From positions 88,196 through 152,195 of the forward strand of contig JBJHCZ010000004.1 in assembly GCA_050486285.1 (NCBI GenBank): a stretch of 64,000 nucleotides of DNA. The letters are read 5' to 3'. The DNA is from Chromatiales bacterium (GTDB taxonomy: Bacteria; Pseudomonadota; Gammaproteobacteria; SZUA-140). The notes under the pieces are model-generated. The model was not told where the DNA came from. It saw only the letters and a list, made by a program, of their open reading frames with translations, and did no database searches. A program made the position numbers and the translations under genes. How positions within the stretch are numbered: position 1 is the stretch's first letter; each line of letters starts with the position of its first letter. Positions 1-64,000 of the stretch are shown here, piece after piece.

Positions 1-607
1 GCGCGAAGGCCTCGTGCTGGTCGTGGGTGACCATCAGCGTGGTGATTTCGCGCTTCTTGAGGATGCCGCGCACCTCGACGCCGAGACGCTCGCGCAGCTC
101 GACATCGAGGTTCGAGAACGGTTCGTCGAGCAGCAGCAGGTCGGGCTCGACCGCGAGCGCGCGCGCGAGCGCGACGCGCTGCTGCTGGCCGCCGGACAAC
201 TCATGCGGATAGCGCCCGCTAATCCCGGGCAGGCCGACCAGTTGCAGCATATCGTCGACGATCGCGCGTCGCCGTTCGCGAGCGGCCTTGCGCAGTCCGA
301 AGGCGACGTTGTCCTCGATGCAGAGGTGCGGGAACAGGGCATAGTCCTGGAACACCATGCCGACGTGACGCTTGTCCGGCGGGACCATGTAGCCGGGCGA
401 CGAGACCGTCACGCCCTTGATCGAGATGCTGCCGCGGTACAGCGGCTCGAAGCCGGCGATCGCCCGCAGCACGGTGGTCTTGCCGCAGCCGCTCGGTCCG
501 AGCAGGCAGACGATCGCATGGGGTTCGATGCGCGCGGTCAGCCCGCGCACGACCGCATGCCCCTGGTGGCGGCATTCGATCTCGTCGATGTCGAGCAGCG
601 CCGTCAT
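1..607 (-). CDS. ABC transporter ATP-binding protein, N-terminal ~200 aa (importer-type, PotA/FbpC/CysA-like); 3-prime part lies outside window
   Basis: Reverse-strand translation from ATG at 605-607 gives MTALLDIDE...[11 protein letters not shown] (Walker A)...[15 protein letters not shown] (signature)...LLLDEP (Walker B). Runs off window edge so it is absent from the ORF track. Confidence 0.8.
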   Translation of the reverse strand, partial: MTALLDIDEIECRHQGHAVVRGLTARIEPHAIVCLLGPSGCGKTTVLRAIAGFEPLYRGSISIKGVTVSSPGYMVPPDKRHVGMVFQDYALFPHLCIEDNVAFGLRKAARERRRAIVDDMLQLVGLPGISGRYPHELSGGQQQRVALARALAVEPDLLLLDEPFSNLDVELRERLGVEVRGILKKREITTLMVTHDQHEAFA

Positions 608-638
608 CGGGGCCCGGCATGCCGTCCGTGGCGCCCGC

Positions 639-1565
639 TCATCCCGCCCGCGGCGGCGCGGCGCCGAGCAGGAATTCGAGCAGCGCCTTCTGCGCATGCA
701 GGCGGTTGCCGGCCTCCTGCCAGACCACGCTGTGAGGGCCGTCGATGACCTCGGCGCTGACCTCCTCGCCGCGATGGGCCGGCAGGCAGTGCATGAACAG
801 CGCATCCGGTTTCGCCCGCGCTATCACCGCGGCGTTGACCTGGTAGTCGCGAAAGATACGGTTGCGCGCCTCGGATTCGGTCTCCTGGCCCATGCTGGCC
901 CAGACATCGGTGACGACGAGGTCGGCGCCGTCCGCGGCGGCCAGCGGGCCGTCGACGAGCGTGACCCGCTCCGCGAAGGCCGGCTCGAGCGCCAGCTCGG
1001 GGCGATAGCCTTCGGGCGCGGCGATGCGCAGGTCGAAGCCGTAGCGGTGCGCGGCGTGGATATAGGAATTGCACATGTTGTTGCCGTCGCCGATCCACGC
1101 GACGGTCCTGCCGGCGATATCGCCGCGCTGCTCGAACCAGGTCTGCATGTCGGCGAGTAGCTGGCAGGGGTGGTGGGTGTCTGACAGGCCGTTGATGACC
1201 GGCACCTCGGAGCATGCCGAGAAGCGTTCCTGCGACTCGTGCGTGTAGGTGCGCATCATGACGACGTCGACCATGCGCGAGACCGCGCGCGCGGTGTCCT
1301 CGATCGGTTCGCCGCGGCCGAGCTGGGTGTCGCGCGGCGACAGGAAGATCGCGCCGCCGCCGAACTGGATCATCGCGCTCTCGAACGAGACGCGGGTGCG
1401 CGTCGAGGACTTCTCGAACACCATGCCGAGCACGCGGTTCTTCAGCGGCTCGTGGATCTCGCCGCGCGCGCGCATTGCCTTGAGCTCGATCGCGCGCAGG
1501 GTCAGGTCGAGCAACTCCTGAGACGACAGGTCGAGCAGCGTCAGGAAATGCCGCGGCGCCGTCAT
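639..1565 (-). CDS. argF: ornithine carbamoyltransferase
   Basis: 308 aa; STRTR carbamoyl-phosphate motif, [10 protein letters not shown] motif, full-length similarity to OTCases. Confidence 0.93.
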
Positions 1566-1566
1566 G

Positions 1567-2733
<1,167 letters not shown>

Positions 2734-2797
2734 GGGCGTAGCGCAGGCGTCAAACCGCCGATTATACCCGGGAATCGCGCGGATTTCGAAAGGGGCG

Positions 2798-4015
2798 TCA
2801 GGACAGCAGCCGGAGGATCTCGCCGATCTGGTCGTTCGCCTGATCGAGGACCTTCAGGCTGGCCTGCGGTGTCAGGACATCGGACGAGAACTTGCGGCAG
2901 GCCGGAATCTCGTCGATCGGCGGATGGCGCGCCGCCTTGCCGGCCTTCATCAGGCTGTGCAGCTGCGCGATGATGACGAGGTCGCAATAGCTCAGCTCGT
3001 TGCCTGAGTCGTGACGCCAGTCGCGGGCATGGATCGCGGCCTCGACGATCGCCTCGCTGAATTTCCAGTGGCGCAGCACCATGCCGCCGACCTCGCCGCG
3101 CAGCGCGAGGACCAGGGCGCCGAGCGCCTTGTCGTCGGCGACCAGACCGGGATGTCTGTGGACATGCGACAGCAGGGAGACGACGCCGATGTCGTGGACG
3201 AGCCCGGCGAGCAGGGCCTGTTCGGGTTCGAGGCGGCCGTCGAGTTGCGCGAGCATCATGCTGATCGCGCCGATCTCGGTGCTGTGGCGCCAGGTCTGTT
3301 GCATGCGCTTCTTCAGCGCCGGATCCTTGAGGCTGAACAGCTCGCGCAGCGCGAAGCTGGTGACGAGCTGCCGGGTGGTATTGAGGCCGAGCCGCACGAT
3401 CGCGGCCTGGCAGGTCTCGATCGGATCGCGGCCGTGATAGAAGGCGCTGTTCGCCGCCTTGATCAGCTTTGCGGTGATGACCGGATCGGCGCTGACGATC
3501 TTCGCGATCTGGCCGACGCTCGCCGATTCTCCCTCCAGCGCCTTGCGGATGCGCAGCGCGACTTCGGGCAGGCTGGGCAGGCTGAAGCGGTTATGGCGAA
3601 GATCCTCGCGAATCTCGCGAATGACCGGATGGACGTCGTCGTCGTTGCCGGGGTCGGCGGGGCTGAATTGCAGGGCGCCGATCAGTCCGGGATCGACGCG
3701 CAGCATGGTGCAGGGATCGAGCGCGATCGCGCCGTGCGCGCAGGGTTGTTCGGGATTGAGCGCCTCGCGCGCCCGCTCGTCGCCGCCTTCGACGACGCGG
3801 CGGGTGCCGTCGGCCGCCTCGAGTTCGGCGACCCCGCGCAGCAGGAACAGCCAGCCCCCGACGGAGTCGCCGGCCGTGAAGATGCGCTCGCCCTCGGCCG
3901 CGGCCAGGGTCTCGACGCGGCTCGCGAGCAGGATCAGCTGGCCTTCGTCAAGCGATTCGAACGGTGCGAATCCGCGCAGCTCCGCCGGTTCCGGCGTGAC
4001 GCTCAGCGTTTCCAC
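2798..4015 (-). CDS. signal-transduction protein with N-terminal cyclic-nucleotide-binding (CAP effector) domain and C-terminal HDOD domain
   Basis: 405 aa; cNMP-binding-like segment (ILLASRVETL...GDSVGGWLFLLRG), HDOD-like segment (LPSLPEVALRIRKAL...IAKIVSADPVITAKLIKAANSAFY...LVHDIGVV). Confidence 0.65.
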   Translation of the reverse strand: METLSVTPEPAELRGFAPFESLDEGQLILLASRVETLAAAEGERIFTAGDSVGGWLFLLRGVAELEAADGTRRVVEGGDERAREALNPEQPCAHGAIALDPCTMLRVDPGLIGALQFSPADPGNDDDVHPVIREIREDLRHNRFSLPSLPEVALRIRKALEGESASVGQIAKIVSADPVITAKLIKAANSAFYHGRDPIETCQAAIVRLGLNTTRQLVTSFALRELFSLKDPALKKRMQQTWRHSTEIGAISMMLAQLDGRLEPEQALLAGLVHDIGVVSLLSHVHRHPGLVADDKALGALVLALRGEVGGMVLRHWKFSEAIVEAAIHARDWRHDSGNELSYCDLVIIAQLHSLMKAGKAARHPPIDEIPACRKFSSDVLTPQASLKVLDQANDQIGEILRLLS

Positions 4016-4048
4016 GATATCCGGATCCGGCGGGTCTTGCCGTCGAGC

Positions 4049-4627
4049 TCAGCCGAGATTCTTCGCGACGAAGTCCCAGTTGACGAGTTCCCAGAAGTGC
4101 TCGACGTACTTCGGCCGCGCGTTGCGGTAATCGATGTAGTAGGCGTGCTCCCAGACGTCGCAAGTCAGGAGAGCAGTCTGGCCCGAGGTCATCGGCGTAC
4201 CTGCGTTGGAGGTGCTGACGATGTCGAGCGAGCCGTCGGACTTCTTCACCAGCCACGCCCAGCCGGAGCCGAAGGTGGTGATTGCGGTCTGGCTGAACTT
4301 GCCCTTGAAGTCCTCGAACGAGCCGAAGGCCTTGTCGATCGACGCGCCAAGCTTGCCGCCCGGGGCGCCGCCGCCGTTCGGACTCAGGCTGTTCCAGTAG
4401 AACGTATGATTCCAGACCTGGGCCGCGTTGTTGAACAGGCCGCCCGACGATTTTTTGATGATATCCTCGAGCGACAGGCCCTCGAATTCAGTGCCCTTGA
4501 TCAGGTTGTTGAGGTTCGTGACATAGGTCTGGTGGTGCTTGCCGTAGTGATATTCGAGGGTCTCCTCGGAAATATGCGGGGCGAGCGCGGACATTGCATA
4601 GGGCAGTTCGGGAAGCTTGTGTGCCAT
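4049..4627 (-). CDS. sodB: Fe-type superoxide dismutase
   Basis: Internal ATG ([32 protein letters not shown]...) of ORF 4049..4684; near-colinear with E. coli SodB including [15 protein letters not shown] and C-terminal FVAKNL. Confidence 0.9.
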
Positions 4628-4710
4628 GACGGACTCCTTGGGATGAATGAGACAGATTCTAAAGCAGCCATGGCCGGGGTTCAAGGAAACGCGCCTGGCC
4701 CGCGCGACGG

Positions 4711-6246
4711 ATGAACGCGATTGAGCTCAACATCTTCGCCGGCCGCATAGGCGCCATCTGCGACGAGATGGGCGCGGTGCTGCGCCGCGTCGCGCTGTCG
4801 CCGAACATCAAGGACCGGCTCGATTTCTCCTGCGCGGTGTTCGACGCGGCCGGCGAGCTGTGCGCGCAGGCCGCGCATATCCCGGTGCATCTCGGCAGCA
4901 TGGCCTACGCGATGCGCGCGATCGTCGATCGCGAACAGTGGTCGCCCGGCGACATGCTGATCGTCAATGATCCCTATCTCGGCGGCACGCACCTGCCCGA
5001 TGTCACGGTCGTCGCGCCGGTCTTCGCGGGCGATACCCTGATCGGTTTCGTCGCGAATCGTGCCCACCATGCCGACATCGGCGCGCAGACGCCGGGGTCG
5101 ATGCCGGTGTCGCGGACGCTGGCGGAGGAGGGCCTCGTGATCCCGCCGACCTTCATCATGCGTCGCGGCGTCGTCGATGAGGCCGTGCTGGCGGGGATCG
5201 CGCGGGCGACGCGCTGCCCGTGGCAATGCCGCGGCGATTTCGCGGCGCAACTGAGCGCGAATCGCCGGGGCGTCGAGCGGCTTGAAGGGCTCGTTCGCGC
5301 AGTCGGCATCGACGGCTGGCGCGAGGGCGTGCGGCGACTGAACGACTATGCGGAGCGGCTCGCGCGCGGCGCGCTGTTGGAGATCCCGGACGGCGTGTGG
5401 CGTTATCGCGAGGTCATGGATGACGACGGCGCCGGCGCCGTCGACATTCCCGTCGAGGTCACGGTCGAGGTCGATGGCGCCGACATCCATGTCGATTTCA
5501 CCGGCACCGCCGCGCAGGTCGCCGGCAATATCAACTGCCCGCTGTCGGTCACGGCGGCGGCGGTGTTCTACGCGTTTCGCTGCCTGATGCCGCCGGAGAC
5601 GCCGGCCTGCGCCGGGGCGCTGCGTCCGCTCGAACTCGCGGCGCCCGAGGGTTGTCTGCTGAACGCGCGGCGCCCGGCGGCGGTCGCGGCCGGCAACGTC
5701 GAGACCGGCACGCGCGTCGTCGATGTGATCTTCGGCGCGCTGGCGCCGGCGCTGCCTGATCGCATCCCGGCCGCGAGTCACGGCAGCATGAACAACGTCG
5801 CGCTCGGCGGGCGCGGCGCCGGCGCGGCTTGGGACTACTACGAGACCCTGGGTGGCGGCATGGGCGCGGGGGCATCGGGTGGAGGGCTCGATGCGGTGCA
5901 GACGCATATGACGAACACGCTGAACACGCCGATCGAGAGCGTCGAGCTGCATTATCCGCTGCGCATCCGGCGCTACGCGATCCGTCGCGGTTCTGGCGGC
6001 GCCGGGCGCCGACGCGGCGGCGACGGGCTGGTGCGCGAGTACGAATTCCTCGCGCCGGCGACGGTGACGCTGATCACCGAACGCCGGCGCCATGTCCCCT
6101 GGGGGCTCGCGGGCGGTGGGCCCGGGCGCGCCGGCGAGAACCGTCATAACGATCGCGTGCTGCCGCCGAAATGCAGCTTCGACGTCGCCGCCCTCGACCG
6201 GGTCACGGTCGAGACCCCGGGCGGCGGCGGGTGGGGCGAGGTATGA
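4711..6246 (+). CDS. hydantoinase B / oxoprolinase family protein (HyuB-type)
   Basis: 511 aa; HyuB hallmark segments ([21 protein letters not shown], gly-rich C-terminus); no adjacent HyuA-type partner. Confidence 0.8.
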
Positions 6247-6376
6247 TATTTGAAATCAATGTCTTATCAATACCTGATTGAATTAGTAGGGTATAAACGA
6301 TATCATGCGGGCATGTTCAGGGCCTGATGCCGCGCAGACAGGCCCGCCCACCGTTCAAGCAGAGAGGCCAAGCAGC

Positions 6377-6706
6377 ATGGATGTCATGGAACGTATCAGG
6401 CAGCAGGTCGAGGGCCACCCGATCGTGCTGTACATGAAGGGGACCCCCGAGATGCCGCAGTGCGGTTTCTCGAGCTACACCTCGCAGGCCCTGCGCGCCT
6501 GCAACGCGCAGTTTCACCACGTGAATGTCCTCGAGGATCCCGAGATCCGCCAGAATCTGCCGCGTTACGCGAACTGGCCGACCTTCCCGCAGCTCTACAT
6601 CAACGGCGAACTGGTCGGCGGCTGCGACATCGTGCTCGAACTCTACCAGAGCGGCGAGTTGCAGAAGCTCGTCAACACCGCCCGCGCCAATTCGGGGTCA
6701 GAGTAG
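6377..6706 (+). CDS. grxD: Grx4-family monothiol glutaredoxin
   Basis: Internal start MDVMERIRQQ; CGFS active site, PIVLYMKG, WPTFPQLYINGELVGGCDIV; colinear with E. coli GrxD. Confidence 0.9.
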   Translation: MDVMERIRQQVEGHPIVLYMKGTPEMPQCGFSSYTSQALRACNAQFHHVNVLEDPEIRQNLPRYANWPTFPQLYINGELVGGCDIVLELYQSGELQKLVNTARANSGSE

Positions 6707-6726
6707 ACTGCGTCTACTCTGACCCC
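6694..6726. terminator. perfect 15-bp stem / 3-nt loop hairpin spanning the convergent stop codons of grxD and rnt (putative bidirectional terminator)
   Basis: GGGGTCAGAGTAGAC-TGC-GTCTACTCTGACCCC read directly; no strong U-tract on either side. Confidence 0.45.
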
Positions 6727-7340
6727 GTTAGAATTCCCCAGCGGTTCACGATCGCGCAGAACAGTTCCGCGGTCTGCTCGGCGTCGTAGACCGCCGAGTG
6801 CGCCTCGCGCGCATCCCATCCCAGCCCCGCCGCCTGCAGCGCGCGCGCGAGCACGGTCTGGCCATAGGCGACGCCGGCCAGCGTCGCGGTGTCGAAGGTG
6901 CTGAATGGATGAAACGGATTGCGCTTGATCCTTGCGCGTTCCGCCGCCGCGTTGATGAAATTGAGGTCGAGGATCGGGTTGTGGCCGACGAGGATCGCGC
7001 GCGTGCAGCCCGTCTCGCGGATCGCGCGCCGGATTGCGCCGAAGATTTCATCGAGGGCCTTGCGCTCGTCGACCGCGCCGCGAAAAGGATGCCAGGGATC
7101 CTCGATGCCGTTGAAGGCCAGCGCCTTCGGATCCAGATTCGCGCCGTCGAACGGCAGCACATGATGCGCGATCGTCTCGAGGCGGCGCAGCTGGCGGTCT
7201 TCGTCGAAACCGACCAGTACCGCCGCGACCTCGAGCAGCGCATCGGTGCGGTGATCGAAGCCGCCGGTCTCGACATCGACGACGACGGGGAGGAAGCCGC
7301 GGAAACGCGCGGCCATTGCCGGGGATTGTACGGTGGTCAT
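6714..7340 (-). CDS. rnt: ribonuclease T
   Basis: 208 aa; DVETGGF (DEDD exonuclease motif I), colinear with E. coli RNase T (RFRGF, NPFHPF, HSALYD). Confidence 0.9.
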
Positions 7341-7341
7341 G

Positions 7342-8880
<1,539 letters not shown>

Positions 8881-9131
8881 GGATTTATCTTATATCACGG
8901 GTTTTATTTATATAAAACAGATAACTGTTAAATATAACGTGTTGAGCGAGCCCTCCCGGGTCGACGACATGCTGATAATATCAACAAAAACATATAGATA
9001 AAAAAATAAATGGAGTTGGCATGATTCGTGGAATAGACCAGTTGCATCATGTCGGCGCGTACAGGGAGTTTCGCCAGGGACGGCGTGCCGGCATGGGCAA
9101 CAGGCACAGGGTGACACAGGAATCCGCAGAC
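8881..9131. promoter_or_regulatory. AT-rich divergent intergenic/leader region between the sigma-54 activator and the DUF2292-porin-sulfate transporter cluster (candidate promoter region; a weak TGGCAT-N5-GTGG sigma-54-like element around 9018-9035)
   Basis: Markedly AT-rich relative to surroundings (ttatttatataaaacagataactgttaaatataacg...); -24/-12 match is poor. Confidence 0.3.
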
Positions 9132-9335
9132 ATGGAATCGAAGCATCTGGACAAGCCGATAGACGACGCCGAAGAGGCGATCGTCTATCTGCGCGAGGCA
9201 CTCAGGACGATCCGCTTCGGATCGGTGGAATTCATCATCCACGAGGGCCGTGTGCTGCAGGTCGACCGCAAGGAGAAGCTGCGTGTCGATCCGCTTGCGG
9301 CCGTCAACCGCAGCAGGCAGCGCCCGGACGAATAA
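9132..9335 (+). CDS. DUF2292 (YezD-like) small protein
   Basis: Internal ATG preceded by AGGAA; ...ALRTIRFGSVEFIIHEGRVLQVDRKEKLRV... matches the DUF2292 core as I recall it; this family is commonly annotated beside sulfate ABC transporters. Confidence 0.55.
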   Translation: MESKHLDKPIDDAEEAIVYLREALRTIRFGSVEFIIHEGRVLQVDRKEKLRVDPLAAVNRSRQRPDE

Positions 9336-9455
9336 TCACTTCCTTTGTACCGACCGGACGACCGGAGGTTCCGTTTGATCCATCACATATCAGCACAGGG
9401 CGATCTGACCGGACCACCGGAAGGTGTTCGTGTTTGCACAATAGGAGCAGGAACA

Positions 9456-10502
9456 ATGAATTTCGGTAACCGTAAACTGTCGCTGGCCGTCGGCATCGCC
9501 GCCGGCGTGCTTGCGTGGAATGGCTTCCCGGGAGTCGCGGTCGCGGACGGACCGACGCTGTACGGGCAGGTACATCTGTCGCTCGATCTTCTCGATAACG
9601 GCGACGACAGCGCGCTGAACCTGTCGAGCAACCGCAGCCGTCTCGGCGTCAAGGGCGATTTCAACATCCAGGAAGGCCTCAAGGGCATCTGGCAGATCGA
9701 ATCGGAACTGCGCGCCGACAACGCCAATGCCGGCACGCTGGCCTCGCGCAATACCTTCATCGGCCTGCAGGGCGGGTTCGGCACCGTGCGCGCGGGGCGT
9801 TTCGATACCCCGGTCAAGCTGATCGGCCGCCAGGTCGAGTTGTTCGCGAACCAGGTCGGTGACCTGCGCAACCTGGCGCGTGCCCAGTCCTTCCCGAACC
9901 GCTTCGACGAGCGCCCGCATAACAGCGTCGGCTGGGATTCGAAGCGGTACTCCGGCATCCAGGGGAGCATCCAGTACTCGACCAATACCGGAGATGGCGC
10001 GACCGCCAACAATGACGATGACACCGTCAGCCTCGCCGTGAACTATGCAGAAGGCCCGCTCTATGTCGGTTTGGGTTTCGAGCAGAATGGCAACACCACT
10101 GCGGGCCAGGACGATCCGTCGGCGCTGCGGCTGGGCGCCTACTACGATCTCGGCAACTGGCGTGTCACCGCGTTCTGGCAGTCGATCTCCGGCGCGGCGT
10201 CCTCTAATGACGAGGATGTCTATGGCGTCGGCGCGCGCTACCGTCACGAGGCGTGGACTTACAAGGCCCAGGTCTACCAGTTGAGCGCGGACGCGAACGA
10301 TGCCGACGCGACGCTGATCGCGGTCGGCGCCGAGTACGCATGGGCAAAACCGCTCACGGTCTATCTCGATTATGCGCTCGCGGACAACGACGCGGCTCGC
10401 GGCATCACCCCGTATCGCGAGGGACGCGGCGACAACCTCGCGATCGCCGCGAACGGCGAGAAGGCCAGCGCCGTTTCACTCGGCGCGATTTATCGATTCT
10501 GA
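9456..10502 (+). CDS. outer-membrane porin (Gram-negative general porin family)
   Basis: Internal ATG with GGAG RBS; signal peptide MNFGNRKLSLAVGIAAGVLA..., alternating beta-strand pattern, C-terminal ...SLGAIYRF with terminal Phe. Confidence 0.75.
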   Translation: MNFGNRKLSLAVGIAAGVLAWNGFPGVAVADGPTLYGQVHLSLDLLDNGDDSALNLSSNRSRLGVKGDFNIQEGLKGIWQIESELRADNANAGTLASRNTFIGLQGGFGTVRAGRFDTPVKLIGRQVELFANQVGDLRNLARAQSFPNRFDERPHNSVGWDSKRYSGIQGSIQYSTNTGDGATANNDDDTVSLAVNYAEGPLYVGLGFEQNGNTTAGQDDPSALRLGAYYDLGNWRVTAFWQSISGAASSNDEDVYGVGARYRHEAWTYKAQVYQLSADANDADATLIAVGAEYAWAKPLTVYLDYALADNDAARGITPYREGRGDNLAIAANGEKASAVSLGAIYRF

Positions 10503-10527
10503 AACATTCATCAGGGAGCAATTAACC

Positions 10528-11610
10528 ATGAAGACGATCTTTTCACTGGTGGCGGTGATCGCGTTGACGCTCGGCATCGCCGCCGGCGTCCATGCCGGCG
10601 GCGCAGCGCGGAGCGTGGAACTGCTGAACGTGTCCTATGATCCCACCCGCGAGTTGTACCGTGAATTCAACGAGGCATTCGCGAGGCATTGGCAGGAGAA
10701 GACCGGTCAGCGCGTGACCGTCCGCCAGTCACACGGCGGTTCCGGCAGCCAGGCGCGCGCCGTCATCGACGGCCTCGACGCCGATGTCGTCACGCTGGCG
10801 TTGGCGGCGGATATCGATGCCATCGCCGAGCGGTCGGGACGCGTGCCGGCGGACTGGCAGGGGCAACTGCCGAACAACAACGCGCCGTACCAGTCGACGC
10901 TGGCGTTCCTGGTGCGCAAGGGCAACCCGAAGAACATCCGCACCTGGTCCGACCTCGCGCGCGACGGCGTCGAGGTGATCACCCCGAACCCGAAGACCTC
11001 CGGCGTGGCGCGCTGGAACTATCTCGCCATGTGGGGCTACGCGCTGCGCGAAGCGTTGGGAGAGGACTACATCCAGAAGCTCGGCGATCCGGCGCAGGCC
11101 GACGCCGTTGCCCGCGCGCAGCAGCAGGCGGAGGCCTTCGTCGGTCGCATCTACCGGAACGTCCCGGTGCTCGACCAGGGCGCGCGCGGATCGACCAATA
11201 CCTTCATTCAGCGCCGCATCGGCGACGTCCTGATCAACTGGGAGAACGAGATCCTGCTGGGCGCACGCGAGATCGACGAGGCCGGGCTGGAGCTGGTGGT
11301 GCCGCCGGTGTCGATCCTGGCCGAGCCGGTCGTCGCCGTGGTCGAGCAGAACGCCCGTCGCAAGGGTAACCTCGAGGTCGCGCGGGCGTACCTCGAGTAC
11401 CTGTACTCGGACATCGGCCAGGACATTGCCGGCAAGAACTACTACCGGCCGGCCAATCCGGAGGTCCTTGCCAGGTATGCCCACCAGTTCCCGGCCATTG
11501 AACTGTTCACCATCAACCAGGTCTTCGGCGGCTGGCCCGCGGCCAACCGCGCCCACTTCGACGACGGCGCCAGCTTCGATCGCATCTACGCACCGGGCGG
11601 GCGGCGCTGA
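10528..11610 (+). CDS. sbp: sulfate/thiosulfate ABC transporter periplasmic binding protein
   Basis: Signal peptide MKTIFSLVAVIALTLGIAAGVHA; colinear with Sbp/CysP (VRQSHGGSGSQARAVIDGLDADVVTLAL, GNPKNIRTWSDL, NVPVLDQGARGST). Confidence 0.9.
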   Translation: MKTIFSLVAVIALTLGIAAGVHAGGAARSVELLNVSYDPTRELYREFNEAFARHWQEKTGQRVTVRQSHGGSGSQARAVIDGLDADVVTLALAADIDAIAERSGRVPADWQGQLPNNNAPYQSTLAFLVRKGNPKNIRTWSDLARDGVEVITPNPKTSGVARWNYLAMWGYALREALGEDYIQKLGDPAQADAVARAQQQAEAFVGRIYRNVPVLDQGARGSTNTFIQRRIGDVLINWENEILLGAREIDEAGLELVVPPVSILAEPVVAVVEQNARRKGNLEVARAYLEYLYSDIGQDIAGKNYYRPANPEVLARYAHQFPAIELFTINQVFGGWPAANRAHFDDGASFDRIYAPGGRR

Positions 11611-11616
11611 ACCGTC

Positions 11617-12480
11617 ATGGCGACCCTCGTACTGAAGGCTTCCCATCTGCCGCTGGTGGCCCGACGTTCGGTCATCCCCGGCTTCGGGTTGACGATGGGC
11701 TTCACCGTCGCCTACCTCGGCGTGCTGGTGTTGCTTCCATTCGCGGCGCTGGCGTTCAAGGCCGCAGAGCTGAGCCTCGCCGAGTTCTGGGCGATCGCCA
11801 CCACGCCGCGGGCAGTGGCGAGCTACCAGCTGTCGTTCATGGCATCGGCCATCGCCGCCGGACTCAACATGGTCTTCGGGCTGCTCACGGCGTGGGTGCT
11901 GGTACGGTACGAGTTCCCGGGCAAGCGGTTGATCGACGCGCTGGTGGACCTGCCCTTCGCGCTGCCCACCGCGGTGGCGGGCATCGCGTTGACCGGGATC
12001 TACGCGACCACCGGCTGGGTCGGCCAGTACTTCGAGCCGTTCGGCATCCGCATCGCCTATAGCCAGATCGGCATCGTGGTGGCGCTGACCTTCATCGGCC
12101 TGCCTTTCGTGGTGCGCTCGGTGCAGCCGGTCCTCGCCGACCTCGAGCCGGAGGTGGAGGAGGCGGCGGCGACGCTCGGCGCCGGCCGGTTGAGGACCTT
12201 CACGCGCGTGGTGCTGCCCGCCGTGCTGCCCGCGCTGTTGTCCGGCGTGGCCCTGGCCTTTGCGCGCGCGGTGGGCGAGTTCGGGTCGATCATCTTCATC
12301 GCCGGCAACATCCCCTTCCAGACCGAGATCACGCCGCTGCTGATCTTCATCCAGCTCGAGCAGTACAACTTCGCGGCGGCGGCGGTCCTGGGTAGCGTCA
12401 TGCTGTTGTTCGCCTTCGTCATGCTGCTGGTCATCAACGGCCTGCAGCTGTGGGCGAGTTCGCGCGGAGGGCGGCACTGA
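11617..12480 (+). CDS. cysT: sulfate ABC transporter permease
   Basis: 287 aa; CysT/CysU-like MetI-family permease (EAAATLGAG loop motif). Confidence 0.88.
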   Translation: MATLVLKASHLPLVARRSVIPGFGLTMGFTVAYLGVLVLLPFAALAFKAAELSLAEFWAIATTPRAVASYQLSFMASAIAAGLNMVFGLLTAWVLVRYEFPGKRLIDALVDLPFALPTAVAGIALTGIYATTGWVGQYFEPFGIRIAYSQIGIVVALTFIGLPFVVRSVQPVLADLEPEVEEAAATLGAGRLRTFTRVVLPAVLPALLSGVALAFARAVGEFGSIIFIAGNIPFQTEITPLLIFIQLEQYNFAAAAVLGSVMLLFAFVMLLVINGLQLWASSRGGRH

Positions 12481-13363
12481 TGAGCGGTCTGCAGAATCGG
12501 CGGGTGGCGCTCCGCGATCCGGCCTGGATGCGCTTCACCGCCATCGGGGTGATGCTGACCTTCATCGGCCTCATGCTGGTATTGCCGTTGACCGCCGTGT
12601 TCTACGAGGCCTTCCGCCAGGGTCTGGCCGTGTACTGGGCCTCGATCACCGAGCCGGATGCGCTGTCGGCGATTCGCCTGACACTGCTGGTGGTTGCCTT
12701 CGCGGTCCCCGCGAACATCGTTTTCGGGCTCGCTGCGGCCTGGGCCATCACCAAGTTCCAGTTTCGCGGCAAGCAGGTGCTGATCTCGCTGATCGACATG
12801 CCCTTTGCGGTCTCCCCGGTCGTCGCCGGGCTGATCTACGTATTGCTGTGGGGCAGCGGCGGCTGGTTCGGTCCGTGGCTGACCGAGCATGACCTGCGGG
12901 TGATCTATGCAGTGCCGGGCATCATCCTGGTAGTGACCTTCGGGACCTTCCCGTTTGTCGCCCGCGAGCTGATTCCGCACATGCAGGCGCTGGGCAACGA
13001 CCACGAGGAGGCGGCGCTGACGCTGGGCGCCAGCGGCCTGCAGACCTTCTTCCGCGTGACCTTGCCGGCAGTGAAATGGTCACTGTTGTACGGCGTGATC
13101 CTGTGCAACGCGCGCGCAATGGGGGAGTTCGGCGCGGTGGCGGTGGTATCGGGCCGCATCCGCGGCGAGACCAACACCATGCCGCTGCACATCGAGGTGC
13201 TCTACAACGAGTATCAGCTCGGCGCCGCCTTTGCGGTCGCCTCGCTGCTCGCCGGGCTGGCGCTGGTGACACTGGTGGTCAAGAGTGTCGTCGAATGGCG
13301 GTCCGAACGTGATCTCAAACGCGCCGCGCAAAGCGGCGCCCGGCAGAGTCAGGAGAGTTTGTC

Positions 13364-13367
<4 letters not shown>
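12480..13367 (+). CDS. cysW: sulfate ABC transporter permease
   Basis: Start overlaps cysT stop (TGATG); CysW-like ([21 protein letters not shown]). Confidence 0.88.
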
Positions 13368-14491
<1,124 letters not shown>

Positions 14492-14506
14492 GGGGAGGTT
14501 GTTGTA

Positions 14507-15853
14507 TTGAATACGTCTGGCCCGCGGACCATCGGCCTCGGCGAGGCCTTCAGCGTCTGGCTGCGCATCGGCCTGCTGAGCTTCGGCGGTCCCGCCGGCC
14601 AGATCGCGCTGATGCAACGGATACTGATCGACGAGAAGCGCTGGCTCAGCGAGCGCCGTTTCCTGCATGCGCTGAACTACTGCATGCTGCTGCCCGGCCC
14701 GGAGGCGATCCAGCTCGCGATCTACATCGGCTGGATGATGCATCGCACGATCGGCGGGTTGATGGCGGGCCTGCTGTTCCTGCTGCCGGGCGTCGTCGCG
14801 CTGATGATCCTGAGCCTGGTCTATGCGCTGGCCGGCGACGTGCCGCTGGTCGAGGCGCTGTTCTTCGGCATCAAGGCGGCGGTGCTCGCGATCGTGATCG
14901 CGGCCGTGATCAAGGTCGCGCGAAAGGCGCTCGGTACACCGGTGCGTTACGGCATCGCCGCCGCGGCCTTTGTCGCGCTGTTTGCATTCGGCGTGCCGTT
15001 TCCGCTGGTGGTGTTGACGGCGGCCGTGGTCGGCTTTCTGGGCGGCTGGCAGCAGTGGCGCGGCTTTGAGCCGCCGAGTCACGGCAAGGCCGGGGACCAC
15101 ATCGACGAATCACACCTCGACACTGCTGCGCCCGGGCGGTGGTATCCGCTGCGCGTGCTCGCGGTCTGGCTGCCGCTGTGGATCCTGCCGACCGCGCTGT
15201 CCGCGTGGGCGCTCGGCCTGCACCATGTGTTCACGCAGACCGGCCTGTTCTTCAGCAAGCTTGCGCTGGTGACCTTCGGCGGGGCGTACGCGGTGTTGAG
15301 CTACATGGCGCAGCAGGCGGTCGAGCATCATGGCTGGGTCAGCGCCGGCGAGATGATGGACGGTCTCGGCCTCGCCGAGACGACGCCGGGGCCGCTGATC
15401 ATGGTCGTGCAGTTCGTCGGCTTCCTCGCCGGCTTTCGCGAGGGCGGCTTCGACCCGATCCTCGGCGCGGTGCTCTGCGGACTGCTCGCGACCTGGGCGA
15501 CCTTCGTGCCGAGCTTCCTGTTCATCTTCCTCGGCGCGCCGTATGTCGAGCAACTGCGCGGCCGACCCGCGCTCGGTGGCGCGCTCTCGGCGATCACCGC
15601 GGCGGTCGTCGGCGTGATCCTGAACCTTGCGCTGTGGTTCGGCATGCACGTCGTGTTCACCGAGGTCGGGAAGGTCGAGGCCGGCATCATCGATACGACG
15701 CTGCCGTCATTCGCGAGTATCGATGTGCTCGCGCTTGCGCTGGTGCTGTTCGCGCTGGTCTGCCAGTTCCTGCTCAGGCTCGGGCTGCTGGCGACACTGG
15801 GGCTGTGCGCGCTGGCCGGGGTGGGGCTGTGGGGGATCGGGCTGATTGCCTGA
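14507..15853 (+). CDS. chrA: chromate efflux transporter (CHR family, fused two-domain form)
   Basis: 448 aa; two homologous CHR halves (LSFGGPAGQIALM... and ...LVTFGGAYAVLSYM...), ~12 TM. Confidence 0.85.
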   Translation: MNTSGPRTIGLGEAFSVWLRIGLLSFGGPAGQIALMQRILIDEKRWLSERRFLHALNYCMLLPGPEAIQLAIYIGWMMHRTIGGLMAGLLFLLPGVVALMILSLVYALAGDVPLVEALFFGIKAAVLAIVIAAVIKVARKALGTPVRYGIAAAAFVALFAFGVPFPLVVLTAAVVGFLGGWQQWRGFEPPSHGKAGDHIDESHLDTAAPGRWYPLRVLAVWLPLWILPTALSAWALGLHHVFTQTGLFFSKLALVTFGGAYAVLSYMAQQAVEHHGWVSAGEMMDGLGLAETTPGPLIMVVQFVGFLAGFREGGFDPILGAVLCGLLATWATFVPSFLFIFLGAPYVEQLRGRPALGGALSAITAAVVGVILNLALWFGMHVVFTEVGKVEAGIIDTTLPSFASIDVLALALVLFALVCQFLLRLGLLATLGLCALAGVGLWGIGLIA

Positions 15854-16177
15854 AGATCAAGGAGGAATTCCGCGAACCCTTTCCATTGCCCGAAAGCCGA
15901 ACGCCGCCGACCGGCGAGCAAGCCGTCCTGCTCCACTGACGCCCTGAACCCACAGATTGGCTGACGATGCTGCGACCGGTAACGTGGCAGGGTTCCGTTC
16001 GGCAGCGCGGTCAGGCGGGGTGGTATTTCAGGAAGAAGTGGCTCGAGTCTGGGGTGCCGGGAGCGGAATTCAGGGCGGATTCCACGGCATCGAGTGGTTA
16101 CCGTGCCCACCGTGCCAGGCATCGGCGGTGAAGGACCGCTGGATGTGGTCAAGATGGGTGTTTATTCTTCCTTATAC
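15849..16177 (+). mobile_element. IS91-family element 3-prime end fragment (last ~10 codons of transposase-like ORF plus ~230 bp end region terminating in oriIS-like GGGTGTTTATTCTTCCTTATAC); direct repeat of 25036-25441
   Basis: ~80-90% identical by eye to 25150-25438, same orientation; C-terminal peptide ...LKIKEEFREPFPLPESRTPPTGEQAVLLH resembles the IS91/ISCR transposase C-terminus; terminal TTTATTCTTCCTTATAC resembles the IS91/ISCR oriIS end as I remember it. Confidence 0.6.
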
Positions 16178-16693
16178 TCCGAGTACCGCCTTCGGCCGCG
16201 GCAGCGTTGCGCCGAGCGCGGCCCAGGCACGGGTCCAGTCGTTGTCCTCAAGCGCGTTCATCGGATTGCCGTGACCGAGGAATAGCGCCGGCATGCCCAT
16301 CGTCACGACAATGCGGGCGCTCCTGCCGGACAGCAGCTTTTTGTCCATCATCCCGGGACCGGATTTCGCTAATGCGAATCCCGGCCGCATCGTCTGCTCG
16401 AGGAAACCCTTGAGCAGGGCGGGCATCGAGCCCAGCCACAGCGGATAGAGGATCACCAGGTGGTCAGCCCACGCGATGACCTGCTGGGCATCCCTGATTC
16501 CCGGCGGCGGGTTGCCATCAGACCAGTCATCCTGGGTGCGCAGCAGCGGGAATTCGAGCCTGGCGACGTCGATGATCCGGCATTCATGACCGCCCTGCGC
16601 AGCGCCCTCCCGGTAGGCCACCGCAAGCGCATGCCCGAAGCGATTGCCTTGCGGATCAGGATGACCCTGAATAACCGCTATGCGTTTGCCCAT
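16172..16693 (-). CDS. flavodoxin-like NAD(P)H-dependent oxidoreductase (NAD(P)H dehydrogenase (quinone) / YwrO-MdaB-KefF-like)
   Basis: 173 aa; MGKRIAVIQGHPD..., ...ADHLVILYPLWLGSMPALLKGFLEQ... typical of Flavodoxin_2 family; stop codon lies inside the IS91-like terminal sequence. Confidence 0.7.
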   Translation of the reverse strand: MGKRIAVIQGHPDPQGNRFGHALAVAYREGAAQGGHECRIIDVARLEFPLLRTQDDWSDGNPPPGIRDAQQVIAWADHLVILYPLWLGSMPALLKGFLEQTMRPGFALAKSGPGMMDKKLLSGRSARIVVTMGMPALFLGHGNPMNALEDNDWTRAWAALGATLPRPKAVLGV

Positions 16694-16725
16694 GGCGATC
16701 GTTCCCTGACATGAACACCGTTGAC

Positions 16726-18711
16726 TTACTCATTGAGACGGTAGGAGCTGTGCTCGTAGCTGTACGGCCCGAATAGCGCGTGAGCAAGGGCGGTGTCAAT
16801 TAGTGTGTTGTCCGGATGCGCAACTTCACTGTATGTCCCGTTACTGTATTTGTAATGATGCGGTGGCAGATCCTTCTGGAGGATGACAACGTCTTCACCG
16901 GACATATAAGCCTGCACGTTATTGTACTGCATGATCGCGCGGCCGTCTGATCTACTCCAGTCGTTCATTGTCAGGTCATGACCGATCATTGGATGCTCCG
17001 ATTTGATTCCCATGATCGACAACAGGGTCGGCAGCATATCAATTTGACTGGCGATGTTGCCATAGACGCGTGGACTGATACCGGCGCCGAGTATCAGACC
17101 CGGGATGCGAAAATGCTCGATCGGTACGTTACTGGATCCGTAGACACGGTCATTATGGTCTGCGATCACCAGAAAAATGGTGTTTTCGTAGTATGAAGAG
17201 TTCTTCGCCTTGTCAAAGAATCCCCCCAATGCGTGGTCCGCGTATTTGACCGCGTTATTGACAGTCTGCCTGTCAGCATCGAACAATTCTATTCTGTTAT
17301 CGGGATAGTCATAAGGTGAATGATTGGATGTCGAAAAGGCCAGGGTGAATGACGGCTGGCCATCGTCTTTCGATAAAACTTCATGCAACTTGTTGAACAG
17401 ATCCTCATCAGAAACACCCCAGGATCCCATATGGACGGGGTTGTCAAAATCGTTCTGATCAATGATTTCATCAAATCCGTTACCGACAAAAAACCGTCTC
17501 ATGTTGTCAAAATGACTTTCCCCGCCATACAGAAACCGGCTTTTATACCCTTCATTTTTCAGCAGCCGGGCCACCGTATAAAAACCACGTTGTGATTTTG
17601 GCAGCTTGACGACGCTGATGCTGGCGGTAGGTGGAAACCCGGTAATCACCGCCTCGATACCGCGCACCGAGCGTGTTCCGGTGGCATACAGGTTTTCAAA
17701 CCAGATCCCCTCATTGGCAAGCGCATCCAGTCTGGGTGTCAGGGGCAGGCCTCCCAGCCGGCCAACACGCTCAGCGCCAAGGCTTTCCTCGAGAATGATC
17801 ACCAGGTTGGGTTTACGCACACGGGAAACCGTTGGCAGTTGCGTGTGCAGCGTTGGAATATCGCCGGGCAAGAATGCGCCGGCTGGTATGTTCATGTGAT
17901 TCCTGACGGTCTCCAGCATGACATCATCGGCCATAAAGCCATAGCGAAACCCGCCATGTTTCTCTTCCTTGGTCTCGTAAATGGCGTACAACAGGGAGTA
18001 GGTGGAATTCAATGCGAGATCATTGACCATGAGGTCAGAGGTGATCGCCGCCTTACTGGGATTGGCAGGTCGATGATCGAGGGTTGATCTGGCAGCGGCA
18101 AACAACAGGACAATGACCAGGGGGGTCGCCAGCAGCGCCTGCCACCAGGTGTATCGCGCGCTGGCACTTGCAACCCTGGCCATGGCCATCCAGAAAAATA
18201 TCACGATGGCAGGCAGGACAATTACTGCCAGCAGGAGTTCAAATCTGTATGCGCCCCACAGTGTCGCGCCCACTTCCAGCGGATATTTCAGGTACTCGAC
18301 AAACAGGATGTTGGGCCTTGCATCGTATTGATGGATAAAGCTCGGAGTAGCCAGCTCCATGAAGACCATGAAACCGAAGCAGGCTACCAGCACCATCCGC
18401 AGGGCACGTTGCCAAAGTCGATGAGTCATGCGATGTAACGACATGAGTGGCGTCAGCATGGCGGGTAATATCAGGAGCTGGCCGATGAGGATCAGATCGA
18501 AGCGCAGGCCGGTCAGCAAGATCCGGGCAAGCGCTTCGGTATTCAGTACCCGGTCGAGTTGCCATAGCACCAGGCCAAGCCTCGATAAAGTCAGTAATGC
18601 CAGCGTCGCCAGAATAAATACAACGAACGGTACCATGGGGCCGGCAAGGGCGCGCAGCATGGTCCCGTTCTTTTCAGGGAAATATTTCGGTGTTTCTGTT
18701 ATCGCGTGCAT
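16726..18711 (-). CDS. LTA-synthase/phosphoglycerol-transferase family protein (N-terminal multi-TM domain plus extracytoplasmic sulfatase-fold domain; OpgB/MdoB- or LtaS-like)
   Basis: 661 aa; ~5 N-terminal TM helices then sulfatase-like domain; lower-GC codon usage than flanks. Confidence 0.75.
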   Translation of the reverse strand: MHAITETPKYFPEKNGTMLRALAGPMVPFVVFILATLALLTLSRLGLVLWQLDRVLNTEALARILLTGLRFDLILIGQLLILPAMLTPLMSLHRMTHRLWQRALRMVLVACFGFMVFMELATPSFIHQYDARPNILFVEYLKYPLEVGATLWGAYRFELLLAVIVLPAIVIFFWMAMARVASASARYTWWQALLATPLVIVLLFAAARSTLDHRPANPSKAAITSDLMVNDLALNSTYSLLYAIYETKEEKHGGFRYGFMADDVMLETVRNHMNIPAGAFLPGDIPTLHTQLPTVSRVRKPNLVIILEESLGAERVGRLGGLPLTPRLDALANEGIWFENLYATGTRSVRGIEAVITGFPPTASISVVKLPKSQRGFYTVARLLKNEGYKSRFLYGGESHFDNMRRFFVGNGFDEIIDQNDFDNPVHMGSWGVSDEDLFNKLHEVLSKDDGQPSFTLAFSTSNHSPYDYPDNRIELFDADRQTVNNAVKYADHALGGFFDKAKNSSYYENTIFLVIADHNDRVYGSSNVPIEHFRIPGLILGAGISPRVYGNIASQIDMLPTLLSIMGIKSEHPMIGHDLTMNDWSRSDGRAIMQYNNVQAYMSGEDVVILQKDLPPHHYKYSNGTYSEVAHPDNTLIDTALAHALFGPYSYEHSSYRLNE

Positions 18712-18721
18712 GTGAATCTGC

Positions 18722-19084
18722 CTACTTGAAAATGATTATTGCCCATATGACAACGACGTTTATCAGGCTGATAAAGACCGCTGCGGATCCCATATCCTTT
18801 GCGCGACCTGACAGCTCATGATGTTCAGGTCCGATCCGATCCACGATGGCTTCAACGGCCGAGTTCATCAGTTCAGTAATGATTACCAGCACCAGTGATG
18901 CGATAAGGATTGCGCGTTCAACATTGGTATCTCCCAGCCAGAGTGCAGCAGGCACCAACAGCAGGGCCAGCACCGCCTCCTGACGGAAAGCCGCCTCATT
19001 CCTGTAAGCAGAAGTCAAACCTTTCAGGGAATAACCCGCTGCGCTGATGATGCGTTTGTATCCTGTTTCCCCTTGCCTGGACAT
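18722..19084 (-). CDS. dgkA: diacylglycerol kinase
   Basis: Internal start MSRQGETGYKRIISAAGYSLKGL...; 120 aa; classic DgkA 3-TM pattern (NEAAFRQE, IITELMNSAVE). Confidence 0.85.
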   Translation of the reverse strand: MSRQGETGYKRIISAAGYSLKGLTSAYRNEAAFRQEAVLALLLVPAALWLGDTNVERAILIASLVLVIITELMNSAVEAIVDRIGPEHHELSGRAKDMGSAAVFISLINVVVIWAIIIFK

Positions 19085-19312
19085 GGCCGATGAAGGCGGC
19101 TCCTGACTGATCGATGAATAACGTGGGCGCATTCTATACAAGCGTAAAGTATGCATAGAAGACAGTTGACAGCGGAGTAAGTTCGTCAGTCATTGCACAC
19201 AGCGGAACTGAAGCCGGGACATCAGTAGCGGCGTGGCGCGTGAATACAGCCGGAATGACGCCGAACGGCCGACTCCCCCTGCTTATGTGACTGAAAAATA
19301 TGACGATGACGC

Positions 19313-19978
19313 TTATTTCTCCGGCAATGGAATCGACTCGGTCTCACTAGGCACCATCGCAAATCGCCCCGACTTCCAGTCAGTCTTCGCCTGCTCCAGG
19401 CGAACGCGCGAACTCGATACGAAGTTCCACCAGATATGGCGCGGGCCATCCATCGGTTCGCCGCCAAGCAGCATCAGGCGCGCCGCCCCGGCGGTCGCCG
19501 TCAGGCCTATCACCGCGCCGAGGCGGAACACGACGAGGCGGCCGGCCCCGAAACTGCTGCGTCCCGGCATCACATCGACGGTGCCGTCGAGTACGAACAT
19601 CGCCCGCTCCGCGTGTTCGACCGGCAACGACAGGCTCGCGCCCGCGGCGAGATCGACATCGGCATAAAACGTTTCCGAGATGGTCCCGACCGGCGAGACT
19701 GCGCCGGGCCGGATCGGCTGCACAAAGCCGAGGCTGTCGCGGTGCAGGATCTCTCCGGAGAATAGAGACGAGATAGAAGTTATCGAGCAGCCACTCTCCA
19801 GCGGGGTGATACGGTATAGTGCGGCGACAGCCGCTGTCCGGATTCTGCCGGTTTCGATCAGAACCGCTTCGTTATCTGTGAGCCGTCCCAGCAGGAGCCC
19901 GGGATACTTGCCTGTAGTGATGCGATGAGCCGTCGCGAGTCGAGCGCCGTGTTGCTTCATCTGCTCGGTGCCGAACAA
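19313..19978 (-). CDS. pirin-like cupin protein (possibly N-terminally short/atypical)
   Basis: C-terminal ...HIWWNFVSSSRVRLEQAKTDWKSGRF... matches the bacterial pirin C-terminal motif as I recall it; canonical N-terminal HPHRG metal motif not seen. Confidence 0.5.
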   Translation of the reverse strand: MFGTEQMKQHGARLATAHRITTGKYPGLLLGRLTDNEAVLIETGRIRTAAVAALYRITPLESGCSITSISSLFSGEILHRDSLGFVQPIRPGAVSPVGTISETFYADVDLAAGASLSLPVEHAERAMFVLDGTVDVMPGRSSFGAGRLVVFRLGAVIGLTATAGAARLMLLGGEPMDGPRHIWWNFVSSSRVRLEQAKTDWKSGRFAMVPSETESIPLPEK

Positions 19979-20197
19979 CTCGGTCCGCAGCGGCGACTCG
20001 CTGCCAAACGATTTATCTGTCAGGCCATTTCCGCCTCGATGTGGTGCAGCGGAAACCGCACCAGCAGCCCGTCCTCGCCATAGTTGACTGGCGCCAACAA
20101 GGCTTCGTGACAGAAAGGTGGATAATTAGTCCTGTGCTGAATGCACCCGGGGTGACGCCCATGCAAGCGACTGCCTGTAGTCGCGCATATCCCGGTA

Positions 20198-20356
20198 TCA
20201 AATCCTTCCCATGATAAGAAGGACAAGTAGCACGATCAAAATGACACCGACAATTCCGCTCGGCGCATAGCCCCAATTGTTGCTGTGATTCCAGACGGGA
20301 ATAACGCCCAGAAGAAGCAGAACCAGGACAATCAACAGGATTGTCGAAAGCGACAT
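20198..20356 (-). CDS. DUF3309 small membrane protein
   Basis: 52 aa: MSLSTILLIVLVLLLLGVIPVWNHSNNWGYAPSGIVGVILIVLLVLLIMGRI (two TM, WGY motif). Confidence 0.6.
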   Translation of the reverse strand: MSLSTILLIVLVLLLLGVIPVWNHSNNWGYAPSGIVGVILIVLLVLLIMGRI

Positions 20357-20479
20357 GACGGTATGCCCTCGAAGATAGAGAAGCTCCACAGTATCCGGTG
20401 TCGATTGCATGATCCGTGCGCTAGCGTACCGTCGGGGTAGCGTGATTCGGATAGTTTGTGACTTTATCGAGGGATCATC

Positions 20480-20704
20480 ATGGGCACATCTCGAATTGCA
20501 GCCGTTGTTCTGATACTGGTTGGCGTGCTCGCACTGGCGTATGGCGGATTCACCTACACCAGCGACACGCACGAGGCCAGGGTAGGATCGCTCAGCATGT
20601 CGGTCGATGAGCGGAAGCGCGTCAATATACCGGTATGGGCCGGCGCGGGCGCTGTCGTGGCCGGTGGCCTGCTGTTCCTGTTTTCCGGGCATCGTCGGCG
20701 ATAG
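20480..20704 (+). CDS. small two-TM membrane protein, unknown function
   Basis: 74 aa; hydrophobic N- and C-terminal segments flanking a polar loop. Confidence 0.35.
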   Translation: MGTSRIAAVVLILVGVLALAYGGFTYTSDTHEARVGSLSMSVDERKRVNIPVWAGAGAVVAGGLLFLFSGHRRR

Positions 20705-20787
20705 CGGCGAGTCAGTCCCGTGACAGCGAGCTGTGCCTGTCGCTGCTGTTTCCATTTTCACTAAACCTCAATAAATGGAGAAACGTT

Positions 20788-21189
20788 ATGCACGAATCAA
20801 CCAGAAGTCGTCTTGCGTGGCGCGTCTGTATGCCAGCAATCGCAACCTTGACCGTCATGCTGCTGAGTGCGTGCGGATCTGCACCCGTAGCGCCCACCGA
20901 ATCCCTCGCAGCTGCCCGTGACGCTATCGCCAACGCGGAACAGTCGGATGCGCGGCAGTTTTCCGGCGCCGAACTCGACGAAGCTCGCCATCAACTTGAA
21001 CAGGCGGAAGCAGCCGTCAGCGCCGAGAATATGATCGAAGCGGATCGACATGCCAAACAGTCACGTGTCGTCGCCGAACTTGCCTCGGAAAGGGCTGCTA
21101 CGGCCAAGGCTACTGAAATCAACCGGCAGATGGGCAGGGACGCCGAAGCCCTGAGAGAGGAAATGAAGCGTACAGGAGATCAGCAATGA
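20788..21189 (+). CDS. DUF4398-type lipoprotein
   Basis: GGAG RBS; lipobox LLSAC; alpha-helical acidic body (ESLAAARDAIANAEQSDARQFSGAELDEARHQLEQAEAA...) typical of DUF4398 proteins that precede OmpA-family genes. Confidence 0.6.
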   Translation: MHESTRSRLAWRVCMPAIATLTVMLLSACGSAPVAPTESLAAARDAIANAEQSDARQFSGAELDEARHQLEQAEAAVSAENMIEADRHAKQSRVVAELASERAATAKATEINRQMGRDAEALREEMKRTGDQQ

Positions 21190-22172
21190 ACCGGATAAAT
21201 TACACACAGACGCTGCGTGGCAGTGCTTTCACAGCAGTCATCATCGCTACTTTCACGCTTGGCGCATGCGCCAGTGCGCCGACCAGCCCCCAGGGTTCAG
21301 CAGAAGTCCGCAGCAAGTTGACTGCGTTGCAGAACGATCCTGAGCTGGCCCCGCGGGCAAGGGTACAAATCCGCGAGGCAGAGGCTGCGGTACGTGAGGC
21401 GGAAGAACCCATTTCAAGGAAAGTCGCAAAGAAAGACGAAGGCCTCGGCGAGCATCGCGTCTTCATGGCGGATCGCAGGGTGGAGATCGCGAGGGCCGTA
21501 GCCGTCAGACAGTTGGCCGAGGATCAGCGCAAGCGGCTCGGAGAAGAGCGTGATCAGGCGCGCCTGCAGGCGCGTACGATCGAAGCGGACAGGGCGCGCA
21601 GCGATGCCGAACGTGCGCGCGCAGAGACAGGGAGAGCGCAAAGTGAAGCAGAGGCAGCTCGCCTGGCAAGGGCGGAGTCCTCGGCTGAATCACAGCGAAT
21701 GGCGACGCAGGCCTCTGAAGAAGCCGCACGCCACGCAGCAGAATTACAGGGGCAGATCGATGCCTTGCAGGCAGAGGCGACCGACCGCGGTCTGGTAGTA
21801 ACGCTGGGAGACGTGTTGTTTGCCACCGGTAGCTCCGAGTTGCAACCAGGGCCCAACAGTAACCTGAACAAACTGGTGAGCTTTCTCAAGAAGTACCCCG
21901 ATCAACGTGTACTGATTGAAGGGCATACCGACAGCGTCGGTAGCGCCGATTTCAATATGGCACTGTCGCAGCGTCGCGCGGAGGCCGTCAGAAACTATCT
22001 GACACGAGAGGGTGTCGCATCGCAACGGCTGACCACCTCGGGGATGGGCATGGATCACCCGGTTGCAAGCAACGCCACGGCTACCGGCCGCTTGCAGAAC
22101 CGCCGTGTCGAGATCGTCATCGAGAGACCTCAGCTGAAGTCGCCTCAGGCGACCACTGGATTCCGTCAGTAG
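21186..22172 (+). CDS. OmpA-family lipoprotein with long coiled-coil region and C-terminal OmpA/peptidoglycan-binding domain
   Basis: 328 aa; lipobox LGAC; coiled-coil (QRKRLGEERDQARLQARTIEADRARSDAERARAE...); OmpA-C motifs (NSNLNKLVSFLKKYPDQRVLIEGHTDSVGS...NMALSQRRAEAV...RRVEIV); ATGA overlap with upstream gene. Confidence 0.8.
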   Translation: MNRINYTQTLRGSAFTAVIIATFTLGACASAPTSPQGSAEVRSKLTALQNDPELAPRARVQIREAEAAVREAEEPISRKVAKKDEGLGEHRVFMADRRVEIARAVAVRQLAEDQRKRLGEERDQARLQARTIEADRARSDAERARAETGRAQSEAEAARLARAESSAESQRMATQASEEAARHAAELQGQIDALQAEATDRGLVVTLGDVLFATGSSELQPGPNSNLNKLVSFLKKYPDQRVLIEGHTDSVGSADFNMALSQRRAEAVRNYLTREGVASQRLTTSGMGMDHPVASNATATGRLQNRRVEIVIERPQLKSPQATTGFRQ

Positions 22173-22347
22173 TTTCACGCTGATTGCGGAGGCGGCTGAG
22201 ACCGGGCAGTCGAATGGCGATGACAACGTGCTTGCATTATGAGATCTGACCGGAACACACGCAGAGGAAAAATCAGGGAATCATGAATAAGGCTACGTGC
22301 CTGTTATCTGTCTGTTCGATTATCTACCTCCATGGAGTGATACTTAC

Positions 22348-22941
22348 ATGAAAATATATCTGCCCGGAAATACCATGGTTGCCACGACTATTGTAGTCCT
22401 GCTCACGCTCGGTATTGCAGCCTGTGACAATTCCTCCGATGAAACCCGGTCAGAGTCACGCAGCGACAGCATGACTGCGGCTATCTCTGACGCAGCCATG
22501 ACCGCTCAGGTCAAGGCGAAACTGGCGACCGCAGGCGATTTGAAGAGTTCCGATATCAGCGTCTCAACGGCCAATGGCGTGGTTACGCTTGAAGGTACAG
22601 TGGCCAATGCAGACGCCAAAGCCCGTGCGGAGCAGGTGGCCAATTCTGTCGATGGTGTCAGGAGCATAAGGAATAACCTGCACGCCGGCTCAGGGGGCAT
22701 CAGCATGGCAGGCGCAGAGCGGGTCATGTCCGATAGCTGGATCACCACCAAGGTGAAATCCGAGTTGCTGGCCGATAGCCTGAGCAAGGGTTTCGAAGTC
22801 AATGTCGAAACCAGACAAGGCGTAGTAGCCCTGTCAGGTGAAATGAAGGATCAGGCAGCCGTCGATCATGTTACGGAGATTGCCGAGGGCGTAGAGGGCG
22901 TCAAGAATGTCGATACATCGGGATTGACAGTCAGCGACTGA
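22348..22941 (+). CDS. OsmY-like periplasmic lipoprotein with two BON domains
   Basis: Lipobox LGIAAC; two BON repeats (ISVSTANGVVTLEGTVANADAKARAEQVANSVDGVRSI / VNVETRQGVVALSGEMKDQAAVDHVTEIAEGVEGVKNV). Confidence 0.8.
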   Translation: MKIYLPGNTMVATTIVVLLTLGIAACDNSSDETRSESRSDSMTAAISDAAMTAQVKAKLATAGDLKSSDISVSTANGVVTLEGTVANADAKARAEQVANSVDGVRSIRNNLHAGSGGISMAGAERVMSDSWITTKVKSELLADSLSKGFEVNVETRQGVVALSGEMKDQAAVDHVTEIAEGVEGVKNVDTSGLTVSD

Positions 22942-23204
22942 AATCGTGCGCAGCAGTGGCAGTCGAGGTCTCTTTATGAGGCCCCGTTATTTTCTTCCCC
23001 TCATCGACGGATTAATGACAGTAACGCTGACATAGAAAAATTTAATGCAGCGGATTAAACGAGCAACCGAGCGCAACCTGAAGGATGCGGCTTCGTTCAT
23101 CAAGGAATGATCAAGGACAGGGTATGAGCTGTCGTGAATAAAATCTGGCGGCAGGGGGCAAAAACCCCTTGCCACACGCTTTATCAACTCTGATTGGAGG
23201 CATC

Positions 23205-23387
23205 ATGAATAATCAGAACCAGGTAAAGGGCCGTGCCCGCGCTGTAAAGGGCAAGGGCAAGGAAATCGCCGGCAAGCTGGTTGGTAACCGGCGTCTGGAA
23301 TTGAAAGGAAAATTGCAGAAAGCCGCCGGTAAAGCGCAAGCGGAAGCCGGTGATCTTCAGGAGGACATCGAGGAGAAGACAAGATGA
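23205..23387 (+). CDS. CsbD-family general stress protein
   Basis: GGAGG RBS; 60 aa MNNQNQVKGRARAVKGKGKEIAGKLVGNRRLELKGKLQKAAGKAQ... typical CsbD/YjbJ. Confidence 0.75.
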   Translation: MNNQNQVKGRARAVKGKGKEIAGKLVGNRRLELKGKLQKAAGKAQAEAGDLQEDIEEKTR

Positions 23388-23782
23388 ACTATGTATTGCC
23401 CGAAACCTCTGCACGCAGGTCATTGCACGAGATTATCCCCGGGCAGATCATGATGAGCATAGACGCCTTTATCGGAGACAACGTCTATAACCCCAAGGGC
23501 GAACGCCTGGGTAATATCCAGGACATCGTCCTCGACATTCAGAGCAACAAGCTGCGTTATGCCATTGTATCGTCGGGAGGCTTCCTCGGTATGGGCAGGC
23601 GGCTGCTGGCGGTGCCGTGGAATGCGCTGGATCTGGACCCGGACAACGGGAAAATTCTGCTCAATCTGGAGGCCACGCAGATCAGCAACGCACCCGGGTT
23701 TGACAGAAATCATTGGCCCAACATGAGCGACAGTGCCTGGGCAGCCAGTATCCATTCCTATTACGGGACCAGCCAGGATTGA
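23384..23782 (+). CDS. PRC-barrel domain protein
   Basis: ATGA overlap with csbD-like gene; VYNPKGERLGNIQDIVLDIQSNKLRYAIVSSGGFLGMGRRLLAVPWNAL matches PRC-barrel pattern. Confidence 0.7.
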   Translation: MNYVLPETSARRSLHEIIPGQIMMSIDAFIGDNVYNPKGERLGNIQDIVLDIQSNKLRYAIVSSGGFLGMGRRLLAVPWNALDLDPDNGKILLNLEATQISNAPGFDRNHWPNMSDSAWAASIHSYYGTSQD

Positions 23783-23852
23783 ACGGGCGTGGATGTATCC
23801 CACCCTGCCATGCGCACTCTATGGCGCAGTTTATCAAACAGGAGATCTACCA

Positions 23853-24194
23853 ATGAGTAAAGCAACAGATACCATTACGGGAAACTCGGGTCCGGGATCG
23901 CATGTTCTCGAGAAGGGCGTCGATCGCCTGGCGAAGGGCGCCCATAATCGAATTGATTCCGCATCCGATGCCGCGGGCCCGGCGATCGATCGCATGACCT
24001 CCCGCGCGCATAATGCAGTAAACAAGGCGGATGAAGTAGCGACGCAGGCGGCCGTGGCGATCGAAGCGTTTGGCGTCAAGACTGAAGAACTGGCCGCCAC
24101 CGGTGTGAATTATATGCGCAAGCATCCGCTGCTTTCACTGAGTCTGGCGGTCGCTGCCGGCTATGTACTGAGTCGTCTGCTGGCGTCCCGCTGA
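23853..24194 (+). CDS. DUF883 family membrane-anchored stress protein (ElaB/YqjD/YgaM-like)
   Basis: Internal start MSKATDTI with GGAG RBS; helical N-part, C-terminal anchor ...YMRKHPLLSLSLAVAAGYVLSRLLASR typical of YqjD/ElaB. Confidence 0.75.
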   Translation: MSKATDTITGNSGPGSHVLEKGVDRLAKGAHNRIDSASDAAGPAIDRMTSRAHNAVNKADEVATQAAVAIEAFGVKTEELAATGVNYMRKHPLLSLSLAVAAGYVLSRLLASR

Positions 24195-24208
24195 CAGACG
24201 CGCCGATT

Positions 24209-24649
24209 ATGATGATTCAGCGCGGCGACCCCGGGACAGGTTCCGGGGCAGAGGCCGGTGACGCGCCAGCGCCGCCAACAGGTCTGATCCGGGATGTGAT
24301 CGGCCTCGTGCATGAAATCAGGGAGCAGGCGCACGACCACCTGCAACTGGCGGTTCTTGAGACGCGGCTGTCGATCAACAGTCTGCTGGCCATGGCGATC
24401 ATTGCGATCGTCATTGCCATACTGCTGATCAGTGTATGGCTTGCGCTCGTGGGCGCTGCGGTCATGGCGCTGATCGCTGTCGGCCTCAGCCCTGCGGTCG
24501 CCCTGCTGGCGATGGGAGCCTGCAATCTCGCAGGCGCGTTACTGGGCTGGCTGCTGATACGGCGCCTGAGCAACTCGCTGGGTTGGCCTGCAACACTGCG
24601 TGCGCTCAGGTCGGAGTCGTCATCCAAAGGCGAGGGTCCATCGACATGA
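24209..24649 (+). CDS. YqjE-like (DUF1469, holin-superfamily-like) inner-membrane protein
   Basis: 146 aa with two central TM helices; position immediately after DUF883 gene mirrors E. coli yqjD-yqjE-yqjK. Confidence 0.55.
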   Translation: MMIQRGDPGTGSGAEAGDAPAPPTGLIRDVIGLVHEIREQAHDHLQLAVLETRLSINSLLAMAIIAIVIAILLISVWLALVGAAVMALIAVGLSPAVALLAMGACNLAGALLGWLLIRRLSNSLGWPATLRALRSESSSKGEGPST

Positions 24650-24996
24650 GCATTCCCCCGGATCCGGGAGGCCCGGGTAAGTCGGCCTCCCTCAGGAAGA
24701 GGATCGGTATCCTCGAAATCAGGATGAGTGAGCGTCGTCAGGGGATCGGCGACACCCTGTCCAGCATCAATGTGACGGTCCATACCCGAATGGTGTCGGT
24801 GGGCGCCCTGGTCGCCGCAGGCCTGTTTGGGGCCCTGCTCGAGAAACGCCACAGGATCAGGAACTGGTCCTTGCTGACGATGCTCAGTGCAGTCGATATC
24901 ACGATATGGAAGTTGTTCTCGCTGTACTCGAGCGCCGTGGCCTCTGCGCCCGATTATGGCGCCGGTAGTTACAACAAAACCGGTCCCGGAGCATGA
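24646..24996 (+). CDS. YqjK-like hypothetical protein
   Basis: Internal ATG overlapping yqjE-like stop (ATGA); ~116 aa with one TM; assignment by position only. Confidence 0.35.
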   Translation: MSIPPDPGGPGKSASLRKRIGILEIRMSERRQGIGDTLSSINVTVHTRMVSVGALVAAGLFGALLEKRHRIRNWSLLTMLSAVDITIWKLFSLYSSAVASAPDYGAGSYNKTGPGA

Positions 24997-25035
24997 CGCC
25001 CGGCAAGGCGTAGCGGCGATGGCCGCCATACACTA

Positions 25036-25441
25036 TTTTATATACTCTACTTTGCGGTGCCAGACTTGCCGGATCTGCGGCGGCACGATGAAAGTCATCG
25101 CCTGCATCGAAGACCCCGCAGTGATCCAGAAGATCCTCGATCACCTGAAGATCAAGGAGGAAACCCGCGATCCTTTTTCGTTTCCCGAAAGCCGGGAGCC
25201 GCTGGCCGGTGAGCAGGCCGTCCTGCTCGACTGACGCCCTGAACCCACAGATGGACTTACGATGCTACGACCGGAAACTTGGCAGGGTTCCGTTCGACAA
25301 TACGGTTAGACGGAGTTGTCTTTCAGGAAGAAGTGATTCAGGGCGGGCTCGACGGCATCGAATGGCCACCGTGCAATCCATTGGCTGTGAAAGACCGCTG
25401 GTCGCGGTCACAATGGGTGTTTATTCTTCTTATTACACTCG
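25036..25441 (+). mobile_element. IS91-family element 3-prime end fragment (C-terminal ~60 codons of transposase incl. CxxC...KILDHL motif, then ~200 bp end region terminating in oriIS-like GGGTGTTTATTCTTCTTATTACAC); direct repeat of 15849-16177
   Basis: Peptide ...LRCQTCRICGGTMKVIACIEDPAVIQKILDHLKIKEETRDPFSFPESREPLAGEQAVLLD resembles IS91/ISCR transposase C-termini; downstream DNA homologous to 15849-16177. Confidence 0.65.
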
Positions 25442-26467
25442 CCGCCACACAATGACCTCGCCGGCGCGCAGAGGGACCAGCACATCATCGCCGAGCGGGT
25501 ATTGCGGCGGGACCGTCCACGGCTCCCGATGCAGCGTGATGCGATCGGTATTGCGCGGCAGGCGATAGAAGTCGGCGCCGTGATGGCTGGCGAAGCCCTC
25601 GATCCGGTCGAGCGCGCCGGCTTGCTCGAAGGCCTCGGCATAAAGCTCGATCGCGGCATGCGCGCTGTAGATGCCGGCGCAGCCGCAGGCGGTCTCCTTG
25701 CGTCCGCGCGCGTGCGGCGCGCTGTCGGTGCCGAGGAAGAACTTCGGACTGCCACCGGTCGCGGCGCCAAGCAGCGCGGCGCGATCCTCTTCGCGCTTCA
25801 GCACCGGCAGACAATAATAGTGCGGGCGCACGCCGCCGGCGAGCAGCGCGTTGCGGTTGTAGAGCAGGTGATGCGCGGTGATCGTCGCGGCGACGGTCGC
25901 CGGCGCGGCGTGCACGAAGTCGACGGCGGCCCGCGTCGTGATGTGCTCGAAGACGATGCGCAGCCGCGGGAGGCGCCGAACCAGCGGTTCGAGGACCTCA
26001 TCGATGAAGCGCGCCTCGCGGTCGAAGATGTCGACATGCGCGGCGGTGACCTCGCCGTGAACCAGCAGCGGCAGGTCGACGACCTGCATCGCCTCGAGTA
26101 CCGGCATGACTTTTTCGATCGCGGTGACGCCGCTGTCGGAGTTCGTCGTTGCGCCGGCCGGATAGAGCTTCACCGCGGCGACACTGCCGTCGCCGGCCGC
26201 GCGGCGGATCTCGTCGGGCGCGGTGCGGTCGGTCAGGTACAGCGTCATCAGCGGTTCGAAGCGGACGCCCTCGGGGACATGGGCGAGGATGCGTTCACGA
26301 TAGGCCAGCGCCTGCGCGCAGGTCGTCACTGGCGGCGCCAGGTTCGGCATCACGATCGCGCGCGCGAAGCGCGCCGCGCAATGCGGGACCGTCGTCGCCA
26401 GCGCGGCGCCGTCGCGCAGGTGGATATGCCAGTCGTCAGGGCGGACGAGGGTCAGTGCGGTCTTCAT
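25433..26467 (-). CDS. pyrC: dihydroorotase (homodimeric class II type)
   Basis: Internal start [20 protein letters not shown]; colinear with E. coli PyrC ([20 protein letters not shown]); stop codon lies in the IS91-like end. Confidence 0.9.
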
Positions 26468-26500
26468 CGGATGGCCGGGCGGCGGCTCCCGCAACTGTGA

Positions 26501-27511
26501 TCAGCTGTCCGTCGGCAGTTCCGCCATCCGGCCCGTCATGCGGTCGATCGCCGCGACGCCGAACAGCCGGAAGCCGCGCAGCGCCTCGGGCGGGTGCCCG
26601 GCGACGCAGACGATCGGCTTGCCGTGGCAGTGTCCCATGATCAGCGGCCGGCCCGAGCGCATCGGCACGCCGTCGACGACCAGCTTGCCGCAGGCGCGCA
26701 GGAGATCGGAGATGAAGTCGCGGCCGCCGACCGCGGTGCCGCCGGAGATCACGATCATGTCGGAATGGCGCAGCGCCTCTTTCACCGAGGCGACGAAGCC
26801 GTCGAAGTCGTCCCTCATGATGCCGGCGATGCGCGGGATGCCGCCGGCCTGCTGTACCGCAGCGGCGAGCATCACCGAGTTGCTGTCGCGGATTGCGCCG
26901 GGCCTGAGCGTGCCGGTGTAGGGGATGACCTCGTCGCCGGAAGAATAGATCGTCACGATCGGCTGCGCCGACACGGTGACCTGGTTGACGCCGGTGCTCG
27001 CGATCGTGCCGATCTCGACCGGGCCGAGCAGGGTGCCGACCGGCACCGCGACCGCGTCCTGCATCAGGTCGCAGCCCTGTTCCTCGATGAAGAAACGCGG
27101 CGGAAACGGCCGGGTGATCGTGAAACCGCCGTCCTCGACCTTGGCCTCCCACTGGCGGACGACCGAGTAGGGTCCCTCGGGCACGAGGCTGCCGGTCGCG
27201 ACGGCGACGCCTTCGCCGCGGGCAAAGGCGGGGCAGGTCTCGTCGCCCGGCTTGACCCTGCCCTTGATCCGGAACGCGACCGGGTGGTCTTCAGAGGCGC
27301 TGCTGGTATCGTCGGTATGGACCAGGAAGCCCTCGACGATCGCGCGCGGGTACGGCGGCATGTCGGTCGGCGCGATGACGTCGGCGGCGAGCACCCGCCC
27401 GGCGGCCTGCTCCAGCGGACAGTTCTCGACTGCCAGCGAGCGCAGGGGAATCGCATCGACGAATTTCCGTTGTGCCTCGCTCAGTGGGGACGGCTCGCTC
27501 ATCGGGGACAC
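26501..27511 (-). CDS. MoeA-family molybdopterin-binding protein (MoeA_N + MoCF-biosynthesis domains; C-terminal MoeA domain apparently absent)
   Basis: 336 aa; MoCF domain (SGGTAVGGRDF...); canonical MDGYA motif replaced (RAIVEGFLV). Confidence 0.5.
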   Translation of the reverse strand: MSPMSEPSPLSEAQRKFVDAIPLRSLAVENCPLEQAAGRVLAADVIAPTDMPPYPRAIVEGFLVHTDDTSSASEDHPVAFRIKGRVKPGDETCPAFARGEGVAVATGSLVPEGPYSVVRQWEAKVEDGGFTITRPFPPRFFIEEQGCDLMQDAVAVPVGTLLGPVEIGTIASTGVNQVTVSAQPIVTIYSSGDEVIPYTGTLRPGAIRDSNSVMLAAAVQQAGGIPRIAGIMRDDFDGFVASVKEALRHSDMIVISGGTAVGGRDFISDLLRACGKLVVDGVPMRSGRPLIMGHCHGKPIVCVAGHPPEALRGFRLFGVAAIDRMTGRMAELPTDS

Positions 27512-27562
27512 CTCTCTCGGGTTCTTCGCAGCCTAACAGGATAACCGATTCACACCCGCGGG

Positions 27563-29047
27563 TCAGTCGAGCTTGCGCAGGATGTCCCGGTCGAGCAGCA
27601 GGTTCAGCGTGAAGCGCACGCCGGCGCCGGTGATGTCGGTCGGGACATGCGCCAGGCCGCCCTTGTGATTGCCCGACGACAGGTCGAGGTGCAGCCACGG
27701 TCGCCCGTCGACGAAGCGGTTCAGGAAGCGCGCCGCGAGAATATGGTCGGCAGGGCCTTCCAGCGTGCACTGCCTGACGTCGGCGACCTTGCTTTCGAGG
27801 TCCTGGTCGAAGTCGGCGTCGATCGGGAACGGCCACACGCGCTCGCCGCTGTCCCGCCCGGCCGCGATCACGTCGGGATGCAGCGCGGGACGGTTGGTGA
27901 AGGCGCCGCTGTAGCGCGTGCCGAGGGCATGGACGCAGCTGCCGGTCAGCGTCGCGTAGTCGATGATCAGCGCCGGCCTTTCGCGGCTTGCGAGCGCGAG
28001 CGTGTCGGCGAGTACCATGCGGCCCTCGGCATCGGTGTGCATGACCTCGATGGTCGTGCCGTTGCAGGCGGTGACGACGTCGTTCTGCTTGTAGGCGCGC
28101 GGCCCGATATGGTTCTGCGCCAGCGCCAGCCAGCAGTCGACCGCGAACGGGACCTTGAGCCGCGACAGCGCGAGCAGCGTGCCGAGCGCGACCGCGCTGC
28201 CTTCCATGTCCTCGTGCATGCCGTGCATGTGCTTCGCCGGCTTCAGATTGACGCCGCCGGTGTCGAAGCAGATGCCCTTGCCGACCAGCGCCAGGGGGTC
28301 AGACCCCGTTTTCGGCCGATACTGCAGATGCACGATCCCGGCATCATCCGTCGCGCTGCCCTGGGCCACCGCGAGGAAGGCCCCGGCGCCCTTGCGCCGG
28401 AGCGCGCGGCTGTCCAGAAAGCGCAGGCGCCAGCCCTCGCGGCGGGCGAGCGCGCCGATCCGTCGCCGGTACAGCGCCGGCGTCAGCGCATTCGGCGGCA
28501 GCATCGTCAGTTCGCGGGCGAGGTTGTTGCCTTCGGCCTCGGCGCGGACGCGCGCAAGGTCGAGGCGCTGTCCACCGCCGAACAGACGCAGCCGCCTGAG
28601 CGCCGTTGGCGGTGTCTTCTTGCTCCTGAAGTCGGGCATCGTGGCCGCGCCGGCCAGCGTCGCCGCGGCGACGGCCTCGAGGATCCGCGCGCAGGCCGAG
28701 GCCGGGAAGCCCGGCGCGATGACCGTGATCTCGCGCGCGCGGTGCGCGAGATGGGTCGAGACATGACGGCGCGCCAGCTCGAGCAGCCTGTAGGTGTCGA
28801 TGCCCGCGTCCGCGGTCGTCAGGCTGACGCGGGTGCCGGCCGGGTTCGGCAGGTCGGTGACCAGCGGCGCCGTCGCCAGTCCCGCGCTGCCGGCGCGCTC
28901 GACGCGCCGGCGCAGGACCTCGCCGCCGGGGAGTCGCCCGAGGCCCCGTTCGAGGCCGTCCGCCGGCAGAAAAACAATCAGGTTTTCAGTTTGTTCGAGG
29001 GTGCCCCGCGGCGCCGGCCCGGACCCGTGCTCTATGCGTATGACCAT
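27563..29047 (-). CDS. leucyl aminopeptidase family protein (peptidase M17)
   Basis: 494 aa; M17 catalytic signature HTDAEGRMVLADTL, GKGICFDTGG. Confidence 0.85.
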   Translation of the reverse strand: MVIRIEHGSGPAPRGTLEQTENLIVFLPADGLERGLGRLPGGEVLRRRVERAGSAGLATAPLVTDLPNPAGTRVSLTTADAGIDTYRLLELARRHVSTHLAHRAREITVIAPGFPASACARILEAVAAATLAGAATMPDFRSKKTPPTALRRLRLFGGGQRLDLARVRAEAEGNNLARELTMLPPNALTPALYRRRIGALARREGWRLRFLDSRALRRKGAGAFLAVAQGSATDDAGIVHLQYRPKTGSDPLALVGKGICFDTGGVNLKPAKHMHGMHEDMEGSAVALGTLLALSRLKVPFAVDCWLALAQNHIGPRAYKQNDVVTACNGTTIEVMHTDAEGRMVLADTLALASRERPALIIDYATLTGSCVHALGTRYSGAFTNRPALHPDVIAAGRDSGERVWPFPIDADFDQDLESKVADVRQCTLEGPADHILAARFLNRFVDGRPWLHLDLSSGNHKGGLAHVPTDITGAGVRFTLNLLLDRDILRKLD

Positions 29048-29222
29048 GTAATTCCGTCACTTTTCATGGGCCTGTTATTGACCTCATCGGGGAAAAACCG
29101 GATGATACTCCGTTGCTGTGCGTCTATCGACCGGCCCGGCTCTGGAAGCAGGGAAACGCAGAACAATATCAATGAAAACAGGCAAGTTGACAAATATGAC
29201 TCAGAGTAGGGACGGCTAGCCC

Positions 29223-30275
29223 ATGAATGTCACCGCAGGTTATCTCAAGAAGGGGGCGCGCCAGACCGAGACGCGCCCGCTCAGCGTCGCCGACAAGAAG
29301 CGCCTGCTGCACGAGATGCTGTACGCGCGGCGCTTCGAGGAGCGCTGCTACGAGGCCTACGTGGAGCGCAAGATCGGCGGCTTCCTGCACCTGTACTCCG
29401 GCCAGGAGGCCTGCGTGCACGGGGTCATGGAGGCGGCCCGCCCGGGCCACGACTACGTCATTACCGGTTACCGCGACCACATCCACGCGATCAAGTGCGG
29501 CGCCGACCCGAAGCGGGTCATGGCCGAGCTGTACGGCAAGGAGACCGGCAGCAGCCGCGGCCGCGGCGGCTCGATGCATGTCTTCGATGTCGAGGCGCGC
29601 TTCATGGGCGGTTACGCGCTGGTCGGCGGCCCGTTCCCGCTCGCCGCCGGGATCGCCAAGGGCATCAAGATGAAGGGCGGCGACGAGATCTCGATCTGCT
29701 TCCTCGGCGATGCCGCCAACAACCAGGGTACCTTCCACGAGACGCTGAACATGGCGCGCATATGGCAGCTGCCGGTGCTGTTCGTCTGCGAGAACAACCT
29801 CTACGGCATCGGCACCCGCATCGACCGCTCGACCGCGGTGATGGACCAGTACAAGCGCGCCGCCGCCCATGACATCCCGGCGGTGCAGACCGACGGCCAG
29901 GACGTCGAGGCCGTCTACGAGGCCGCGGTCACCGCGGTCAACCATGTACGCTCGGGTGAAGGCCCGTATTTCCTCGAACTGATGACCTATCGCTATCGCG
30001 GCCACTCGATGTCCGACTCGAACGCCTACCGCAAGAAGGACGAAGAGAAGAAGTGGCTCAAGCGCGACCCGATTCACCTTCTGCGCAATCGCCTGATCGA
30101 TGACAACGAGCTGACGCTGGACCACTTCAAGGCGATGGACCGCGAGATCATCGACCGGATCGAGAACGAGGTGATCCGTTTCGCCGAGGAGTCGCCGGAA
30201 CCGTCGCCGGATGAGGTGGAGAAATACGTGCTCGCGGACAACGATCCGTGGGTCAACGGCGGAGGAAAGCGCTGA
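29223..30275 (+). CDS. pdhA: 2-oxoacid (pyruvate/acetoin-type) dehydrogenase E1 component alpha subunit, TPP-dependent
   Basis: 350 aa; heterotetrameric E1-alpha hallmarks (GFLHLYSGQEA, TPP-binding GDAANNQGTFHETLNMA, YRYRGHSMSD). Confidence 0.88.
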   Translation: MNVTAGYLKKGARQTETRPLSVADKKRLLHEMLYARRFEERCYEAYVERKIGGFLHLYSGQEACVHGVMEAARPGHDYVITGYRDHIHAIKCGADPKRVMAELYGKETGSSRGRGGSMHVFDVEARFMGGYALVGGPFPLAAGIAKGIKMKGGDEISICFLGDAANNQGTFHETLNMARIWQLPVLFVCENNLYGIGTRIDRSTAVMDQYKRAAAHDIPAVQTDGQDVEAVYEAAVTAVNHVRSGEGPYFLELMTYRYRGHSMSDSNAYRKKDEEKKWLKRDPIHLLRNRLIDDNELTLDHFKAMDREIIDRIENEVIRFAEESPEPSPDEVEKYVLADNDPWVNGGGKR

Positions 30276-31267
30276 TGGCCGAGATGATGTACTGGGAGGC
30301 GATCCGCCGCGCCCATGACGAGGAGATGGCCCACGACCCGCTGGTCATCGCGATGGGCGAGGACATCGGCGTCGCCGGCGGTACCTACAAGGCGACCCAG
30401 GGGCTGTATGAAAAGTACGGCCCGGAGCGCATCATCGACACCCCGATTTCCGAGAACAGCTATACCGGGCTTGGCATTGGCGCGTCCTTCGTCGGCGTGC
30501 GTCCGATCATCGAGATCATGTCGGTCAACTTCGCGTGGCTGGCGATGGACCAGATCGTCAACACCGCGGCCAAGGTGCGCTACATGTCCGGCGGCCAGCT
30601 CACCGCGCCGGTCGTGATCCGCTCGCCGGGCGGCACCGCGCACCAGCTCGGCGCGCAGCATTCGGCGCGCATGGAGAAGGTGTTCATGGGCATTGCCGGC
30701 CTGCGCGTGGTGACGCCGTCGACGCCGAAACAGGCCTACGGGCTGCTGAAGTCGGCGGTGCGCTGCGACGACCCGGTGTTCATCAACGAGCACGAGCTGA
30801 TGTACAACATGCGCGGCGAGGTCCCCGACGAGGAGTTCTTCCACCCGCTCGAGGGTTCCGAGGTCGTGCGCGAGGGCCGCGACGTGACGCTGTTCGGCTA
30901 CAACATCTCAGTGCACTGGTGCCTGCAGGCGGCAGAGACGCTGTCGAAGCAATACGGCATCGAGGCCGAGGTCGTGGATCTCTATGCGCTGTCGCCGCTC
31001 GACCGCGAGGGCATCGCGCGCTCGATCGCGAAGACCCATCGCGCGGTCGTCGTCGAGGAGGCCGAGGCCCCGGTCGGCGTCGGTTCCGAGATCATGGCGG
31101 TCATCAACGAGACCTGCTTCTTCGACCTCGACGCGCCGCCGCTGCGGGTATCGGCGCTGAACGTGCCGATCCCGTACAGCCGTCCGCTCGAAAAGGCGGT
31201 GATCCCGAACGCGAAGAAGGTCGTCGAGCAGACGATGACGCTGTTCCAGACCCGACGCGCGAGCTGA
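30275..31267 (+). CDS. pdhB: 2-oxoacid dehydrogenase E1 component beta subunit
   Basis: Start MAEMMYWEA overlaps pdhA stop (TGATG); transketolase-like pyrimidine-binding and C-terminal domains. Confidence 0.88.
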   Translation: MAEMMYWEAIRRAHDEEMAHDPLVIAMGEDIGVAGGTYKATQGLYEKYGPERIIDTPISENSYTGLGIGASFVGVRPIIEIMSVNFAWLAMDQIVNTAAKVRYMSGGQLTAPVVIRSPGGTAHQLGAQHSARMEKVFMGIAGLRVVTPSTPKQAYGLLKSAVRCDDPVFINEHELMYNMRGEVPDEEFFHPLEGSEVVREGRDVTLFGYNISVHWCLQAAETLSKQYGIEAEVVDLYALSPLDREGIARSIAKTHRAVVVEEAEAPVGVGSEIMAVINETCFFDLDAPPLRVSALNVPIPYSRPLEKAVIPNAKKVVEQTMTLFQTRRAS

Positions 31268-31373
31268 GGCCTGCGTGACAAGGGGTCAGGACGCCCGCGG
31301 AGGTCGACGGGCGCCCTGGCCCCTTGAAGCTTGAAGATCCATAAAATTCGCTGTCCGCAATCCAGGGAAGAGC

Positions 31374-34300
31374 ATGTCCGATACCTACCAGATAAAAATG
31401 CCCCAGCTCTCCGACACGATGACCGAGGGTGTCGTCGTCAGTTGGGAGAAGAACGTTGGTGACAAGGTCGAGCGCGGCGATATCGTCGCGACGGTCGAGA
31501 CCGACAAGGCGATCATGGACGTCGAGGTGTTCCGCGAGGGCTTCCTGTCCGGTCCGCTGGCGGCGGTCGGTGATACGGTCGCGGTCGGCGAGCCGATCGC
31601 GCAGCTGGTATCGAGCAAGGAGGCGGTCGGCAAGGGTGACGGCGGCAAGCCGAAGCAGGACAAATCGGCAAAGCAGGACAAGCCCGCGGCCCCGAAGGCG
31701 GAAGCGAAGGGCGGCGGTGACAAGGCCCCCGGGAAGTCGGCGCCAGTCGCGGAATCGGCAGGCGGCGGCAGTGCCCCCGCCGGCGCGATCTACACGATCG
31801 CGATGCCGCAGCTCTCCGACACGATGACCGAGGGTGTCGTCGTGAGCTGGGAAAAGCAGCCTGGCGACAAGATCGAGCGCGGCGACATCGTCGCGACGGT
31901 CGAGACCGACAAGGCGATCATGGACGTCGAGGTGTTCCGCGAAGGCTTCCTGTCGGGGCCGATCGCCGCGGTCGACAGCGTCGTCCCGGTCGGTGGCGAG
32001 ATGGCCTTCCTGGTCGCGAAGAAGGAAGAGGTCATCCGCGAGGGCACGCTCGGGCGCCAGTCCATAGCGCAGCAGCGGGATCATGATCACGATGAAGCCC
32101 CGGCGCGCGACACGGCCGCCGGCCGCGAAACACCCGCCGCGCCACGCGGCGCGGGCGATCATGACGCCGCGCCCGCGGATCGTCCGGCCGGCAAGGCCGT
32201 AACCCCGTATGCGCGCAAGCTCGCCGGCCGGCTCGGCGTCGATCTCGCGCAGGTCAGGGGCACCGGCCCTGCCGGCGAGGTCACCGCCGTCGATGTCGAA
32301 CGCGCCGGCGTCCGGCCCGCGGCGCATGCGGGCGCGGCGCCGGTCCACCCGGGCGCGGCCGCGCTCTTGTCCTCGCTGTCGGTCGACGTCCCCGGCGACG
32401 GCCGCAAGATGACCTCGCTCGAGCGCGCGGTCAGCCACAACATGATGCGTGCGCAGTCGATGCCGACCTTCCGCGTCACCGTCCATGCGCGTCCCGAGGC
32501 GCTCGCGCGCGCGGCGAAGAAGAACGGCATCTCGCTGACCGTCGCGATCGCGAAGGCCTGCGCGCTGGCGATGAAGGAACAGCCACGCATGAACTGGGCC
32601 TACCAGCCCGAGGACAAACTGATCGAGCGCGACCACGTCGACATCGGCATGGCGGTCACCGCCGAAGACGGCGGCCTCGTCGTGCCGGTGCTGCGCGGTT
32701 GCGAGTCGCGTTCGCTCGGGGAGCTGAACGACGACTGGAAGGACCTCGTCGAACGCGCCCGCAAACGCCGCCTCAAGCCCGACGAATACGCGAACCCGAC
32801 CTTCATGGTGTCGAACATGGGCATGCTCGGCGTCAGCCTGTTCGATGCGATCCCGACGCCCGGCATGGCGGCGATCCTCGCGATCGCGACCGCCGGCGAG
32901 CAGGGCATGCCGCTGATGATCACCGCCGACCACCGCGTCGTCTACGGCGCCCATGTCGCGAAATATCTCGGCGCGCTGAAGCAACTGATCGAGCAGCCGG
33001 AGTCGTGGATCAGCACCGGTCCTTTGATCCCGGAAGGCAACTGGGACTATGACGTCGCCGTCATCGGCGGCGGTCCCGGCGGCGAGGACTGCGCGCGCGA
33101 CCTCGCCGGTCACGGCTACAAGGTCGTCATGATCAACGACGCGCCGCTGCCCGGCGGCGAATGCCTGTGGCGCGGCTGCATCCCGTCCAAGGCCTGGCGC
33201 GCCGCGGCCGACCGCATCCGCGATCGCGCCGACGATGAGCATCTCGGTATCGAGGGCACGACCGCCGCGAAACTGAACTGGAAGAAGCTCGAGCAGACGC
33301 GTCGCGGCGTGCTCGAGACCCGCGGCGAGATGGCCGAGAAGACCGACAAGGGCGTGAAGATCACGCTGAAGCAGGGTTATGCCTCGTTCACCGGCGCGCA
33401 TGAACTGTTCGTCGATACCTCCGGCAACAGCAAGGAACGTCACCGGCGCGTCGCGCCCGGCGACGGCTCGAAGGGCGAGAAGCTGAGCTTTGGCTGCGCG
33501 GTCATCGCGACCGGCGCGCCGCCGTTCGTGCCGCCGATCCCCGGCGCGCGCGAAGGCCTCGCGGCCGGCGGCGTGCTGACTTCCGATACGGTGTGGGAGC
33601 TGAAGGACCGACCGAAGAAGCTGCTGGTCGTCGGCGGCGGCGCGATCGGTCTCGAGATGGCGCAGATCTTCCAGGACTTCGGCACCGAGGTCACGCTGCT
33701 CGAGGCCCAGGACCGCATCCTCGCCGAGGTCGAGGCCGAGGTCGCGAAGCAGTTGAGCGAAATCCTCAACGATGAGCCGCGCCTGAAGGTGCTGACCTCG
33801 GTCAAGGTCGACGAGATCAAGGGCAAGCCCGGCGCGATGAAGCTGTCCTATACCGATGCCGACGGCAAGAAGCACAACGCGAGCGCGGACTATGTGCTGA
33901 TGGCGACCGGCAAGCGCCCGCTGCTCGAGCCGCTGAAGCTCGACGCCGCCGGCGTCGCGACCGAGAAGGGCGTGGTCCGCGTCGACGCGAGCTGCCGGAC
34001 CTCGGTACCGCACATCTTCGCGGTCGGCGACGTCATCGGCGGGCTGATGCTCGCGCATACCGCCGGCCAGCAGGGCCGCGTCGCGGCGCAGACGATCGCC
34101 GGCGAGCGCGCCAGCTACGACCAGGCGAAGGACTGCGGCGTGATCTTCACGCGCCCGCAGGCCGCGTTCGTCGGCCTGTCGGCCGAGCAGGCAAAGGCGA
34201 AAGGGATCGACGCGGTCGAGGTCAAGGTGCCGATCAGCATCGATGCCAAGGCGATGATCAACCACGAGACCCACGGCCTGATCAAGATCGTCGCCGACAA

Positions 34301-34511
34301 GGCGTCGCGACGCATCGTCGGCGTGCACTTCCTCGCCGACCACGCCGACACGCTGATCGGCGAGGCGGTCATGATGGTCGCGGGCAAGCTGACGCTGGAC
34401 CAGGTCGCCGAGGCGATCCATCCGCATCCGACCCAGACCGAGCTGTTCGGCGACATGGCGCGCCGGCTGCTGTCGCGCCTGCGCCGCAGCGCGAAAAAGC
34501 CGGTGTCATAA
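31374..34511 (+). CDS. fused E2-E3 protein: two lipoyl domains + E3-binding domain + 2-oxoacid dehydrogenase acyltransferase catalytic domain + FAD/NAD dihydrolipoyl dehydrogenase-like flavoprotein
   Basis: Single 1045-aa ORF; two near-identical lipoyl domains (TVETDKAIMDVE x2), PSBD (TPYARKLAGRLGVDL), catalytic DHRVVYGAH, then GGGPGG FAD fold with redox disulfide GGECLWRGCIPSK and C-terminal HPHPTQTE. Confidence 0.8.
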   Translation: MSDTYQIKMPQLSDTMTEGVVVSWEKNVGDKVERGDIVATVETDKAIMDVEVFREGFLSGPLAAVGDTVAVGEPIAQLVSSKEAVGKGDGGKPKQDKSAKQDKPAAPKAEAKGGGDKAPGKSAPVAESAGGGSAPAGAIYTIAMPQLSDTMTEGVVVSWEKQPGDKIERGDIVATVETDKAIMDVEVFREGFLSGPIAAVDSVVPVGGEMAFLVAKKEEVIREGTLGRQSIAQQRDHDHDEAPARDTAAGRETPAAPRGAGDHDAAPADRPAGKAVTPYARKLAGRLGVDLAQVRGTGPAGEVTAVDVERAGVRPAAHAGAAPVHPGAAALLSSLSVDVPGDGRKMTSLERAVSHNMMRAQSMPTFRVTVHARPEALARAAKKNGISLTVAIAKACALAMKEQPRMNWAYQPEDKLIERDHVDIGMAVTAEDGGLVVPVLRGCESRSLGELNDDWKDLVERARKRRLKPDEYANPTFMVSNMGMLGVSLFDAIPTPGMAAILAIATAGEQGMPLMITADHRVVYGAHVAKYLGALKQLIEQPESWISTGPLIPEGNWDYDVAVIGGGPGGEDCARDLAGHGYKVVMINDAPLPGGECLWRGCIPSKAWRAAADRIRDRADDEHLGIEGTTAAKLNWKKLEQTRRGVLETRGEMAEKTDKGVKITLKQGYASFTGAHELFVDTSGNSKERHRRVAPGDGSKGEKLSFGCAVIATGAPPFVPPIPGAREGLAAGGVLTSDTVWELKDRPKKLLVVGGGAIGLEMAQIFQDFGTEVTLLEAQDRILAEVEAEVAKQLSEILNDEPRLKVLTSVKVDEIKGKPGAMKLSYTDADGKKHNASADYVLMATGKRPLLEPLKLDAAGVATEKGVVRVDASCRTSVPHIFAVGDVIGGLMLAHTAGQQGRVAAQTIAGERASYDQAKDCGVIFTRPQAAFVGLSAEQAKAKGIDAVEVKVPISIDAKAMINHETHGLIKIVADKASRRIVGVHFLADHADTLIGEAVMMVAGKLTLDQVAEAIHPHPTQTELFGDMARRLLSRLRRSAKKPVS

Positions 34512-34535
34512 GGCACTATCGGGAAAACATCATTC

Positions 34536-35765
34536 ATGTCTGACATCAGGAAAGTCGTCCTCGCCTATTCCGGCGGCCTCGATACCTCGGTGATCCTGCG
34601 CTGGTTGCAGGAGACCTACGGCTGCGAGGTCGTGACCTTCACCGCCGACATCGGCCAGGGCGAGGAGCTCGAGCCCGCGCGCCGCAAGGCCGAGGCGATG
34701 GGCGCGCGCGAGATCTTCATCGAGGACCTGCGCGAAGAGTTCGCGCGCGACTTCGTGTTCCCGATGTTTCGCGCCAATACGCTGTACGAGGGCGAATACC
34801 TGCTCGGCACCTCGATCGCGCGCCCGCTGATCGCGAAGCGCCTGGTCGAGATCGCCGAGGCCACCGGCGCCGATGCCGTTTCACACGGCGCGACCGGCAA
34901 GGGCAACGATCAGGTCCGCTTCGAGCTCGGCGCCTACGCGCTGAATCCGGAGATCCGCATCATCGCGCCGTGGCGCGAGTGGGACCTGCTGTCGCGCGAG
35001 AAGCTTTTGAACTGGGCCGAGAGTCGCGGCATCCCGGTCGAGGCCAAACGCAAGGGCGGTTCGCCGTACTCGATGGACGCAAACCTCTTGCACATCTCCT
35101 ATGAAGGCGGACCGCTCGAAGATCCGTGGGTCGAGCCCGAGGACACGATGTGGCGCTGGAGCGTCGCGCCGGAGCAGGCGCCGGACCGGCCGCAGTCACT
35201 CGAACTCGAGTTCGAGCGCGGTGACATCGTCGCGCTCGACGGCAAGCGCCAAAGCCCGGCGCAGATCATGGCGGAACTGAACCGCATCGCCGGCGCCCAC
35301 GGCGTCGGCCGCCTCGACCTGGTCGAGAACCGCTACGTCGGCATGAAATCGCGCGGCTGCTACGAGACGCCGGGCGGCACGGTGATGCTGAAGGCACACC
35401 GCGCGATCGAATCGATCACGCTCGACCGCGAGGTCGCGCACCTGAAGGACGATCTGATGCCGCGCTACGCGAGCCTGGTCTACAACGGTTACTGGTGGAG
35501 CCCGGAGCGGCGCATGCTGCAGCAGATGATCGACGCGTCGCAGGCCACCGTCAACGGCACGGTGCGCGTCAAGCTCTACAAGGGCAGCGTCTCGGTCACC
35601 GGTCGGCGCTCGCAACGCGACAGTCTGTTCGACGCCGATATCGCGACCTTCGAGGACGATGCCGGCAAATATAACCAGAAGGACGCGGAAGGCTTCATCA
35701 AGCTGAATGCGCTGCGCATGCGCATCGCCGCGCGGCTGAAGCGCAAGCCCGGAGGCAAGGGCTGA
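34536..35765 (+). CDS. argG: argininosuccinate synthase
   Basis: 409 aa; [10 protein letters not shown]-loop, full-length colinearity with ArgG. Confidence 0.95.
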
Positions 35766-36151
35766 TGCGCCTGCTGCACACGATGATCCGCGTCGGCGAC
35801 CTCGAGCGTTCGCTGAAATTCTATACCGGGGTGCTCGGCATGCGCCTGTTGCGCAAGCATGACTACCCGGACGGCCGCTTCACGCTGGCCTTCGTCGGCT
35901 ACGGGCCGGAGTCCGAGACCGCGGTCATCGAGCTGACCCACAACTGGGACACGACATCCTACGACCTCGGCAACGGCTTCGGCCATATCGCGCTCGAGGT
36001 CGACAATGCCGCCGCGGCCTGCGACGAGATCCGCGCCCGCGGCGGCAAGGTCGTGCGCGAGGCCGGGCCGATGAAGCACGGCACGACGGTCATCGCCTTC
36101 GTCGAGGATCCGGACGGCTACCGGATCGAGCTGATCCAGAAGAAGGCCTGA
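35765..36151 (+). CDS. gloA: lactoylglutathione lyase (glyoxalase I)
   Basis: 128 aa; [21 protein letters not shown]...GHIALEVDN...YRIELIQ; start overlaps argG stop. Confidence 0.9.
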
Positions 36152-36162
36152 GGGACGATCCC

Positions 36163-36573
36163 GTGGCGAGACTGCTTGTCATCCTCCTGACCCTGCCGCT
36201 CGCGCTCACGGCCTGCTCCGACTGGAGCGAATCGCTGAGTCAGGGCGCCGGCGACGGCGAATATACCGTGCGCCTGAAGACGACGCCGTGGCCGCCGCCG
36301 GTCGGCGACGCCGCTGTGGTCGCAGTGAGGATCAACGACAGCGCCAACCGCACCGTGCGCGCCTGTCACGTCAACTTCCGCCAGTTCATGCCCGAGCACG
36401 AGATGAGCAGCGACGATATCGTCGTGCTGATGGAGGAACTGCGCTCGGGTGTCTACACCGGCCGGAGCCCCGAGTATTCGATGGGGGGTGACTGGCGCAT
36501 TGAGGTGACCTTCGACTGCGGCACTGGTATCCACCTTGTAAACTTCGATCTGGCCCTTGCCTGGCCGGAGTAG
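36163..36573 (+). CDS. lipoprotein, possibly YtkA/FixH-like domain
   Basis: Lipobox LALTACSD; MPEHEMSS...GVYTG...MGGDWRIEVTF pattern reminiscent of YtkA-domain proteins. Confidence 0.4.
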   Translation: MARLLVILLTLPLALTACSDWSESLSQGAGDGEYTVRLKTTPWPPPVGDAAVVAVRINDSANRTVRACHVNFRQFMPEHEMSSDDIVVLMEELRSGVYTGRSPEYSMGGDWRIEVTFDCGTGIHLVNFDLALAWPE

Positions 36574-36861
36574 ATCTGACCCTTAAACATACAACGGAGT
36601 ATTTTCTGAGTTTCCGTAGCTCATTTGAATACAATAATTCGATTTCAAAATCGGGATATTCCCGAGGCGAATCTGCGCGTGGCGATATCACCGTTGTTCT
36701 GGAAAAATGTTACTTATCCGGAGCGTGGTAAAGTGGGCGTGGTGCAGGAGGTTTTCAATGCCCTCGGGCAGTCCATTGTCGTGATCACCGTTCCGCTATC
36801 CGCCATCGCGCCATTGAGCGCGGACCAGATTCCCGCTGATCAGGAATATCAGTGAACCTGT

Positions 36862-37308
36862 TTATGATAAAACCATCACCTCAGTTTCAGTGATTCGCCT
36901 CATGCGGGCATCGTTGCCGATGAATCCGGAGGCGCCGGCATGGATGGCCGTAGCCAGCACGATCGCGTCCGGTGTCCTTATCCGGTATTTCGCCCGCAGG
37001 CGCGCGCCGAGATCGGCGATTTCGATCGACAGGTCCGTCCACGTCAGATTTGGATAGGTAGTCAACAAGGCATAGAACTGGTTAACCCTGCTGTCATCGT
37101 CGTTGCGATAGGGTTGCACCAGCACTTCAAGAAGAGAGAGCGTGGAGCAGATGCCGATGTTATGTCCCGCCTCGATGGCCGCGAAGATCTTCTGCGCCGG
37201 ACGTCGATATTCCGGATGGCCTTCTATCTGGTAGATCAGGATATTGGAGTCGATGCCGATCCGGTGATTTCGCTTGAGGAATCCGTCCAGGGCCTTCCGG
37301 CTCACCAC
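36862..37308 (-). CDS. vapC: PIN-domain toxin (VapC-like)
   Basis: 148 aa; IGIDSNILIY (conserved Asp), ...TPDAIVLATAI...; overlaps upstream antitoxin gene. Confidence 0.75.
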   Translation of the reverse strand: MVSRKALDGFLKRNHRIGIDSNILIYQIEGHPEYRRPAQKIFAAIEAGHNIGICSTLSLLEVLVQPYRNDDDSRVNQFYALLTTYPNLTWTDLSIEIADLGARLRAKYRIRTPDAIVLATAIHAGASGFIGNDARMRRITETEVMVLS

Positions 37309-37520
37309 GAACGGCGTTCCTCGTCGATGTGCTTGCCGCTGTATACGCCCTTGCCTTTGCCCGCGAGTGCCTTTTCATAGTTTTTCGGTTTCGGCATCAG
37401 CAGGGTGACGCCGCCCTTGACGACCACCAGAAGCTCGTCGCCGCCCTTGACGTTCATGGCCTCCCGCGCCTCCCTGGGCAGGACGATCTGGTTTTTGGAG
37501 GATAATTTGAGGCTGGTCAT
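37302..37520 (-). CDS. vapB: AbrB/MazE/SpoVT-family antitoxin (VapB-like)
   Basis: Internal start MTSLKLSSKNQIVLPREAREAMNVKGGDELLVVVKGG...; swapped-hairpin antitoxin fold pattern. Confidence 0.7.
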   Translation of the reverse strand: MTSLKLSSKNQIVLPREAREAMNVKGGDELLVVVKGGVTLLMPKPKNYEKALAGKGKGVYSGKHIDEERRSW

Positions 37521-37542
37521 GATGATTCTCCCGGCTGTCAGG

Positions 37543-37571
37543 TGCTTTACTATATATAAAAAAGTAAAGCA
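37543..37571. promoter_or_regulatory. palindrome TGCTTTACT-(AT-rich 11 nt)-AGTAAAGCA immediately upstream of vapB (candidate autoregulatory operator / promoter)
   Basis: Perfect 9-bp inverted repeat around TATATATAAAA read directly. Confidence 0.4.
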
Positions 37572-37659
37572 GCTCAAGTGCCGGGCAGCCAATTACCGGC
37601 ACGGAATCACGCCGGTATGGCATTGGAAGTTTGTCTGAAGTGAGGCGCGGACCTGGAAG

Positions 37660-38727
37660 TTACAGCAACCCCAGCGGATCCCCCGGATCGATGCCGTCCT
37701 TGAACGGCAGTTTGCGGTCGTGATGGGTGATCTGGTAGACCTTGCCGACCCAGTTGTTGATGACCGCCTCGGCGGTGTCGTGCCAGGTGTTGTGCAGGCC
37801 GTCGCGGATCATATCCTCGGGCAGTTCCGGGACCGGGTTTCCGGTCTGCATCGCCGTGATGACCCTGTCCCTGTGTTCGTCGAGGATCGCGCGCGTCCTC
37901 AGCGTGAAGTAGTTTTCCGGAAACGGCGGATAGTCGGCGCGCCGGCCCTGCGCGTACAGCATCACTTCGCGCTTGTATTCCTTGAGCAGGCTGATCGTGT
38001 CGTATTCCGGGTGGCCCTGGAAGTACACGAAGCGGAAGCGATCCTCGCTGACCGCGAGGTGGACGCCTGACTCGCGGCTCTCGACCAGCACGTGCAGGCC
38101 GGCGGCCTCGAACTGGTCGCGGCCGATCTCGTTGAAGCGCGAGTGGGGGACGTCGAACAGCGTGTTGACGTCGTTGACCAGCGGGTGGCCGCGGTCGAGC
38201 ACGCGATGGCGGTAGACGCCCCAGCGCTTGGCCGGCAGTCGGCGGCGGCGCTGCCCGAAGCGGAACTGCAGCACTGCGTGGGTGGCGAGGCAGGAACACA
38301 GGATCGAGGTGACATTGTCCGCCGCCCAGTCAATGACCTCGATCAGCGGGTTCCAGAACGGCTCGGCGGCCAGATCCGGCTGCGTGACATTGGCGCCGGT
38401 GATGATCAGCGCGTCGAGGCCGTCGGCCTTGATCTGTTCGAAGCTCTCGTAATAAGCGCGCACATAATCGAGCGCCTGCTCGTTGCGATCCAGCGCGTCG
38501 AGCGTGAACGGGTGCATGTAGAACTGCGCGATCTGGTTGCTCTCGCCGATCAGGCGATAGAATTGCCGCTCGGTGGCCTGCAGCGCGGCGTCCGGCATCA
38601 TGTTCAGCAGGCCGATGTGCAGCTCGCGGATGTCCTGGCTGCCGGCCTCGCGCTCGGTCAGCACGGTCGCGCCTTCCTCCTTCAGTCGCTCGAAGGTCGG
38701 CAGTCCGGATTTCGAAACCAGCGGCAT
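37660..38727 (-). CDS. metA: homoserine O-acyltransferase (MetA family, succinyl/acetyl)
   Basis: 355 aa; colinear with E. coli MetA (IGLLNMMP..., ALIITGANV, HPEYD). Confidence 0.9.
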   Translation of the reverse strand: MPLVSKSGLPTFERLKEEGATVLTEREAGSQDIRELHIGLLNMMPDAALQATERQFYRLIGESNQIAQFYMHPFTLDALDRNEQALDYVRAYYESFEQIKADGLDALIITGANVTQPDLAAEPFWNPLIEVIDWAADNVTSILCSCLATHAVLQFRFGQRRRRLPAKRWGVYRHRVLDRGHPLVNDVNTLFDVPHSRFNEIGRDQFEAAGLHVLVESRESGVHLAVSEDRFRFVYFQGHPEYDTISLLKEYKREVMLYAQGRRADYPPFPENYFTLRTRAILDEHRDRVITAMQTGNPVPELPEDMIRDGLHNTWHDTAEAVINNWVGKVYQITHHDRKLPFKDGIDPGDPLGLL

Positions 38728-38744
38728 CGTCAGCTCCGGGTACG

Positions 38745-39590
38745 TCAGCCCTGGCGCGCGACCGCGCGCTCGACGATCTCGAGGAAGGTCTCCTCGTCGC
38801 GCACGCCGGCGAGTTCCTCGGTGGTGATCGTGTAGCCGTAGTCGCGCGCGATCTGTTCGTAGCGCGGGATGCGCGAGCGGAACAGTTTCGGGAAGATCCA
38901 GCGCACGAAATCGTCCGGATCGATCATCGCGACGTAGGGCAGTTCCTTCTCCTTCATGTAGGCCGCCAACTGCTCATCGAGGAAGGCCTCACGGTAATAC
39001 AGGGGCTTGGGGTCGCTGATCGCGCGCTCGATCAGCGCGCGTTCGTCGTCGGCGCTGGCCTTGATATACAGGATCAGTGTGTGGCGGCTCAGGATGTCGA
39101 TGACATCGGGGTCGTCGAGCTCGCAGATGCTGCCGCCGGCATCGTTGATGAAGTGCTGATAGCCGTAAATGAAGCGCGCCTTGTGGATGAAGTCGGGCAC
39201 GTCCTTCATCGCGGCGATCTCGCCGAGCCGGTGCAGTTCCTGGCGGCGCTTGAATTCCTTGAGCGGCAGGCCGCCGCGCTGCGGGTCGCCGAGCTTGCCG
39301 AGAAAGCTCGATACCGGCTGCAGGTTGTAGACGGTGATGTTGTTGTTGATGTAGATTGAGTCCGAACGCAGCAGCTCGCGCAGGAACGGTACCTGCATCG
39401 CCTGCTGCTTTATGTTGTCGAGGATCGGTTCGTCGAGATACCGGGTGCCGATGCGGTAGTCCCCGGAGAAATGGAACCAGTCGTCCTGCATCAGCAGATC
39501 GGACAGATGGGTCTTGCCCACGCCGGACATGCCGAGCAGGGTGATGCACTTGTTTTTCCAGGCCCTGAATTCCTTGACGCCCAGTTTCAT
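38745..39590 (-). CDS. uncharacterised P-loop NTPase/kinase-like protein, operonic with metA
   Basis: 281 aa; Walker A GMSGVGKT near N-terminus; no recognisable named family from reading; 17-bp gap to metA. Confidence 0.55.
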   Translation of the reverse strand: MKLGVKEFRAWKNKCITLLGMSGVGKTHLSDLLMQDDWFHFSGDYRIGTRYLDEPILDNIKQQAMQVPFLRELLRSDSIYINNNITVYNLQPVSSFLGKLGDPQRGGLPLKEFKRRQELHRLGEIAAMKDVPDFIHKARFIYGYQHFINDAGGSICELDDPDVIDILSRHTLILYIKASADDERALIERAISDPKPLYYREAFLDEQLAAYMKEKELPYVAMIDPDDFVRWIFPKLFRSRIPRYEQIARDYGYTITTEELAGVRDEETFLEIVERAVARQG

Positions 39591-39658
39591 AGCCCTAATC
39601 CTGCAAGACGCGGAGTGACGATGGATGGATTGTAACTTATCTCCTGAAGAATTGTGCC

Positions 39659-40132
39659 ATGCGTGACTTCGTCCGCTTCACAAATATTTTCGGCAGCGCG
39701 GTCTATGGCGTGTTCTGCATCTGCCTGCTGTCGATCAGCATGGCGATGGTCGGCTACGCCCTGTGGGGCATCCTCGCCGCGGTGCTTGCCGGCGATGACG
39801 TCATCGAGAAGCTGCTCGAGGCGATCGGCCTCATCGTCATCTCGATCGCCGTGTTCGACGTGTCCAAATACCTGCTGGAAGAGGAGATCCTCCGCGGGCG
39901 CCGCCTGCGCACGATGCGCGATGTCCGCCAGACGCTGTCGAAATTCCTCGTCATCATCTCGATTGCGGTGACGCTCGAGGCGCTGGTCTTCGTGTTCGGC
40001 GCCGGCCGCAGGGACATGAGCATGCTGCTCTATCCGACCTTGCTGTTGTTCGCGGCGACGCTCCTGATCGTCGGGCTCGCGGTCTTCCAGCGGCTCAGCG
40101 TCGATACCGAAGCCAAAGAACGGGAGGAGTGA
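39659..40132 (+). CDS. hypothetical integral membrane protein (~4 TM)
   Basis: 157 aa hydrophobic ORF, coding-like; overlapping 39654..39971 ORF is low-complexity and rejected. Confidence 0.4.
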   Translation: MRDFVRFTNIFGSAVYGVFCICLLSISMAMVGYALWGILAAVLAGDDVIEKLLEAIGLIVISIAVFDVSKYLLEEEILRGRRLRTMRDVRQTLSKFLVIISIAVTLEALVFVFGAGRRDMSMLLYPTLLLFAATLLIVGLAVFQRLSVDTEAKEREE

Positions 40133-40605
40133 ACCGGCACATCAATACCGGCGCCAGCTTCGGCCTCACCTCCGGGGTCATCACCACGCTGGGCTTGATG
40201 GTCGGCCTGCATTCCGGCACCCAGTCGACGATGGTTGTCGTCGGCGGCATCGTCACGATCGCGATCGCCGATGCGATGTCCGACGCGCTCGGCATCCATA
40301 TCGCCGAGGAGTCGAAGGGCGAGCACACGCCGGCCGAGATCTGGCTGACGACGGTCGCGGCCTTCCTCGCGAAACTCCTGATGGCGCTGACCTTCCTGGT
40401 GCCGATCCTGCTGTTCGATCTCGGCACTGCGATCGTCGTCGGGGCAGTCTGGGGGCTGACGGTGATCGCCTGGCTCAGTTACCGCATGGCGCGCGCGCAG
40501 GGCGCCGCGCCGTGGAAGGTCATCGGCGAGCATGTCGGCATCACCGTGCTGGTGATCGTGCTGAGCCACCTGGTCGGGGTCGCGGTCGCCGGGTTCTTCG
40601 GCTGA
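40129..40605 (+). CDS. VIT1/CCC1-family membrane protein (membrane domain only)
   Basis: 158 aa; 5 TM with ...IADAMSDALGIHIAEES... typical of VIT family. Confidence 0.6.
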   Translation: MNRHINTGASFGLTSGVITTLGLMVGLHSGTQSTMVVVGGIVTIAIADAMSDALGIHIAEESKGEHTPAEIWLTTVAAFLAKLLMALTFLVPILLFDLGTAIVVGAVWGLTVIAWLSYRMARAQGAAPWKVIGEHVGITVLVIVLSHLVGVAVAGFFG

Positions 40606-40615
40606 CGATGCCGTT

Positions 40616-41041
40616 TCAGCCGCGCGCCAGGCGGCGCAGGCATTCGAGATAGGCCGCCTCGTCCGGTTCGACGCCGTCGCGCTGCGCGCGCCACAGTGCC
40701 TCGCCGAGGCAGTCGATCATCCGGTGTTCGGCCTCGTGGAGGTCGCCGAGGCGGGCGGCGATCGCCCGATGGAGCGCCGCGATGTCCGCGGGACGCCCCG
40801 CCGCGACCTGCTCGCGGATCGCGATGTGCATGCCCATGTGCAGAAACGGATTGGTCGCGCCGAGTTCGGGCGGGTATTCGCGCTCGAGCGCGTCTTCGGC
40901 CAGCAGCGCATGATATTCGGGGTGGTCGGCGATGATGTCGGCAACCAGCAGCTCGACCGGCTCGAGCGGCGTGCCGGCGAGTCGCTTCAGCCACGCGGCG
41001 CCGAAGAAGCGCCGCATCTGTTCCCGGTCCTGACCGAACAT
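40616..41041 (-). CDS. DUF1841 family protein
   Basis: Internal start MFGQDREQMRRFF...; start overlaps nth stop. Confidence 0.55.
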   Translation of the reverse strand: MFGQDREQMRRFFGAAWLKRLAGTPLEPVELLVADIIADHPEYHALLAEDALEREYPPELGATNPFLHMGMHIAIREQVAAGRPADIAALHRAIAARLGDLHEAEHRMIDCLGEALWRAQRDGVEPDEAAYLECLRRLARG

Positions 41042-41676
41042 CAGTCCTCCTTGTCGGGATATTCGCAGAGATCCTCGATCAGGCACGCGCCGCAGCGCGG
41101 CCTGCGCGCAATGCAGACATAGCGCCCGTGCAGGATCAGCCAGTGATGGGCATCGTGCAGGAACTCCTCCGGCACGACTTCGAGCAGGCGGCGCTCGACC
41201 TCGGCGACGTTTTTGCCGGGGGCGAGGCCGGTGCGGTTCGCGACGCGGAAGATGTGCGTATCGACCGCGATCGTCGGTTCGCCGAAGGCAGTGTTCAGGA
41301 TCACGTTCGCGGTCTTGCGGCCGACTCCCGGCAGCGCCTCGAGCGCGGCGCGGTCGCGCGGCACGCGGCCGCCATGCCGCTCGACGAGGAGGCGGCAGGT
41401 CTCGAGGATGTTGCGCGCCTTGGTATTGAACAGCCCGATCGTGCGGATATGTTCCTTGAGGCCGTCCTCGCCGAGCGCGAGCAGCTTCCGCGGGGTGTTG
41501 GCGACCTTGAACAGCCCGCGGGTCGCGAGGTTCACGCCCTTGTCGGTGGCCTGCGCCGACAGGATCACCGCGACCAGCAGCTCGAACGGTGTGCGGTACT
41601 TCAGCTCGGTAGTCGGTTTCGGGTTGGCCTTGCGCAGGCGGGTGAAGAGCTCGCGGCGTGTCTGTTCGTTCATCAT
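41041..41676 (-). CDS. nth: endonuclease III
   Basis: Colinear with E. coli Nth (LVAVILSAQATD, GVGRKTANV, HhH-GPD, C-terminal 4Fe-4S CIARRPRCGACLIEDLC). Confidence 0.9.
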   Translation of the reverse strand: MMNEQTRRELFTRLRKANPKPTTELKYRTPFELLVAVILSAQATDKGVNLATRGLFKVANTPRKLLALGEDGLKEHIRTIGLFNTKARNILETCRLLVERHGGRVPRDRAALEALPGVGRKTANVILNTAFGEPTIAVDTHIFRVANRTGLAPGKNVAEVERRLLEVVPEEFLHDAHHWLILHGRYVCIARRPRCGACLIEDLCEYPDKED

Positions 41677-41707
41677 GGGGTCGGGGGCTCTGACCCCGAA
41701 CTCCGGG

Positions 41708-42397
41708 CTAGGCGGCGCTGGCGGCGGGCTCGACTGCGGCAATGCGCTCGGCACGGGCCTTGCGGCGGCCGTCGATGACGTTTTTCAGCGCGATCAGCAG
41801 GCCGAGGCCGATGAACGCGCCCGGCGGCAGGATCGCGAGCAGGAAGCCGCGGTATTCGGGGATGAGCGTGATGACGAAGTCGCGCGCGCCCTCGCCGAAC
41901 ATCAGGTGCGCGTTCGAGAACAGCGTGCCGGCGCCGAGGGCCTCGCGCATGGCGCCGAGCGTGATCAGGACCAGCGCGAAGCCGAGCCCCATCATGAAGC
42001 CGTCGAGCAGCGACGGGCCGACCGCGTTCTTGGACGCGAAGGACTCGGCGCGGGCGATGATCGCGCAGTTGGTGACGATCAGCGGGATGAAGATGCCGAG
42101 CACGCGGAACAGTTCGTGGAAATACGCATTCATCGCCAGCTCGATCGCAGTGACGATCGAGGCGATGACGAGCACGAAGACCGGGATGCGGATCTCGGGG
42201 CGCAGGTGGTTGCGGATCATCGAGATGATGCCGTTCGACAGGATCAGCGTCAGCATCGTCGCCAGGCCGAGGCCGAGGCCGTTGACGACCGAGTTGGTCA
42301 CGGCGAGCAGCGGGCACAGCCCGAGGATCTGGACGAGGGCGGGATTGTTGGTCCACAGCCCGTCGCGGGTGATGGTCGCGTAGCTACTCTGTGCCAT
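41708..42397 (-). CDS. rnfE: Rnf electron transport complex subunit E
   Basis: 229 aa; RnfE/RsxE family. Confidence 0.88.
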
Positions 42398-43043
42398 TGG
42401 CTGCCTCTTCGGCCGGTTCGCCGTCCTGCTCGCCGAACAGTTCGTTCCTGTGAGCGTCGTAGTATTTTAAGGTGGAATGGACCGCCCTGACCACTGCGCG
42501 CGGCGTGATGGTCGCGCCGGTGAACTGGTCGAAGATGCCGCCGTCCTTCTCGACGCTCCACCCGAGTTCGCCGGGGTCGTCCAGCGAGTGGCCGTCGAAC
42601 CCCTTGATCCAGTCCGACTTTTCGATTTCGATCGCATCGCCGAGTCCGGGGGTCTCGCGATGGCCGACGACGCGTACGCCGAGTATGCGGCCATCGCCGT
42701 GATCGATCGCGACCAGCAGGCGGATCTCGCCGCTGTAGCCGTCGGGGGCGACGGTCGTGAAGATCGCCGCGACCGGCCTGCCTTCCTTGCGCGCCCGGTA
42801 CACCGTTATCGGCTTCTTGCTGCCGAGCAGCTTGCGGGATTCAGCCTGGACCGTGTCGTGTTCGATATCGTTGTCGTAACTGCCGCGCGGCACGACCTCA
42901 TTGAGGCTGCGCAGCAGGTACTCGCGTTCGTTATGCGCGATGCGCTCCCGGGTATTGTCCTCGGTCAGCGCCACGATCGTGGTGCCGACGACGGCGAAGA
43001 CGCCGAGCAGCAGGGCCGTGACCGTCATGTGGCGGACGAGCAT
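42384..43043 (-). CDS. rnfG: Rnf complex subunit G (FMN-binding)
   Basis: 219 aa; N-terminal TM, FMN-binding domain (TGATIT). Confidence 0.85.
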
Positions 43044-43046
43044 GAC

Positions 43047-44123
43047 TCAGTCCTTGCCGTGCCCGAACACCCGGGGCTTGAAGTAGTTGTCGATCAGCGG
43101 CACCGTCATGTTCATCAGCAACACCGCGAACGCGACGCTGTCTGGATAGCCGCCCCAGGCGCGAATCACATAGATCAGGATACCGATGCCGCAGCCGTAG
43201 ATGAGCCGGCCCTTGCTGCTGGTCGCGGCGCTGACCGGGTCGGTGGCGATGAAGAAGGCGCACAATATCGTCGCGCCGCTGAACACGTGGACCAGCGGCG
43301 AGGCGTAATGATCCGGATCGATCAGGAAGAACAGCAGGGAGATCGCGGTCAGCGATCCGATCACCGCGACCGGGATATGCCAGGTGATGATCTTGCGAAA
43401 CATCATCCACAGCCCGCCGACGAGGAAGCCGGCGGCGATCCACTCCCAGCCCTTGCCGCCGATCGCGCCGAAGATCGGGGTGACGCCGAGGATGCGGCTG
43501 GTCTCTTCGTCGAGGCCGAACTGCTGGAGGATCTCGGGGACAGTACTGCCGAGTCCGAGATGGGTGCGCAGCGTGTCGAGTGGCGTGGCTTCGGTCAGGG
43601 CGTCGATCGTGACGCCGTCCGGCAGGCGCCCGCCGAAGATCAGTGCGACGTACTCGAGGAAACTCAGTGAATACTCGCTGACCGTGACGACCGGCACCCA
43701 GGCGGTCATCTCGCGCGGAAACGAGATCAGCAGCATCACATAACCGACCATCGCCGGGTTGAACGGGTTGTAGCCGAGTCCGCCGTAGAGATGCTTGGCG
43801 ACGACGATCGCGAATACGACGCCGATGACGACGATCCACCACGGCGCGGTCGGCGGGATCGCCAGCGCGAGCAGCACCGCAGTGACCAGCGCGCTGCCGT
43901 CGGTCAGGAACTGCATGACCGGCTGGCGCCTGAGTTTCAGCATGAGGGCTTCGGCGCCGAGCGCAGCGCAGATCGCGATCAGGATCGTGATGACGATGCC
44001 CCAGCCGAAAAACCAGACATAGGCGGCGATGCCCGGGATCAGCGCGAGCAGTACCTGCACCATCAGTGATGTGACGCTGACGGGGGCCCTGACATGCGGT
44101 GATGTCGCTGTGCGAAGCGGCAT
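43047..44123 (-). CDS. rnfD: Rnf complex subunit D
   Basis: 358 aa polytopic membrane protein, RnfD/NqrB family. Confidence 0.88.
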   Translation of the reverse strand: MPLRTATSPHVRAPVSVTSLMVQVLLALIPGIAAYVWFFGWGIVITILIAICAALGAEALMLKLRRQPVMQFLTDGSALVTAVLLALAIPPTAPWWIVVIGVVFAIVVAKHLYGGLGYNPFNPAMVGYVMLLISFPREMTAWVPVVTVSEYSLSFLEYVALIFGGRLPDGVTIDALTEATPLDTLRTHLGLGSTVPEILQQFGLDEETSRILGVTPIFGAIGGKGWEWIAAGFLVGGLWMMFRKIITWHIPVAVIGSLTAISLLFFLIDPDHYASPLVHVFSGATILCAFFIATDPVSAATSSKGRLIYGCGIGILIYVIRAWGGYPDSVAFAVLLMNMTVPLIDNYFKPRVFGHGKD

Positions 44124-44180
44124 GATGTGTCGTTATGGGGTGCTTGTACGGTTTCGGAAGCGCGTCATGACGGCTGCTGG

Positions 44181-45824
44181 TTATTCCCTGTCCGACTCCG
44201 GTGGCTTCCTGCCGTCACTGCCGCCCGCCGCGGGCGGCGGCGCTTTCGCGTCGTCGTTCCCGGCAGCGGACCGGCCGGCCTGCTGCATCGCCGCCTCCCT
44301 GCGCGCTTCGGCCTGCTGCATCGCAGACTTCATCTGTTCCTCGCCGCGCTGGCGGGCGGCGGCCACGGTATCGAGCGCGGACTTCTTCTGCTGGCGCTTC
44401 GCCTCGCGCTCCTGCTTTTCCCGCTCGATGCGCTGCTGGCGCGCCTCGAAACGCTGGCGCGCGATATCGGATTTCTCCCGCTCCCGTTCCTGCGTCCAGA
44501 TGTCGCCCTTCGCGTAGCGGAAATACTGTACCAGAGGAATGTTGCTCGGGCATACATACGAGCAGCAGCCGCATTCGATGCAGTCGAACAGGTTGTACTC
44601 CTGGACCTTGTCGAGATCCTTGTGCTTCGAGTACCAGTACAGCTGCTGGGGCAGCAGGTTGATCGGGCAGACGTCGGCGCAGGCGCCGCAGCGGATGCAG
44701 GGCATCGCCGGTCTGGCCGGGGCGATCTCTTCGGGCGCGGCAGCCAGTACGCAATTCGTCGTCTTGATGACCGGCAGGCCGAGGTCATGCAGCGCGAAGC
44801 CCATCATCGGGCCGCCCATGATCAGGCGCTCTATGCGTGCGGCGTCGCCGCCGCACTGTTCGATCAGGTCGCGCATCGGCGTGCCGAGCAGGGTGTCGAG
44901 GTTGCGGCCCTCGCCGACCGCGCTGCCGGTCACGGTGACGATGCGCGAGATCAGCGGCTCGCCGTGACGGATCGCGCGCCACACCGCGGCAGCGGTGCCG
45001 ACGTTGACGTTGACGACGCCGATGTTGATGCACAGGCCGTTGGCCGGTACTTCCTTGCCGGTCAGCACGCGCACGAGTTGCTTCTCGCTGCCCTGCGGAT
45101 ACAGCGTCGGCACCGGCACGACCTCGACGCCGTCCTGCCCCGCGATCGCGGCGCGCATTGCGTCGATTGCCTCGGGCTTGTTGTCCTCGATCGCGATCAG
45201 GCAGCGCCCGGCCTGCAACGCATGGCGGACGATCTCGAGGCCGCCGACGATCTCTGCCGCCCGCTCGCGCATCAGCACGTCGTCGCAGGTGATATACGGT
45301 TCGCACTCGACGCCGTTCAGGATCAGGATCTCGACCGACTTGCGCTGGCCGGGATTGAGCTTGATGTAGGAGGGGAAGCCGGCGCCGCCGAGACCGACGA
45401 TGCCGGCCTCGCGGATCAGGTTGCGCAGCGCGCTGGGTTCGAGCGAGCGATAGTCGTCGATGCCTTCATGCGGCTTCCACTCGTCAAGGCCATCCGGTTC
45501 GATGACGATGCACGGCGCCTTCAGGCCCGACGGATGGGGGATCGCATGCTCGCCGATATCGACGACCGTGCCCGAGGTCGGCGCATGGACCGGCGCGCTG
45601 ACGAAACCGGTCGCGCGCGCGATCATCTCGCCCTTCAGCACGCGGGCACCCGGAGCGACCAGGGCCTCCGCCGGCTGTCCGATGTGCTGGTGCAGCGGCA
45701 GGATCAGGCGGCGCGGGATACGCGCGGGCGCGATCGGTGACTGGTTCGATTCAGTCTTGTGCTGGGTCGGATGCACGCCGCCGCGGAATCGCCACAGGCG
45801 GCGGGGCCCCGGGGCTGCCGTCAT
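44181..45824 (-). CDS. rnfC: Rnf complex subunit C (NADH-binding, 2x[4Fe-4S]) with long charged C-terminal tail
   Basis: Start [11 protein letters not shown]... chosen inside longer ORF (ATGA overlap with rnfB); two ferredoxin motifs ([24 protein letters not shown]). Confidence 0.85.
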
Positions 45825-46402
45825 GAGTTGCCTCCGGCCGACTTGCGTTCCGCCGGGAGGTCTGCGGGTCGTGCCTCGGGGTAGGGCCATTTCCAGGTCA
45901 GGATGTCCTGGCGCAGCGGCACCATGTCGATGCAGTCGACCGGGCAGGGCGGCACGCACAGGTCGCAGCCGGTGCATTCCTTCGCGATGACGGTATGCAT
46001 CTGTTTCGGCGCGCCGACGATCGCATCGACCGGGCAGGCCTGGATGCACAGCGTGCAGCCGATGCAGCGCGCCTCGTCGATGACGGCGACGGTCTTCGGC
46101 TTGATCGCGCCGTTGTCGGGATTCAGCGGCTTCGGATCGCGGTCGAGCAGATCGGCGAGCGCATGGATCGTCGCCTCGCCGCCGGGCGGGCACTGGTTGA
46201 TGTCGGCCTCGCCCTTGGCGATCGCGGTGGCATAGGGCCGGCAGCCGGGATAGCCGCATTGCCCGCACTGGGTCTGCGGCAGCAGGCCGTCGATCTGGTC
46301 GACCAGCGGATCGCCCTCGACCTTGAAGCGGATCGCCGCATAGCCGAGCGTCAACCCGAACACGACCGCCATGACACTGAGCGCAATGATCGCGGCCAGC
46401 AT
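45821..46402 (-). CDS. rnfB: Rnf complex subunit B (ferredoxin-like)
   Basis: 193 aa; CGQCGYPGC and two 4Fe-4S motifs. Confidence 0.9.
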
Positions 46403-46403
46403 G

Positions 46404-46985
46404 TCAGAGCCTCACCAGCCCGGAGAAACCCATGAACGCCAGCGACATCAGGCCGGCGGTCACCAGCGCGATCGCCGGGCCGCGGAACGCGACCGGGACG
46501 TCGGCGACCGCGATGCGCTCGCGCATCGCCGCGAACAGGATCAGCACCATCGAGAAACCGACCGCGGCGCCGAAACCGAACAGCGCCGACTCGATGAAGC
46601 CGGAGTCCTGCTGGACGTTCAGCAGCGCGACGCCGAGCACCGCGCAATTGGTCGTGATCAGCGGCAGGAAGATGCCGAGCACCTGGTACAGCAGCGGACT
46701 GGTCTTGTGGATCACCATTTCGGTGAACTGCACGACCGCGGCGATGACGAGGATAAACGTGATCGTACGCAGGTACTCGAGGCCGAGCGGCGCGAGCAGA
46801 TAGGTATTCGCCAGATAGCTGCAGATCGACGACAGCGTCAGCACGAAGGTCGTCGCCAGCGCCATGCCGGTCGCGGTCTCGAGCTTGCGCGATACGCCCA
46901 TGAACGGGCACAGCCCGAGGAACTTGGTCAGGACGAAGTTGTTGACCAGTACCGTGCTGACAAGAATGAGAAGATATTCAGTCAT
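46404..46985 (-). CDS. rnfA: Rnf complex subunit A
   Basis: 193 aa; RnfA/NqrE family. Confidence 0.9.
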
Positions 46986-46999
46986 TTGACTCGATCATA

Positions 47000-49093
47000 T
47001 CACTTGACCCGCATGCCGGGCCGCGCCCCGTCCTCCGGTCCGATCAGCCAGATCTCGTCGCCACCGGGGCCGGCGGCCAGCACCATGCCCTCGGACACGC
47101 CGAAGCGCATCTTGCGCGGCGCCAGGTTCGCGACGACGACGACCTGGCGGCCGACCAGCGCCGGCGCGGCATAGCGGCCGCGGATGCCGGCGAACACCCG
47201 GCGGCTCTCGCCGTTGCCGATATCCAGGGTCAGTGCCAGCAGTTTGTCGGCGCCCTCGACGTCGCTGGCCTCGACGATGCGGGCGATGCGCAGGTCGATC
47301 TTCGCGAAATCTTCGATGGAGATCTCCCCGGATTTGCCGGGGTTATCGGCGGACCGCGGCGTCTCCTTGCGCGCGGTCCCTGCGGGCGTGGTGGTGGCAG
47401 CGGGCGCGGGCTGCGCCTGGTTCTCCCCGATCAGGGCCTCGATCTGGCGCGGTTCGATCCGCGTCGCGAGGTGTCTGTAGGGTTTGATCGGCCGTCCGAG
47501 CATGAGTTCAGCATGGCAGTCCCAGCGCGGCGCCGGGGTGTCGAGGAAGGCCTCGACCTCGGCGGCGAGCGCCGGCAGTACCGGCTTCAGGTACAGCGCC
47601 AGCAGGCGGAACGCGTTCAGAGCGGTCGTACAGACCTGCTGCACGCGGGCACGCTCGCCGGCAACATCGGACTTGATGCGGCGCCAGGGCTGTTGCTCAT
47701 TGATCCAGGCGTTGGCGGCATCGGCGAGGTCCATGATCTGGCGCACGGCCTCGCTGTAACGGCGCTCGTCCCAGGCGCGGGCGACCGGGTCGGCGGCCCG
47801 TTGCAGTTGCGCGAGCAGGGCGCGGTCGCCGGCGTCGATGTCGTCGGCGAGGCGGCCGTCGAAATGGCTGTGAATGAACCCGGCGCAGCGGCTCGCGATG
47901 TTGACGAACTTGCCGACGAGGTCGCTGTTGATGCGCGCGCTGAAATCGTCGAGGTTCAGGTCGAGGTCCTCGATGCGGTCGTTCAGCTTCGCGGCGAAGT
48001 AATAGCGCAGATATTCCGGATTCAGGTGGTTCAGGAACGAGCGCGCGGTGATGAAGGTGCCGCGCGACTTCGACATCTTCTGGCCGTTGACGGTCAGGAA
48101 GCCGTGCACGAAGATCCGGTCCGGCGTACGGTAGCCGGCGTGGTGCAGCATCGCCGGCCAGAACAGCGCATGGAAATAGAGGATGTCCTTGCCGATGAAG
48201 TGACACAACCGGGTGTTGCTGTCCGGCCGCCACCAGTCGTCGAAATCGAGGCCGCGCAGCTCGCACAGCCGCAGGAAACTCGCCATGTAGCCGATCGGCG
48301 CGTCGAGCCAGACATAGAGGTACTTGCCGGGCGCGTCCGGGATCTCGAAGCCGAAATAGGGCGCGTCGCGCGAGATGTCCCAGTCCCGCAGACCGGCCTC
48401 GAACCACTCCGCGAGCTTGTGGCGGGTCTCCGCCTGCAGCGGCGACTCACCGTCGCCGCCGGCGCGGCCGGCGCGCAGCCAGCCCTCGAGGAACTCGCGG
48501 CACTCGCCGAGGCGGAAGAAATGGTGCTCCGACTGCCTTCGGACCGGCGTTGCGCCGGAGATCGCCGATACCGGATCGATCAGATCGGTCGGTGCGTAGG
48601 TCGCGCCGCACTGCTCGCAGGCATCGCCGTACTGGTCGGCCGCGCCGCAGCGCGGGCAGGTCCCCTTGATATAGCGATCGGGCAGGAACATCTCGCGGAC
48701 CGGGTCGTAGAGCTGTTCGATGGACCGCACCTCGATCAGGCCGCGCTCGCGCAGGCGGCGGTAGATCCCCTGCGCGAGGACGCGGTTCTCCTCCGAATTG
48801 GTCGAGTGATAGTGGTCGAAGGCCACATGAAATGCAGTGAAATCCTCGAGATGCTCGCGCTGCATGCGCTCGATCAGGGCCTCCGGCGTGATGCCTTCCT
48901 GTTCGGCGCGCAGCATTACCGGCGTACCGTGGGTATCATCGGCGCAGACATAGAGGCACTGGTGGCCGCGGAGCTTCTGGAAACGCACCCAGATGTCGGT
49001 CTGGATGTACTCGACCAGGTGGCCGATGTGGATCGATCCGTTCGCGTAGGGCAGGGCGCTGGTGACCAGTATTCTTCCAGGTTTTTCGGACAT
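47000..49093 (-). CDS. metG: methionine--tRNA ligase
   Basis: 697 aa; HIGH (HIGH-L) and KMSKS motifs, zinc knuckle, C-terminal tRNA-binding (EMAP/Trbp111-like) domain. Confidence 0.95.
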
Positions 49094-49227
49094 CTCGCTC
49101 GGCCGGGAAAAGGGGGCGGATAAAATGCGTTATTATAACTTGATCCGGCGCCACTTGGTGTAGAATCTGCGGTCTTCGGGCCAGCCCGCATACGGGAACT
49201 GACCCCTGACGGTCAAGGAGTGCAAGC

Positions 49228-50319
49228 ATGGCAGAGACCTCGCGACTGCAGGTCGAAATGGCGATCAAGGGGTACGTCGACCCCTATCTGGGCAAGGATC
49301 TCGTGTCCGCGTCGGCGGTGCGGGACATCGTCGTCGACGGCCGCCGCGCGCGCGTGCGTATCGCGCTCGGCTTCCCGGCGCGCGGCTATCACGACGCGCT
49401 GCGCGCGGCGCTGCGCGCGCGCATCGAAGCCATCGACGGCATCGACGGCGCCGACATCGAGATCGACAGCAGCGTGATCACCCACGCAGTGCAGAAGGGC
49501 GTCAAGCCGATCCCGAACATTCGCAACATCATCGCCGTCGCCTCCGGCAAGGGCGGCGTCGGCAAGTCCACGACGGCGGTCAACCTCGCGCTCGCGCTCG
49601 CCGCCGAAGGCGCAACCGCCGGCATCCTCGACGCCGACATCTACGGCCCCAGCCAGCCGCGCATGCTCGGCTCGAAAGAGCGCCCGAAATCGATCGACGG
49701 CCGCTCGATGGAGCCGGTCATCGCCCACGGCATCCAGTCGATGTCGATCGGCTACCTCGTCGACGAGGAATCGCCGATGATCTGGCGCGGCCCGATGGTG
49801 ACCCAGGCCCTCGAACAACTACTGCGCGAGACCCGCTGGCAGCCGATGGACTACCTCGTCATCGACCTGCCCCCCGGCACCGGCGACATCCAGCTCACAC
49901 TGTCGCAGAAGATCCCGGTCAGCGGCGCCGTCATCGTCACAACCCCGCAGGACATCGCGCTGCTCGACGCGCGCAAGGCGCTGAAGATGTTCGAGCGCGT
50001 CGACGTCACCGTGCTCGGCATCATCGAGAACATGAGCATCCACGTCTGCAGCCAGTGCGGCCACCAGGAACCGATCTTCGGCGAGGGCGGCGGCCGCGCG
50101 ATGGCCGACCAGTATCACGTCGATCTGCTCGGCCAGTTGCCGCTCGACCGCCGCATCCGCGAAGAGGCCGACGGCGGCAACCCGAGCGTCGTCACCGACC
50201 CCGACAACGCGATCGCGCAGGCCTACCGCGAGATCGCCCGCAAGGTCGCCGCGAAGCTGTCGCTGCAGGCCAAGGACTACAGCGCCAAGATCCCGAACAT
50301 CGTGATCGAGCAGACCTGA
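49228..50319 (+). CDS. apbC: iron-sulfur cluster carrier ATPase (Mrp/ApbC/NBP35 family)
   Basis: 363 aa; N-terminal DUF59-like domain, Walker A SGKGGVGKST, CSQCGH motif; divergent from metG as in enterics. Confidence 0.9.
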   Translation: MAETSRLQVEMAIKGYVDPYLGKDLVSASAVRDIVVDGRRARVRIALGFPARGYHDALRAALRARIEAIDGIDGADIEIDSSVITHAVQKGVKPIPNIRNIIAVASGKGGVGKSTTAVNLALALAAEGATAGILDADIYGPSQPRMLGSKERPKSIDGRSMEPVIAHGIQSMSIGYLVDEESPMIWRGPMVTQALEQLLRETRWQPMDYLVIDLPPGTGDIQLTLSQKIPVSGAVIVTTPQDIALLDARKALKMFERVDVTVLGIIENMSIHVCSQCGHQEPIFGEGGGRAMADQYHVDLLGQLPLDRRIREEADGGNPSVVTDPDNAIAQAYREIARKVAAKLSLQAKDYSAKIPNIVIEQT

Positions 50320-50342
50320 GAGTCGAGCGACTGCCGAGGCGA

Positions 50343-50456
50343 GTGTCCGGGCGGGGGTTGCCTGTGACAGGACCCTCGGCCGCAGGGATGCGGCCGTGGA
50401 GCCTACAGGGACGTATTCACGGCGTGTCCTGTCACAGGCAACCCCCGCCCGGACAC
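50343..50456. repeat. long perfect inverted repeat: 31-bp stems (50343-50373 / 50426-50456) around a 52-nt spacer containing a smaller hairpin, between apbC and dcd
   Basis: GTGTCCGGGCGGGGGTTGCCTGTGACAGGAC ... GTCCTGTCACAGGCAACCCCCGCCCGGACAC read directly. Confidence 0.75.
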
Positions 50457-50491
50457 GGATTCAGAACCACAATACAGGATAACGAATGACC

Positions 50492-51058
50492 ATGAGCATC
50501 AAGTCAGACCGCTGGATCCGCGAGATGGCCGAGAAGCACGGCATGATCGAGCCGTTCGAGCCGCGCCAGGTCAGGGAGAACAAGGGCGGCAGCGTGATCT
50601 CCTACGGCACCTCGAGCTACGGCTACGACATCCGCTGCGCCGACGACTTCAAGATCTTCACCAACATCAACTCCGCGGTCGTCGACCCCAAGAACTTCGA
50701 CTCCAACAGCTTCGTCGACATCCGCTCCGACGTCTGCATCATCCCGCCGAACTCCTTCGCCCTCGCGCGCACCGTCGAATACTTCCGCATCCCGCGCAGC
50801 GTCCTCACCATCTGCCTCGGCAAGAGCACCTACGCGCGCTGCGGCATCATCGTCAACGTCACCCCGCTCGAACCCGAATGGGAAGGCCACGTCACCCTCG
50901 AGTTCTCGAACACCACGCCGCTGCCGGCCAAGATCTACGCCAACGAAGGCGTCGCCCAGGTCCTGTTCTTCGAATCGGATGAAGTCTGCGAGACCTCGTA
51001 CGCGGACCGCGCCGGCAAGTACCAGGGCCAGCGCGGCGTCACCCTGCCCAAGGCCTGA
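50492..51058 (+). CDS. dcd: dCTP deaminase
   Basis: Start [22 protein letters not shown]...; near-colinear with the Pseudomonas-type Dcd as I recall it. Confidence 0.9.
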
Positions 51059-51210
51059 CGTCGTTAGCAGGCAGTTGAAAGCGCCCGGCGGGTTTTCTCC
51101 GCGAATGGCTCGCCTCGCTGCCGCTGCGCGGCACCCTTCGGGCTCCGGCGAGGCTGCGCTTGACTTCGCTGCGTAAACCCGCCGGGCGCTTTCAACTGCC
51201 TGCTAACGAC
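51059..51210. repeat. long perfect inverted repeat: 35-bp stems (51060-51094 / 51176-51210) around an 81-nt spacer with internal secondary hairpins, between convergent dcd and DUF3108 gene (overlaps DUF3108 stop)
   Basis: GTCGTTAGCAGGCAGTTGAAAGCGCCCGGCGGGTT ... AACCCGCCGGGCGCTTTCAACTGCCTGCTAACGAC read directly. Confidence 0.75.
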
Positions 51211-51973
51211 CGCGCTCGATCGCCGATACCGTCACCGCGACCATGCGCCGATCGCGATGCTGTTCCAGCCGCACCGGCAGATAGCCGAGGTCGATCGCGC
51301 ACCAGATCACCGTGCGGCGATCACCATGCATGCGCTCGAGCTTGATCGTCTTCAGCCGGCCGACCGGCGTACGCAGTTCCTCGCGACCGACGACCTCGTA
51401 GCGGTATATCTTGAGTTCGCCGCCGTCGGCGACGTGGTACTCGCGACCGATCCCGCCGTCCTGCATGTCCAGCATCATCGTGTACTGGTAGAGCAGCTTG
51501 TCCTGGGCGTCGTCCGGAATCTTCATCTGCCACGGATCGTTGTTCACGGTATTCGTCACCGAACCCCGGTCCCAGTCGAAATCGAGCACGACGTGACGCT
51601 CATCCTTGCGTCCGGTATGGTGATACTCGTACTTCAGCGGGCGCGGACGCTCCGCCACATATTCCCAGATGCTGCGCTCGACGATGTGGTCGCGCAGCAC
51701 CGTTGACAGGAAGCCGGCGGGCTTCGAGACCGATTCGAGGACCCAGGTGCCGTTGGCGCCGCGGCGCAGGCTGCGCTCCATGCGCGCGAGCAGCATCGAG
51801 TTGTGCCTGACCTCGTAACGGACCGTGAAGGGTTCGAGCGGCGCGGCCGCCTCGACCGCGGGCGGCCAGGCCGGGAGCAACGCGAGCGTCACGGCGACCG
51901 CCGCCGCGCGCAGCAGGACGCCGCCGGCGTGGTCAGCCCGGGCTGGCGTCGTCATGGCCGGCCTGCGGTTCAC
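51203..51973 (-). CDS. DUF3108 domain protein (secreted)
   Basis: 256 aa with signal peptide; this family commonly sits upstream of purN in gammaproteobacteria. Confidence 0.55.
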   Translation of the reverse strand: MNRRPAMTTPARADHAGGVLLRAAAVAVTLALLPAWPPAVEAAAPLEPFTVRYEVRHNSMLLARMERSLRRGANGTWVLESVSKPAGFLSTVLRDHIVERSIWEYVAERPRPLKYEYHHTGRKDERHVVLDFDWDRGSVTNTVNNDPWQMKIPDDAQDKLLYQYTMMLDMQDGGIGREYHVADGGELKIYRYEVVGREELRTPVGRLKTIKLERMHGDRRTVIWCAIDLGYLPVRLEQHRDRRMVAVTVSAIERGR

Positions 51974-52652
51974 CGGTGTCGTTGACCTCGTCGAAATCGA
52001 GCGGCGCCGCCAGCGGGCGGCCGTCGAACAGGATGCGGCCGTTCCGCAGTCGCAGCCGGCCCTCGGCGAACCAGCGGATCGCGAGCGGGTACATCCGGTG
52101 TTCGAGCGCGAGCACCCGGGCCGCGAGCGCGGCCGGATCGTCGCCGCGTCGCACCGGCACCCGCCCCCGGATGACCACGGGACCGCCGTCGAGCTCGTCG
52201 GTGACGAAGTGCACGCTGGCGCCGTGCTCGGCGGCGCCGGCCTCCAGCGCGCGCCGATGGGTATTCAGGCCCGGAAAGGCCGGCAGCAGGGACGGATGGA
52301 TATTGAGCAGCCGACCGTCGAATGCGCTGACGAAATCCGGCGCGAGGATGCGCATATAGCCGGCCAGCACGACGAGGTCAGGCGCCAGCCCGACGACGCG
52401 ATTCAGCAATGCGCGATCGAAATCCGCGCGCCCGCTGCACGCAGCCGGATCGACGACGACCGCGGCAATGCCGGCCCGGGCGGCACGGTCGAGCGCCTGC
52501 GCCTGCGGCCGGTCGCTGACCACCGCGCGGATCGTCGCGGGGATCCCGCCGCGCGTCGCGGCATCGATGATCGCCTGGAGATTGCTGCCGCGGCCCGAGG
52601 CCAGCACGACCAGCGCCGGCGGCGCCCGCCGCGTTTCAGGTGATGACGACAC
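51933..52652 (-). CDS. purN: phosphoribosylglycinamide formyltransferase
   Basis: Colinear with E. coli PurN ([39 protein letters not shown]); start (GTG at 52650-52652) uncertain, the longer 317-aa ORF is read-through. Confidence 0.85.
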
Positions 52653-53688
52653 GTGGCGCGTTCGGCTGGCGCGACGCGAGATGGCCGATCCGCCAGGCGG
52701 TTTCACCGTTGCCGGCGAGCTGCGCGAGCGCCTTGTCGACATCGCCGGCGGGCACCGCGATGACCATGCCGATGCCGCAGTTGAACGTCCGCGCCATCTC
52801 GTCCGCGGCCACGTTGCCCTGCCGCTGCAGCCAGTCGAAGATCGCCGGGCGCGTCCAGCTCGCGCCGTCGATGACCGCCTGGACATCGTCCGGGATCACG
52901 CGGGGGATATTCTCGGTGAGTCCGCCACCCGTGATATGGGCGATCGAACGGACATCGACCGCCTCGATCAGCGCCAGTACGCTCTTCACATAGATGCGGG
53001 TCGGCGCCAGCAGTGCCTCGCCGAGCGTACCGTCGCCGAACGGCGCCGACAGGTCGGCCTTGCGGGTCTCGATGATCTTGCGGATCAGCGAATAGCCGTT
53101 CGAGTGCGGACCGCTCGACGCCAGCCCGATCAGCGCATCGCCGGCCTGCGCACGCGTGCCGTCGATGATCGCGCTCTTCTCGACGACGCCGACGCAGAAG
53201 CCGGCGAGATCATAGTCGCCGTCGCCGTACATGCCCGGCATCTCGGCGGTCTCGCCGCCGATCAGCGCCGCGCCGGCCTGCTCGCAGCCGGCGCCGATGC
53301 CGCGGATCACGTCGGCGGCGACATCGACGTCGAGCCGGCCGGTCGCATAGTAATCGAGAAAGAACAGCGGCTCCGCGCCCTGGACCACGAGGTCGTTGAC
53401 GCACATCGCGACCAGATCGATGCCGACCGTGTCGTGCCGCCCCAGCGTGATTGCGAGGCGCAGCTTGGTGCCGACGCCGTCGGTGCCCGACACCAGCACC
53501 GGTTCACGATAACGATCGAGCGGCAGCTCGAACAGGGCGCCGAAACCGCCGAGCCCGGCCATGACGCCGGGCCGCGCCGTGCGCTTCGCGACCGGCTTGA
53601 TGCGCTCGACGAGGCGCGCGCCGGCATCGATGTCGACGCCGGCATCGCGATAACTGAGTGATGCGGTAGGGGTGTCGTCCTGGCTCAC
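52636..53688 (-). CDS. purM: phosphoribosylformylglycinamidine cyclo-ligase (AIR synthetase)
   Basis: GTG start [23 protein letters not shown]...; 350 aa colinear with PurM. Confidence 0.9.
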
Positions 53689-53848
53689 GGGAGTGCGTTC
53701 TTGTTGCGTGATTCGGGGTGTCCGCGAGCCGCAATTGTAACCCATATCCCGGTGGCAGGGACACCGTGGAACGCCTCCTTGAGCAGCGGCGTGTAGTCCG
53801 GATGGTGGCCATGCGGTATCATGCAGCGTTTGCGCCGGTGGATGCAGA

Positions 53849-54970
53849 ATGATGCGTGTGAAGTCGCCAGCAGGCAGGGGAAGCGGATGGATCGCGCGCG
53901 GCCTGATCGTCGCGCTCGCGCTGTTCGGCTGCGCCCTGGTTGCGCAGGCCGATGAACTGTATGAATCCCAGGTCCCGGTGAGCGGCCAGCAGGACCGGGA
54001 ACGCACCCGCGCGCTGCGCGCCGCCTTCGAACAGGTCCTGCTCAAGGTCACCGGCCGGCGCGACAGCGCCCAGGCGCCGGCGATCGAGGCCGCGTTGCGC
54101 CAGCCGATGCGCTATGTCCAGCAGTTCCTTTACCTCCCGCTGCCCGACGACAAGACCGGCGAGCGCATGCGCGCGGACGGCCATCGCGAACTGCTGCGCG
54201 TTCGCTTCGACGTCAATGCCGTCAATCAACTGCTGCGCGAAGCCGGCCTGGCGCAATGGGGGCGCACGCGCCCGGTCACGCTGATGTGGCTCGCGGTCGA
54301 GGATCGCGGCGAGCGCTGGCTGCTCGGCGGCGATGCCCGCACCGACATGCGCGCGGCCGCGGAACGCGAGGCGCGCGCGCGCGGCATCCCGGTGTTGCTG
54401 CCGCTGATGGACCTCGAGGACCGCAGGGAACTGCATTTCACCGATGTCTGGGGCAACTTCCAGGATTCGCTGTTGCGCGCCTCGGAACGCTACCAGCCGG
54501 GCGCGGTGCTGGCTGGACGGCTGCTGCACGGAGCCGGCGGCGGCTGGAGCGCGCGCTGGTCGTTATATCATGACGGCAATGCCGATCACTGGTCGGCCGC
54601 TGCGGAGGACTGGGAAGGATTGCTCGCCGCCGGTATCAACGGCGCCGCAGACCTGCTCGCCGCCCGGCATGCGCGCATCATCAGCGCCGACGGCCGCCAG
54701 TCCATCGACCTCGTCGTCACCGATGTCCGCGGCATCGACGGATATGAGCGCGCGATGAAATATCTCGCCGGCCTCGATCCGGTCGAGCGCATCCAGGTGG
54801 TCGGCCTCGAGGCCGACCAGGTGCGCTTTCGGCTCGCCCTGAGCGGCGATCGCGAAACGCTCGTACGCCTGATCGGCTTCGGTTCCGCGCTGGTGCCGCA
54901 GCCGCCCGGACCGGGGCGGTCGCCGGACGGCGGCGGCAGCCAGGAGCTCAGCTATCGACTGCTGCCGTGA
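53849..54970 (+). CDS. DUF2066 domain protein (secreted)
   Basis: 373 aa with signal peptide; conserved position between purM and pgsA-like/AI-2E/hda cluster. Confidence 0.55.
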
Positions 54971-55527
54971 CCCGCGCCGATATCCCCAACCTCATCAGCA
55001 TGGCGCGCGTCTTCCTGGTCCTGCCGACCGTGATGGCGCTGATGAACGAGCAGTTCCTGCTTGCGCTGCTGCTATACACGATCGCCGGCATCTCCGACGG
55101 ACTCGACGGCTATATCGCGAAGCGTTACCGGTGGACCAGCCGCCTCGGTTCGATACTCGACCCGCTGGCCGACAAGCTGCTGCTGGTCGGGACCTATGTC
55201 GCGCTGGCCTGGCTGGAGCTGATCCCCGTCTGGCTGACCGTCGCGGTGGTCGCCCGCGACCTGCTGATCCTCGCCGGCGCCGGGCTCTATCACCTGCTGA
55301 TCGGCAAGTACGAAATGGAGCCGACCCTGATCAGCAAGCTCAACACCGTCGCGCAGATCTCGCTCGGCCTGCTGACGGTGTTCTCCGCCGGCGTCATCGC
55401 CGTGCCGGAGGCCTTGCTGGACTGGCTGGTGCTGTTCGTGTTCGGCACCACGGTATTGAGCGGCTTCGACTACCTGTGGATCTGGAGCCGGCGCGCCTGG
55501 CGCGCCCGTTCGGAGAAGGCTTCATGA
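54967..55527 (+). CDS. CDP-alcohol phosphatidyltransferase family protein (PgsA-like)
   Basis: 186 aa; D-G-x2-A-R-x8-G-x3-D-x3-D motif (SDGLDGYIAKRYRWTSRLGSILDPLAD). Confidence 0.7.
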   Translation: MTRADIPNLISMARVFLVLPTVMALMNEQFLLALLLYTIAGISDGLDGYIAKRYRWTSRLGSILDPLADKLLLVGTYVALAWLELIPVWLTVAVVARDLLILAGAGLYHLLIGKYEMEPTLISKLNTVAQISLGLLTVFSAGVIAVPEALLDWLVLFVFGTTVLSGFDYLWIWSRRAWRARSEKAS

Positions 55528-55537
55528 GCATGCGCGC

Positions 55538-56617
55538 ATGAGCGGTACGCGGGGATGGTGGTGGTTGGCGATCGGCCTGGTTGCCGCGGCGCTGGTCTGG
55601 CTGCTGGCGCCGATCCTGACTCCGTTCGTCGCCGCCGCGCTGCTCGCCTATCTCGGCAACCCGCTGGTCGAGCGACTGGCGGCCTGGCGGCTGCCGCGCA
55701 CGCTTGCGGTCGTCATCGTGTTCAGCGCGATGTTCCTGCTGCTCGCGCTGGTGCCGGTGATCGCCTTTCCGCTGCTCGAACGCCAGGTCTCCGTGCTGGT
55801 GGCGCGCTGGCCCGAGTTCATTGACTGGCTGCAGCAGGCAGTAATCCCGTGGGTACACGCTCGACTCGGCCTGGAGGCGGGGACGCTCGACCTCGAAATC
55901 GTACGCCGGGCGCTGATCGATCACTGGCAGCAGGCCGGCGGGATCGCCGCCGGTCTGCTGTCGTCGATGACGCGTTCCTGGTTTGCGCTGCTCGGGTGGC
56001 TGTTCAATCTCGTGCTGATCCCGGTCGTGACCTTCTACCTGCTGCGCGACTGGCCGCGCCTGCTCGAGCGCGTCACGGCCCTGCTGCCGCGCCGGATCGA
56101 GACGGATGCGGTGCGGCTCGCGCGCGAATGCGACGGCGTACTCGCGACCTTCCTGCGTGGACAGCTGCTGGTCATGCTCGCGCTCGGCGTCATCTATTCG
56201 ATCGGCCTGTGGATCGCCGGCCTCGATCTCGCGCTGCTGATCGGCATGATTGCCGGACTGGTCAGCTTCGTACCCTATCTCGGCCTGATCGTCGGCCTCG
56301 CGATCGGCGCGATCGCGGCGCTGATGCAGTTCGGCGAACCGACGGCGTTGCTCGCGGTCGCCGCGGTCTTCGCGGTCGGCCAGCTGCTCGAGACCCTGGT
56401 GCTGACGCCGCTGCTGGTCGGCGACCGCGTCGGCCTGCATCCGGTCGCGGTGATCTTCGCGGTGCTCGCCGGCGGTCAGTTGTTCGGCGCGATCGGCGTG
56501 CTGCTCGCGCTGCCGGTCGCGGCGGTGCTGGTCGTGCTGCTGCGCGAACTGCATCGGCGCTATGTCGGCAGCGAACTCTACGATGACGCCCCGCCGCCCG
56601 GCGGCGGCACCGGCTGA
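55538..56617 (+). CDS. AI-2E family transporter (PerM/YhhT-like)
   Basis: 359 aa; 8 TM pattern typical of AI-2E/UPF0118. Confidence 0.8.
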   Translation: MSGTRGWWWLAIGLVAAALVWLLAPILTPFVAAALLAYLGNPLVERLAAWRLPRTLAVVIVFSAMFLLLALVPVIAFPLLERQVSVLVARWPEFIDWLQQAVIPWVHARLGLEAGTLDLEIVRRALIDHWQQAGGIAAGLLSSMTRSWFALLGWLFNLVLIPVVTFYLLRDWPRLLERVTALLPRRIETDAVRLARECDGVLATFLRGQLLVMLALGVIYSIGLWIAGLDLALLIGMIAGLVSFVPYLGLIVGLAIGAIAALMQFGEPTALLAVAAVFAVGQLLETLVLTPLLVGDRVGLHPVAVIFAVLAGGQLFGAIGVLLALPVAAVLVVLLRELHRRYVGSELYDDAPPPGGGTG

Positions 56618-56625
56618 GTCGCCGC

Positions 56626-57321
56626 ATGAGCCTCCAGTTGCCGCTCGGTATCGGGCTGCGCCCCGGCGCAACCTTCGACGGCTATGTCGCCGGCCCGAAC
56701 GCCGAGGCCGTCGCCAGCCTGCGCGCGCATGAGCGCGACGCGCGCAGCGTCTATCTGTGGGGCGGCCGCGGGACCGGCAAGTCCCACCTGTTGCAGGCGG
56801 CCTGTCATGAGGTCTCGTCGCGCGGCGATTCGGCGGTCTACCTGCCGCTGGCGCAGGCCGCCGACTTCACGCCGGAGATCCTCGAGGGCCTCGACGCGCT
56901 GGCGCTGATCTGCATCGATGACATCCATGCGATCGCCGGCGCGACCGAGTGGGAGCGGGGCCTGTTCCATCTGTACAACCGCGCACGTGAGCGCGGGCAT
57001 GCGCTGGCGATCGCCGGCGACCGCGCGCCGCGCGCCCTCGGCCTCGGGCTGCCGGATCTGGCGACGCGACTCGGTTGGGACCTGGTATTCCAGTTGCGCC
57101 CGCTGGACGACGCGGCGCTCGGCGAGGCCCTGCGCCTGCGCGCCGCGGCCCTCGGCCTGGAGCTCCCGGAAGAGGTCGCCGGCTGGCTGCTGCGTCGCTG
57201 CGAGCGCGATGCACCGGCCTTGTTTGCGCTGCTCGAACGGCTCGATCGCGCGTCGCTGTCGGCGCAGCGGCGGTTGACGATCCCGTTCGTCAGGGAACTT
57301 GTCGGAACGCCGGATGCCTGA
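56626..57321 (+). CDS. hda: DnaA regulatory inactivator Hda (DnaA-homologous AAA+ protein)
   Basis: 231 aa; Walker A GGRGTGKSHLLQA, DnaA domain III-like. Confidence 0.85.
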   Translation: MSLQLPLGIGLRPGATFDGYVAGPNAEAVASLRAHERDARSVYLWGGRGTGKSHLLQAACHEVSSRGDSAVYLPLAQAADFTPEILEGLDALALICIDDIHAIAGATEWERGLFHLYNRARERGHALAIAGDRAPRALGLGLPDLATRLGWDLVFQLRPLDDAALGEALRLRAAALGLELPEEVAGWLLRRCERDAPALFALLERLDRASLSAQRRLTIPFVRELVGTPDA

Positions 57322-57339
57322 ACGACAGGGGCCGTTCAG
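57318..57339. terminator. 7-bp stem / 8-nt loop hairpin overlapping convergent hda and tesA stop codons (putative bidirectional terminator)
   Basis: CTGAACG-acaggggc-CGTTCAG read directly. Confidence 0.4.
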
Positions 57340-57941
57340 CGCAGCATCGGTTCCAGCGCCGGCCACACATTGTCGAGGATCAGCGCCTGCGCCTCGGCAT
57401 TCGGGTGGAGGCGGTCATCGAGAAAGTGCGAGTTGTCGTGGTCGAGGCCATCCAGCAGGAACGGCACGAGCGCCGTGTCGTGCGTCTCGGCGAGTGCCGC
57501 GAAGATTCGCGCGAAGCCGCGCGTATAGACGGGTCCGTAGTTCGGCGGCAGCTGCATGCCGGCGATCAGGACGGCGGCGTTGCGCGCCTGGATGCGGGTG
57601 ACGATCGCGGCGAGATTGCGTTCGATGGCAGTGAGCGGGAGTCCGCGCAGGCCGTCGTTGGCGCCGAGTTCGACGATGACGATCGCGGGGCGGTGACGCT
57701 CGAGCGCGGCATCGATGCGGGACAGGCCGCCACTGGTGGTTTCGCCGCTGACGCTGAGGTTGACGACGCGATGCGGAAAGCCGTCGCGATCGAGGCGTCG
57801 CTGCATCAGTTGCACCCAGCTTTCGTTTTGATCGATGCCGTAGGCGGCGCTTAAACTGTCGCCGAGCACCATGATCACCGGCGCGGCGAAGGCCGCGCCC
57901 GGGGTCGCCAGACAGAGTATCAGCAGGAGTCTTTTCAGCAT
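57336..57941 (-). CDS. tesA: SGNH/GDSL arylesterase - acyl-CoA thioesterase I
   Basis: Start [19 protein letters not shown] (signal peptide) inside longer ORF; GDSLS catalytic block, colinear with TesA. Confidence 0.85.
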   Translation of the reverse strand: MLKRLLLILCLATPGAAFAAPVIMVLGDSLSAAYGIDQNESWVQLMQRRLDRDGFPHRVVNLSVSGETTSGGLSRIDAALERHRPAIVIVELGANDGLRGLPLTAIERNLAAIVTRIQARNAAVLIAGMQLPPNYGPVYTRGFARIFAALAETHDTALVPFLLDGLDHDNSHFLDDRLHPNAEAQALILDNVWPALEPMLR

Positions 57942-58629
57942 GTCCAATCCGGTCAACCGGCCCGTCATCGAGGTGGAAAGTCTGTGCAAGCACGTCAGGA
58001 GTCCCGAAGGCCGGCTCGATCTCCTGCGCGACATAGAGTTTAACATCCTCGCGGGGGAGGCCGTCGCGATCCTCGGCGCCTCGGGCTCGGGCAAGACCAC
58101 GCTGCTCGGCCTGCTCGCCGGGCTCGACACGCCGAGTTCGGGCCGCGTGAGGCTGGACGGCGTCGATATCTTCGCGCTCGACGAGGACGGCCGCGCCGAC
58201 CTGCGCCGCGACATGATCGGCTTCGTGTTCCAGTCGTTCCAGCTGCTGCCGAACCTGACCGCGATCGAGAATGTCATGCTGCCGCTCGAGCTGACCGGCC
58301 GGCGCGATGCCCGCGCGGCCGCCGATGAAGTACTCGGGCGGGTCGGCCTCGACCATCGTCTGCATCATTATCCCCGTCACCTGTCGGGCGGCGAGCAGCA
58401 GCGCGTCGCGATCGCGCGCGCCTTCGTGACCGGGCCGCGCCTGCTGTTCGCCGACGAGCCGACCGGCAATCTCGACCAGGCGACCGGCGAGCGCATCATC
58501 GAACTGCTGTTTGCGATGAATCACGAGCATGCAACGACGCTGATCATGGTGACCCATGACGAATCGGTTGCGCGCCGCTGCTCGCGGCGGCTGACGATCG
58601 AGGCCGGGCGGCTGGGCGGGATTGCCTGA
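57940..58629 (+). CDS. ybbA: ABC transporter ATP-binding protein (YbbA/LolD-like)
   Basis: Internal start [15 protein letters not shown]...; Walker [24 protein letters not shown]; divergent from tesA as in E. coli. Confidence 0.85.
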
Positions 58630-61118
58630 TGGCCGTGGCGCTGTCGCTGCGCATGCTGGCGCGCGACTGGCGCGCCGGCGAGCTGCGGGTACTCGCGGTC
58701 GCGCTGGTGGTGGCGGTCGCTGCCGCGACCTCGGTCGCGTTCTTCACCGACCGTATCCGCATCGCGCTGGAGCGCCAGGCCATCGAACTGCTTGGCGCCG
58801 ATGTCGTCATCACCAGCGATCGCCGGCTCAGCGCGACGGTCGAGGGTGTAGTCACCGGTGATTTGCAGCGTGCGCGGACAGTCGAGTTTCCGAGCATGGC
58901 GGTGTCGGCGGCCGAAAGCAGCCTGGTCGCGATCAAGGCGGTCAGCGATGGCTATCCGCTGCGCGGAACACTGCGTATCAGTCTTGAGCCGTTCGCCCCC
59001 GATGGGGTCGCCGACGGCGTGCCGGCGCCCGGCGAGGTCTGGATAGAATCTCGTCTGCTCGGCCTGCTCGGCGTCGCGATCGGCGACGATCTTCAACTCG
59101 GCGAGGCGCGTTTGCGGGTCGGCGCGATCCTGACCGGCGAGCCGGTGACCGATGGCGGCCTGCTGTTCAGCATCGCGCCGCGGGTGATGATGAACATCGC
59201 CGATCTCGACGCCACCGGGCTGATCCAGCCGGCGAGCCGGGTGCGCTATCGCTGGCTGTTCGCCGGCGAGCCGGCCGCGATCGACCGCTTTCGCGCGGCG
59301 GCGGCCGCGAATCTCGCCGAGGGCGAGCGCATCGCCGATCTCGAGGACGCGCAGCCGCAGGTGCGCGAGGCGCTGGCGAGGGCGCGCAGTTTTCTCGGCC
59401 TCGCCGCGCTGGTCAGCGTCCTGCTCGCCGGCGTCGCGGTCGCGATGTCGACGCGGCGGTTCATCGCGCGTCATCTCGACGGCTGCGCCGTGATGCGTTG
59501 CCTCGGCGCGCGCCAGTCGCGCATCCTCGGCCTCTATGCGCTGCAATTGTTGTGGCTGGGACTGATCGCCGCGGCTGCCGGTTGCGCGCTCGGCTGGGTC
59601 GCCCAGTTCGGCATCGAACGCCTGCTCGGCGAGCTGGTGCAGATGTCGCTGCCGCCGCCGTCGATGCGTCCGCTGGTGCTCGGCCTCGCGACCGCGCTGG
59701 TGACGCTGCTCGGCTTCGCGCTGCCGCCGCTGCTGCACCTGCGCAATGTGCCTGCGATGCGGGTCATGCGTCGCGAGCTCGGTGCGATGTCCGGCGCCGG
59801 CGTGCTCGTCTACGCCTGCGGCGCCGCGGCGATGACCCTGCTGATCCTTTGGCACAGCGGGGATCCGCGGCTGGCGCTGTCGATCATGGTCGGCACGCTG
59901 GCCTCGCTCGGCGCCTTCGCGCTGGCGACTGCGGGACTGATCCTGCTGTTGCGGCGCCTGCGGCCGGCGCTCGGCGCGCGCTGGCGCTTCGGCGTGCTGA
60001 GCCTGACCCGGCGTCCGGGCACTGCGACGATCCAGGTCATGGCCTTCGGCCTCGGCATCACCGTACTGCTGCTCCTGCTGGTCGTGCGCAATGACATGCT
60101 CGCGGCCTGGGAGAGCAGCCTGCCGCCGGACGCGCCGAACCGCTTCCTGATCAATATCCAGCCGGACCAGGTCGATGCGCTCGAGGACTTCTTCGCAGCG
60201 CGCGACGGTCGCGTGCCCGCGGTCTATCCGATGGTGCGCGGACGCCTGGTCGGCAAGGAAGGGCTACGCATCGCGCCCGAGGACTATGACGACGACCGCG
60301 CGCAGCGCCTGGTCCGGCGCGAGTTCAACCTGTCGTGGGCCGAACGGATGCAGGAGGACAACCGCATCGTCGCCGGCGAGTGGTGGACGCCGGATCAGTA
60401 TGGCGAAGCCGTCGTCTCGGTCGAGAGCGGGCTTGCCGAGACGCTCGGCATCCGTCTCGGCGACCGCCTGGTCTTCGACATCGGCGGCAGCGAGGTCGCG
60501 GTCGAGGTGACCAGCCTGCGCGACGTCGAATGGGACAGTTTTCGCGCCAACTTCTTCGTGCTCGCGCCCCCCGGCGTGTTCGACGTCCATCCGGCCCAGT
60601 ACATCAGCAGCCTGTATGTACCGCCGGGGCAGCATGAGATCCTGAACGAACTGGTCAGGGCCTTTCCGAACGTCACCGTCATCGACATCGCGGCGATCAT
60701 GGCGCAGGTGCGACTGATCATGGAGCGGGTCGCGACCGCGGTCGAATATGTCTTCCTGTTCACGCTGCTGTCGGGCCTGCTGGTGATGTACGCGGCGATC
60801 CATGCGACGCTGGACGAGCGCATCCGCGAGACGGTATTGCTGCGCACGCTCGGCGCGGCGCGGGCGCAACTGATGCGCGGCCTGGTCGCCGAGTTCGCGA
60901 CCCTCGGCCTGCTCGCCGGCCTGGTCGCCGCGGCGACCGCGAGCGTACTCGGCTGGTGGCTGTCGACGCGCATCTTCCAGCTCGACTACGTCATGAATCC
61001 TGCCCTGTGGCTGGTCGGTATCGTGGTCGGGGCGGTGGGGGTCGGCGCCGCCGGCGTGCTCGGCACGCGATTCATCCTGCGCACGCCGCCGATCACGGCC
61101 CTGCGCGAAGCGCTGTAG
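58629..61118 (+). CDS. ybbP: ABC transporter permease with two FtsX-like domains (YbbP-like)
   Basis: 829 aa; duplicated FtsX permease modules; ATG overlaps ybbA stop. Confidence 0.85.
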   Translation: MAVALSLRMLARDWRAGELRVLAVALVVAVAAATSVAFFTDRIRIALERQAIELLGADVVITSDRRLSATVEGVVTGDLQRARTVEFPSMAVSAAESSLVAIKAVSDGYPLRGTLRISLEPFAPDGVADGVPAPGEVWIESRLLGLLGVAIGDDLQLGEARLRVGAILTGEPVTDGGLLFSIAPRVMMNIADLDATGLIQPASRVRYRWLFAGEPAAIDRFRAAAAANLAEGERIADLEDAQPQVREALARARSFLGLAALVSVLLAGVAVAMSTRRFIARHLDGCAVMRCLGARQSRILGLYALQLLWLGLIAAAAGCALGWVAQFGIERLLGELVQMSLPPPSMRPLVLGLATALVTLLGFALPPLLHLRNVPAMRVMRRELGAMSGAGVLVYACGAAAMTLLILWHSGDPRLALSIMVGTLASLGAFALATAGLILLLRRLRPALGARWRFGVLSLTRRPGTATIQVMAFGLGITVLLLLLVVRNDMLAAWESSLPPDAPNRFLINIQPDQVDALEDFFAARDGRVPAVYPMVRGRLVGKEGLRIAPEDYDDDRAQRLVRREFNLSWAERMQEDNRIVAGEWWTPDQYGEAVVSVESGLAETLGIRLGDRLVFDIGGSEVAVEVTSLRDVEWDSFRANFFVLAPPGVFDVHPAQYISSLYVPPGQHEILNELVRAFPNVTVIDIAAIMAQVRLIMERVATAVEYVFLFTLLSGLLVMYAAIHATLDERIRETVLLRTLGAARAQLMRGLVAEFATLGLLAGLVAAATASVLGWWLSTRIFQLDYVMNPALWLVGIVVGAVGVGAAGVLGTRFILRTPPITALREAL

Positions 61119-61168
61119 GCGGCGTTTTCCGCTGGATGATGCGCTCGCGCTGGATTACACTAACCGGC

Positions 61169-61879
61169 ATGCGCGATCACCTTCGCCTTCGTTTCCTGGT
61201 GTGCCTGCTTGTCGCGCTGGCGCTGCTGACGGCGGCATCGGCGACGACGGCCCGCGACTGGGCCGACAAGCCCTGGCTGACAAAGGCGCAACCGCTGCCG
61301 GGCGAGGGCCGCACGATCAGCCTTTCCACCGCGTACGGCACCCGTTTCACCGCCTATCTCAACGGTCCCGAGGACGCCGCCGCCGGGGTCCTGCTGATCC
61401 ATGATCGCTGGGGCATCAACCGTCACGTCACTGCCTGGGCCGATCGCCTCGCCGCCGAGGGCTACCGGGTGCTCGCGGTCGACCTCTACGACGGCCGCGA
61501 GGTGCAGCGCGAGGGCATGGGCGACTTCGTCTGGCGTCAGATCGACCCGGTCTGGATCGAGGCGAACCTCGACGCAGCGGTCCGTTTTTTCGGCGGGCAG
61601 CGGCTGGCGGTGTCGGCCTGGGGCAAGGGCATCGAGGCCGCGGTCGAGCTGGTGCAGCGCCGCGGTAATGACATCGATGCGCTGGCCCTCTATCCCGATC
61701 CGTCGATGCAGGCCTATGTCGACGGTCTGCCGTGGCTGCCGGCCGCGGTGTTCCGGCACCCGGTACCGCGCAGTCCGGTGCACCTGAGGGGCGACCGCGC
61801 CACCGCGGGCGTCGCCGACGAGGCCATCGGCGCGACCCTCGCCTTCCTGTCCGGCCGCCAGGGCGCCACGCGCCGCTGA
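61169..61879 (+). CDS. dienelactone hydrolase family protein (secreted alpha/beta hydrolase)
   Basis: Start MRDHLRL... with signal peptide; DLH-like (VLLIHDRWGIN...YRVLAVDLY). Confidence 0.65.
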   Translation: MRDHLRLRFLVCLLVALALLTAASATTARDWADKPWLTKAQPLPGEGRTISLSTAYGTRFTAYLNGPEDAAAGVLLIHDRWGINRHVTAWADRLAAEGYRVLAVDLYDGREVQREGMGDFVWRQIDPVWIEANLDAAVRFFGGQRLAVSAWGKGIEAAVELVQRRGNDIDALALYPDPSMQAYVDGLPWLPAAVFRHPVPRSPVHLRGDRATAGVADEAIGATLAFLSGRQGATRR

Positions 61880-62079
61880 GGTTCCTTGCCTGTCCCTCGT
61901 TGACTGCGGCGTCTTGTTCATACAGCCGCGGGCATCGCCTTCGGACCAGAATTCCCACAGCTTTCAGTCGCTTCCCCTATCTTTCGAGACCCGAAATAAT
62001 TACAATGTCCGTTTCCTTCGAATTCGGGTGACTGTTCGCGCGGCGGGCAGGGCATCCTGCTGAACAGGGGTCATCGGGC

Positions 62080-63774
<1,695 letters not shown>

Positions 63775-63776
63775 CC

Positions 63777-64000
63777 ATGCGACATATCATCTCGATATTG
63801 ATGGAAAACGAGGCCGGGGCGCTGTCGCGCGTCGCCGGGCTGTTCTCGGCGCGCGGCTACAACATCGAGTCGCTGACCGTCGCGCCGACCGAGGATCCGA
63901 CGATCTCGCGCATGACGCTGGTGACGCGGGGCTCGGAGGAGATCATCGAGCAGATCACCAAGCAGCTGAACAAGCTGATCGACGTGATCAAACTGCTCGA
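63777..64000 (+). CDS. ilvH: acetolactate synthase small (regulatory) subunit, N-terminal ACT domain; truncated by window end
   Basis: [50 protein letters not shown]... classic IlvH N-terminus. Confidence 0.85.

Follow-up and report, generated by a model that had tools for sequence, protein, structure and literature searches.

Remnants of ISCR2-like elements flank an acquired low-GC gene block between chrA and pyrC in a Chromatiales bacterium

Results

Two direct ISCR remnants enclose a low-GC gene block

We analyzed a 64-kb stretch of a Chromatiales bacterium genome (GCA_050486285.1 JBJHCZ010000004.1:88196-152195, hereafter the window), in which chrA and pyrC are separated by two same-orientation ISCR remnants, A and B, and an intervening block of genes (Table 1). 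The A/B pair is the largest dispersed repeat of the window. Ungapped, it aligns as one block of 222 nt (15844-16065 and 25139-25360) and one of 74 nt (16104-16177 and 25363-25436), each at 80% identity, and the two blocks form a single gapped repeat with 248/298 (83%) identical positions, in keeping with the two direct repeats of about 300 bp reported in an earlier note on this DNA. That note also read each copy as running from the last codons of a transposase gene to an oriIS-like end, and both copies do so, with the motif at both ends; the peptide and both terminal sequences that it quoted are correct. Remnant B starts at about 25060, beyond its homology with A, and 5′ of this position there is no significant ISCR similarity. 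Remnant A starts at 15844-15850, and its first homologous bases include the chrA stop codon TGA (15851-15853).

DNA between the remnants is poorer in GC, as the note had proposed: 56.9% at 16178-25049, versus 66.4% at 5000-15843 and 67.8% at 25437-36000. The minimum of 47–51% at 17.0–17.7 kb is the deepest and longest trough of the window, and single island genes range from 48 to 64%. The suggestion that this DNA encodes a coherent stress module holds in part. Envelope and stress genes are present, but the block is not wholly coherent: the flavodoxin-fold gene at its left edge is 3′-truncated and takes its stop codon TAA from the oriIS end of A, and the pirin gene is decayed, with its C-terminal domain intact and its N-terminal domain mostly gone. 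The nearest plasmid homologue of the sulfatase-type gene is annotated "LTA synthase family protein" (65% nucleotide identity). Two ORFs beside the YqjE-like gene (23853-24194 and 24646-24996) match no family.

Table 1. Features of the chrA–pyrC interval, in window coordinates
Feature	Position	Strand	Basis or remark
chrA, chromate transporter, left flank	14507..15853	+	Pfam Chromate_transp, E = 2e-73; native C-terminus
ISCR remnant A (A-type)	15844..16177	+	tnpA tail, 3′ untranslated region, oriIS end; direct repeat of B
A-type transposase tail, last 29 codons and stop	15850..15939	+	LKIKEEFREPFPLPESRTPPTGEQAVLLH*; in-frame alignment with B, L084 and L085 tails
Subterminal hairpin of A	16134..16150	+	GACCGC-TGGAT-GTGGTC
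Terminal oriIS motif of A	16156..16177	+	GGGTGTTTATTCTTCCTTATAC; 1-nt insertion versus consensus ...CTTCCTATAC
Flavodoxin-fold NAD(P)H oxidoreductase gene, 3′-truncated	16172..16693	-	Pfam Flavodoxin_2, profile positions 1-154 of 198; left cargo edge
Sulfatase-superfamily membrane protein (LTA-synthase / phosphoglycerol-transferase type)	16726..18711	-	Pfam Sulfatase, E = 8e-48
dgkA, diacylglycerol kinase	18722..19156	-	Pfam DAGK_prokar, E = 2e-36
Decayed pirin gene	19313..19978	-	Pirin_C full length; Pirin N-domain profile positions 53-80 only, E = 0.008
DUF3309 small membrane protein	20198..20356	-	Pfam DUF3309, E = 2e-20
DUF4398 lipoprotein	20788..21189	+	Pfam DUF4398, E = 1e-8; start codon picked by eye
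OmpA-family protein, DUF4398-like N-terminus	21186..22172	+	Pfam OmpA, E = 6e-25
Two-BON-domain protein (OsmY-like)	22297..22941	+	Pfam BON, E = 6e-37, two stretches
PRC-barrel protein	23384..23782	+	Pfam PRC, E = 2e-16
Phage_holin_3_6 / YqjE-like membrane protein	24209..24649	+	
ISCR remnant B (B-type)	25060..25436	+	57 tnpA codons, 3′ untranslated region, damaged oriIS end
B transposase tail, last 57 codons	25061-25234	+	blastn to ISVsa3/ISCR2; tblastn aa 441-497
Subterminal hairpin of B	25393..25409	+	GACCGC-TGGTC-GCGGTC; perfect 6-bp stem
Terminal motif of B	25415..25436	+	GGGTGTTTATTCTTCTTATTAC; degenerate; fits ~12-nt deletion across end/flank junction versus L191
pyrC, dihydroorotase, right flank	25433..26467	-	Pfam Amidohydro_1

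The remnants resemble ISCR2 in transposase tail and oriIS end

ISCR2 (also ISVsa3 or CR2) is an IS91-family rolling-circle element of SXT/R391 ICEs, GIsul2 and many resistance plasmids. The coding part of B matches the 3′ end of its transposase gene at 75–79% nucleotide identity in 2,920 plasmid records (blastn), and the B tail matches aa 441-497 of its transposase at 61% amino acid identity (tblastn, E = 6e-15, at 25061-25231). A fragment in a relative (L084) is 73% identical to the same protein over aa 348-487, and a related tail (P0002) is 64–71% identical to IS91-family/ISVsa3 transposases. In the 64 kb, a tblastn query with the ISCR2 transposase finds aa 441-497 only, in agreement with the earlier statement that no intact transposase is present, and there is no Pfam match to the family's Y2 HUH transposase with its N-terminal zinc ribbon and Y2_Tnp catalytic domain, only the C-terminal tails of 29 and 57 codons remaining. 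Among public proteins, the best long match to the tail reaches 68% identity. The 5′ parts of the element are missing, and no terIS-like sequence was found: DNA left of each remnant resembles neither the ISCR2 terIS region nor ISCR.

The window contains exactly two copies of the 15-mer GGGTGTTTATTCTTC, one at each remnant end, where none would be expected by chance. The terminal motifs, GGGTGTTTATTCTTC(C)TTATAC, match the ISCR2 oriIS end GGGCGTTTATTCTTCCTATAC, taken from two plasmid contexts, as well as about 22 metagenomic ISCR ends; the motif common with ISCR2 is GGG[C/T]GTTTATTCTTCCTATAC. Distances from stop codon to end are family-typical (233 nt in ISCR2, 238 nt in A, 202 nt in B). ISCR2 and a further end (L109) carry a hairpin with a 6-bp stem and 5-nt loop of different sequence (GTCCAA/TTGGAC) at the position equivalent to the remnants' hairpins, whose folding energies alone are not significant. 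ISCR2 is likewise found as 5′-truncated remnants that keep the oriIS end, for example beside sul2. The tail homology and the ends bear out the proposed IS91/ISCR identity. Differences from ISCR2 are that the 3′ untranslated regions are only about 54–58% identical, with no blastn match, that the setting is an environmental chromosome with cargo other than antibiotic resistance, and that no intact member of the A/B lineage was found. Judged from their sequences, remnants A and B are dead 3′ end-pieces of a predicted ISCR2-like rolling-circle insertion sequence.

Damage at the ends bears on whether the 8.9-kb block could be a currently active composite unit, excised or moved by transposition or by recombination between the copies. 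Its repeats are direct and both have oriIS-like ends, but the near-invariant CCTATAC is broken in both termini, with 1 nt inserted in A and the final bases missing from B, in a motif almost invariant across the roughly 20 other ends listed. The 64 kb hold no transposase, the copies are 83% identical, and the cargo includes pseudogenes. A Logan contig assembled from independent reads (L083) has the identical B/pyrC junction (100%), a match that says nothing about excision. We regard present activity as highly improbable. The block had been put forward as a possible new ISCR-like mobilization unit; without a transposase, with both ends damaged and with no second context, it is not functional as it stands. 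The array is a fossil, and nothing at the locus is now able to move by itself, since there is no transposase in the window, both termini are lesioned, some of the cargo genes have become pseudogenes and no other occurrence of the unit was found.

Relatives carry an empty site and other ISCR end-pieces

The metagenome-assembled genome L086 has the order cysPTWA-chrA followed by pyrC-moeA, with about 30 bp between the chrA and pyrC stop codons. It is syntenic with window positions 5830-15835 and 25461-27502, between which it has 79 bp versus 9.6 kb here. With chrA and pyrC only about 30 bp apart in L086, the interval here is therefore an insertion, which supports the earlier view of a captured island; the empty site comes from this single relative, at about 80% identity. 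The ancestral arrangement was convergent chrA and pyrC with a very short spacer. No target duplication is visible at the junctions, and the empty site (about 79% identical) is too diverged for a base-exact junction.

The chrA C-terminus (...GIGLIA*) is identical in a 94%-identical relative (P0006). On the other side, the ISCR end contains the final codons of pyrC together with its stop TAA (25433-25435), giving WRRV* versus WR[ILM]xx(x)* in ISCR-free relatives; homologues reach residues 342–344. The pyrC reading frame terminates within an ISCR end in 3/3 cases: this genome, L190 (88.6% identical), where an ISCR end of about 40 bp adjoins pyrC, and L191 (86%), where the order is ISCR-oriIS, Fic, a 67-bp ISCR end and pyrC. 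Relatives at 79–83% identity have no ISCR end at the site, including beside pyrC in L195 and L196. An ISCR2-related rolling-circle element settled here in the clade that includes this genome, its oriIS end abutting the final codons of pyrC. Differences of 1–18 nt separate the three pyrC junctions, which fits one old junction followed by small deletions and is no proof that a target was re-used precisely and repeatedly. The pyrC-side end-pieces of L190 and L191 are closer to A than to B, which leaves any order of events tentative.

The left side is informed by L085, which matches the window at 90.9% identity along the 6.2 kb that end at the chrA stop and in which an A-type fragment directly follows chrA and is itself followed by unrelated AT-rich DNA, IS3-type (rve) fragments and a second 5′-truncated ISCR tnpA in the same orientation. 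Since this relative has an A-type fragment right after chrA and then quite different DNA, remnant A is what is left of an older resident. It is 92% identical to the L084 fragment and 89.5% to the chrA-adjacent one of L085; A-type copies are mutually 89–99% identical, versus 83% between A and B. Their settings differ: chrA precedes them in the window and L085, an unrelated gene in L084. The chrA/A junction lies in a CCTGA microhomology, and a deletion of about 75 bp, from GCCTGA to ACCTGA, in an L085-like arrangement reproduces it. Closer relatives thus have ISCR end-pieces at the same site with different cargo, which makes the site a recurrent ISCR landing place.

All ISCR copies seen at the locus and in relatives are 5′-truncated with the oriIS end kept, beginning at aa ~170, ~338, 441, ~451 and 469, besides the pieces of 67 and 40 bp. 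Such a pattern would be expected if the pieces were independent insertions, dead on arrival through premature termination in a hotspot spacer, and the cargo had come by unrelated illegitimate recombination or another element. The IS3-type fragments of L085 and a Y1_Tnp gene after pyrC in L195 point the same way, in that the site attracts several element types. Yet ISCR features bound the low-GC block to the exact base, with the oriIS end of A at its left edge and the beginning of remnant B at its right; the order oriIS, cargo, ISCR recurs with other cargo in L085, L191, L143 and L101; and we found no tRNA in the window and no integrase or recombinase domain or other transposase in the island ORFs scanned (15.8–25.5 kb). 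We consider an unrelated origin of the cargo rather unlikely.

Discussion

The interval between chrA and pyrC is, on balance, probably a fossil ISCR array, lying where insertions have recurred between two convergent host genes. Most likely, a B-type ISCR-tailed unit arising from one-ended rolling-circle capture was inserted between the older remnant A and pyrC. A second, diverged B-type ISCR would have gained DNA upstream of its transposase gene from one or more donor genomes, presumably by one-ended transposition, with replication starting at oriIS and continuing past a terIS that was missed or had been lost; the presence of two segments edged by truncated genes points to two or more rounds of capture. 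The unit, from the truncated flavodoxin gene through the yqjE-like operon and tnpA-B to oriIS-B, may then have entered between oriIS-A and pyrC, re-using the place beside the resident oriIS and leaving the head-to-tail order oriIS-A, cargo, ISCR-B-oriIS-B, pyrC. Its transposase gene could have been lost later, or could already have been truncated when the unit moved in trans. Small deletions would have followed at both junctions, the one at chrA/A removing about 75 bp by way of the CCTGA microhomology and the one at B/pyrC about 12 nt. The B unit with its cargo was found in this genome only and in no other context, so its mobility is read from structure.

The same order and orientation, ISCR, cargo, ISCR with the old oriIS/pyrC junction, is exactly what would result if an ISCR with upstream cargo had been copied out as a circle and the circle had recombined with a resident ISCR at chrA/pyrC, both transposase genes being deleted later. 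Toleman and colleagues reportedly set out this model in 2006, and it is the textbook route for ISCR1 complex integrons and ISCR2-floR-ISCR2 arrays. Against it, identity between the copies is no more than 83% across about 300 bp, while host lineages differing in cargo are about 91% identical, so by the time the cargo came A and B had probably diverged too far to recombine homologously. All of the left copy is of the A type, with no switch to B-type sequence in its 3′ part, and two independent large tnpA deletions would be required. We judge this route improbable. Recombination between the copies, which the earlier note had named as a known way to mobilize adjacent cargo, is an unlikely origin on the same 83% identity, and the pair is not a recent duplication.

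One-ended capture by a B-type unit has precedent in the IS91 family, in which transposition begins at oriIS and stops at terIS; termination fails in 1–14% of events, and in up to ~50% without Orf121, mobilizing adjacent DNA, and an 82-bp oriIS end with its adjacent tetranucleotide is enough in cis when TnpA is supplied in trans (PMC13181058). The process proposed here would resemble that of IS91/IS1294 in its start at oriIS, missed termination, co-mobilization of DNA beyond the 5′ end and lack of target duplication, and possibly in an oriIS end working with transposase in trans (PMC13181058). It differs in the flank beside the oriIS ends, which is not CTTG/GTTC (PMC13181058) and starts with T[C/A] in most of about 20 relatives' ends, or CT[C/A]N counting the last C of the motif. 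The general structure of ISCR elements is described in PMC13393415; for ISCR elements themselves, rolling-circle transposition has never been experimentally demonstrated (PMC9376610).

ISCR2-floR-ISCR2 and ISCR1 complex class 1 integrons have the same layout of DNA sandwiched between two oriIS. For ISCR28, gene capture "sandwiched" between two sequential oriIS appears in the summary of Yuan et al. 2024 given in PMC12772301. According to that summary, the ISCR28-armA/sul4 arrays share with this locus an ISCR remnant and oriIS upstream, a second ISCR and oriIS downstream in the same orientation, and captured genes between. Here, however, both copies are remnants of two sub-lineages 83% identical, none is intact, and the array occupies a chromosomal intergenic spacer with different cargo in sister lineages. 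The locus is a clear chromosomal, non-resistance case of a known gene-capture mechanism in an uncultured gammaproteobacterium, and no new kind of element.

A wider reading, which we hold to be doubtful, is that ISCR 3′ end-pieces may themselves be non-autonomous, oriIS-only units, formed at preferred break or termination points in tnpA, carrying upstream DNA, moved in trans and landing by preference beside a resident oriIS. Non-autonomous Helitrons would offer a parallel, keeping only a 3′ hairpin and terminus with captured host gene fragments upstream and transposase acting in trans, although they belong to another protein family and another, eukaryotic domain of life, and the analogy is functional only. 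If so, a chromosomal spacer could turn into a cassette-like array, its content being exchanged from one sister lineage to another. Remnant B and the truncated ISCR2 beside sul2 both begin at codon 441, at ATC/GAGAC, and in several plasmid contexts intact ISCR2 likewise has ATCGAG at its 5′ boundary.

An Inserted Island between chrA and pyrC

Comparison with a relative indicates that the block between chrA and pyrC is an insertion. In L086, a locus of the metagenome-assembled genome GCA_020845975.1 whose ChrA is 80% identical at the amino acid level, the order is sulfate ABC transporter, chrA (+), pyrC (-), moeA (-). This locus aligns with window 5830-15835 and 25461-27502 and has 79 bp at the place of the window's 9.6 kb, leaving ~30 bp between the chrA and pyrC stop codons. 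The two genes are thus adjacent without the island in a relative, a comparison that the earlier note had suggested. Its reading of the block as lower in GC also holds in a windowed profile, which is not uniform: between the repeats GC content falls to 56.9%, from 66.4% on one side and 67.8% on the other, and no trough in the window is deeper. The C terminus of ChrA is native, being identical in the 94%-identical relative P0006, and PyrC has lost its final one or two residues, with its stop codon supplied by the ISCR end. The host is a gammaproteobacterium known without culture, and the genomes with related ChrA are metagenome assemblies that bear the label Gammaproteobacteria or Aquisalimonadaceae. 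Synteny is lacking around chrA in L087 and L192-L194, which are more distant relatives. Scanning GTDB with PyrC gave 80 loci, none above 71% amino acid identity and 0 with chrA or moeA nearby, and was of no use for the empty-site test.

Coordinates of the island, the related loci and other features in the window
Feature	Sequence	Coordinates	Strand
Remnant A (whole length in direct repeat)	window	15844-16177	
Remnant B	window	25060-25436	
3′ part of remnant B in direct repeat	window	25139-25436	
Coding part of remnant B matching ISCR2	window	25062-25243	
Flavodoxin-fold gene, without ~last 40 residues	window	16172-16693	-
Decayed pirin gene	window	19313-19978	-
185-nt tandem-like repeat	window	31385-31569 and 31790-31974	
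PIN-domain (VapC-like toxin) ORF	window	36862-37308	-
oriIS end, cargo, ISCR pattern	L085	6279-6641 and 12242-12472	
oriIS end, cargo, ISCR pattern	L191	1485-1551 and 2945-3097	
oriIS end, cargo, ISCR pattern	L101		
oriIS end, cargo, ISCR pattern	L143		
ATCGAG-related positions in ISCR2	L001	1054-1062 and 2497-2502	
Adjoining ISCR termini	L131	5924-6055	
Y1_Tnp + Bac_DnaA_C gene	L195	1455-2417	

Remnants of the ISCR2 Clade

The island is bracketed by remnants A and B, which form a gapped direct repeat (248/298 = 83% identity, with indels of 29 nt and 9 nt; ungapped blocks of 222 nt and 74 nt, 80% identical each), the largest dispersed repeat within the 64-kb window. The 15-mer GGGTGTTTATTCTTC is found in the window solely at the two remnant ends, where chance would predict none. 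Both results uphold the direct repeat described in the earlier note, whose quoted peptide and end sequences were correct on re-reading.

An IS91/ISCR identity, also proposed there, is supported by blastn matches in 2,920 plasmid records and by a terminal motif shared with the end of ISCR2 (ISVsa3). The coding part of remnant B matches the 3′ end of an "IS91-like element ISVsa3 family transposase" at 75-79% identity, and its tail is 61% identical to amino acids 441-497 of the 497-residue ISCR2 transposase. The coding part of remnant A is too short to have given a plasmid match, and the 115-aa ORF with the B tail, a region not covered by the Y2_Tnp domain, accordingly had no Pfam match. The untranslated region of A and B, from the stop codon to the last ~20 nt, is just ~54-58% identical to ISCR2. 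A-type copies (A, L084, L085 and the left copy of L191) are 89-99% identical among themselves and 82-87% identical to remnant B. A, B and the fragments in metagenome contigs L084 and L085 make up a separate lineage inside the ISCR2 clade.

As noted earlier, the 64-kb window holds no intact transposase. The closest annotated relatives of the ISCR tail are ISVsa3/IS91-family transposases (64-71% identity), and among the best 150 of 7,359 matches the best long public relative, of 450 aa, is 68% identical. The 85-aa tail itself (P0002) matched 7,359 cluster representatives in the public protein library at E ≤ 0.001, and nearly all of the best 150 are short (68-450 aa). Contig ends and clustering can account for these lengths, which nevertheless fit a situation in which 3′ pieces of ISCRs are numerous in metagenomes.

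Near-Invariant Termini, Damaged in Both Remnants

The 3′ end of ISCR2, read in two plasmid contexts, is GGGCGTTTATTCTTCCTATAC, with 233 nt from stop to end; remnant A terminates in GGGTGTTTATTCTTCCTTATAC (238 nt) and remnant B in GGGTGTTTATTCTTCTTATTAC (202 nt). A metagenome scan with the shared 17-mer had 102 matches, and about one quarter of the 80 loci listed are real. These ~22 ISCR ends belong to several lineages, and some accompany transposases that are 80-88% identical to ISCR2. Nearly all of these ends carry the terminus GGGTGTTTATTCTTCCTATACT(C/A) and diverge beyond it. Remnant A has a 1-nt insertion in this otherwise near-invariant motif, and remnant B has lost the motif's tip. Directly upstream of the motif, both remnants carry a subterminal hairpin (6-bp stem, 5-nt loop, GACCGC/G[C/T]GGTC), whereas ISCR2 and the metagenomic end L109 have a stem at the equivalent place with another sequence (GTCCAA/TTGGAC). 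Folding energies were not significantly lower than those of shuffled sequence (z = -0.6 to -1.6), so the argument for the hairpin is one of position. On contig L131, two oriIS termini are nearly back to back, with 2 nt between a 26-nt copy of the ISCR terminus and, downstream of it, an ISCR end-piece of 104 nt.

All ISCR copies examined at the chrA/pyrC locus and in relatives are 5′-truncated with the oriIS end retained. Remnant B (window 25060) and a truncated ISCR2 beside sul2 (L002 2509) share the same start, at codon 441, between ATC and GAGAC. The 5′ boundaries of ISCR2 in PLSDB (L001 1051, 1057 and 1061-1062) coincide with or adjoin the element's sole other ATCGAG. This hexamer borders the intact ISCR2 5′ end in several plasmid contexts and is absent from the rest of the element. 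The codon-441 coincidence may reflect a point inside the element where transposition terminates or DNA breaks, or may be chance, since just two robust cases are left. It is therefore offered as a lead, and a breakpoint hotspot at codons 440-442 was downgraded accordingly. Two further candidates were dropped: in L144 homology runs on upstream (68/5000 shuffles), and in the left copy of L085 a 38-bp "spacer" is not significantly ISCR-like, so that this fragment begins at ~aa 451. The AT-rich patch at window 25027-25052 was likewise rejected as a third oriIS-like end or terIS, with no similarity to ISCR2 terIS or plasmids, and as upstream ISCR sequence, given that 886/5000 shuffles score equally well.

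One Site, Changing Cargo

Sister lineages carry ISCR sequence at the same site with other content. L085 (JGI sample 3300078499) matches window 9639-15853 at 90.9% identity and, shortly after the chrA stop, has an A-type fragment whose end is a perfect match to the consensus. Beyond it lie AT-rich DNA of unrelated sequence, fragments of IS3 type and a protease-like ORF, and the contig ends in a second, identically oriented ISCR tnpA, 5′-truncated at ~aa 170. A deletion between GCCTGA of chrA and ACCTGA of the fragment would convert this layout into the chrA/A junction of the window. On the other side, L190 (88.6% identical to window 25398-36461) has just ~40 bp of ISCR end against pyrC, followed by other genes. 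L191, from the same sample as L085 and 86% identical, reads in window orientation as an ISCR 3′ fragment with oriIS, a Fic gene, a 67-bp ISCR end and pyrC. The pyrC junctions of the window, L190 and L191 lie within ~18 nt of one another, which is compatible with one old junction and small deletions; the B end of the window looks like an L191-type end minus ~12 nt. No ISCR sequence is present at pyrC in L195, L196 or L086 (83%, 80% and 79% identical). Within the genomes sampled, colonisation of the site took place in the clade at ≥~86% identity, with its content turned over since.

In L195 (PyrC 85% identical in amino acids, 83% in nucleotides), pyrC is followed, without ISCR, by a Y1_Tnp + Bac_DnaA_C gene, another HUH-type transposase. 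The pyrC 3′ flank seems to attract single-strand transposons.

Cargo and Mode of Assembly

The cargo includes, on the minus strand, a 3′-truncated flavodoxin-fold oxidoreductase gene, a sulfatase-family (LTA-synthase-type) membrane enzyme, dgkA and the decayed pirin gene; the remainder comprises DUF3309, DUF4398, OmpA-like, BON, PRC-barrel and YqjE-like genes and ORFs without family. Most of this content can fairly be called "envelope/osmotic stress". The "coherent stress module" of the earlier note stands as to theme but is not wholly coherent, as the pirin and flavodoxin-fold genes leave it partly non-functional. The presence of truncated and decayed genes, and a GC content that varies from gene to gene (48-64%), suggest that two or more captured segments make up a mosaic. 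Against known plasmids the block had no close relative, with distant single-gene matches alone (65-71%), and a promoter and terminator scan over the island found sites no more numerous than in shuffled sequence.

In the IS91 family, transposition begins at oriIS, downstream of tnpA, and ends at terIS, upstream; termination often fails, and DNA past the 5′ end is then co-transferred (PMC13181058). In cis, ~82 bp of the oriIS end and the adjacent tetranucleotide suffice, with transposase in trans (PMC13181058). ISCRs have the same layout (PMC13393415); their transposition is itself still undemonstrated (PMC9376610). For ISCR28, a captured gene in a "sandwich" between two successive oriIS has been described (PMC12772301). 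Here the cargo lies upstream of remnant B, the side where an ISCR would pick up DNA, which favours a scenario in which a B-type unit would have been assembled elsewhere and would then have entered between pyrC and an oriIS-A already resident at the site. An identical map is predicted if a cargo-carrying circle integrated by homologous recombination. This is less likely because A and B, at 83%, have diverged more than the host lineages whose cargo already differs (91%), and also because A is no A/B chimera. Another possible reading makes the remnants bystanders, dead and prematurely terminated ISCR pieces in a general hotspot; yet the island edges coincide exactly with ISCR features, and an oriIS end, a few kilobases of unrelated genes and a same-orientation ISCR recur with differing cargo in several metagenome contigs (L085, L191, L101 and L143).

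A Fossil Array in a Natural Series

The array is a fossil, without transposase, with diverged copies, both termini damaged, pseudogenes in its cargo and no sighting of the unit in another context. Plasmid and other database comparisons did not find the B unit with its cargo elsewhere. For the same reasons the earlier proposal of a new ISCR-like mobilisation unit is not sustained; its main interpretation, a captured island, was right, and the array is a decayed example of the known ISCR2-clade capture array.

ISCRs have been studied almost wholly as antibiotic-resistance vehicles on plasmids and ICEs, and to our knowledge their transposition has never been directly demonstrated. This locus offers a natural series of four related environmental genomes with ISCR end-pieces at one intergenic site in each, together with a relative in which the site is empty. 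Cargo differs across the series and is non-resistance (genes for envelope and stress functions, one for Fic and one that is protease-like), documenting the building, then abandonment, of chromosomal islands by ISCRs. The locus is also a source of oriIS ends, some consensus and some naturally damaged, whose activities a transposition assay could compare. Its value is as an instructive chromosomal, non-resistance example with sister states, and the general view of how ISCRs work is unchanged.

Elsewhere in the Window

A smaller second low-GC patch (58-60% GC, 36-38 kb) contains the PIN-domain ORF, whose adjoining ORFs are without family match; the patch may be a toxin-antitoxin insertion. The two 185-nt units of the tandem-like repeat are 88% identical. 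The product of the syntenic gene in L190 is 1,038 aa long and has two Biotin_lipoyl domains. The repeat therefore probably encodes a lipoyl domain present in duplicate in a dehydrogenase component that fuses E2 and E3.

Follow-up and report, generated by a model that had tools for sequence, protein, structure and literature searches.

A captured stress gene cluster with a conserved promoter box in an island bounded by two decayed ISCR ends

The low-GC block within the window (the whole 64-kb stretch of DNA that was analyzed) is best explained, with a probability of about 0.7, as a captured and immobile ISCR mosaic, half of which is a conserved stress gene cluster that appears to carry its own regulated promoter. 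The sequence-only reading, which had taken thirteen genes of this block as one mobilisable cassette for stress survival, was partly supported.

Limits of the insert and its ISCR ends

The insert (16178-25436, 9.3 kb) is located between chrA and pyrC on the chromosome of an uncultured high-GC gammaproteobacterium. The open reading frames listed earlier were found in place, and the insert comprises 10 intact stress-type genes, a two-gene operon encoding a transferase and DgkA, and two chimeric remnant ORFs. The GC content of the block is 0.51-0.62 versus about 0.67, and its GC3 is 0.56-0.79 compared with 0.84-0.93 in the genes on either side. The insert is a compositional island with mobile-element relics at each end. 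The GC3 of the stress cluster is low in relatives as well; therefore, composition alone is no proof of a foreign origin of the right half. The PyrC, MoeA, PepA, E1 and E2 proteins of the host were 75-98% identical and syntenic to those of loci L015 and L016, the latter belonging to the same assembly as L006, from a lineage related to the host. Synteny with relatives stops at the 3' end of pyrC, and no clean empty site was found. The relics at the two ends are:

15844-16177, plus strand: left ISCR/IS91 remnant, the last ~30 transposase codons and the 3' non-coding end, terminus GGGTGTTTATTCTTCCTTATAC (oriIS-type)
25051-25436, plus strand: right ISCR/IS91 remnant, the last ~57 transposase codons (25061-25231) and the 3' end, terminus GGGTGTTTATTCTTCTTATTAC

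The low-GC block is thus flanked by two diverged, directly repeated 3' ends of rolling-circle (ISCR/IS91) elements, both with termini of the ISCR2-type oriIS. The left remnant, which adjoins the 3' end of chrA or has taken its place, is a direct repeat of 25139-25436 (~75-80% identity), and its terminus matches GGCGTTTATTCTTCCTATAC of the annotated IS91/ISVsa3 elements L013 and L014. Using tblastn, the left remnant matched only residues 462-491 of the IS91 transposase and the right remnant only residues 441-497 of the IS91/ISVsa3 transposase (E=6e-15); the C-terminal transposase remnant matches IS91/ISVsa3 in 4601 plasmids. Among the capture structures described for ISCR elements is one in which two oriIS ends "sandwich" the cargo (PMC12772301). 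Two decayed ISCR (IS91-family) 3' ends in direct orientation enclose the insert, which is a mosaic.

No intact transposase or integrase was detected within the 64-kb window. The island is presumably unable to move by itself at present because both transposases have been deleted. The proposal that it is mobilisable was not supported, since only 57 and ~30 C-terminal transposase codons remain and the whole island was not found in other genomes, the copies in L001 and L005 being from the same genome with 100% identical DNA.

The stress cluster of the right half

The right half of the insert encodes the following genes:

20198-20356, minus strand: DUF3309 small membrane protein (Pfam DUF3309, 77 bits), divergent from the module promoter region
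20480-20704, plus strand: 74-aa protein with two predicted TM segments (2TM), first gene 3' of the promoter box
20788-21189, plus strand: DUF4398 lipoprotein (Pfam DUF4398, 37.5 bits; lipobox LLSAC), stop overlapping the next start (ATGA)
21186-22172, plus strand: coiled-coil OmpA-C-like peptidoglycan-binding lipoprotein, LptF-like (Pfam OmpA, 88 bits)
22348-22941, plus strand: dual-BON lipoprotein, OsmY/DolP-like (Pfam BON, two domains, 127 bits; lipobox GIAAC)
23205-23387, plus strand: CsbD-like small hydrophilic protein (Pfam CsbD, 51 bits), ATGA overlap with the PRC gene
23384-23782, plus strand: PRC-barrel protein (Pfam PRC, 60 bits)
23853-24194, plus strand: divergent member of DUF883 (ElaB/YqjD-like), membrane-anchored at the C-terminus, assigned via homologues
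24209-24649, plus strand: YqjE-like membrane protein (Phage_holin_3_6, formerly DUF1469, PF07332, 32.5 bits)
24646-24996, plus strand: small membrane protein where YqjK would be expected, overlapping the YqjE-like gene (ATGA)

Eleven of the family calls made from the sequence were confirmed by Pfam above curated cut-offs. The DUF883 protein had no Pfam match, even at E<=10, and this call stands through homologues only: DUF883_C was found in 8 of 11 homologues, several of which are named ElaB/YqjD/DUF883 by JGI. The YqjE-like gene comes after DUF883 in most related loci. In the proposed YqjD/ElaB-YqjE-YqjK series, the third protein had no Pfam match, and its profile showed no detectable relationship to a bona fide YqjK (hhalign probability 0.3%); it is 40% identical to the same-position gene product in L008. 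The 74-aa 2TM protein had no Pfam match above cut-off and belongs to no family assigned here. In NCBIfam, the OmpA-like lipoprotein reached 181 bits for LptF, under the cut-off of 400, and the dual-BON lipoprotein 108 bits for OsmY and 87.5 bits for the DolP type, both under cut-off. The PRC-barrel protein matched PDB 3htr ("uncharacterized PRC-barrel domain protein", E=2e-12). The ATGA overlaps are real at three points (21186, 23384 and 24646), the first two being the DUF4398/OmpA-like and CsbD/PRC couplings noticed earlier, and the DUF4398, OmpA-like and BON proteins each have a recognisable lipobox. A terminator-like hairpin in the 263-nt gap 3' of the BON gene argues against one long operon.

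The right half is no chance grouping: its gene order recurs in the independent loci L006-L009 and L017. Loci L006-L009 display the same order, with cgs, the gene of a cyclic beta-1,2-glucan synthase, and a pair of Crp-family genes beside it; L017 is arranged as OmpA-PRC-DUF883-YqjE...BON...2TM plus two Crp genes. BON, DUF883 and YqjE are also linked in dozens of metagenomic contigs. The cluster is chromosomal in the host's relatives and lies beside the cyclic-glucan synthase gene and Crp/Fnr-family regulator genes, and these flanking regulators are missing from the island. The DUF3309 and 2TM proteins are 77-79% and 83-84% identical, respectively, to their same-position counterparts in L006-L009, the DUF4398 lipoprotein is 67% identical to L008/L009 and the OmpA-like lipoprotein 62% identical to L008; the DUF4398-OmpA pair of Haliea is 47-53% identical to that of the island. 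The PRC-barrel gene is missing from L006-L009 and located directly upstream of DUF883 in L017 (51% identical). Colinear DNA homology to L008 begins at 19767. The stress gene cluster is conserved, and region 19767-24996 contains a copy of it that was captured.

In Pseudomonas aeruginosa, envelope stress induces homologous pairs and triplets, and the stimulon includes the DUF883-led three-gene operon PA3040 and the lipoprotein PA3691 (PMC3372973). The module may function in envelope and membrane protection under stationary-phase or osmotic-type stress. Its lipoproteins, periplasmic or in the outer membrane, would bind peptidoglycan and phospholipid; further parts would be a hydrophilin of the cytoplasm and an ElaB/YqjD-like protein, tail-anchored in the inner membrane, together with its partners.

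The promoter box and its candidate regulators

Shared RpoS-type promoter motifs had been proposed for the block. No shared RpoS, AlgU/RpoE, EcfG, RpoN or RpoH consensus was found upstream of the island units; one promoter is conserved, and it has a palindromic box of the activator type:

20416-20433, no strand assigned: conserved promoter box GTGCGCTAGCGTACCGTC (18-mer) in the DUF3309/2TM intergenic region

This is the sole site within the window, with no second box in the island. The 18-mer is identical in L006-L009 (three lineages), whereas the intergenic DNA around it has otherwise diverged. A 14-bp near-palindrome, GTGCGCTAGCGTAC, spans 20416-20429, and candidate -10 hexamers lie 22 nt from it on each side (TAGTTT at 20452-20457 on the plus strand, TACTGT at 20388-20393 on the minus strand). 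About 40 copies of the box with <=2 mismatches were detected versus 3.4 expected, and TAnnnT occurs exactly 22 nt after the palindrome in 16 of 22 non-redundant sites, with 0-3 at every other offset. In dozens of metagenomic loci, BON, DUF883, PRC and CsbD operons have related boxes upstream, with TAnnnT 18 nt after the box, and the genes 3' of boxes encode BON, DUF883, 2TM, DUF3309, PRC, CsbD, YflT-like, DUF2383 and SOD proteins. PWM sites numbered 86 in 379 kb of stress loci versus 0 in 185 kb of controls, an enrichment that is partly circular as some of these loci had served to train the PWM; the zero control count and the fixed -10 spacing are free of this circularity.

These features point to one bidirectional promoter that would drive the module, with the palindrome 22 nt upstream of TAnnnT on each side. 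Given the predicted -10 hexamer, the palindrome would be centred at about -41.5, the geometry of a class II Crp/Fnr activator. We tentatively propose, at somewhat under even odds, that the activator is the Crp/Fnr-family protein encoded beside the cluster in relatives, in which case expression in the host would need a regulator encoded elsewhere in the genome.

It is also possible, if doubtful, that a dedicated alternative sigma factor uses the box as its extended -35 element, or that the box is an operator bound by an unlinked regulator from a different family. The box is asymmetric, its CCGAC extension always being on the -10 side, and Crp-family genes adjoin in only four lineages (L006-9, L017, L037 and L044) of ~15 long loci, so another factor or a dedicated sigma factor could read it. 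Most long box-bearing loci have no Crp-family gene within 8 kb, and the related box of a B. multivorans plasmid, CACCGTACCGAC, has CAnnnT after it instead of TAnnnT. However, the 5-4-5 skeleton of the palindrome, GTnCG-N4-CGnAC, has the dimensions of an FNR site, the -10 is of the sigma-70 type TAnnnT, and in three lineages the palindrome serves either orientation at the same spacing. Box sites also lie upstream of Crp-family genes in L017 and, more weakly, in L044. The best, though weak, NCBIfam match of the linked regulators is NtcA, and the NtcA site, GTA-N8-TAC, resembles GTG-N8-TAC of the box.

The left 3.6 kb and the origin of the island

The left part of the insert contains four ORFs:

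16172-16693, minus strand: chimeric ORF flavodoxin::ygiD', Flavodoxin_2 residues 1-~148 plus a YgiD N-terminal fragment
16726-18711, minus strand: LtaS/OpgB-family membrane transferase, N-terminal membrane domain plus Sulfatase domain (Pfam, 164 bits)
18722-19084, minus strand: DgkA, diacylglycerol kinase (Pfam DAGK_prokar, 125 bits, full length)
19313-19978, minus strand: chimeric remnant ORF cgs'::'pirin, cgs (GH94) N-terminus plus the pirin C-terminal half

The flavodoxin call was correct as to family (Pfam Flavodoxin_2, above the curated cut-off) but not as to an intact gene. The match covers profile positions 1-154 of 198 only and is C-terminally truncated, and the last 41 residues (132-172) match the N-terminus of a YgiD-type 4,5-DOPA dioxygenase (NCBIfam PRK10628, 58 bits, profile positions 4-44), itself cut by the left oriIS end. 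This ORF is probably a remnant. Likewise, the supposed pirin matched only Pirin_C above cut-off, the Pirin domain of the N-terminal half being absent; by tblastn, residues 1-59 of this ORF share 56-58% identity with the start of the cgs product in L006-L009. There is a frameshift near 19803, and 19805-19767 encodes a further piece of cgs in a different frame. The remnant corresponds to the first ~63-75 codons of cgs, joined to pirin at ~19767-19777.

The transferase gene, with dgkA 10 nt upstream in the same operon, encodes a protein scoring far under the OpgB and LtaS equivalog cut-offs of NCBIfam. Its closest homologues (55-57% identical) are from Microbulbifer, Thiothrix, Dasania and Woeseiaceae, and the genes of these closest relatives stand alone in the chromosomes of gammaproteobacteria of marine or sediment origin, while the right-half genes are clustered in relatives. 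Scattering of the genes in relatives, which the sequence-only reading had named as refuting it, is thus seen for the transferase but not for the right half. No synteny of the left half was found in any locus sampled. Thus, the coherent stress module suggested earlier is confined to the right half; the left 3.6 kb is unrelated to it and consists of the transferase gene, dgkA and remnants of ygiD, flavodoxin and pirin genes joined by deletions.

The stress cluster was captured together with ~75 cgs codons, and the capture ended at the end of the last membrane-protein gene, so that the regulators were left behind. It is unlikely that the stress half is instead native, an orthologue displaced by local rearrangement next to which ISCR copies inserted and generated deletions, with only the left fragments acquired horizontally. 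A same-lineage relative does carry the cluster natively (L006 and L016 being one assembly), also with low GC3, and small stress proteins are fast-evolving. However, cgs is cut after ~75 codons and fused to a pirin fragment, the flanking Crp regulators are absent, and the module proteins share 52-84% identity with L006, versus 75-94% when core proteins of these two genomes are compared; between L006 and L008, identity is 83-95% over most of the module (71-95% over all).

A single thirteen-gene RpoS-type cassette, transferable for desiccation or osmotic tolerance, is improbable and largely refuted: most family assignments hold, ISCR ends lie on both sides, and IS-flanked DUF3309, BON, CsbD and PRC clusters occur on Burkholderiaceae plasmids, but two of the "genes" are chimeric remnants, the left half differs in its profile of nearest relatives and is nowhere syntenic among the loci sampled, the 64 kb contain no intact transposase, the units share neither an RpoS-type nor any other sigma motif in the search made, and the unit was found in one genome only.

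Within the captured mosaic, the transferase may transfer the head group of a phospholipid to an acceptor in the envelope and so produce diacylglycerol, which DgkA would then recycle.

Borders and composition of the island

The low-GC block between chrA and pyrC is a decayed ISCR-bounded mosaic rather than a coherent mobile cassette of 13 genes, as a sequence-only reading had proposed. Fourteen ORFs were identified across 16172-24996, and the argument depends on the following features:

14507-15853, chrA, chromate transporter gene
15844-16177, left direct repeat, ISCR remnant
16172-16693, flavodoxin ORF
19313-19978, pirin ORF
19767-24996, right half, the stress module
20416-20433, conserved 18-mer in the spacer between the DUF3309 gene and the gene of a two-TM protein (2TM)
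25139-25436, right direct repeat, ISCR remnant

The GC content of the block was 0.51-0.62 compared with about 0.67 in the flanks, and its GC3 was 0.56-0.79 compared with 0.84-0.93 in chrA, pyrC and other flanking genes; the stress cluster has a low GC3 in relatives as well, which limits atypical composition as a sign of horizontal origin.

The direct repeats on both sides of the block share about 75-80% identity. The ORF fragment of the right copy corresponds to approximately the last 57 residues (441-497) of IS91/ISCR transposases of about 497 aa (tblastn), and the left copy has kept about 30 transposase codons (approximately residues 462-491). The right fragment found matches in 4601 plasmids, and those annotated were named "IS91-like element ISVsa3 family transposase". 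The termini of both copies read GGGTGTTTATTCTTCC(T)TATAC / ...TTCTTATTAC and are located about 200-240 nt past the stop codon. They agree with the terminus of annotated IS91/ISVsa3 (ISCR2-type) copies, GGCGTTTATTCTTCCTATAC, which lies at an equal distance from the stop. Matching termini and direct repeats therefore identify two oriIS-bearing 3' ends in direct orientation. The left remnant extends into the last chrA codons (tblastn from 15826), and chrA, directly upstream of it, occupies the "cargo" position. The chrA gene follows a sulfate ABC transporter operon (10372-14491) and has a host-like GC3 of 0.90.

Among the ISCR capture structures described for resistance genes is a cargo sandwiched by two sequential oriIS ends (PMC12772301). 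As in CR2-sul2 units and "sandwich" structures, the island cargo is located upstream of a transposase 3' end with its oriIS, and a second oriIS remnant lies opposite (PMC9376610, PMC12772301). Neighbouring genes are likewise truncated at the junctions, and the terminus is nearly identical to that of ISCR2/ISVsa3. Unlike the resistance units, the island carries stress and envelope genes, retains transposases of no more than 57 codons, has ends of about 75-80% identity and is located on the chromosome of an uncultured environmental gammaproteobacterium. The rolling-circle model for ISCRs is itself still inferential (PMC9376610). Components and vehicle are thus of known kinds, and what is new is the presence of ISCR scars around a stress cluster. 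Work on ISCR elements has dealt almost exclusively with their role in carrying antibiotic-resistance genes; the two oriIS ends and truncated neighbours surrounding envelope-stress genes here suggest that general fitness genes are shuffled too.

The island cannot be called mobilisable. No intact HUH-Y2 transposase or integrase and no further transposase match (tblastn) were detected in the 64-kb window, which also lacked tRNA genes as integration sites. No terIS was found at the 5' boundary, and the 5' parts of both ISCR copies are deleted. The unit was found in its own genome only, and not at differing sites as evidence of transposition. Exact-protein look-ups encountered the island only in the same sample; its other occurrences are two contigs from one sequencing run, whose DNA matches the window at 100% identity and which therefore represent the same genome. 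In a megablast of the island with plasmids, about 80 nt within the BON gene was all that matched, and Rfam gave no matches at E<=0.1 across 14000-27000.

A megablast of the flanks had pointed to an alphaproteobacterial host; this was rejected because PyrC homologues placed the host among uncultured gammaproteobacteria. An exact-protein look-up of two pyrC start variants returned no record. The pyrC-moeA-pepA-E1-E2/E3-argG order of the window recurs in two host relatives (L015 and L016), with 75-98% protein identity. No chrA-pyrC junction was seen in either of them, as they diverge completely past pyrC; a clean empty site was not recovered because synteny stops at the pyrC 3' end. Elsewhere in the window, a PIN-domain toxin gene and a MazE/AbrB-type antitoxin gene with a 7-nt overlap form a VapBC-like pair (36862-37592, minus strand). 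The pair is located between YtkA-like and homoserine O-succinyltransferase genes and has a GC3 of 0.71-0.75, below its neighbours.

Remnants and the transferase-dgkA operon of the left half

The left half is a patchwork. The flavodoxin ORF matched only positions 1-154 of the 198 in the Flavodoxin_2 profile and is not full-length; it ends in 41 in-frame residues similar to the N-terminus of YgiD dioxygenase. In the pirin ORF, Pirin_C alone scored above the cut-off (the N-domain reached 16.7 bits over 28 residues). Its residues 1-59 displayed 56-58% identity to the N-terminus of GH94 cyclic beta-1,2-glucan synthases (Cgs) of 2,400-2,900 aa from related loci, and another 13 identical Cgs residues follow in a different frame. 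The ORFs previously named as flavodoxin-like and pirin-like genes are both chimeric (flavodoxin::ygiD' and cgs'::'pirin). The first junction is in frame, and the second ORF is open only through a frameshift near 19803. Both scars left long ORFs, so automatic annotation calls normal genes, as in Logan contig L005. Dense "stress-like" Pfam lists can thus mask chimeric pseudogenes and unrelated passenger genes.

The ygiD, flavodoxin and pirin remnants surround a transferase-dgkA pair with a spacing of 10 nt. The transferase contains a Sulfatase domain (164 bits, Pfam) and scored 77 with the OpgB equivalog model of NCBIfam versus a cut-off of 572, and 72 with the LtaS model versus 970; it can probably be assigned to LtaS/OpgB at the family level only. 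Its closest relatives (55-57% identity) were found in Microbulbifer, Thiothrix, Dasania and Woeseiaceae. Phospholipid head-group transfer releases diacylglycerol, which DgkA recycles; the E. coli MDO cycle and mcr-3-dgkA are established cases. The adjacency is functionally sensible because DgkA would recycle the diacylglycerol freed by head-group transfer. The pair does not belong to a coherent cassette, as had been suggested: the transferase homologue was a stand-alone chromosomal gene without dgkA in all three sampled contexts, and conserved transferase-dgkA-flavodoxin synteny was absent in the three relatives searched. With this operon and the remnants in the left half, the "thirteen coherent genes" therefore resolve into a 10-gene module, a 2-gene operon and debris.

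The conserved stress module

The right half forms the 5-kb core of the island: a conserved stress module, still intact, whose promoter is likewise conserved and of activator type and whose candidate regulator was left behind. The same order was found in four loci of relatives (L006-L009), which bears out the synteny expected elsewhere for this half:

cgs, minus strand
DUF3309, minus strand
2TM, 74 aa
DUF4398
OmpA
BON
CsbD
DUF883
YqjE-like
small membrane protein
two convergent Crp/Fnr-family regulator genes

L006 and L007 lack the DUF4398-OmpA pair and have a shorter BON gene (75 aa). Colinear DNA homology between the island and the relatives begins exactly at 19767, where the cgs remnant ends, and extends to the last membrane-protein gene. 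The Crp/Fnr-family regulators of the relatives are absent across the whole window. Because L006 and the host relative L016 belong to one assembly, the host's own lineage carries the cluster natively, at another chromosomal place. The module proteins of the island and L006 are 52-84% identical and the core proteins of those genomes 75-94%, while L006 and L008 share 83-95% identity for most of the module (71-95% overall). Module identities below core identities favour, rather than prove, a more distant donor.

A metagenome scan with the DUF883 alignment recovered 49 loci. Among them the BON-DUF883-YqjE linkage recurs over a GC range of 43-66%, with PRC, OmpA-like and Crp-family genes added in some. 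In a further locus (L017), PRC is located immediately upstream of DUF883, as in the island. A GTDB genome scan with the OmpA-like protein detected only a DUF4398-OmpA pair in Haliea (47-53% identity), without synteny beyond that pair.

Across the whole block, Flavodoxin_2, Sulfatase, DAGK_prokar, Pirin_C, DUF3309, DUF4398, OmpA, BON (twice), CsbD, PRC and Phage_holin_3_6 (the YqjE family) exceeded the curated Pfam cut-offs. Pfam thus supported eleven of the families named from sequence alone; DUF883 is supported through its homologues only, YqjK is unsupported, and the flavodoxin and pirin ORFs do not hold as described. The reading as a coherent stress cassette holds for the right-half module and fails for the left half. 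The ATGA couplings noticed before are real (21186 and 23384), and a third occurs at 24646.

The DUF883-type protein had no Pfam match even at E<=10 and only 11 homologues among 5.8 billion proteins. Eight of these 11 matched DUF883_C (PF19029; best E=1.7e-5), and several carry the JGI name ElaB/YqjD. It is 64-65% identical to close homologues in L006-L009, and its C-terminus HPLLSLSLAVAAGYVLSRLLASR is conserved. We regard it, by these homologues, as a divergent member of the family. The YqjE-like protein matched PF07332 (formerly DUF1469) with 32.5 bits versus a cut-off of 28.4. YqjK (PF13997) was matched neither by the window protein nor by its close homologues, the Haliea protein being the sole match, and hhalign of the third small membrane protein with bona fide YqjK gave a probability of 0.3%. 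The YqjK likeness is one of position only. Of the proposed DUF883-YqjE-YqjK triplet in E. coli order, YqjE stands by Pfam and DUF883 by way of its homologues, and YqjK is unsupported.

The lipoprotein with two BON domains scored 108 bits with OsmY (cut-off 174) and 87.5 with the DolP-type model (cut-off 184); its architecture is closer to DolP/YraP because a lipobox is present. The OmpA-like protein reached 181 bits with the LptF model versus a cut-off of 400, and shows the DUF4398 pairing and ATGA coupling. The BON-CsbD spacer (22942-23204) is 263 nt long compared with 82 nt in L008 and has no Rfam match. It contains a terminator-like hairpin (22967-22983) with a T-run after the BON gene, and another hairpin, GGGGGCAAAAACCCC, immediately precedes the ribosome-binding site of CsbD.

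The BON, CsbD and YqjE families are common to the island and the RpoS-dependent yqjCDEK, elaB, osmY and yjbJ of E. coli. The yqj order is matched by genes with overlapping stops and starts for a tail-anchored DUF883-type protein, a YqjE-type membrane protein and, in third place, another small membrane protein. Unlike in E. coli, the island DUF883 is beyond the reach of Pfam, the third gene is not YqjK, the BON protein is a DolP-like lipoprotein below the OsmY cut-off, and the RpoS-type -10 was not found in the island scans. The island genes are also physically clustered with DUF3309, DUF4398-OmpA and PRC, which we take their E. coli counterparts not to be.

In P. aeruginosa, the sigma22 (AlgU) stimulon includes the DUF883-led three-gene operon PA3040-3042 and PA3691-lptF, which are induced by cell-wall stress (PMC3372973). 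Both a DUF883-type triplet and a pair of DUF4398 lipoprotein and OmpA-like lipoprotein also occur in the island. Unlike in P. aeruginosa, no AlgU-type promoter (GAACTT-N16/17-TCnnA) was found in the island, and the LptF score is below the cut-off. The two Pseudomonas units are presumably not contiguous.

Burkholderiaceae plasmids (B. multivorans p1; Caballeronia pSBC2-3) carry clusters of DUF3309, BON, CsbD and PRC-barrel genes that, like those of the island, have IS elements on their flanks. These clusters differ in their IS21, IS5 and IS66 elements and in co-resident YSC84, Spy/CpxP and DUF1003 genes.

The promoter box and its candidate regulator

The RpoS-type promoters expected for the cassette were not recovered, as no shared RpoS or other sigma consensus precedes the transcription units: scans for EcfG (GGAAC-N15-18-CGTT), AlgU/RpoE, RpoS extended -10, RpoN and RpoH consensus sequences found nothing upstream of them, and a generic sigma-70 and terminator scan stayed at background level. 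A TTTATC[AG]A motif about 20 nt before three start codons was dropped, as it is unconserved in relatives. What is conserved is the 18-mer GTGCGCTAGCGTACCGTC, identical in L006-L009 amid diverged DNA. It occurs once in the window, and no further box precedes BON, CsbD or DUF883 inside the island. A literal literature search returned only unrelated primers and constructs, and as far as this search shows, the box is new.

In 536 kb of fetched loci, about 40 copies of the 14-mer with no more than two mismatches were counted (3.4 expected), nearly all on the strand of the stress genes. TAnnnT starts exactly 22 nt past the 14-mer in 16 of 22 non-redundant sites, compared with 0-3 at other offsets from 10 to 35. 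A PWM found 86 sites, 59 with a -10, in 379 kb of stress-type loci. Control loci (131 kb) and the part of the window outside the island (54 kb) gave no site. The PWM was partly trained on the stress loci it scored, which leaves the weight of the argument on the spacing test and the empty controls. The sites are followed by genes for BON (15), DUF883 (7), 2TM (3), DUF3309 (3), PRC (2), a Crp-family regulator (1) and others, among them CsbD-BON-YflT-like-DUF2383, a DUF326 protein and an operon with Fe/Mn SOD. The window's own Fe/Mn superoxide dismutase gene (4049-4684, minus strand), with a GC1 of 0.51 that is atypically low here, has no box upstream; box-preceded operons elsewhere (L065) include a SOD gene.

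If the -10 is placed at -12 to -7, which makes the transcription start an inferred one, the 18-mer covers -48 to -31, the five bases at its end (CCGAC or CCGTC) fall at the -35 position, and the 14-bp near-palindrome (skeleton GTnCG-N4-CGnAC) is centred at -41.5. A dimer-sized inverted repeat near -41.5 is the layout of class II CRP/FNR promoters, and a 5-4-5 palindrome has the dimensions of an FNR site, the half-site here being different. With the start so placed, the layout would fit class II Crp/Fnr-dependent promoter geometry. The opposite strand of the island and of L006/L008 likewise has a TAnnnT hexamer at 22 nt from the palindrome, so that a single site could drive DUF3309 as well as the rightward genes.

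Four lineages (L006-9, L017, L037 and L044) have Crp-family genes next to the cluster. The regulator gene itself has a PWM site upstream in L017 and a weaker one in L044. The only NCBIfam similarity of these regulators is a weak one to NtcA (24-30 bits). Paired regulators are located beside the native cluster at 11132-11899 and 12403-13122 in L006, and at 7683-8492 and 8528-9271 in L017. The two L006 sequences examined have no obvious N-terminal Fnr-type cysteine cluster and share a C-terminal SCECY motif. A Crp-family protein may act as the activator at the box, at odds we judge slightly worse than even from gene neighbourhood and promoter layout; reading of the box by another factor or a dedicated sigma rivals this.

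A precedent for a stress locus wired through Crp/Fnr-type repeats is the chromosomal lxa locus of B. cenocepacia, which encodes low-oxygen-activated stress proteins including BON-type "phospholipid-binding" proteins, and in which an inverted repeat ascribed to regulators of the Anr/Fnr family recurs in many promoters (PMC3721108). The lxa motif is the canonical TGA-N6-TCA, as against GTGCG-N4-CGTAC here, and the gene content differs, with USPs and alpha-crystallin among the lxa genes.

The broadest reading, to which we give a probability of about 0.3, is that the box GTGCGCTAsCGTAC-CGAC-N18-TAnnnT marks a new, widespread gammaproteobacterial general-stress regulon with a Burkholderiaceae variant and a self-regulated Crp/Fnr activator, from which ISCR moved a ready-wired operon. 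The regulon would comprise BON, DUF883-YqjE, CsbD, PRC-barrel, DUF3309, YflT-like, DUF2383 and SOD genes. Its activator would be a dedicated Crp/Fnr-family protein with a new half-site specificity (GTGCG), and a member operon moved between genomes by ISCR would plug into the resident regulator. The box is possibly weightier than the ISCR scars. It unites common, poorly understood small proteins (DUF883/ElaB, YqjE, BON lipoproteins, CsbD, PRC-barrel, DUF3309 and DUF4398) and points to a candidate regulator; one site and one transcription factor would give an experimental handle on small-protein timing.

A B. multivorans plasmid (L066, NZ_CP090706.1) carries a related box, CACCGTACCGAC, upstream of DUF3309. 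Box-like sites ending in CACCGTACCGAC or CACCGTACCGAT occur there at 5142-5272 and 7616-7633, on both strands of the interval that separates DUF3309 from an AI-2E transporter gene, and also downstream of the BON gene, with CAnnnT instead of TAnnnT at the fixed spacing. They may represent the betaproteobacterial form of this promoter type.

Nine low-GC loci (L042, L048, L049, L051, L052, L054, L057, L058 and L061) share a second conserved block, AAGGTTTTGAC or AAGGTTTTNGGC, which the island and L006-L009 lack. It is located about 10-15 nt downstream of the inferred -10 (e.g., L049 7443-7530), at the start of the would-be 5' leader, and may act as an element of the leader RNA or as another operator.

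Follow-up and report, generated by a model that had tools for sequence, protein, structure and literature searches.

A putative single-chain E2-E3 subunit in the pyruvate dehydrogenase operon of a Chromatiales bacterium

In conventional pyruvate dehydrogenase (PDH) complexes with an E1 of the alpha/beta type, such as those of Geobacillus, mitochondria and alphaproteobacteria, E3 is a separate dimer attached non-covalently via the subunit-binding domain of E2 or via E3BP. Several natural proteins nevertheless combine components of these complexes in one chain. In the lipoyl-bearing E3 proteins, namely p64k from Neisseria (PDB 1ojt/1bhy) and its counterpart from N. gonorrhoeae (5u25), dihydrolipoyl dehydrogenase (Lpd) is fused to PDH modules, but only a lipoyl domain is found, N-terminal to E3 and on a flexible linker; neither a binding domain nor an oligomerising E2 core is present and, lacking this core, such enzymes are free of any conflict between trimer- and dimer-forming domains. 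An E2-E3 subunit fusion was reportedly described in 1997 by Powles and Rawlings (in Microbiology) for the PDH of Thiobacillus (Acidithiobacillus) ferrooxidans, where pdhA and pdhB, encoding an alpha/beta E1, are said to be followed by one gene specifying lipoyl domains, a binding domain, the E2 core and E3. By that account the fusion has been in the literature since 1997 and is not new. The three-gene PDH (AFE3068-70) given in the A. ferrooxidans genome paper is consistent with such a fusion (PMC2621215). In OdhA from Corynebacterium and Kgd from Mycobacterium, an E2-like acyltransferase domain is fused to E1o (PMC8146983); here, too, a 2-oxoacid dehydrogenase complex has two of its catalytic components naturally fused, although the partners are E2-like and E1 rather than E2 and E3, and the fused proteins have no lipoyl domains and depend on E2p. 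A literature search for work on natural PDH E2-E3 fusions found none, retrieving only papers on ubiquitin 'E2-E3'.

The locus considered here lies in a window of 64,000 nucleotides (65% GC) from an uncultured Chromatiales-like gammaproteobacterium. As in the A. ferrooxidans type as it is reportedly organised, lipoyl domains, binding domain, E2 core and E3 are encoded by a single ORF directly 3' of pdhA-pdhB (31374..34511, forward strand, stop codon included; 1045 aa). Conventional alpha/beta-E1 complexes share with it the E1 type, the E2 domain order and the Lpd chemistry, whereas here E3 is covalently present on every E2 chain and the E2 part has a deletion before the DHR motif. The original prediction, made from the nucleotide sequence, had proposed one uninterrupted reading frame with two lipoyl domains, an E3-binding domain, an acyltransferase and a flavoprotein in succession. 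This reading holds, as the translation contains zero internal stops and the Pfam matches follow in the order Biotin_lipoyl twice (6-78 and ~141-213), E3_binding (277-309), 2-oxoacid_dh (345-545), Pyr_redox_2 (559-901) and Pyr_redox_dim (922-1028). All four motifs that it had quoted were also located, DHRVVYGAH at residue 519, GGGPGG at 565-570, CLWRGCIPSK at 597 and HPHPTQTE at 1016. The GC content at third codon positions (0.90) is typical for genes of this window. An antisense ORF of 1107 aa (31104..34427, reverse strand) fails the codon-position GC filter, is unsupported and is taken as a high-GC shadow ORF.

Given that E2 and lpdA are often adjacent yet separate in other bacteria, a single sequencing or assembly error near position 33000, by which a stop codon was lost or a frameshift introduced, could mimic a fusion of the two genes. 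The chance that the ORF arose in this way is practically nil: the same continuous ORF is found in 80 other, independently assembled species-level genomes (76 complete, four running off their contig), residues W545, P553, G555 and W557 of the junction peptide are invariant, and the junction DNA (32980-33060) contains no homopolymer run. With a query coverage of 98-100%, the Pfam domain set recurs unchanged in at least 120 protein clusters drawn from NCBI, JGI, ENA and Logan. Conservation of the junction peptide in 75 independent genomes excludes the missed stop or frameshift that the original prediction had named among its possible refutations. The fusion of E2 and E3 in one encoded polypeptide is genuine. 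The closest relative, in a Chromatiales metagenome-assembled genome (MAG), is 91% identical, and carriers include Chromatiales, Thiohalomonadales, Thiogranum, Sulfuriflexus and similar organisms. The supposed rarity of the architecture did not survive this comparison, since to these clusters and genomes are added further fusions in other lineages. At the gene level the fusion is ordinary, being widespread in sulfur-oxidising Gammaproteobacteria.

The N-terminal third of the protein harbors lipoyl domain 1 (residues 6-78; 31389..31607, forward strand; Pfam PF00364; pLDDT 77-92) and lipoyl domain 2 (residues 141-213; 31794..32012, forward strand; PF00364), which are 80% identical to each other. 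Their predicted lipoyl-lysines, K45 in ETDKAIMD and K180 within ETDKA, are each invariant in 76 of 76 sequences. The peripheral subunit-binding domain follows at residues 277-309 (32202..32300, forward strand; PF02817, 43.4 bits against a cut-off of 23.7) and aligns with the solved binding domains 1w4i and 2eq8_C. Mean identity within the family reaches 56% in the binding domain as against about 24% in two long linkers. For the Geobacillus/Thermus binding domain, three arginines matter in holding the partner, and two of these are not conserved in the fusion. Where alpha/beta-E1 complexes are unfused, there is competition between E1 and E3 for the binding domain; with E3 attached covalently, the retained domain probably remains available to E1.

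The E2 acyltransferase catalytic domain (residues 345-545; 32406..33008, forward strand; Pfam PF00198, 151.8 bits) has its predicted active site at S480 and H520, the latter within DHR (519-521), and S480, D519, H520 and R521 are all invariant. Canonical E2 proteins have Asp or Asn at the position equivalent to 524, which is Tyr here and Asn in 70 of the 76 relatives, as also in A. vinelandii E2p. Just before DHR, some 12-15 residues are deleted in comparison with A. vinelandii and fungal E2p. The best profile and PDB matches are PDH E2p, those in the PDB being mitochondrial 60-mer E2p, and the engineered Geobacillus E2p nanoparticle 8eqn is among the matches. The E2 half scores below the NCBI equivalog cut-offs of TIGR01349 (312.9 against 445 bits) and NF008814 (185 against 722), both of which are whole-protein models not built for a fused chain. 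As the E3 half also falls below its cut-off (see below), each half appears divergent within its own family, and the E2 domain is, on its alignment and scores, a divergent and compact member. The hydrophobic ESW-M/I at the C-terminal end of E2, where 24- or 60-subunit cores make their knob-and-socket contact, is conserved, though the chain runs on into E3.

Regarding the C-terminal half (residues 559-1045; 33048..34508, forward strand; Pyr_redox_2 228 bits, Pyr_redox_dim 97.7 bits), its FAD motif GGGPGG (565-570), redox disulfide C597/C602, NAD motif GGGAIG (754-759) with the acidic E777, and dyad H1018/E1023 are invariant. The original prediction had read this half as an Lpd-like flavoprotein, and profile and fold place it with Lpd rather than with mercuric reductase, glutathione reductase (GR) or SthA: TIGR01350 is the best NCBIfam match with 377.4 bits, ahead of MerA (303), SthA (260) and GR (229), the top PDB sequence matches are Geobacillus Lpd (1ebd_A, the best) and 6uzi, and ranks 1-40 of the Foldseek search are all Lpd with target-normalised TM-scores (TMt) of 0.84-0.89. 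Lpd thus ranks first by profile, PDB sequence and fold over residues 559-1030; the lipoyl-bearing Neisseria entries mentioned above are among the PDB matches as well. Despite being the best match, TIGR01350 stays below its cut-off of 408.8, so that the domain is labeled Lpd-like and not equivalog. This shortfall, together with the MerA score, the appearance of MerA structures from rank 41 of the fold search and the atypical disulfide loop (CLWRGC, where Lpd usually has CLNVGC), could point to another class-I disulfide reductase of the MerA, RclA, SthA or glutathione reductase kind, serving for example in stress defence. Such an identity is highly improbable in view of the first rank of Lpd by all three approaches, the invariant His-Glu dyad and NAD-type acidic residue, and the translation, in which a MerA-type C-terminal Cys pair is not seen. 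Furthermore, searches of the 64 kb window with each domain as query returned only the fusion gene itself, so no separate lpd or other E3 gene occurs in the operon or the window, and none was noted beside the operon in related loci. The Lpd-like domain most probably works as the E3 of the complex.

Upstream of the fusion, pdhA (29223..30275, forward strand) encodes an E1 alpha subunit of 350 aa (Pfam E1_dh, 277 bits) that passes the cut-off of TIGR03182 PDH_E1_alph_y (409.6 against 393.85 bits), and pdhB (30248..31267, forward strand) encodes the E1 beta subunit (Pfam Transket_pyr and Transketolase_C) that passes that of NF006667 (374.1 against 321 bits). The latter is 339 aa as listed, but, because the profile match opens at residue 10, translation may in fact begin a few codons further downstream. 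These cut-offs confirm the alpha/beta type of the original prediction; its view that this type is unusual does not stand, as pdhAB-type E1 is the rule in this clade. E1beta lies directly 5' of the fusion in all 74 loci with upstream sequence (66 of which also hold E1alpha), and in the remaining six of the 80 the available sequence starts no more than about 300 nt before the fusion gene. Hence relatives carry the same fusion behind the same E1 genes, E1alpha being directly upstream of E1beta wherever it has a match (66/66), with an E1beta identity of 69-99% across related loci. The divergent intergenic region preceding pdhA contains a sigma-70-like promoter match (TTGACC-17-GATGAT; 29078..29106, forward strand) that agrees with the consensus at 9 of 12 positions and, as a consensus match only, is weak evidence. 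No convincing terminator was found by a terminator scan between the fusion gene and argG, and an Rfam scan of the window gave zero matches.

From the domain order, conservation, synteny, intact active sites and predicted ordered junction, we infer that the ORF very probably encodes a bifunctional E2-E3 subunit of the PDH complex in a three-gene unit, pdhA-pdhB-(E2E3). As deduced from conserved residues and the chemistry of the family, E1 (alpha2beta2) would decarboxylate pyruvate and reductively acetylate the two swinging N-terminal domains at their lipoyl-lysines, K45 and K180. The E2 catalytic domain would then transfer the acetyl group to CoA, with H520 as base together with S480, and the dihydrolipoyl arm would be reoxidised at the attached E3, electrons passing from the C597-C602 disulfide via FAD to NAD+. 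H1018 and E1023 would be contributed by the partner chain of an obligate E3 dimer. It could be argued that another 2-oxoacid or acetoin is the substrate instead of pyruvate, as the E2 half is under the PDH E2 equivalog cut-off, the sucB-type model TIGR01347 scores 206 bits and the E2 catalytic domain is unusually compact. A substrate other than pyruvate is very unlikely, however, considering that both E1 subunits exceed curated PDH-specific cut-offs, that the best E2 model and PDB matches are PDH E2p, and that the operon lies amid the housekeeping genes argG, M17 aminopeptidase and moeA, an environment kept syntenic through the clade.

The E2-E3 junction (residues 546-558, ISTGPLIPEGNWD; 33009..33047, forward strand) is short (about 8-13 residues) and conserved, with insertions in only three of 76 sequences, and is predicted to be ordered. 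Its pLDDT amounts to 76-88 in the full-length model and 77-95 in a two-domain model of E2 and E3 (pTM = 0.74), as compared with less than 50 in the three inter-domain linkers; inter-domain geometry is taken here solely from the confidence values of monomer AlphaFold models. A methionine at position 546 in 59 of the 76 relatives, thirteen residues ahead of the first E3 strand, would be compatible with internal initiation, by which, or by proteolysis at the junction, a fused gene would give rise to free E2 and free E3 for a conventional complex. Separate products have a very low probability. The codon for residue 546 is ATC (Ile) in the window, and 17 of the 76 sequences have Leu or Ile there; the start codon is therefore not conserved, and an internal start at the junction was rejected. 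Moreover, conservation as a peptide and predicted order would be unexpected for a cleavage site or spacer, and independent fusions have junctions of down to about three residues.

With a single-chain E2-E3 subunit, E3:E2 would be fixed at one copy of E3 per E2. As a trimer-forming and a dimer-forming domain are joined by a short, conserved and ordered junction, the E3 dimers would have to link E2 trimers to one another. The E2 C-terminus is directed towards the interior of canonical cages and, by a volume estimate, 60 E3 domains could not fit there. The architectural problem raised in the original prediction, an E3 on each E2 subunit, is real. The core is probably other than a canonical cage with E3 inside, with the chain exiting at the two-fold interface or the E3 dimers acting as inter-trimer struts as conceivable alternatives. 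Dimeric domains have been fused C-terminally to Geobacillus E2p, and in these 60-mers they occupy the particle-forming interface, within the cage (PMC8113551). These engineered 'locking domains' are comparable in being dimer-formers on the E2 C-terminus that are meant for the two-fold interface, but they comprise at most 100 residues within the cage, whereas E3 has about 490 residues per chain and is, by the volume estimate, too big for the interior. A tentative proposal, to which we give somewhat less than an even chance, is that the junction fixes the angle between E2 trimer and E3 dimer, leading to a non-canonical PDH core with E3 dimers as struts between trimers, in contrast to a classical E2 cage decorated by loosely bound E3. 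Such a core might be a D3 hexamer, or else a trimer-dimer cage of tetrahedral, octahedral or icosahedral symmetry whose shell contains E3. If true, this arrangement would exemplify in nature the principle of trimer-dimer fusion applied in protein cage design, and would add one more PDH architecture to the 24-mer, 60-mer and actinobacterial trimer.

The remaining interest of the family is structural, as a 1:1 ratio of E2 to E3 in a rigid trimer-dimer fusion would be incompatible with the textbook cage with inward C-termini. A PDB sequence search gave no chain covering both halves; with the fixed ratio and the rigid fusion, this makes the family a test case for how PDH cores can be put together and for the reasons behind their large size. 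In databases, proteins of this kind bear generic names, such as 'FAD-dependent oxidoreductase' or 'dihydrolipoamide dehydrogenase'. Their annotation should become bifunctional PDH E2/E3, and in genome-scale models the carriers should not be scored as being without E2 or E3.

More distant fusions, with 30-44% identity over the junction segment, have Helarchaeota, Promethearchaeota (Asgard) and Bathyarchaeota MAGs among their carriers. Like the present family, they combine lipoyl, binding, E2 catalytic and E3 domains in one chain with short junctions, but they have one lipoyl domain instead of two and, wherever the motif could be located, all retain the canonical DHRxxDG and the pre-DHR hairpin that are altered here by substitution and deletion. 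Because their junction sequences are unrelated to those of this family, the E2-E3 fusion architecture, as judged from sequence, has probably evolved more than once. Plasmids carry E2 and lpdA as neighbouring, separate genes, an adjacency that offers a simple route to fusion via the loss of one stop codon.

The reading frame at window positions 31374-34511 (+) comprises 1045 codons without an internal stop, and the original prediction was correct in describing it as a single chain joining E2 and E3 of pyruvate dehydrogenase (PDH); its interpretation was also right for the most part. The Pfam domains follow each other in the full order, i.e., two lipoyl domains (residues 6-78 and about 141-213) sharing 80% identity, an E3-binding or peripheral subunit-binding domain (residues 277-309; window 32202-32300), a 2-oxoacid acyltransferase catalytic domain (residues 345-545), Pyr_redox_2 (residues 559-901), and Pyr_redox_dim (residues 922-1028). 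Every motif quoted in support of this reading was recovered by translation and alignment. The GC3 of the ORF (0.90) is comparable to that of other genes in this 65% GC window. An antisense ORF of 1107 aa (window 31104-34427, -) runs over nearly all of the fusion gene; it failed the codon-position GC filter, is otherwise unsupported and is regarded not as a gene but as a shadow ORF of the kind common in high-GC coding sequence.

The same fusion is found in numerous relatives. In a protein search, the same Pfam domain set was shared by at least 120 clusters of proteins 1000-1140 aa long (98-100% query coverage, 65-91% identity), originating from NCBI, JGI, ENA, and Logan assemblies. A genome scan in which each species was represented once yielded 80 loci with an unbroken match from query residue 1 to about residue 1029. 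When the ORFs were re-extracted from these loci, 76 were complete and uninterrupted and four ran off the contig end. Together with the absence of any homopolymer run in the junction DNA of the window, these ORFs rule out a sequencing or assembly artefact, and the number of loci and clusters with this architecture does not bear out the view that such a fusion is rare. Carriers belong to Chromatiales, Thiohalomonadales, Thiohalobacterales, Thiogranum, Sulfuriflexus, Granulosicoccaceae, and unclassified Gammaproteobacteria, the nearest relative in the species-level genome scan being a protein from an uncultured Chromatiales MAG (91% identity). E1beta lies immediately 5' of the fusion gene in the 74 loci with upstream sequence kept, accompanied by E1alpha in 66 of them; the remaining six loci begin either at the fusion gene or no more than about 300 nt from it.

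Conservation among the 76 aligned complete sequences extends to each catalytic site. The lipoyl-lysines K45 and K180, Ser480 and D519-H520-R521 of E2, and, in E3, the FAD motif, C597 and C602, the NAD motif GGGAIG with E777, and the H1018/E1023 dyad are all invariant; the redox loop reads CLWRGC throughout the gammaproteobacterial fusion family. The possibility that the C-terminal half is a flavoprotein other than Lpd was considered, and profile, PDB sequence and fold all favor Lpd. Among NCBIfam models, lipoamide_DH (TIGR01350) scores best with 377 bits, ahead of MerA (303), SthA (260), and glutathione reductase (229); the top match in a PDB sequence search is the Geobacillus Lpd 1ebd; and with the AlphaFold model Foldseek ranks only Lpd structures in positions 1-40 (TMt 0.84-0.89), with MerA first appearing at rank 41. 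Both halves miss the equivalog cut-offs (377 vs. 408.8 for Lpd, 313 vs. 445 for PDH E2) and are therefore divergent members of their families.

The E1 genes exceed the curated PDH-specific cut-offs of NCBI, with E1alpha (pdhA, window 29223-30275), directly 5' of E1beta, scoring 409.6 against 393.85 (TIGR03182) and E1beta (pdhB, window 30248-31267), directly 5' of the fusion gene itself, scoring 374 against 321 (NF006667). As listed, the E1beta ORF has a GTG start and shares 28 nt with the end of E1alpha (window 30248-30275); since profile matches begin at residue 10, translation of E1beta may really begin some codons further on. The fused complex would follow the same chemistry as any PDH complex: E1 would acetylate the lipoyl arms, the E2 domain would transfer the acetyl group to CoA, and the fused E3 domain would reoxidize dihydrolipoamide with NAD+.

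Judged by the alignment of relatives, the binding domain is kept and under selection, with a mean identity of 56% vs. about 24% in the long linkers. Because a fused E3 needs no recruiting, this domain would serve E1. Three arginines are important in the Geobacillus/Thermus binding domain for the contact with E1/E3. Of these, the fusion family conserves only the first (R281); the second aligns to a Gly, with an Arg one residue on, and the third to Glu302, which is variable across the family. The lack of conservation at the latter two positions would be consistent with a shift in the preferred partner.

The active site of E3 takes His-Glu from the partner chain, so that E3 must dimerize, and the fusion would join a dimerizing E3 to a trimerizing E2. 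At about 52 kDa each, sixty E3 domains would take up an estimated 3800 nm3 or so, whereas the cavity of a canonical cage, about 12 nm across, corresponds to about 900 nm3; on these estimates E3 cannot sit inside a canonical cage. When a dimeric domain is attached to the C-terminus of Geobacillus E2p, it lies within the 60-meric cage, at the particle-forming interface (PMC8113551). In the fusion, the chain could exit through the two-fold interface, or E3 dimers could replace or augment the inter-trimer contact and form part of the shell. The junction has the consensus IEQPExWMGPxGPAIPEGxWDYDVVVIGGG, in which E540, P542, W545, P553, G555, and W557 are invariant and insertions occur in only 3/76 sequences. 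Canonical E2 chains end 5-8 residues past the position of P542 in the alignment, leaving a connector of only about 8-13 residues to the first E3 strand. In the full-length AlphaFold model, pLDDT is below 50 in the inter-domain linkers (residues 88-131, 227-264, and 314-335) and 76-88 in the junction blocks; in a two-domain model (residues 336-1045; mean pLDDT 86.6, pTM 0.74) these blocks reach 85, 77, and 95. The prediction, which is for a monomer and comes without PAE, favors order at the junction over a flexible tether.

This kind of system is already known, and the fused PDH is a conserved and probably ancient variant in sulfur-oxidizing Gammaproteobacteria. Powles and Rawlings reportedly described in Microbiology in 1997 a PDH of T. 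ferrooxidans in which pdhA and pdhB are followed by 'an unusual E2-E3 subunit fusion'. Consistent with that report, the A. ferrooxidans genome paper gives PDH as three genes, AFE3068-70 (PMC2621215). OdhA, an E1-E2 fusion, is mentioned in a 2021 review on the architecture of 2-oxoacid dehydrogenases, which names no E2-E3 fusion (PMC8146983), and the PDB sequence search returned no chain covering both the E2 and E3 halves.

At 50% identity clustering, the entire gammaproteobacterial fusion family collapses into one representative. A 241-residue junction-spanning query searched against 1.84 billion such representatives retrieved further junction-spanning proteins of 650-930 aa with 30-44% identity, and in each of the ten that were scanned a single chain combines lipoyl, binding, E2, and E3 domains. 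Three complete ones with a single lipoyl domain (P0162, P0250, and P0173) have names that assign them to MAGs of Helarchaeota, Promethearchaeota, and Bathyarchaeota; their annotations go no further than 'E2' or 'hypothetical'. Because the junctions of the distant fusions are unrelated in sequence, with a gap of about 3 to 33 residues from E2 end to E3 start, the fusion probably arose more than once. In plasmid records (H1-H15), this query matched E2 and lpdA as adjoining, separate genes, and many plasmids of Klebsiella, Acinetobacter, and Rhizobium carry the two genes adjacently, which is likely the precursor arrangement for fusions.

Throughout the gammaproteobacterial family, about 12-15 residues directly before DHR are missing from the E2 catalytic domain (residues about 506-516; window about 32890-32925). 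Unlike these fusions, the unfused E2p of A. vinelandii and fungi keeps this segment, as do the distant fusions, where DHRxxDG and the pre-DHR hairpin are kept in all eleven in which the motif was locatable. Residue 524 (window 32943-32945), after DHRVV, is Tyr in the window and in no relatives other than the four closest ones (loci L001, L002, L003, and L040); it is Asn in 70/76 sequences, as in A. vinelandii E2p, in contrast to the Asp of the canonical DHRxxDG motif.

Downstream (window 34512-36151), argG lies 24 nt 3' of the fusion-gene stop, directly followed by a glyoxalase-family gene, and a terminator scan found no terminator-like site between the fusion gene and argG. As argG follows the fusion gene in most of the 80 loci, the order E2E3-argG(-glyoxalase) being seen again there, co-transcription is possible. 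Upstream of the pdh genes, an M17 aminopeptidase gene is divergently oriented on the minus strand. Roughly 5 kb before the pdh operon, the GC content dips to 0.545-0.583 (window 16000-24500, vs. 0.65-0.70 elsewhere) in a stretch that is possibly a horizontally acquired island and encodes a sulfatase-domain protein of 661 aa (16726-18711, -), a pirin-like protein, an OmpA-family protein (21186-22172, +), and a BON-domain protein (22297-22941, +).

Follow-up and report, generated by a model that had tools for sequence, protein, structure and literature searches.

A conserved metA-linked protein with a shikimate kinase fold is a candidate for the missing homoserine kinase of Rhodobacterales and sulfur-oxidising Gammaproteobacteria

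The window, a 64-kb stretch of DNA, contains an open reading frame with an ATG start that encodes a protein of 281 amino acids (38745..39590, minus strand), followed on the same strand by metA (37660..38727), which encodes a homoserine O-acyl(succinyl)transferase in its 355-aa long form. A preliminary description had placed a Walker A-containing protein 17 bp upstream of metA on the same strand; this arrangement is confirmed, as the spacer between the stop codon of the candidate kinase gene and the start of metA is exactly 17 nt (38728..38744, minus strand) and contains a GGAG sequence (38734-38737) that precedes the ATG of metA by 6 nt. The metA product matches the Pfam HTS domain (PF04204; E 4.9e-84, 282 bits), scores 522 bits against the NCBIfam model for homoserine O-succinyltransferase MetA (NF003776; cut-off 358), and possesses a Cys/His/Glu triad that aligns with C142/H235/E237 of the E. 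coli enzyme. A promoter and terminator scan detected no terminator-like site between the two genes, which look like one co-transcribed operon. Upstream of the kinase gene lies a presumed promoter region of 68 nt (39591..39658) that is common to a divergent membrane-protein gene and in which the promoter scan found no sigma-70 consensus. The preliminary description had proposed a search for a SAM riboswitch or a MetJ box upstream of position 39590, and neither was found in this short intergenic region. An Rfam E-value scan of positions 37000-41500 yielded no relevant riboswitch or other RNA element, with two chance-level matches elsewhere, and no MetJ box was present anywhere in the 64-kb window at three or fewer mismatches. 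The window otherwise contains housekeeping genes only, at a G+C content of 65%.

The kinase reading frame is a genuine gene under purifying selection and more than a chance frame in GC-rich DNA. Its codon composition (GC3 0.88 versus GC2 0.34) resembles that of other genes in the window, its dN/dS is 0.10-0.18 in comparisons with three relatives, it has more than 8000 homologues among database proteins, and it is modelled with confidence by AlphaFold (pLDDT 83.5, and 88.0 with a 103-sequence alignment; pTM 0.85). Identity to the window protein is 73-89% among its 35 closest relatives, and an alignment of all 36 sequences has 110 invariant columns. At 50% identity the family comprises 603 clusters, many of which are fragments. 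An exact look-up of the 281-aa protein returned no record. One apparent family member, P0255, is a sulfotransferase in which a 95-aa segment is 66% identical to residues 67-161 of the kinase; it was judged to be a chimera and was left out.

The earlier impression that this protein belongs to no family that can be named has held up. It reaches no curated threshold in Pfam or NCBIfam, its Pfam matches are confined to the P-loop, all with E>0.02, and its homologues carry no precomputed Pfam domain. The labels given to homologues in source databases are 'ATPase' and 'hypothetical protein', with an occasional 'shikimate kinase'. The N-terminal Walker A motif, a parallel beta-sheet core and a lid nevertheless define the protein as a P-loop NTPase of the NMP-kinase-like fold class. 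A search of the PDB with the single sequence gave a match at the level of the P-loop only, whereas a profile built from 33 family members of 31-58% identity retrieved the shikimate kinases 1via and 1kag (E ~4e-4) through two separate blocks of alignment, one at the P-loop and the other at the lid, with the PKPlyY of the kinase profile aligned to 'RPLFY' of 1via. The top Foldseek matches of the kinase model were likewise shikimate kinases, and other NMP-type kinases scored at most 10.9.

To locate individual positions, the family was aligned by hhalign with E. coli AroK. The Walker A sequence GMSGVGKT(H) spans residues 20-28, and the P-loop G20-M-S-G-V-G-K26-T27, as read from the sequence, lies at 39510..39533; K26 aligns with K15 of AroK, and S22, G25 and K26 are invariant in the 33 members. 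The motif F-S42-G-D44-Y-R-I-G-T (39444..39470) is the counterpart of the D32-x-D34 substrate/Mg motif of shikimate kinase, with S42 and D44 placed on D32 and D34; D44 never varies and S42 hardly does. In the motif N-D150-A-G-G153-S154-I-C-E157 (39120..39146), G-G153-S154 aligns with the GGG loop 'ATGGGS' of AroK; D150, G153 and S154 are invariant, the Asp having no equivalent in that loop, and C156 and E157 are nearly invariant in the family. The lid motif D-P194-K195-P196-L-Y-Y (38994..39014) corresponds to the shikimate kinase lid 'RPLL', with K195 taking the place of the lid Arg in the 'KKRPLLH' of AroK, and both K195 and P196 are invariant. Finally, in the motif R-S-R240-I-P-R-Y244-E (38856..38879), the invariant R240 falls on the carboxylate-binding Arg in AroK 'NERNPLYEE', and Y244 is nearly invariant. 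All of these motifs are encoded on the minus strand. The protein is thus an active-looking small-molecule kinase of the shikimate kinase fold, and its substrate is probably a hydroxy-carboxylate.

The family departs from shikimate kinase on the substrate side. AroK/AroL enzymes (SKI, PF01202; 1kag, 2iyq) are ~170 aa long, compared with 281 aa here, and of their substrate-binding elements D34, the GGG at 79-81 and R136 have counterparts (D44, GGS and R240), whereas the R58 segment has none (M. tuberculosis/E. coli numbering). In its place is a family-specific, enlarged segment of ~90 residues, from about residue 48 to 140 (39171..39449, minus strand), which falls in gaps of the hhalign alignment with AroK and contains a conserved LGKxGxxxxGG motif together with the conserved residues G98, G101, G107, R116 and E124. 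Within the model, residues 50-100 have pLDDT values of 55-82, below those of the core. A C-terminal helical extension also carries the kinase beyond the length of shikimate kinase. In addition to the lid Lys that replaces Arg, the kinase has two acidic residues that shikimate kinase lacks, D150 and E124, both invariant across the family, and these additional acids would suit an amino-acid substrate. The ~90-residue segment and the C-terminal extension could be signs of a bulkier substrate or of binding to another protein.

These differences bear on whether the protein is simply a divergent paralogue with AroK/AroL function, in which case its position beside metA would be meaningless. Shikimate kinases are its best structural and profile matches, and the label 'shikimate kinase' has been applied to some homologues. 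The window protein, however, matches no Pfam or NCBIfam shikimate kinase model at E<1, and across the family the shikimate kinase models match only 4, 2 and 1 of the 33 members (E<=0.1). The segment that bears R58 and binds shikimate has been exchanged for an unrelated stretch, and the genomic partner is metA rather than aro genes, in 93% of loci from two classes, which is not a matter of chance. Phaeobacter inhibens, moreover, possesses an essential shikimate kinase that is distinct from this protein (PMC5764234). We therefore regard shikimate kinase activity as a highly improbable explanation; the kinase represents a distinct and still unnamed branch of the shikimate kinase fold with its own architecture, outside the curated shikimate kinases.

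The linkage of the kinase gene to metA is strongly conserved across two proteobacterial classes. A genome scan covering one genome per GTDB species recovered 595 relatives. Of 136 loci that could be evaluated, a non-random sample drawn from Gamma- and Alphaproteobacteria, 126 (93%) have metA as the next gene 3' of the kinase gene and in the same orientation, with a median gap between the two genes of 36 nt, so that the genomic-context survey called for in the preliminary description bears out the adjacency. Among the 80 closest relatives (65-88% identity), 79 have metA immediately 3' on the same strand while the remaining neighbours are not conserved; these loci include members of Chromatiales, Ectothiorhodospiraceae, Acidiferrobacterales, Sulfuricaulis, Thiodiazotropha, Sedimenticolaceae, Ca. 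Tenderia and lucinid symbionts. Branches at ~45-50% identity, represented by Aestuariivirga, Actibacterium pelagium, Defluviimonas aquaemixtae, Cochlodiniinecator and Pseudoruegeria, retain the same pair but with an ordinary MetA of 305 aa, such that the kinase is found beside two types of MetA, one of 355 aa and one of ~305 aa. In four Paracoccus species a gene annotated 'ATPase', with WGR63701.1 as a representative product, adjoins one annotated 'homoserine O-succinyltransferase'. A metagenome scan seeded with a 5-sequence alignment of still more distant members added 61 further loci, with G+C contents ranging from 35% to 70%. Neither the profile searches nor these loci placed the protein in a well-characterised, unrelated kinase family lacking conserved linkage to metA, the outcome that would have told against the preliminary description.

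Two predicted proteins, P0254 and P0176, both with an HTS fragment, appeared to be kinase-MetA fusions and were considered as Rosetta-stone evidence. They contain wrong-frame, low-complexity stretches that are frameshift or gene-calling artefacts, and they document only the adjacency of the two genes. In the ten loci without an adjacent metA (~7%), the kinase gene stands alone amid unrelated genes. Its neighbours there include prfC, rpsD/gltB, a fumarase gene and a beta-lactamase-like gene.

Such a close association could mean that the protein is dedicated to MetA, as an accessory or regulatory ATPase that binds, controls or stabilises the enzyme, perhaps while sensing ATP or a metabolite, and that makes no pathway intermediate. 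A comparable pairing is known from MetX-MetW, in which the gene for a homoserine acyltransferase is tightly and widely coupled to a small accessory gene. MetW has a methyltransferase fold and is encoded downstream of metX, whereas the P-loop kinase described here is encoded upstream of metA, and the likeness is one of analogy only. Consistent with a MetA-dedicated role, linkage is almost exclusively to metA, of two types, and neither thrC nor hom adjoins the kinase gene in any of the 136 loci, including the ten that lack metA. The kinase and MetA are also similarly well conserved over the 80 closest loci, and residues 48-100 are highly conserved yet modelled with less confidence, as an interface might be. 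Against it are the loci in which the kinase gene persists without a neighbouring metA, the artefactual nature of the apparent fusions, and the invariance of D44, G153-S154 and R240, which suggests that the phosphoryl group is passed to a small molecule.

Published transposon sequencing data from Rhodobacter sphaeroides bear directly on this question. In that organism RSP_0009, an 870-nt gene annotated 'hypothetical protein', lies directly upstream of metA (RSP_0010) in the order guaA - DMT - OMP - DMT - RSP_0009 - metA - hydrolase - ppk2 - tetR, which agrees gene for gene with our loci L087, L153 and L154 (an eight-gene synteny with L153 and L154); the assignment of RSP_0009 to the kinase family is thus one of synteny and length, not of sequence. 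RSP_0009 received 0 Tn5 insertions in minimal medium under both aerobic and photosynthetic conditions, as would be required of a gene needed for growth without amino acids, and it was already strongly depleted in the LB library, with 5 insertions (density 0.007, FWER 6e-8) compared with 42.5 for metA and 36 for thrC. Since metA is dispensable on LB and the syntenic RSP_0009 is depleted, the role of RSP_0009 cannot be confined to the support of MetA, a point at which the parallel with MetX-MetW breaks down. A purely MetA-dedicated ATPase is, in our estimation, quite unlikely. The preliminary description had left open whether the protein is a regulator, a metabolite kinase or part of a variant pathway; the fold and the invariant phosphotransfer and substrate positions favour a metabolite kinase, and a regulator of MetA alone fits poorly with the transposon data.

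What, then, would such a kinase phosphorylate? The substrate of MetA is homoserine, and a kinase acting on the same hydroxyl would produce O-phosphohomoserine, which points to homoserine as the substrate. There is precedent for this activity in the same fold, as genetic evidence, together with rescue of an E. coli thrB mutant, proved the shikimate-kinase-like protein DvMF_0971 to be the enzyme that phosphorylates homoserine in Desulfovibrio vulgaris (PMC5764234). The corresponding model, NF040667 (hom_kin_desulfo), is the most consistent weak match of the present family among 18,950 NCBIfam models, with 26 of the 33 members matched and a best E of 4.2e-6. For the window protein, residues 14-64 align with profile positions 1-50 at 18.3 bits. 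As this falls far below the cut-off of 197 bits, the matches demonstrate affinity and not membership. Both proteins are shikimate-kinase-like P-loop kinases, that of Desulfovibrio having been recruited to the gamma-hydroxyl of homoserine. The NF040667 profile covers 163 positions, compared with 281 aa here, and the window protein neither exceeds 197 bits nor spans the whole model; the Desulfovibrio-type family, furthermore, is known through threonine auxotrophy and not through linkage to metA, and the present kinase forms a separate lineage. The other described homoserine kinases, ThrB (GHMP), ThrB2 (APH-type), ThrH and HomK/BT2402 (TIGR02535), yield the product proposed here, O-phospho-L-homoserine for ThrC, yet have unrelated folds and no sequence similarity to the kinase, which matches neither GHMP_kinases nor APH models in Pfam or NCBIfam. 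This step has thus been filled repeatedly by unrelated folds, and HomK probably uses a phosphoryl donor other than ATP (GapMind 2026).

On the strength of the MetA substrate, the DvMF_0971 precedent, the affinity for NF040667, the gap in the host lineages described below and the fitness of RSP_0009, we lean, though only slightly, towards the interpretation that the protein is a non-orthologous homoserine kinase, a replacement for ThrB, that works alongside MetA at the point where the pathways from homoserine diverge. In this scheme an ATP-dependent kinase of the shikimate kinase/NMP-kinase fold would phosphorylate L-homoserine to O-phospho-L-homoserine, the substrate of threonine synthase (ThrC), and a single operon would supply both activations of the homoserine gamma-hydroxyl, the phosphorylation that leads to threonine and the succinylation that leads to methionine. 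The coupling to the first committed step of methionine biosynthesis that had been suggested at the outset would then need to be recast. The linkage to metA supports a connection, but because the likely product feeds threonine, the coupling would be at the shared homoserine and not within the methionine pathway itself. We infer that homoserine is the substrate and that the organism from which the window comes has no second homoserine kinase; thrB is absent from the 64-kb window, a single-window observation that says little about the genome.

The lineages that carry the kinase are those in which homoserine kinase has long been missing. The gap is documented for P. inhibens and Dinoroseobacter shibae (PMC5764234; PMC7311316; PMC10809761). 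In the vesicomyid symbionts Ca. Ruthia and Ca. Vesicomyosocius thrB is the sole missing amino-acid gene, and the gap has been noted in symbiont genomes since 2007-2008. The gammaproteobacterial symbionts of siboglinids lack the KEGG threonine set, and the apparent lack of homoserine kinase has led authors to describe tubeworm symbionts as unable to make threonine. An unknown enzyme has been postulated both for the clam symbionts and for the model Rhodobacterales. [quoted passage not shown] The kinase family is present in the same groups, Rhodobacterales and thiotrophic gammaproteobacteria, in a group-by-group comparison with the literature. Searches of open-access full-text papers and bioRxiv (Paracoccus, RSP_0009, novel/alternative homoserine kinase) found no prior assignment of a function to the family.

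To date this kinase family stands as the strongest candidate for the missing homoserine kinase of Rhodobacterales and sulfur-oxidising Gammaproteobacteria. The chances that it is in fact the ATP-dependent 'missing ThrB' of these two groups, and that it forms with metA a two-enzyme operon for homoserine activation, appear to us evenly balanced; the proposal takes in Rhodobacter/Cereibacter, Paracoccus and the roseobacters Phaeobacter and Dinoroseobacter among the Rhodobacterales, and chemosynthetic animal symbionts among the Gammaproteobacteria. The family provides a concrete and widespread candidate gene for the homoserine kinase gap that is testable by complementation. If the proposal is correct, metabolic models that wrongly predict auxotrophy for marine roseobacters, Paracoccus, Rhodobacter and thiotrophic symbionts would be corrected, and a family whose many thousands of members currently go by 'ATPase' or 'hypothetical' would acquire a name and an HMM. 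The kinase would also represent a second, independent recruitment of the shikimate kinase fold to homoserine, and would close a gap that dates from 2007-2008 and still figures among the four main unexplained steps of GapMind 2026.

The fold by itself fixes only the class of reaction, and the kinase could instead act on another hydroxy-carboxylate or methionine-cycle metabolite, such as 4-hydroxy-L-threonine for PLP, 5-methylthioribose, adenosine or a compound related to O-succinylhomoserine, with the metA linkage reflecting that pathway. A bulkier ligand could fit into the enlarged segment on the substrate side, and the defect of RSP_0009 on LB exceeds that of thrC, suggesting a need beyond threonine. 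The Rhodobacterales operon, in addition, runs on into ppk2, which encodes a nucleotide-phosphorylating enzyme; ppk2 is, however, missing from the gammaproteobacterial loci. No genes of PLP synthesis, methionine salvage or nucleoside metabolism are linked to the kinase in the 136 loci, the highest HMM affinity is for a homoserine kinase model, and the sole documented homoserine-related gap in the host lineages is that of homoserine kinase itself. We judge a different metabolite to be an unlikely substrate, albeit one with some claim to attention. Were the protein to prove a partner of MetA or a kinase of another kind, an operon conserved in 93% of loci would still mark an unknown component of methionine or threonine metabolism.

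Because RSP_0009 is depleted on LB to a greater extent than thrC, a role purely in the threonine pathway needs an extra assumption, for instance the toxicity of homoserine. Homoserine toxicity is known for yeast thr1 mutants. As a bolder extension of the homoserine kinase interpretation, loss of the kinase might be worse than loss of thrC if the kinase also limits toxic homoserine, or if it gates MetA. In R. sphaeroides itself, the curators of the metabolic model remarked of homoserine kinase that 'No gene is indicated in Kegg'; RSP_0311, which serves as a placeholder in that model, is non-essential.

The pairing of the kinase gene with metA is embedded, in Rhodobacterales, in a longer conserved cluster whose order is guaA, an EamA/DMT transporter gene, a gene encoding a FadL/Toluene_X outer-membrane protein, the kinase gene, metA, (an alpha/beta hydrolase gene), ppk2 and tetR. 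This arrangement was read from five relatives' loci bearing the kinase-family gene (L087, L088, L153, L154 and L090) together with RSP_0005-0014 of R. sphaeroides. EamA-family exporters include RhtA, the threonine/homoserine exporter of E. coli. RSP_0008, the DMT gene immediately 5' of the syntenic RSP_0009 in the R. sphaeroides cluster, is likewise poor in insertions in published Tn5 Tn-seq data, and EamA genes also lie upstream of the kinase gene at L109, a low-GC marine locus.

The MetA proteins that partner the kinase are of two types, a long form of 355 residues in Gammaproteobacteria (37660-38727, minus strand, in the window) and the ordinary form of 305 residues in Alphaproteobacteria (7909-8832 at L087). 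The gammaproteobacterial protein carries an insertion of approximately 40 residues close to its C-terminus and, compared with E. coli MetA, has MPDAA in place of the MPKKI motif. This replacement at the Lys-Lys motif could alter which acyl-CoA the enzyme prefers.

Just 3' of metA in the window is a two-gene cassette (36862-37592, minus strand; G+C reduced to 0.59), which encodes a 96-residue AbrB/SpoVT-type antitoxin-like protein (TIGR01439) and, in an overlapping gene, a 148-residue protein that matched no model and that, by eye, appears to resemble PIN/VapC. The cassette is missing at L001, the locus of the closest relative, where gloA lies nearer the 3' end of metA. Divergent from the kinase gene are two genes that overlap each other and encode small membrane proteins with multiple passes (39659-40132 and 40129-40605, both plus strand), the second product having a weak, below-threshold VIT1-like match (E 1.6e-4). 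Because both genes are kept beside the kinase gene only at L001 (81-84% identity), they are probably outside the kinase module.

In P0255, a database protein of 660 residues with a sulfotransferase domain, a 95-residue stretch that is 66% identical to kinase residues 67-161 sits inside unrelated sequence. P0255 probably arose as a chimera during assembly or gene calling; the stretch may instead reflect a real domain transfer. The proteins of four metagenome loci (L149-L152) are 21-25% identical to the family over approximately 240 residues and may constitute a sister family of P-loop kinases.

Elsewhere in the window, the pyruvate dehydrogenase E1 alpha and beta genes precede a 1045-codon ORF (31374-34511, plus strand) encoding, in one continuous frame, dihydrolipoamide acetyltransferase (E2; residues ~1-545) and a complete dihydrolipoyl dehydrogenase (E3; residues ~556-1040). 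Such an E2-E3 fusion is an unusual arrangement; this ORF could alternatively reflect a missed stop codon or frameshift. The ORFs of rnfC/rsxC (44181-46268) and purM (52636-54051), both on the minus strand and delimited by the first start codon, include approximately 155 and 130 extra N-terminal residues, respectively, that match no part of the family model; these starts are probably over-called, with real extensions a possible alternative. Finally, a low-G+C island at about 16000-25000 (0.55-0.58, versus ~0.67 in the rest of the window), several ORFs of which had no matches, may have been acquired horizontally; its genes encode a sulfatase-domain protein, a pirin, a PRC-barrel protein and a flavodoxin-like reductase.
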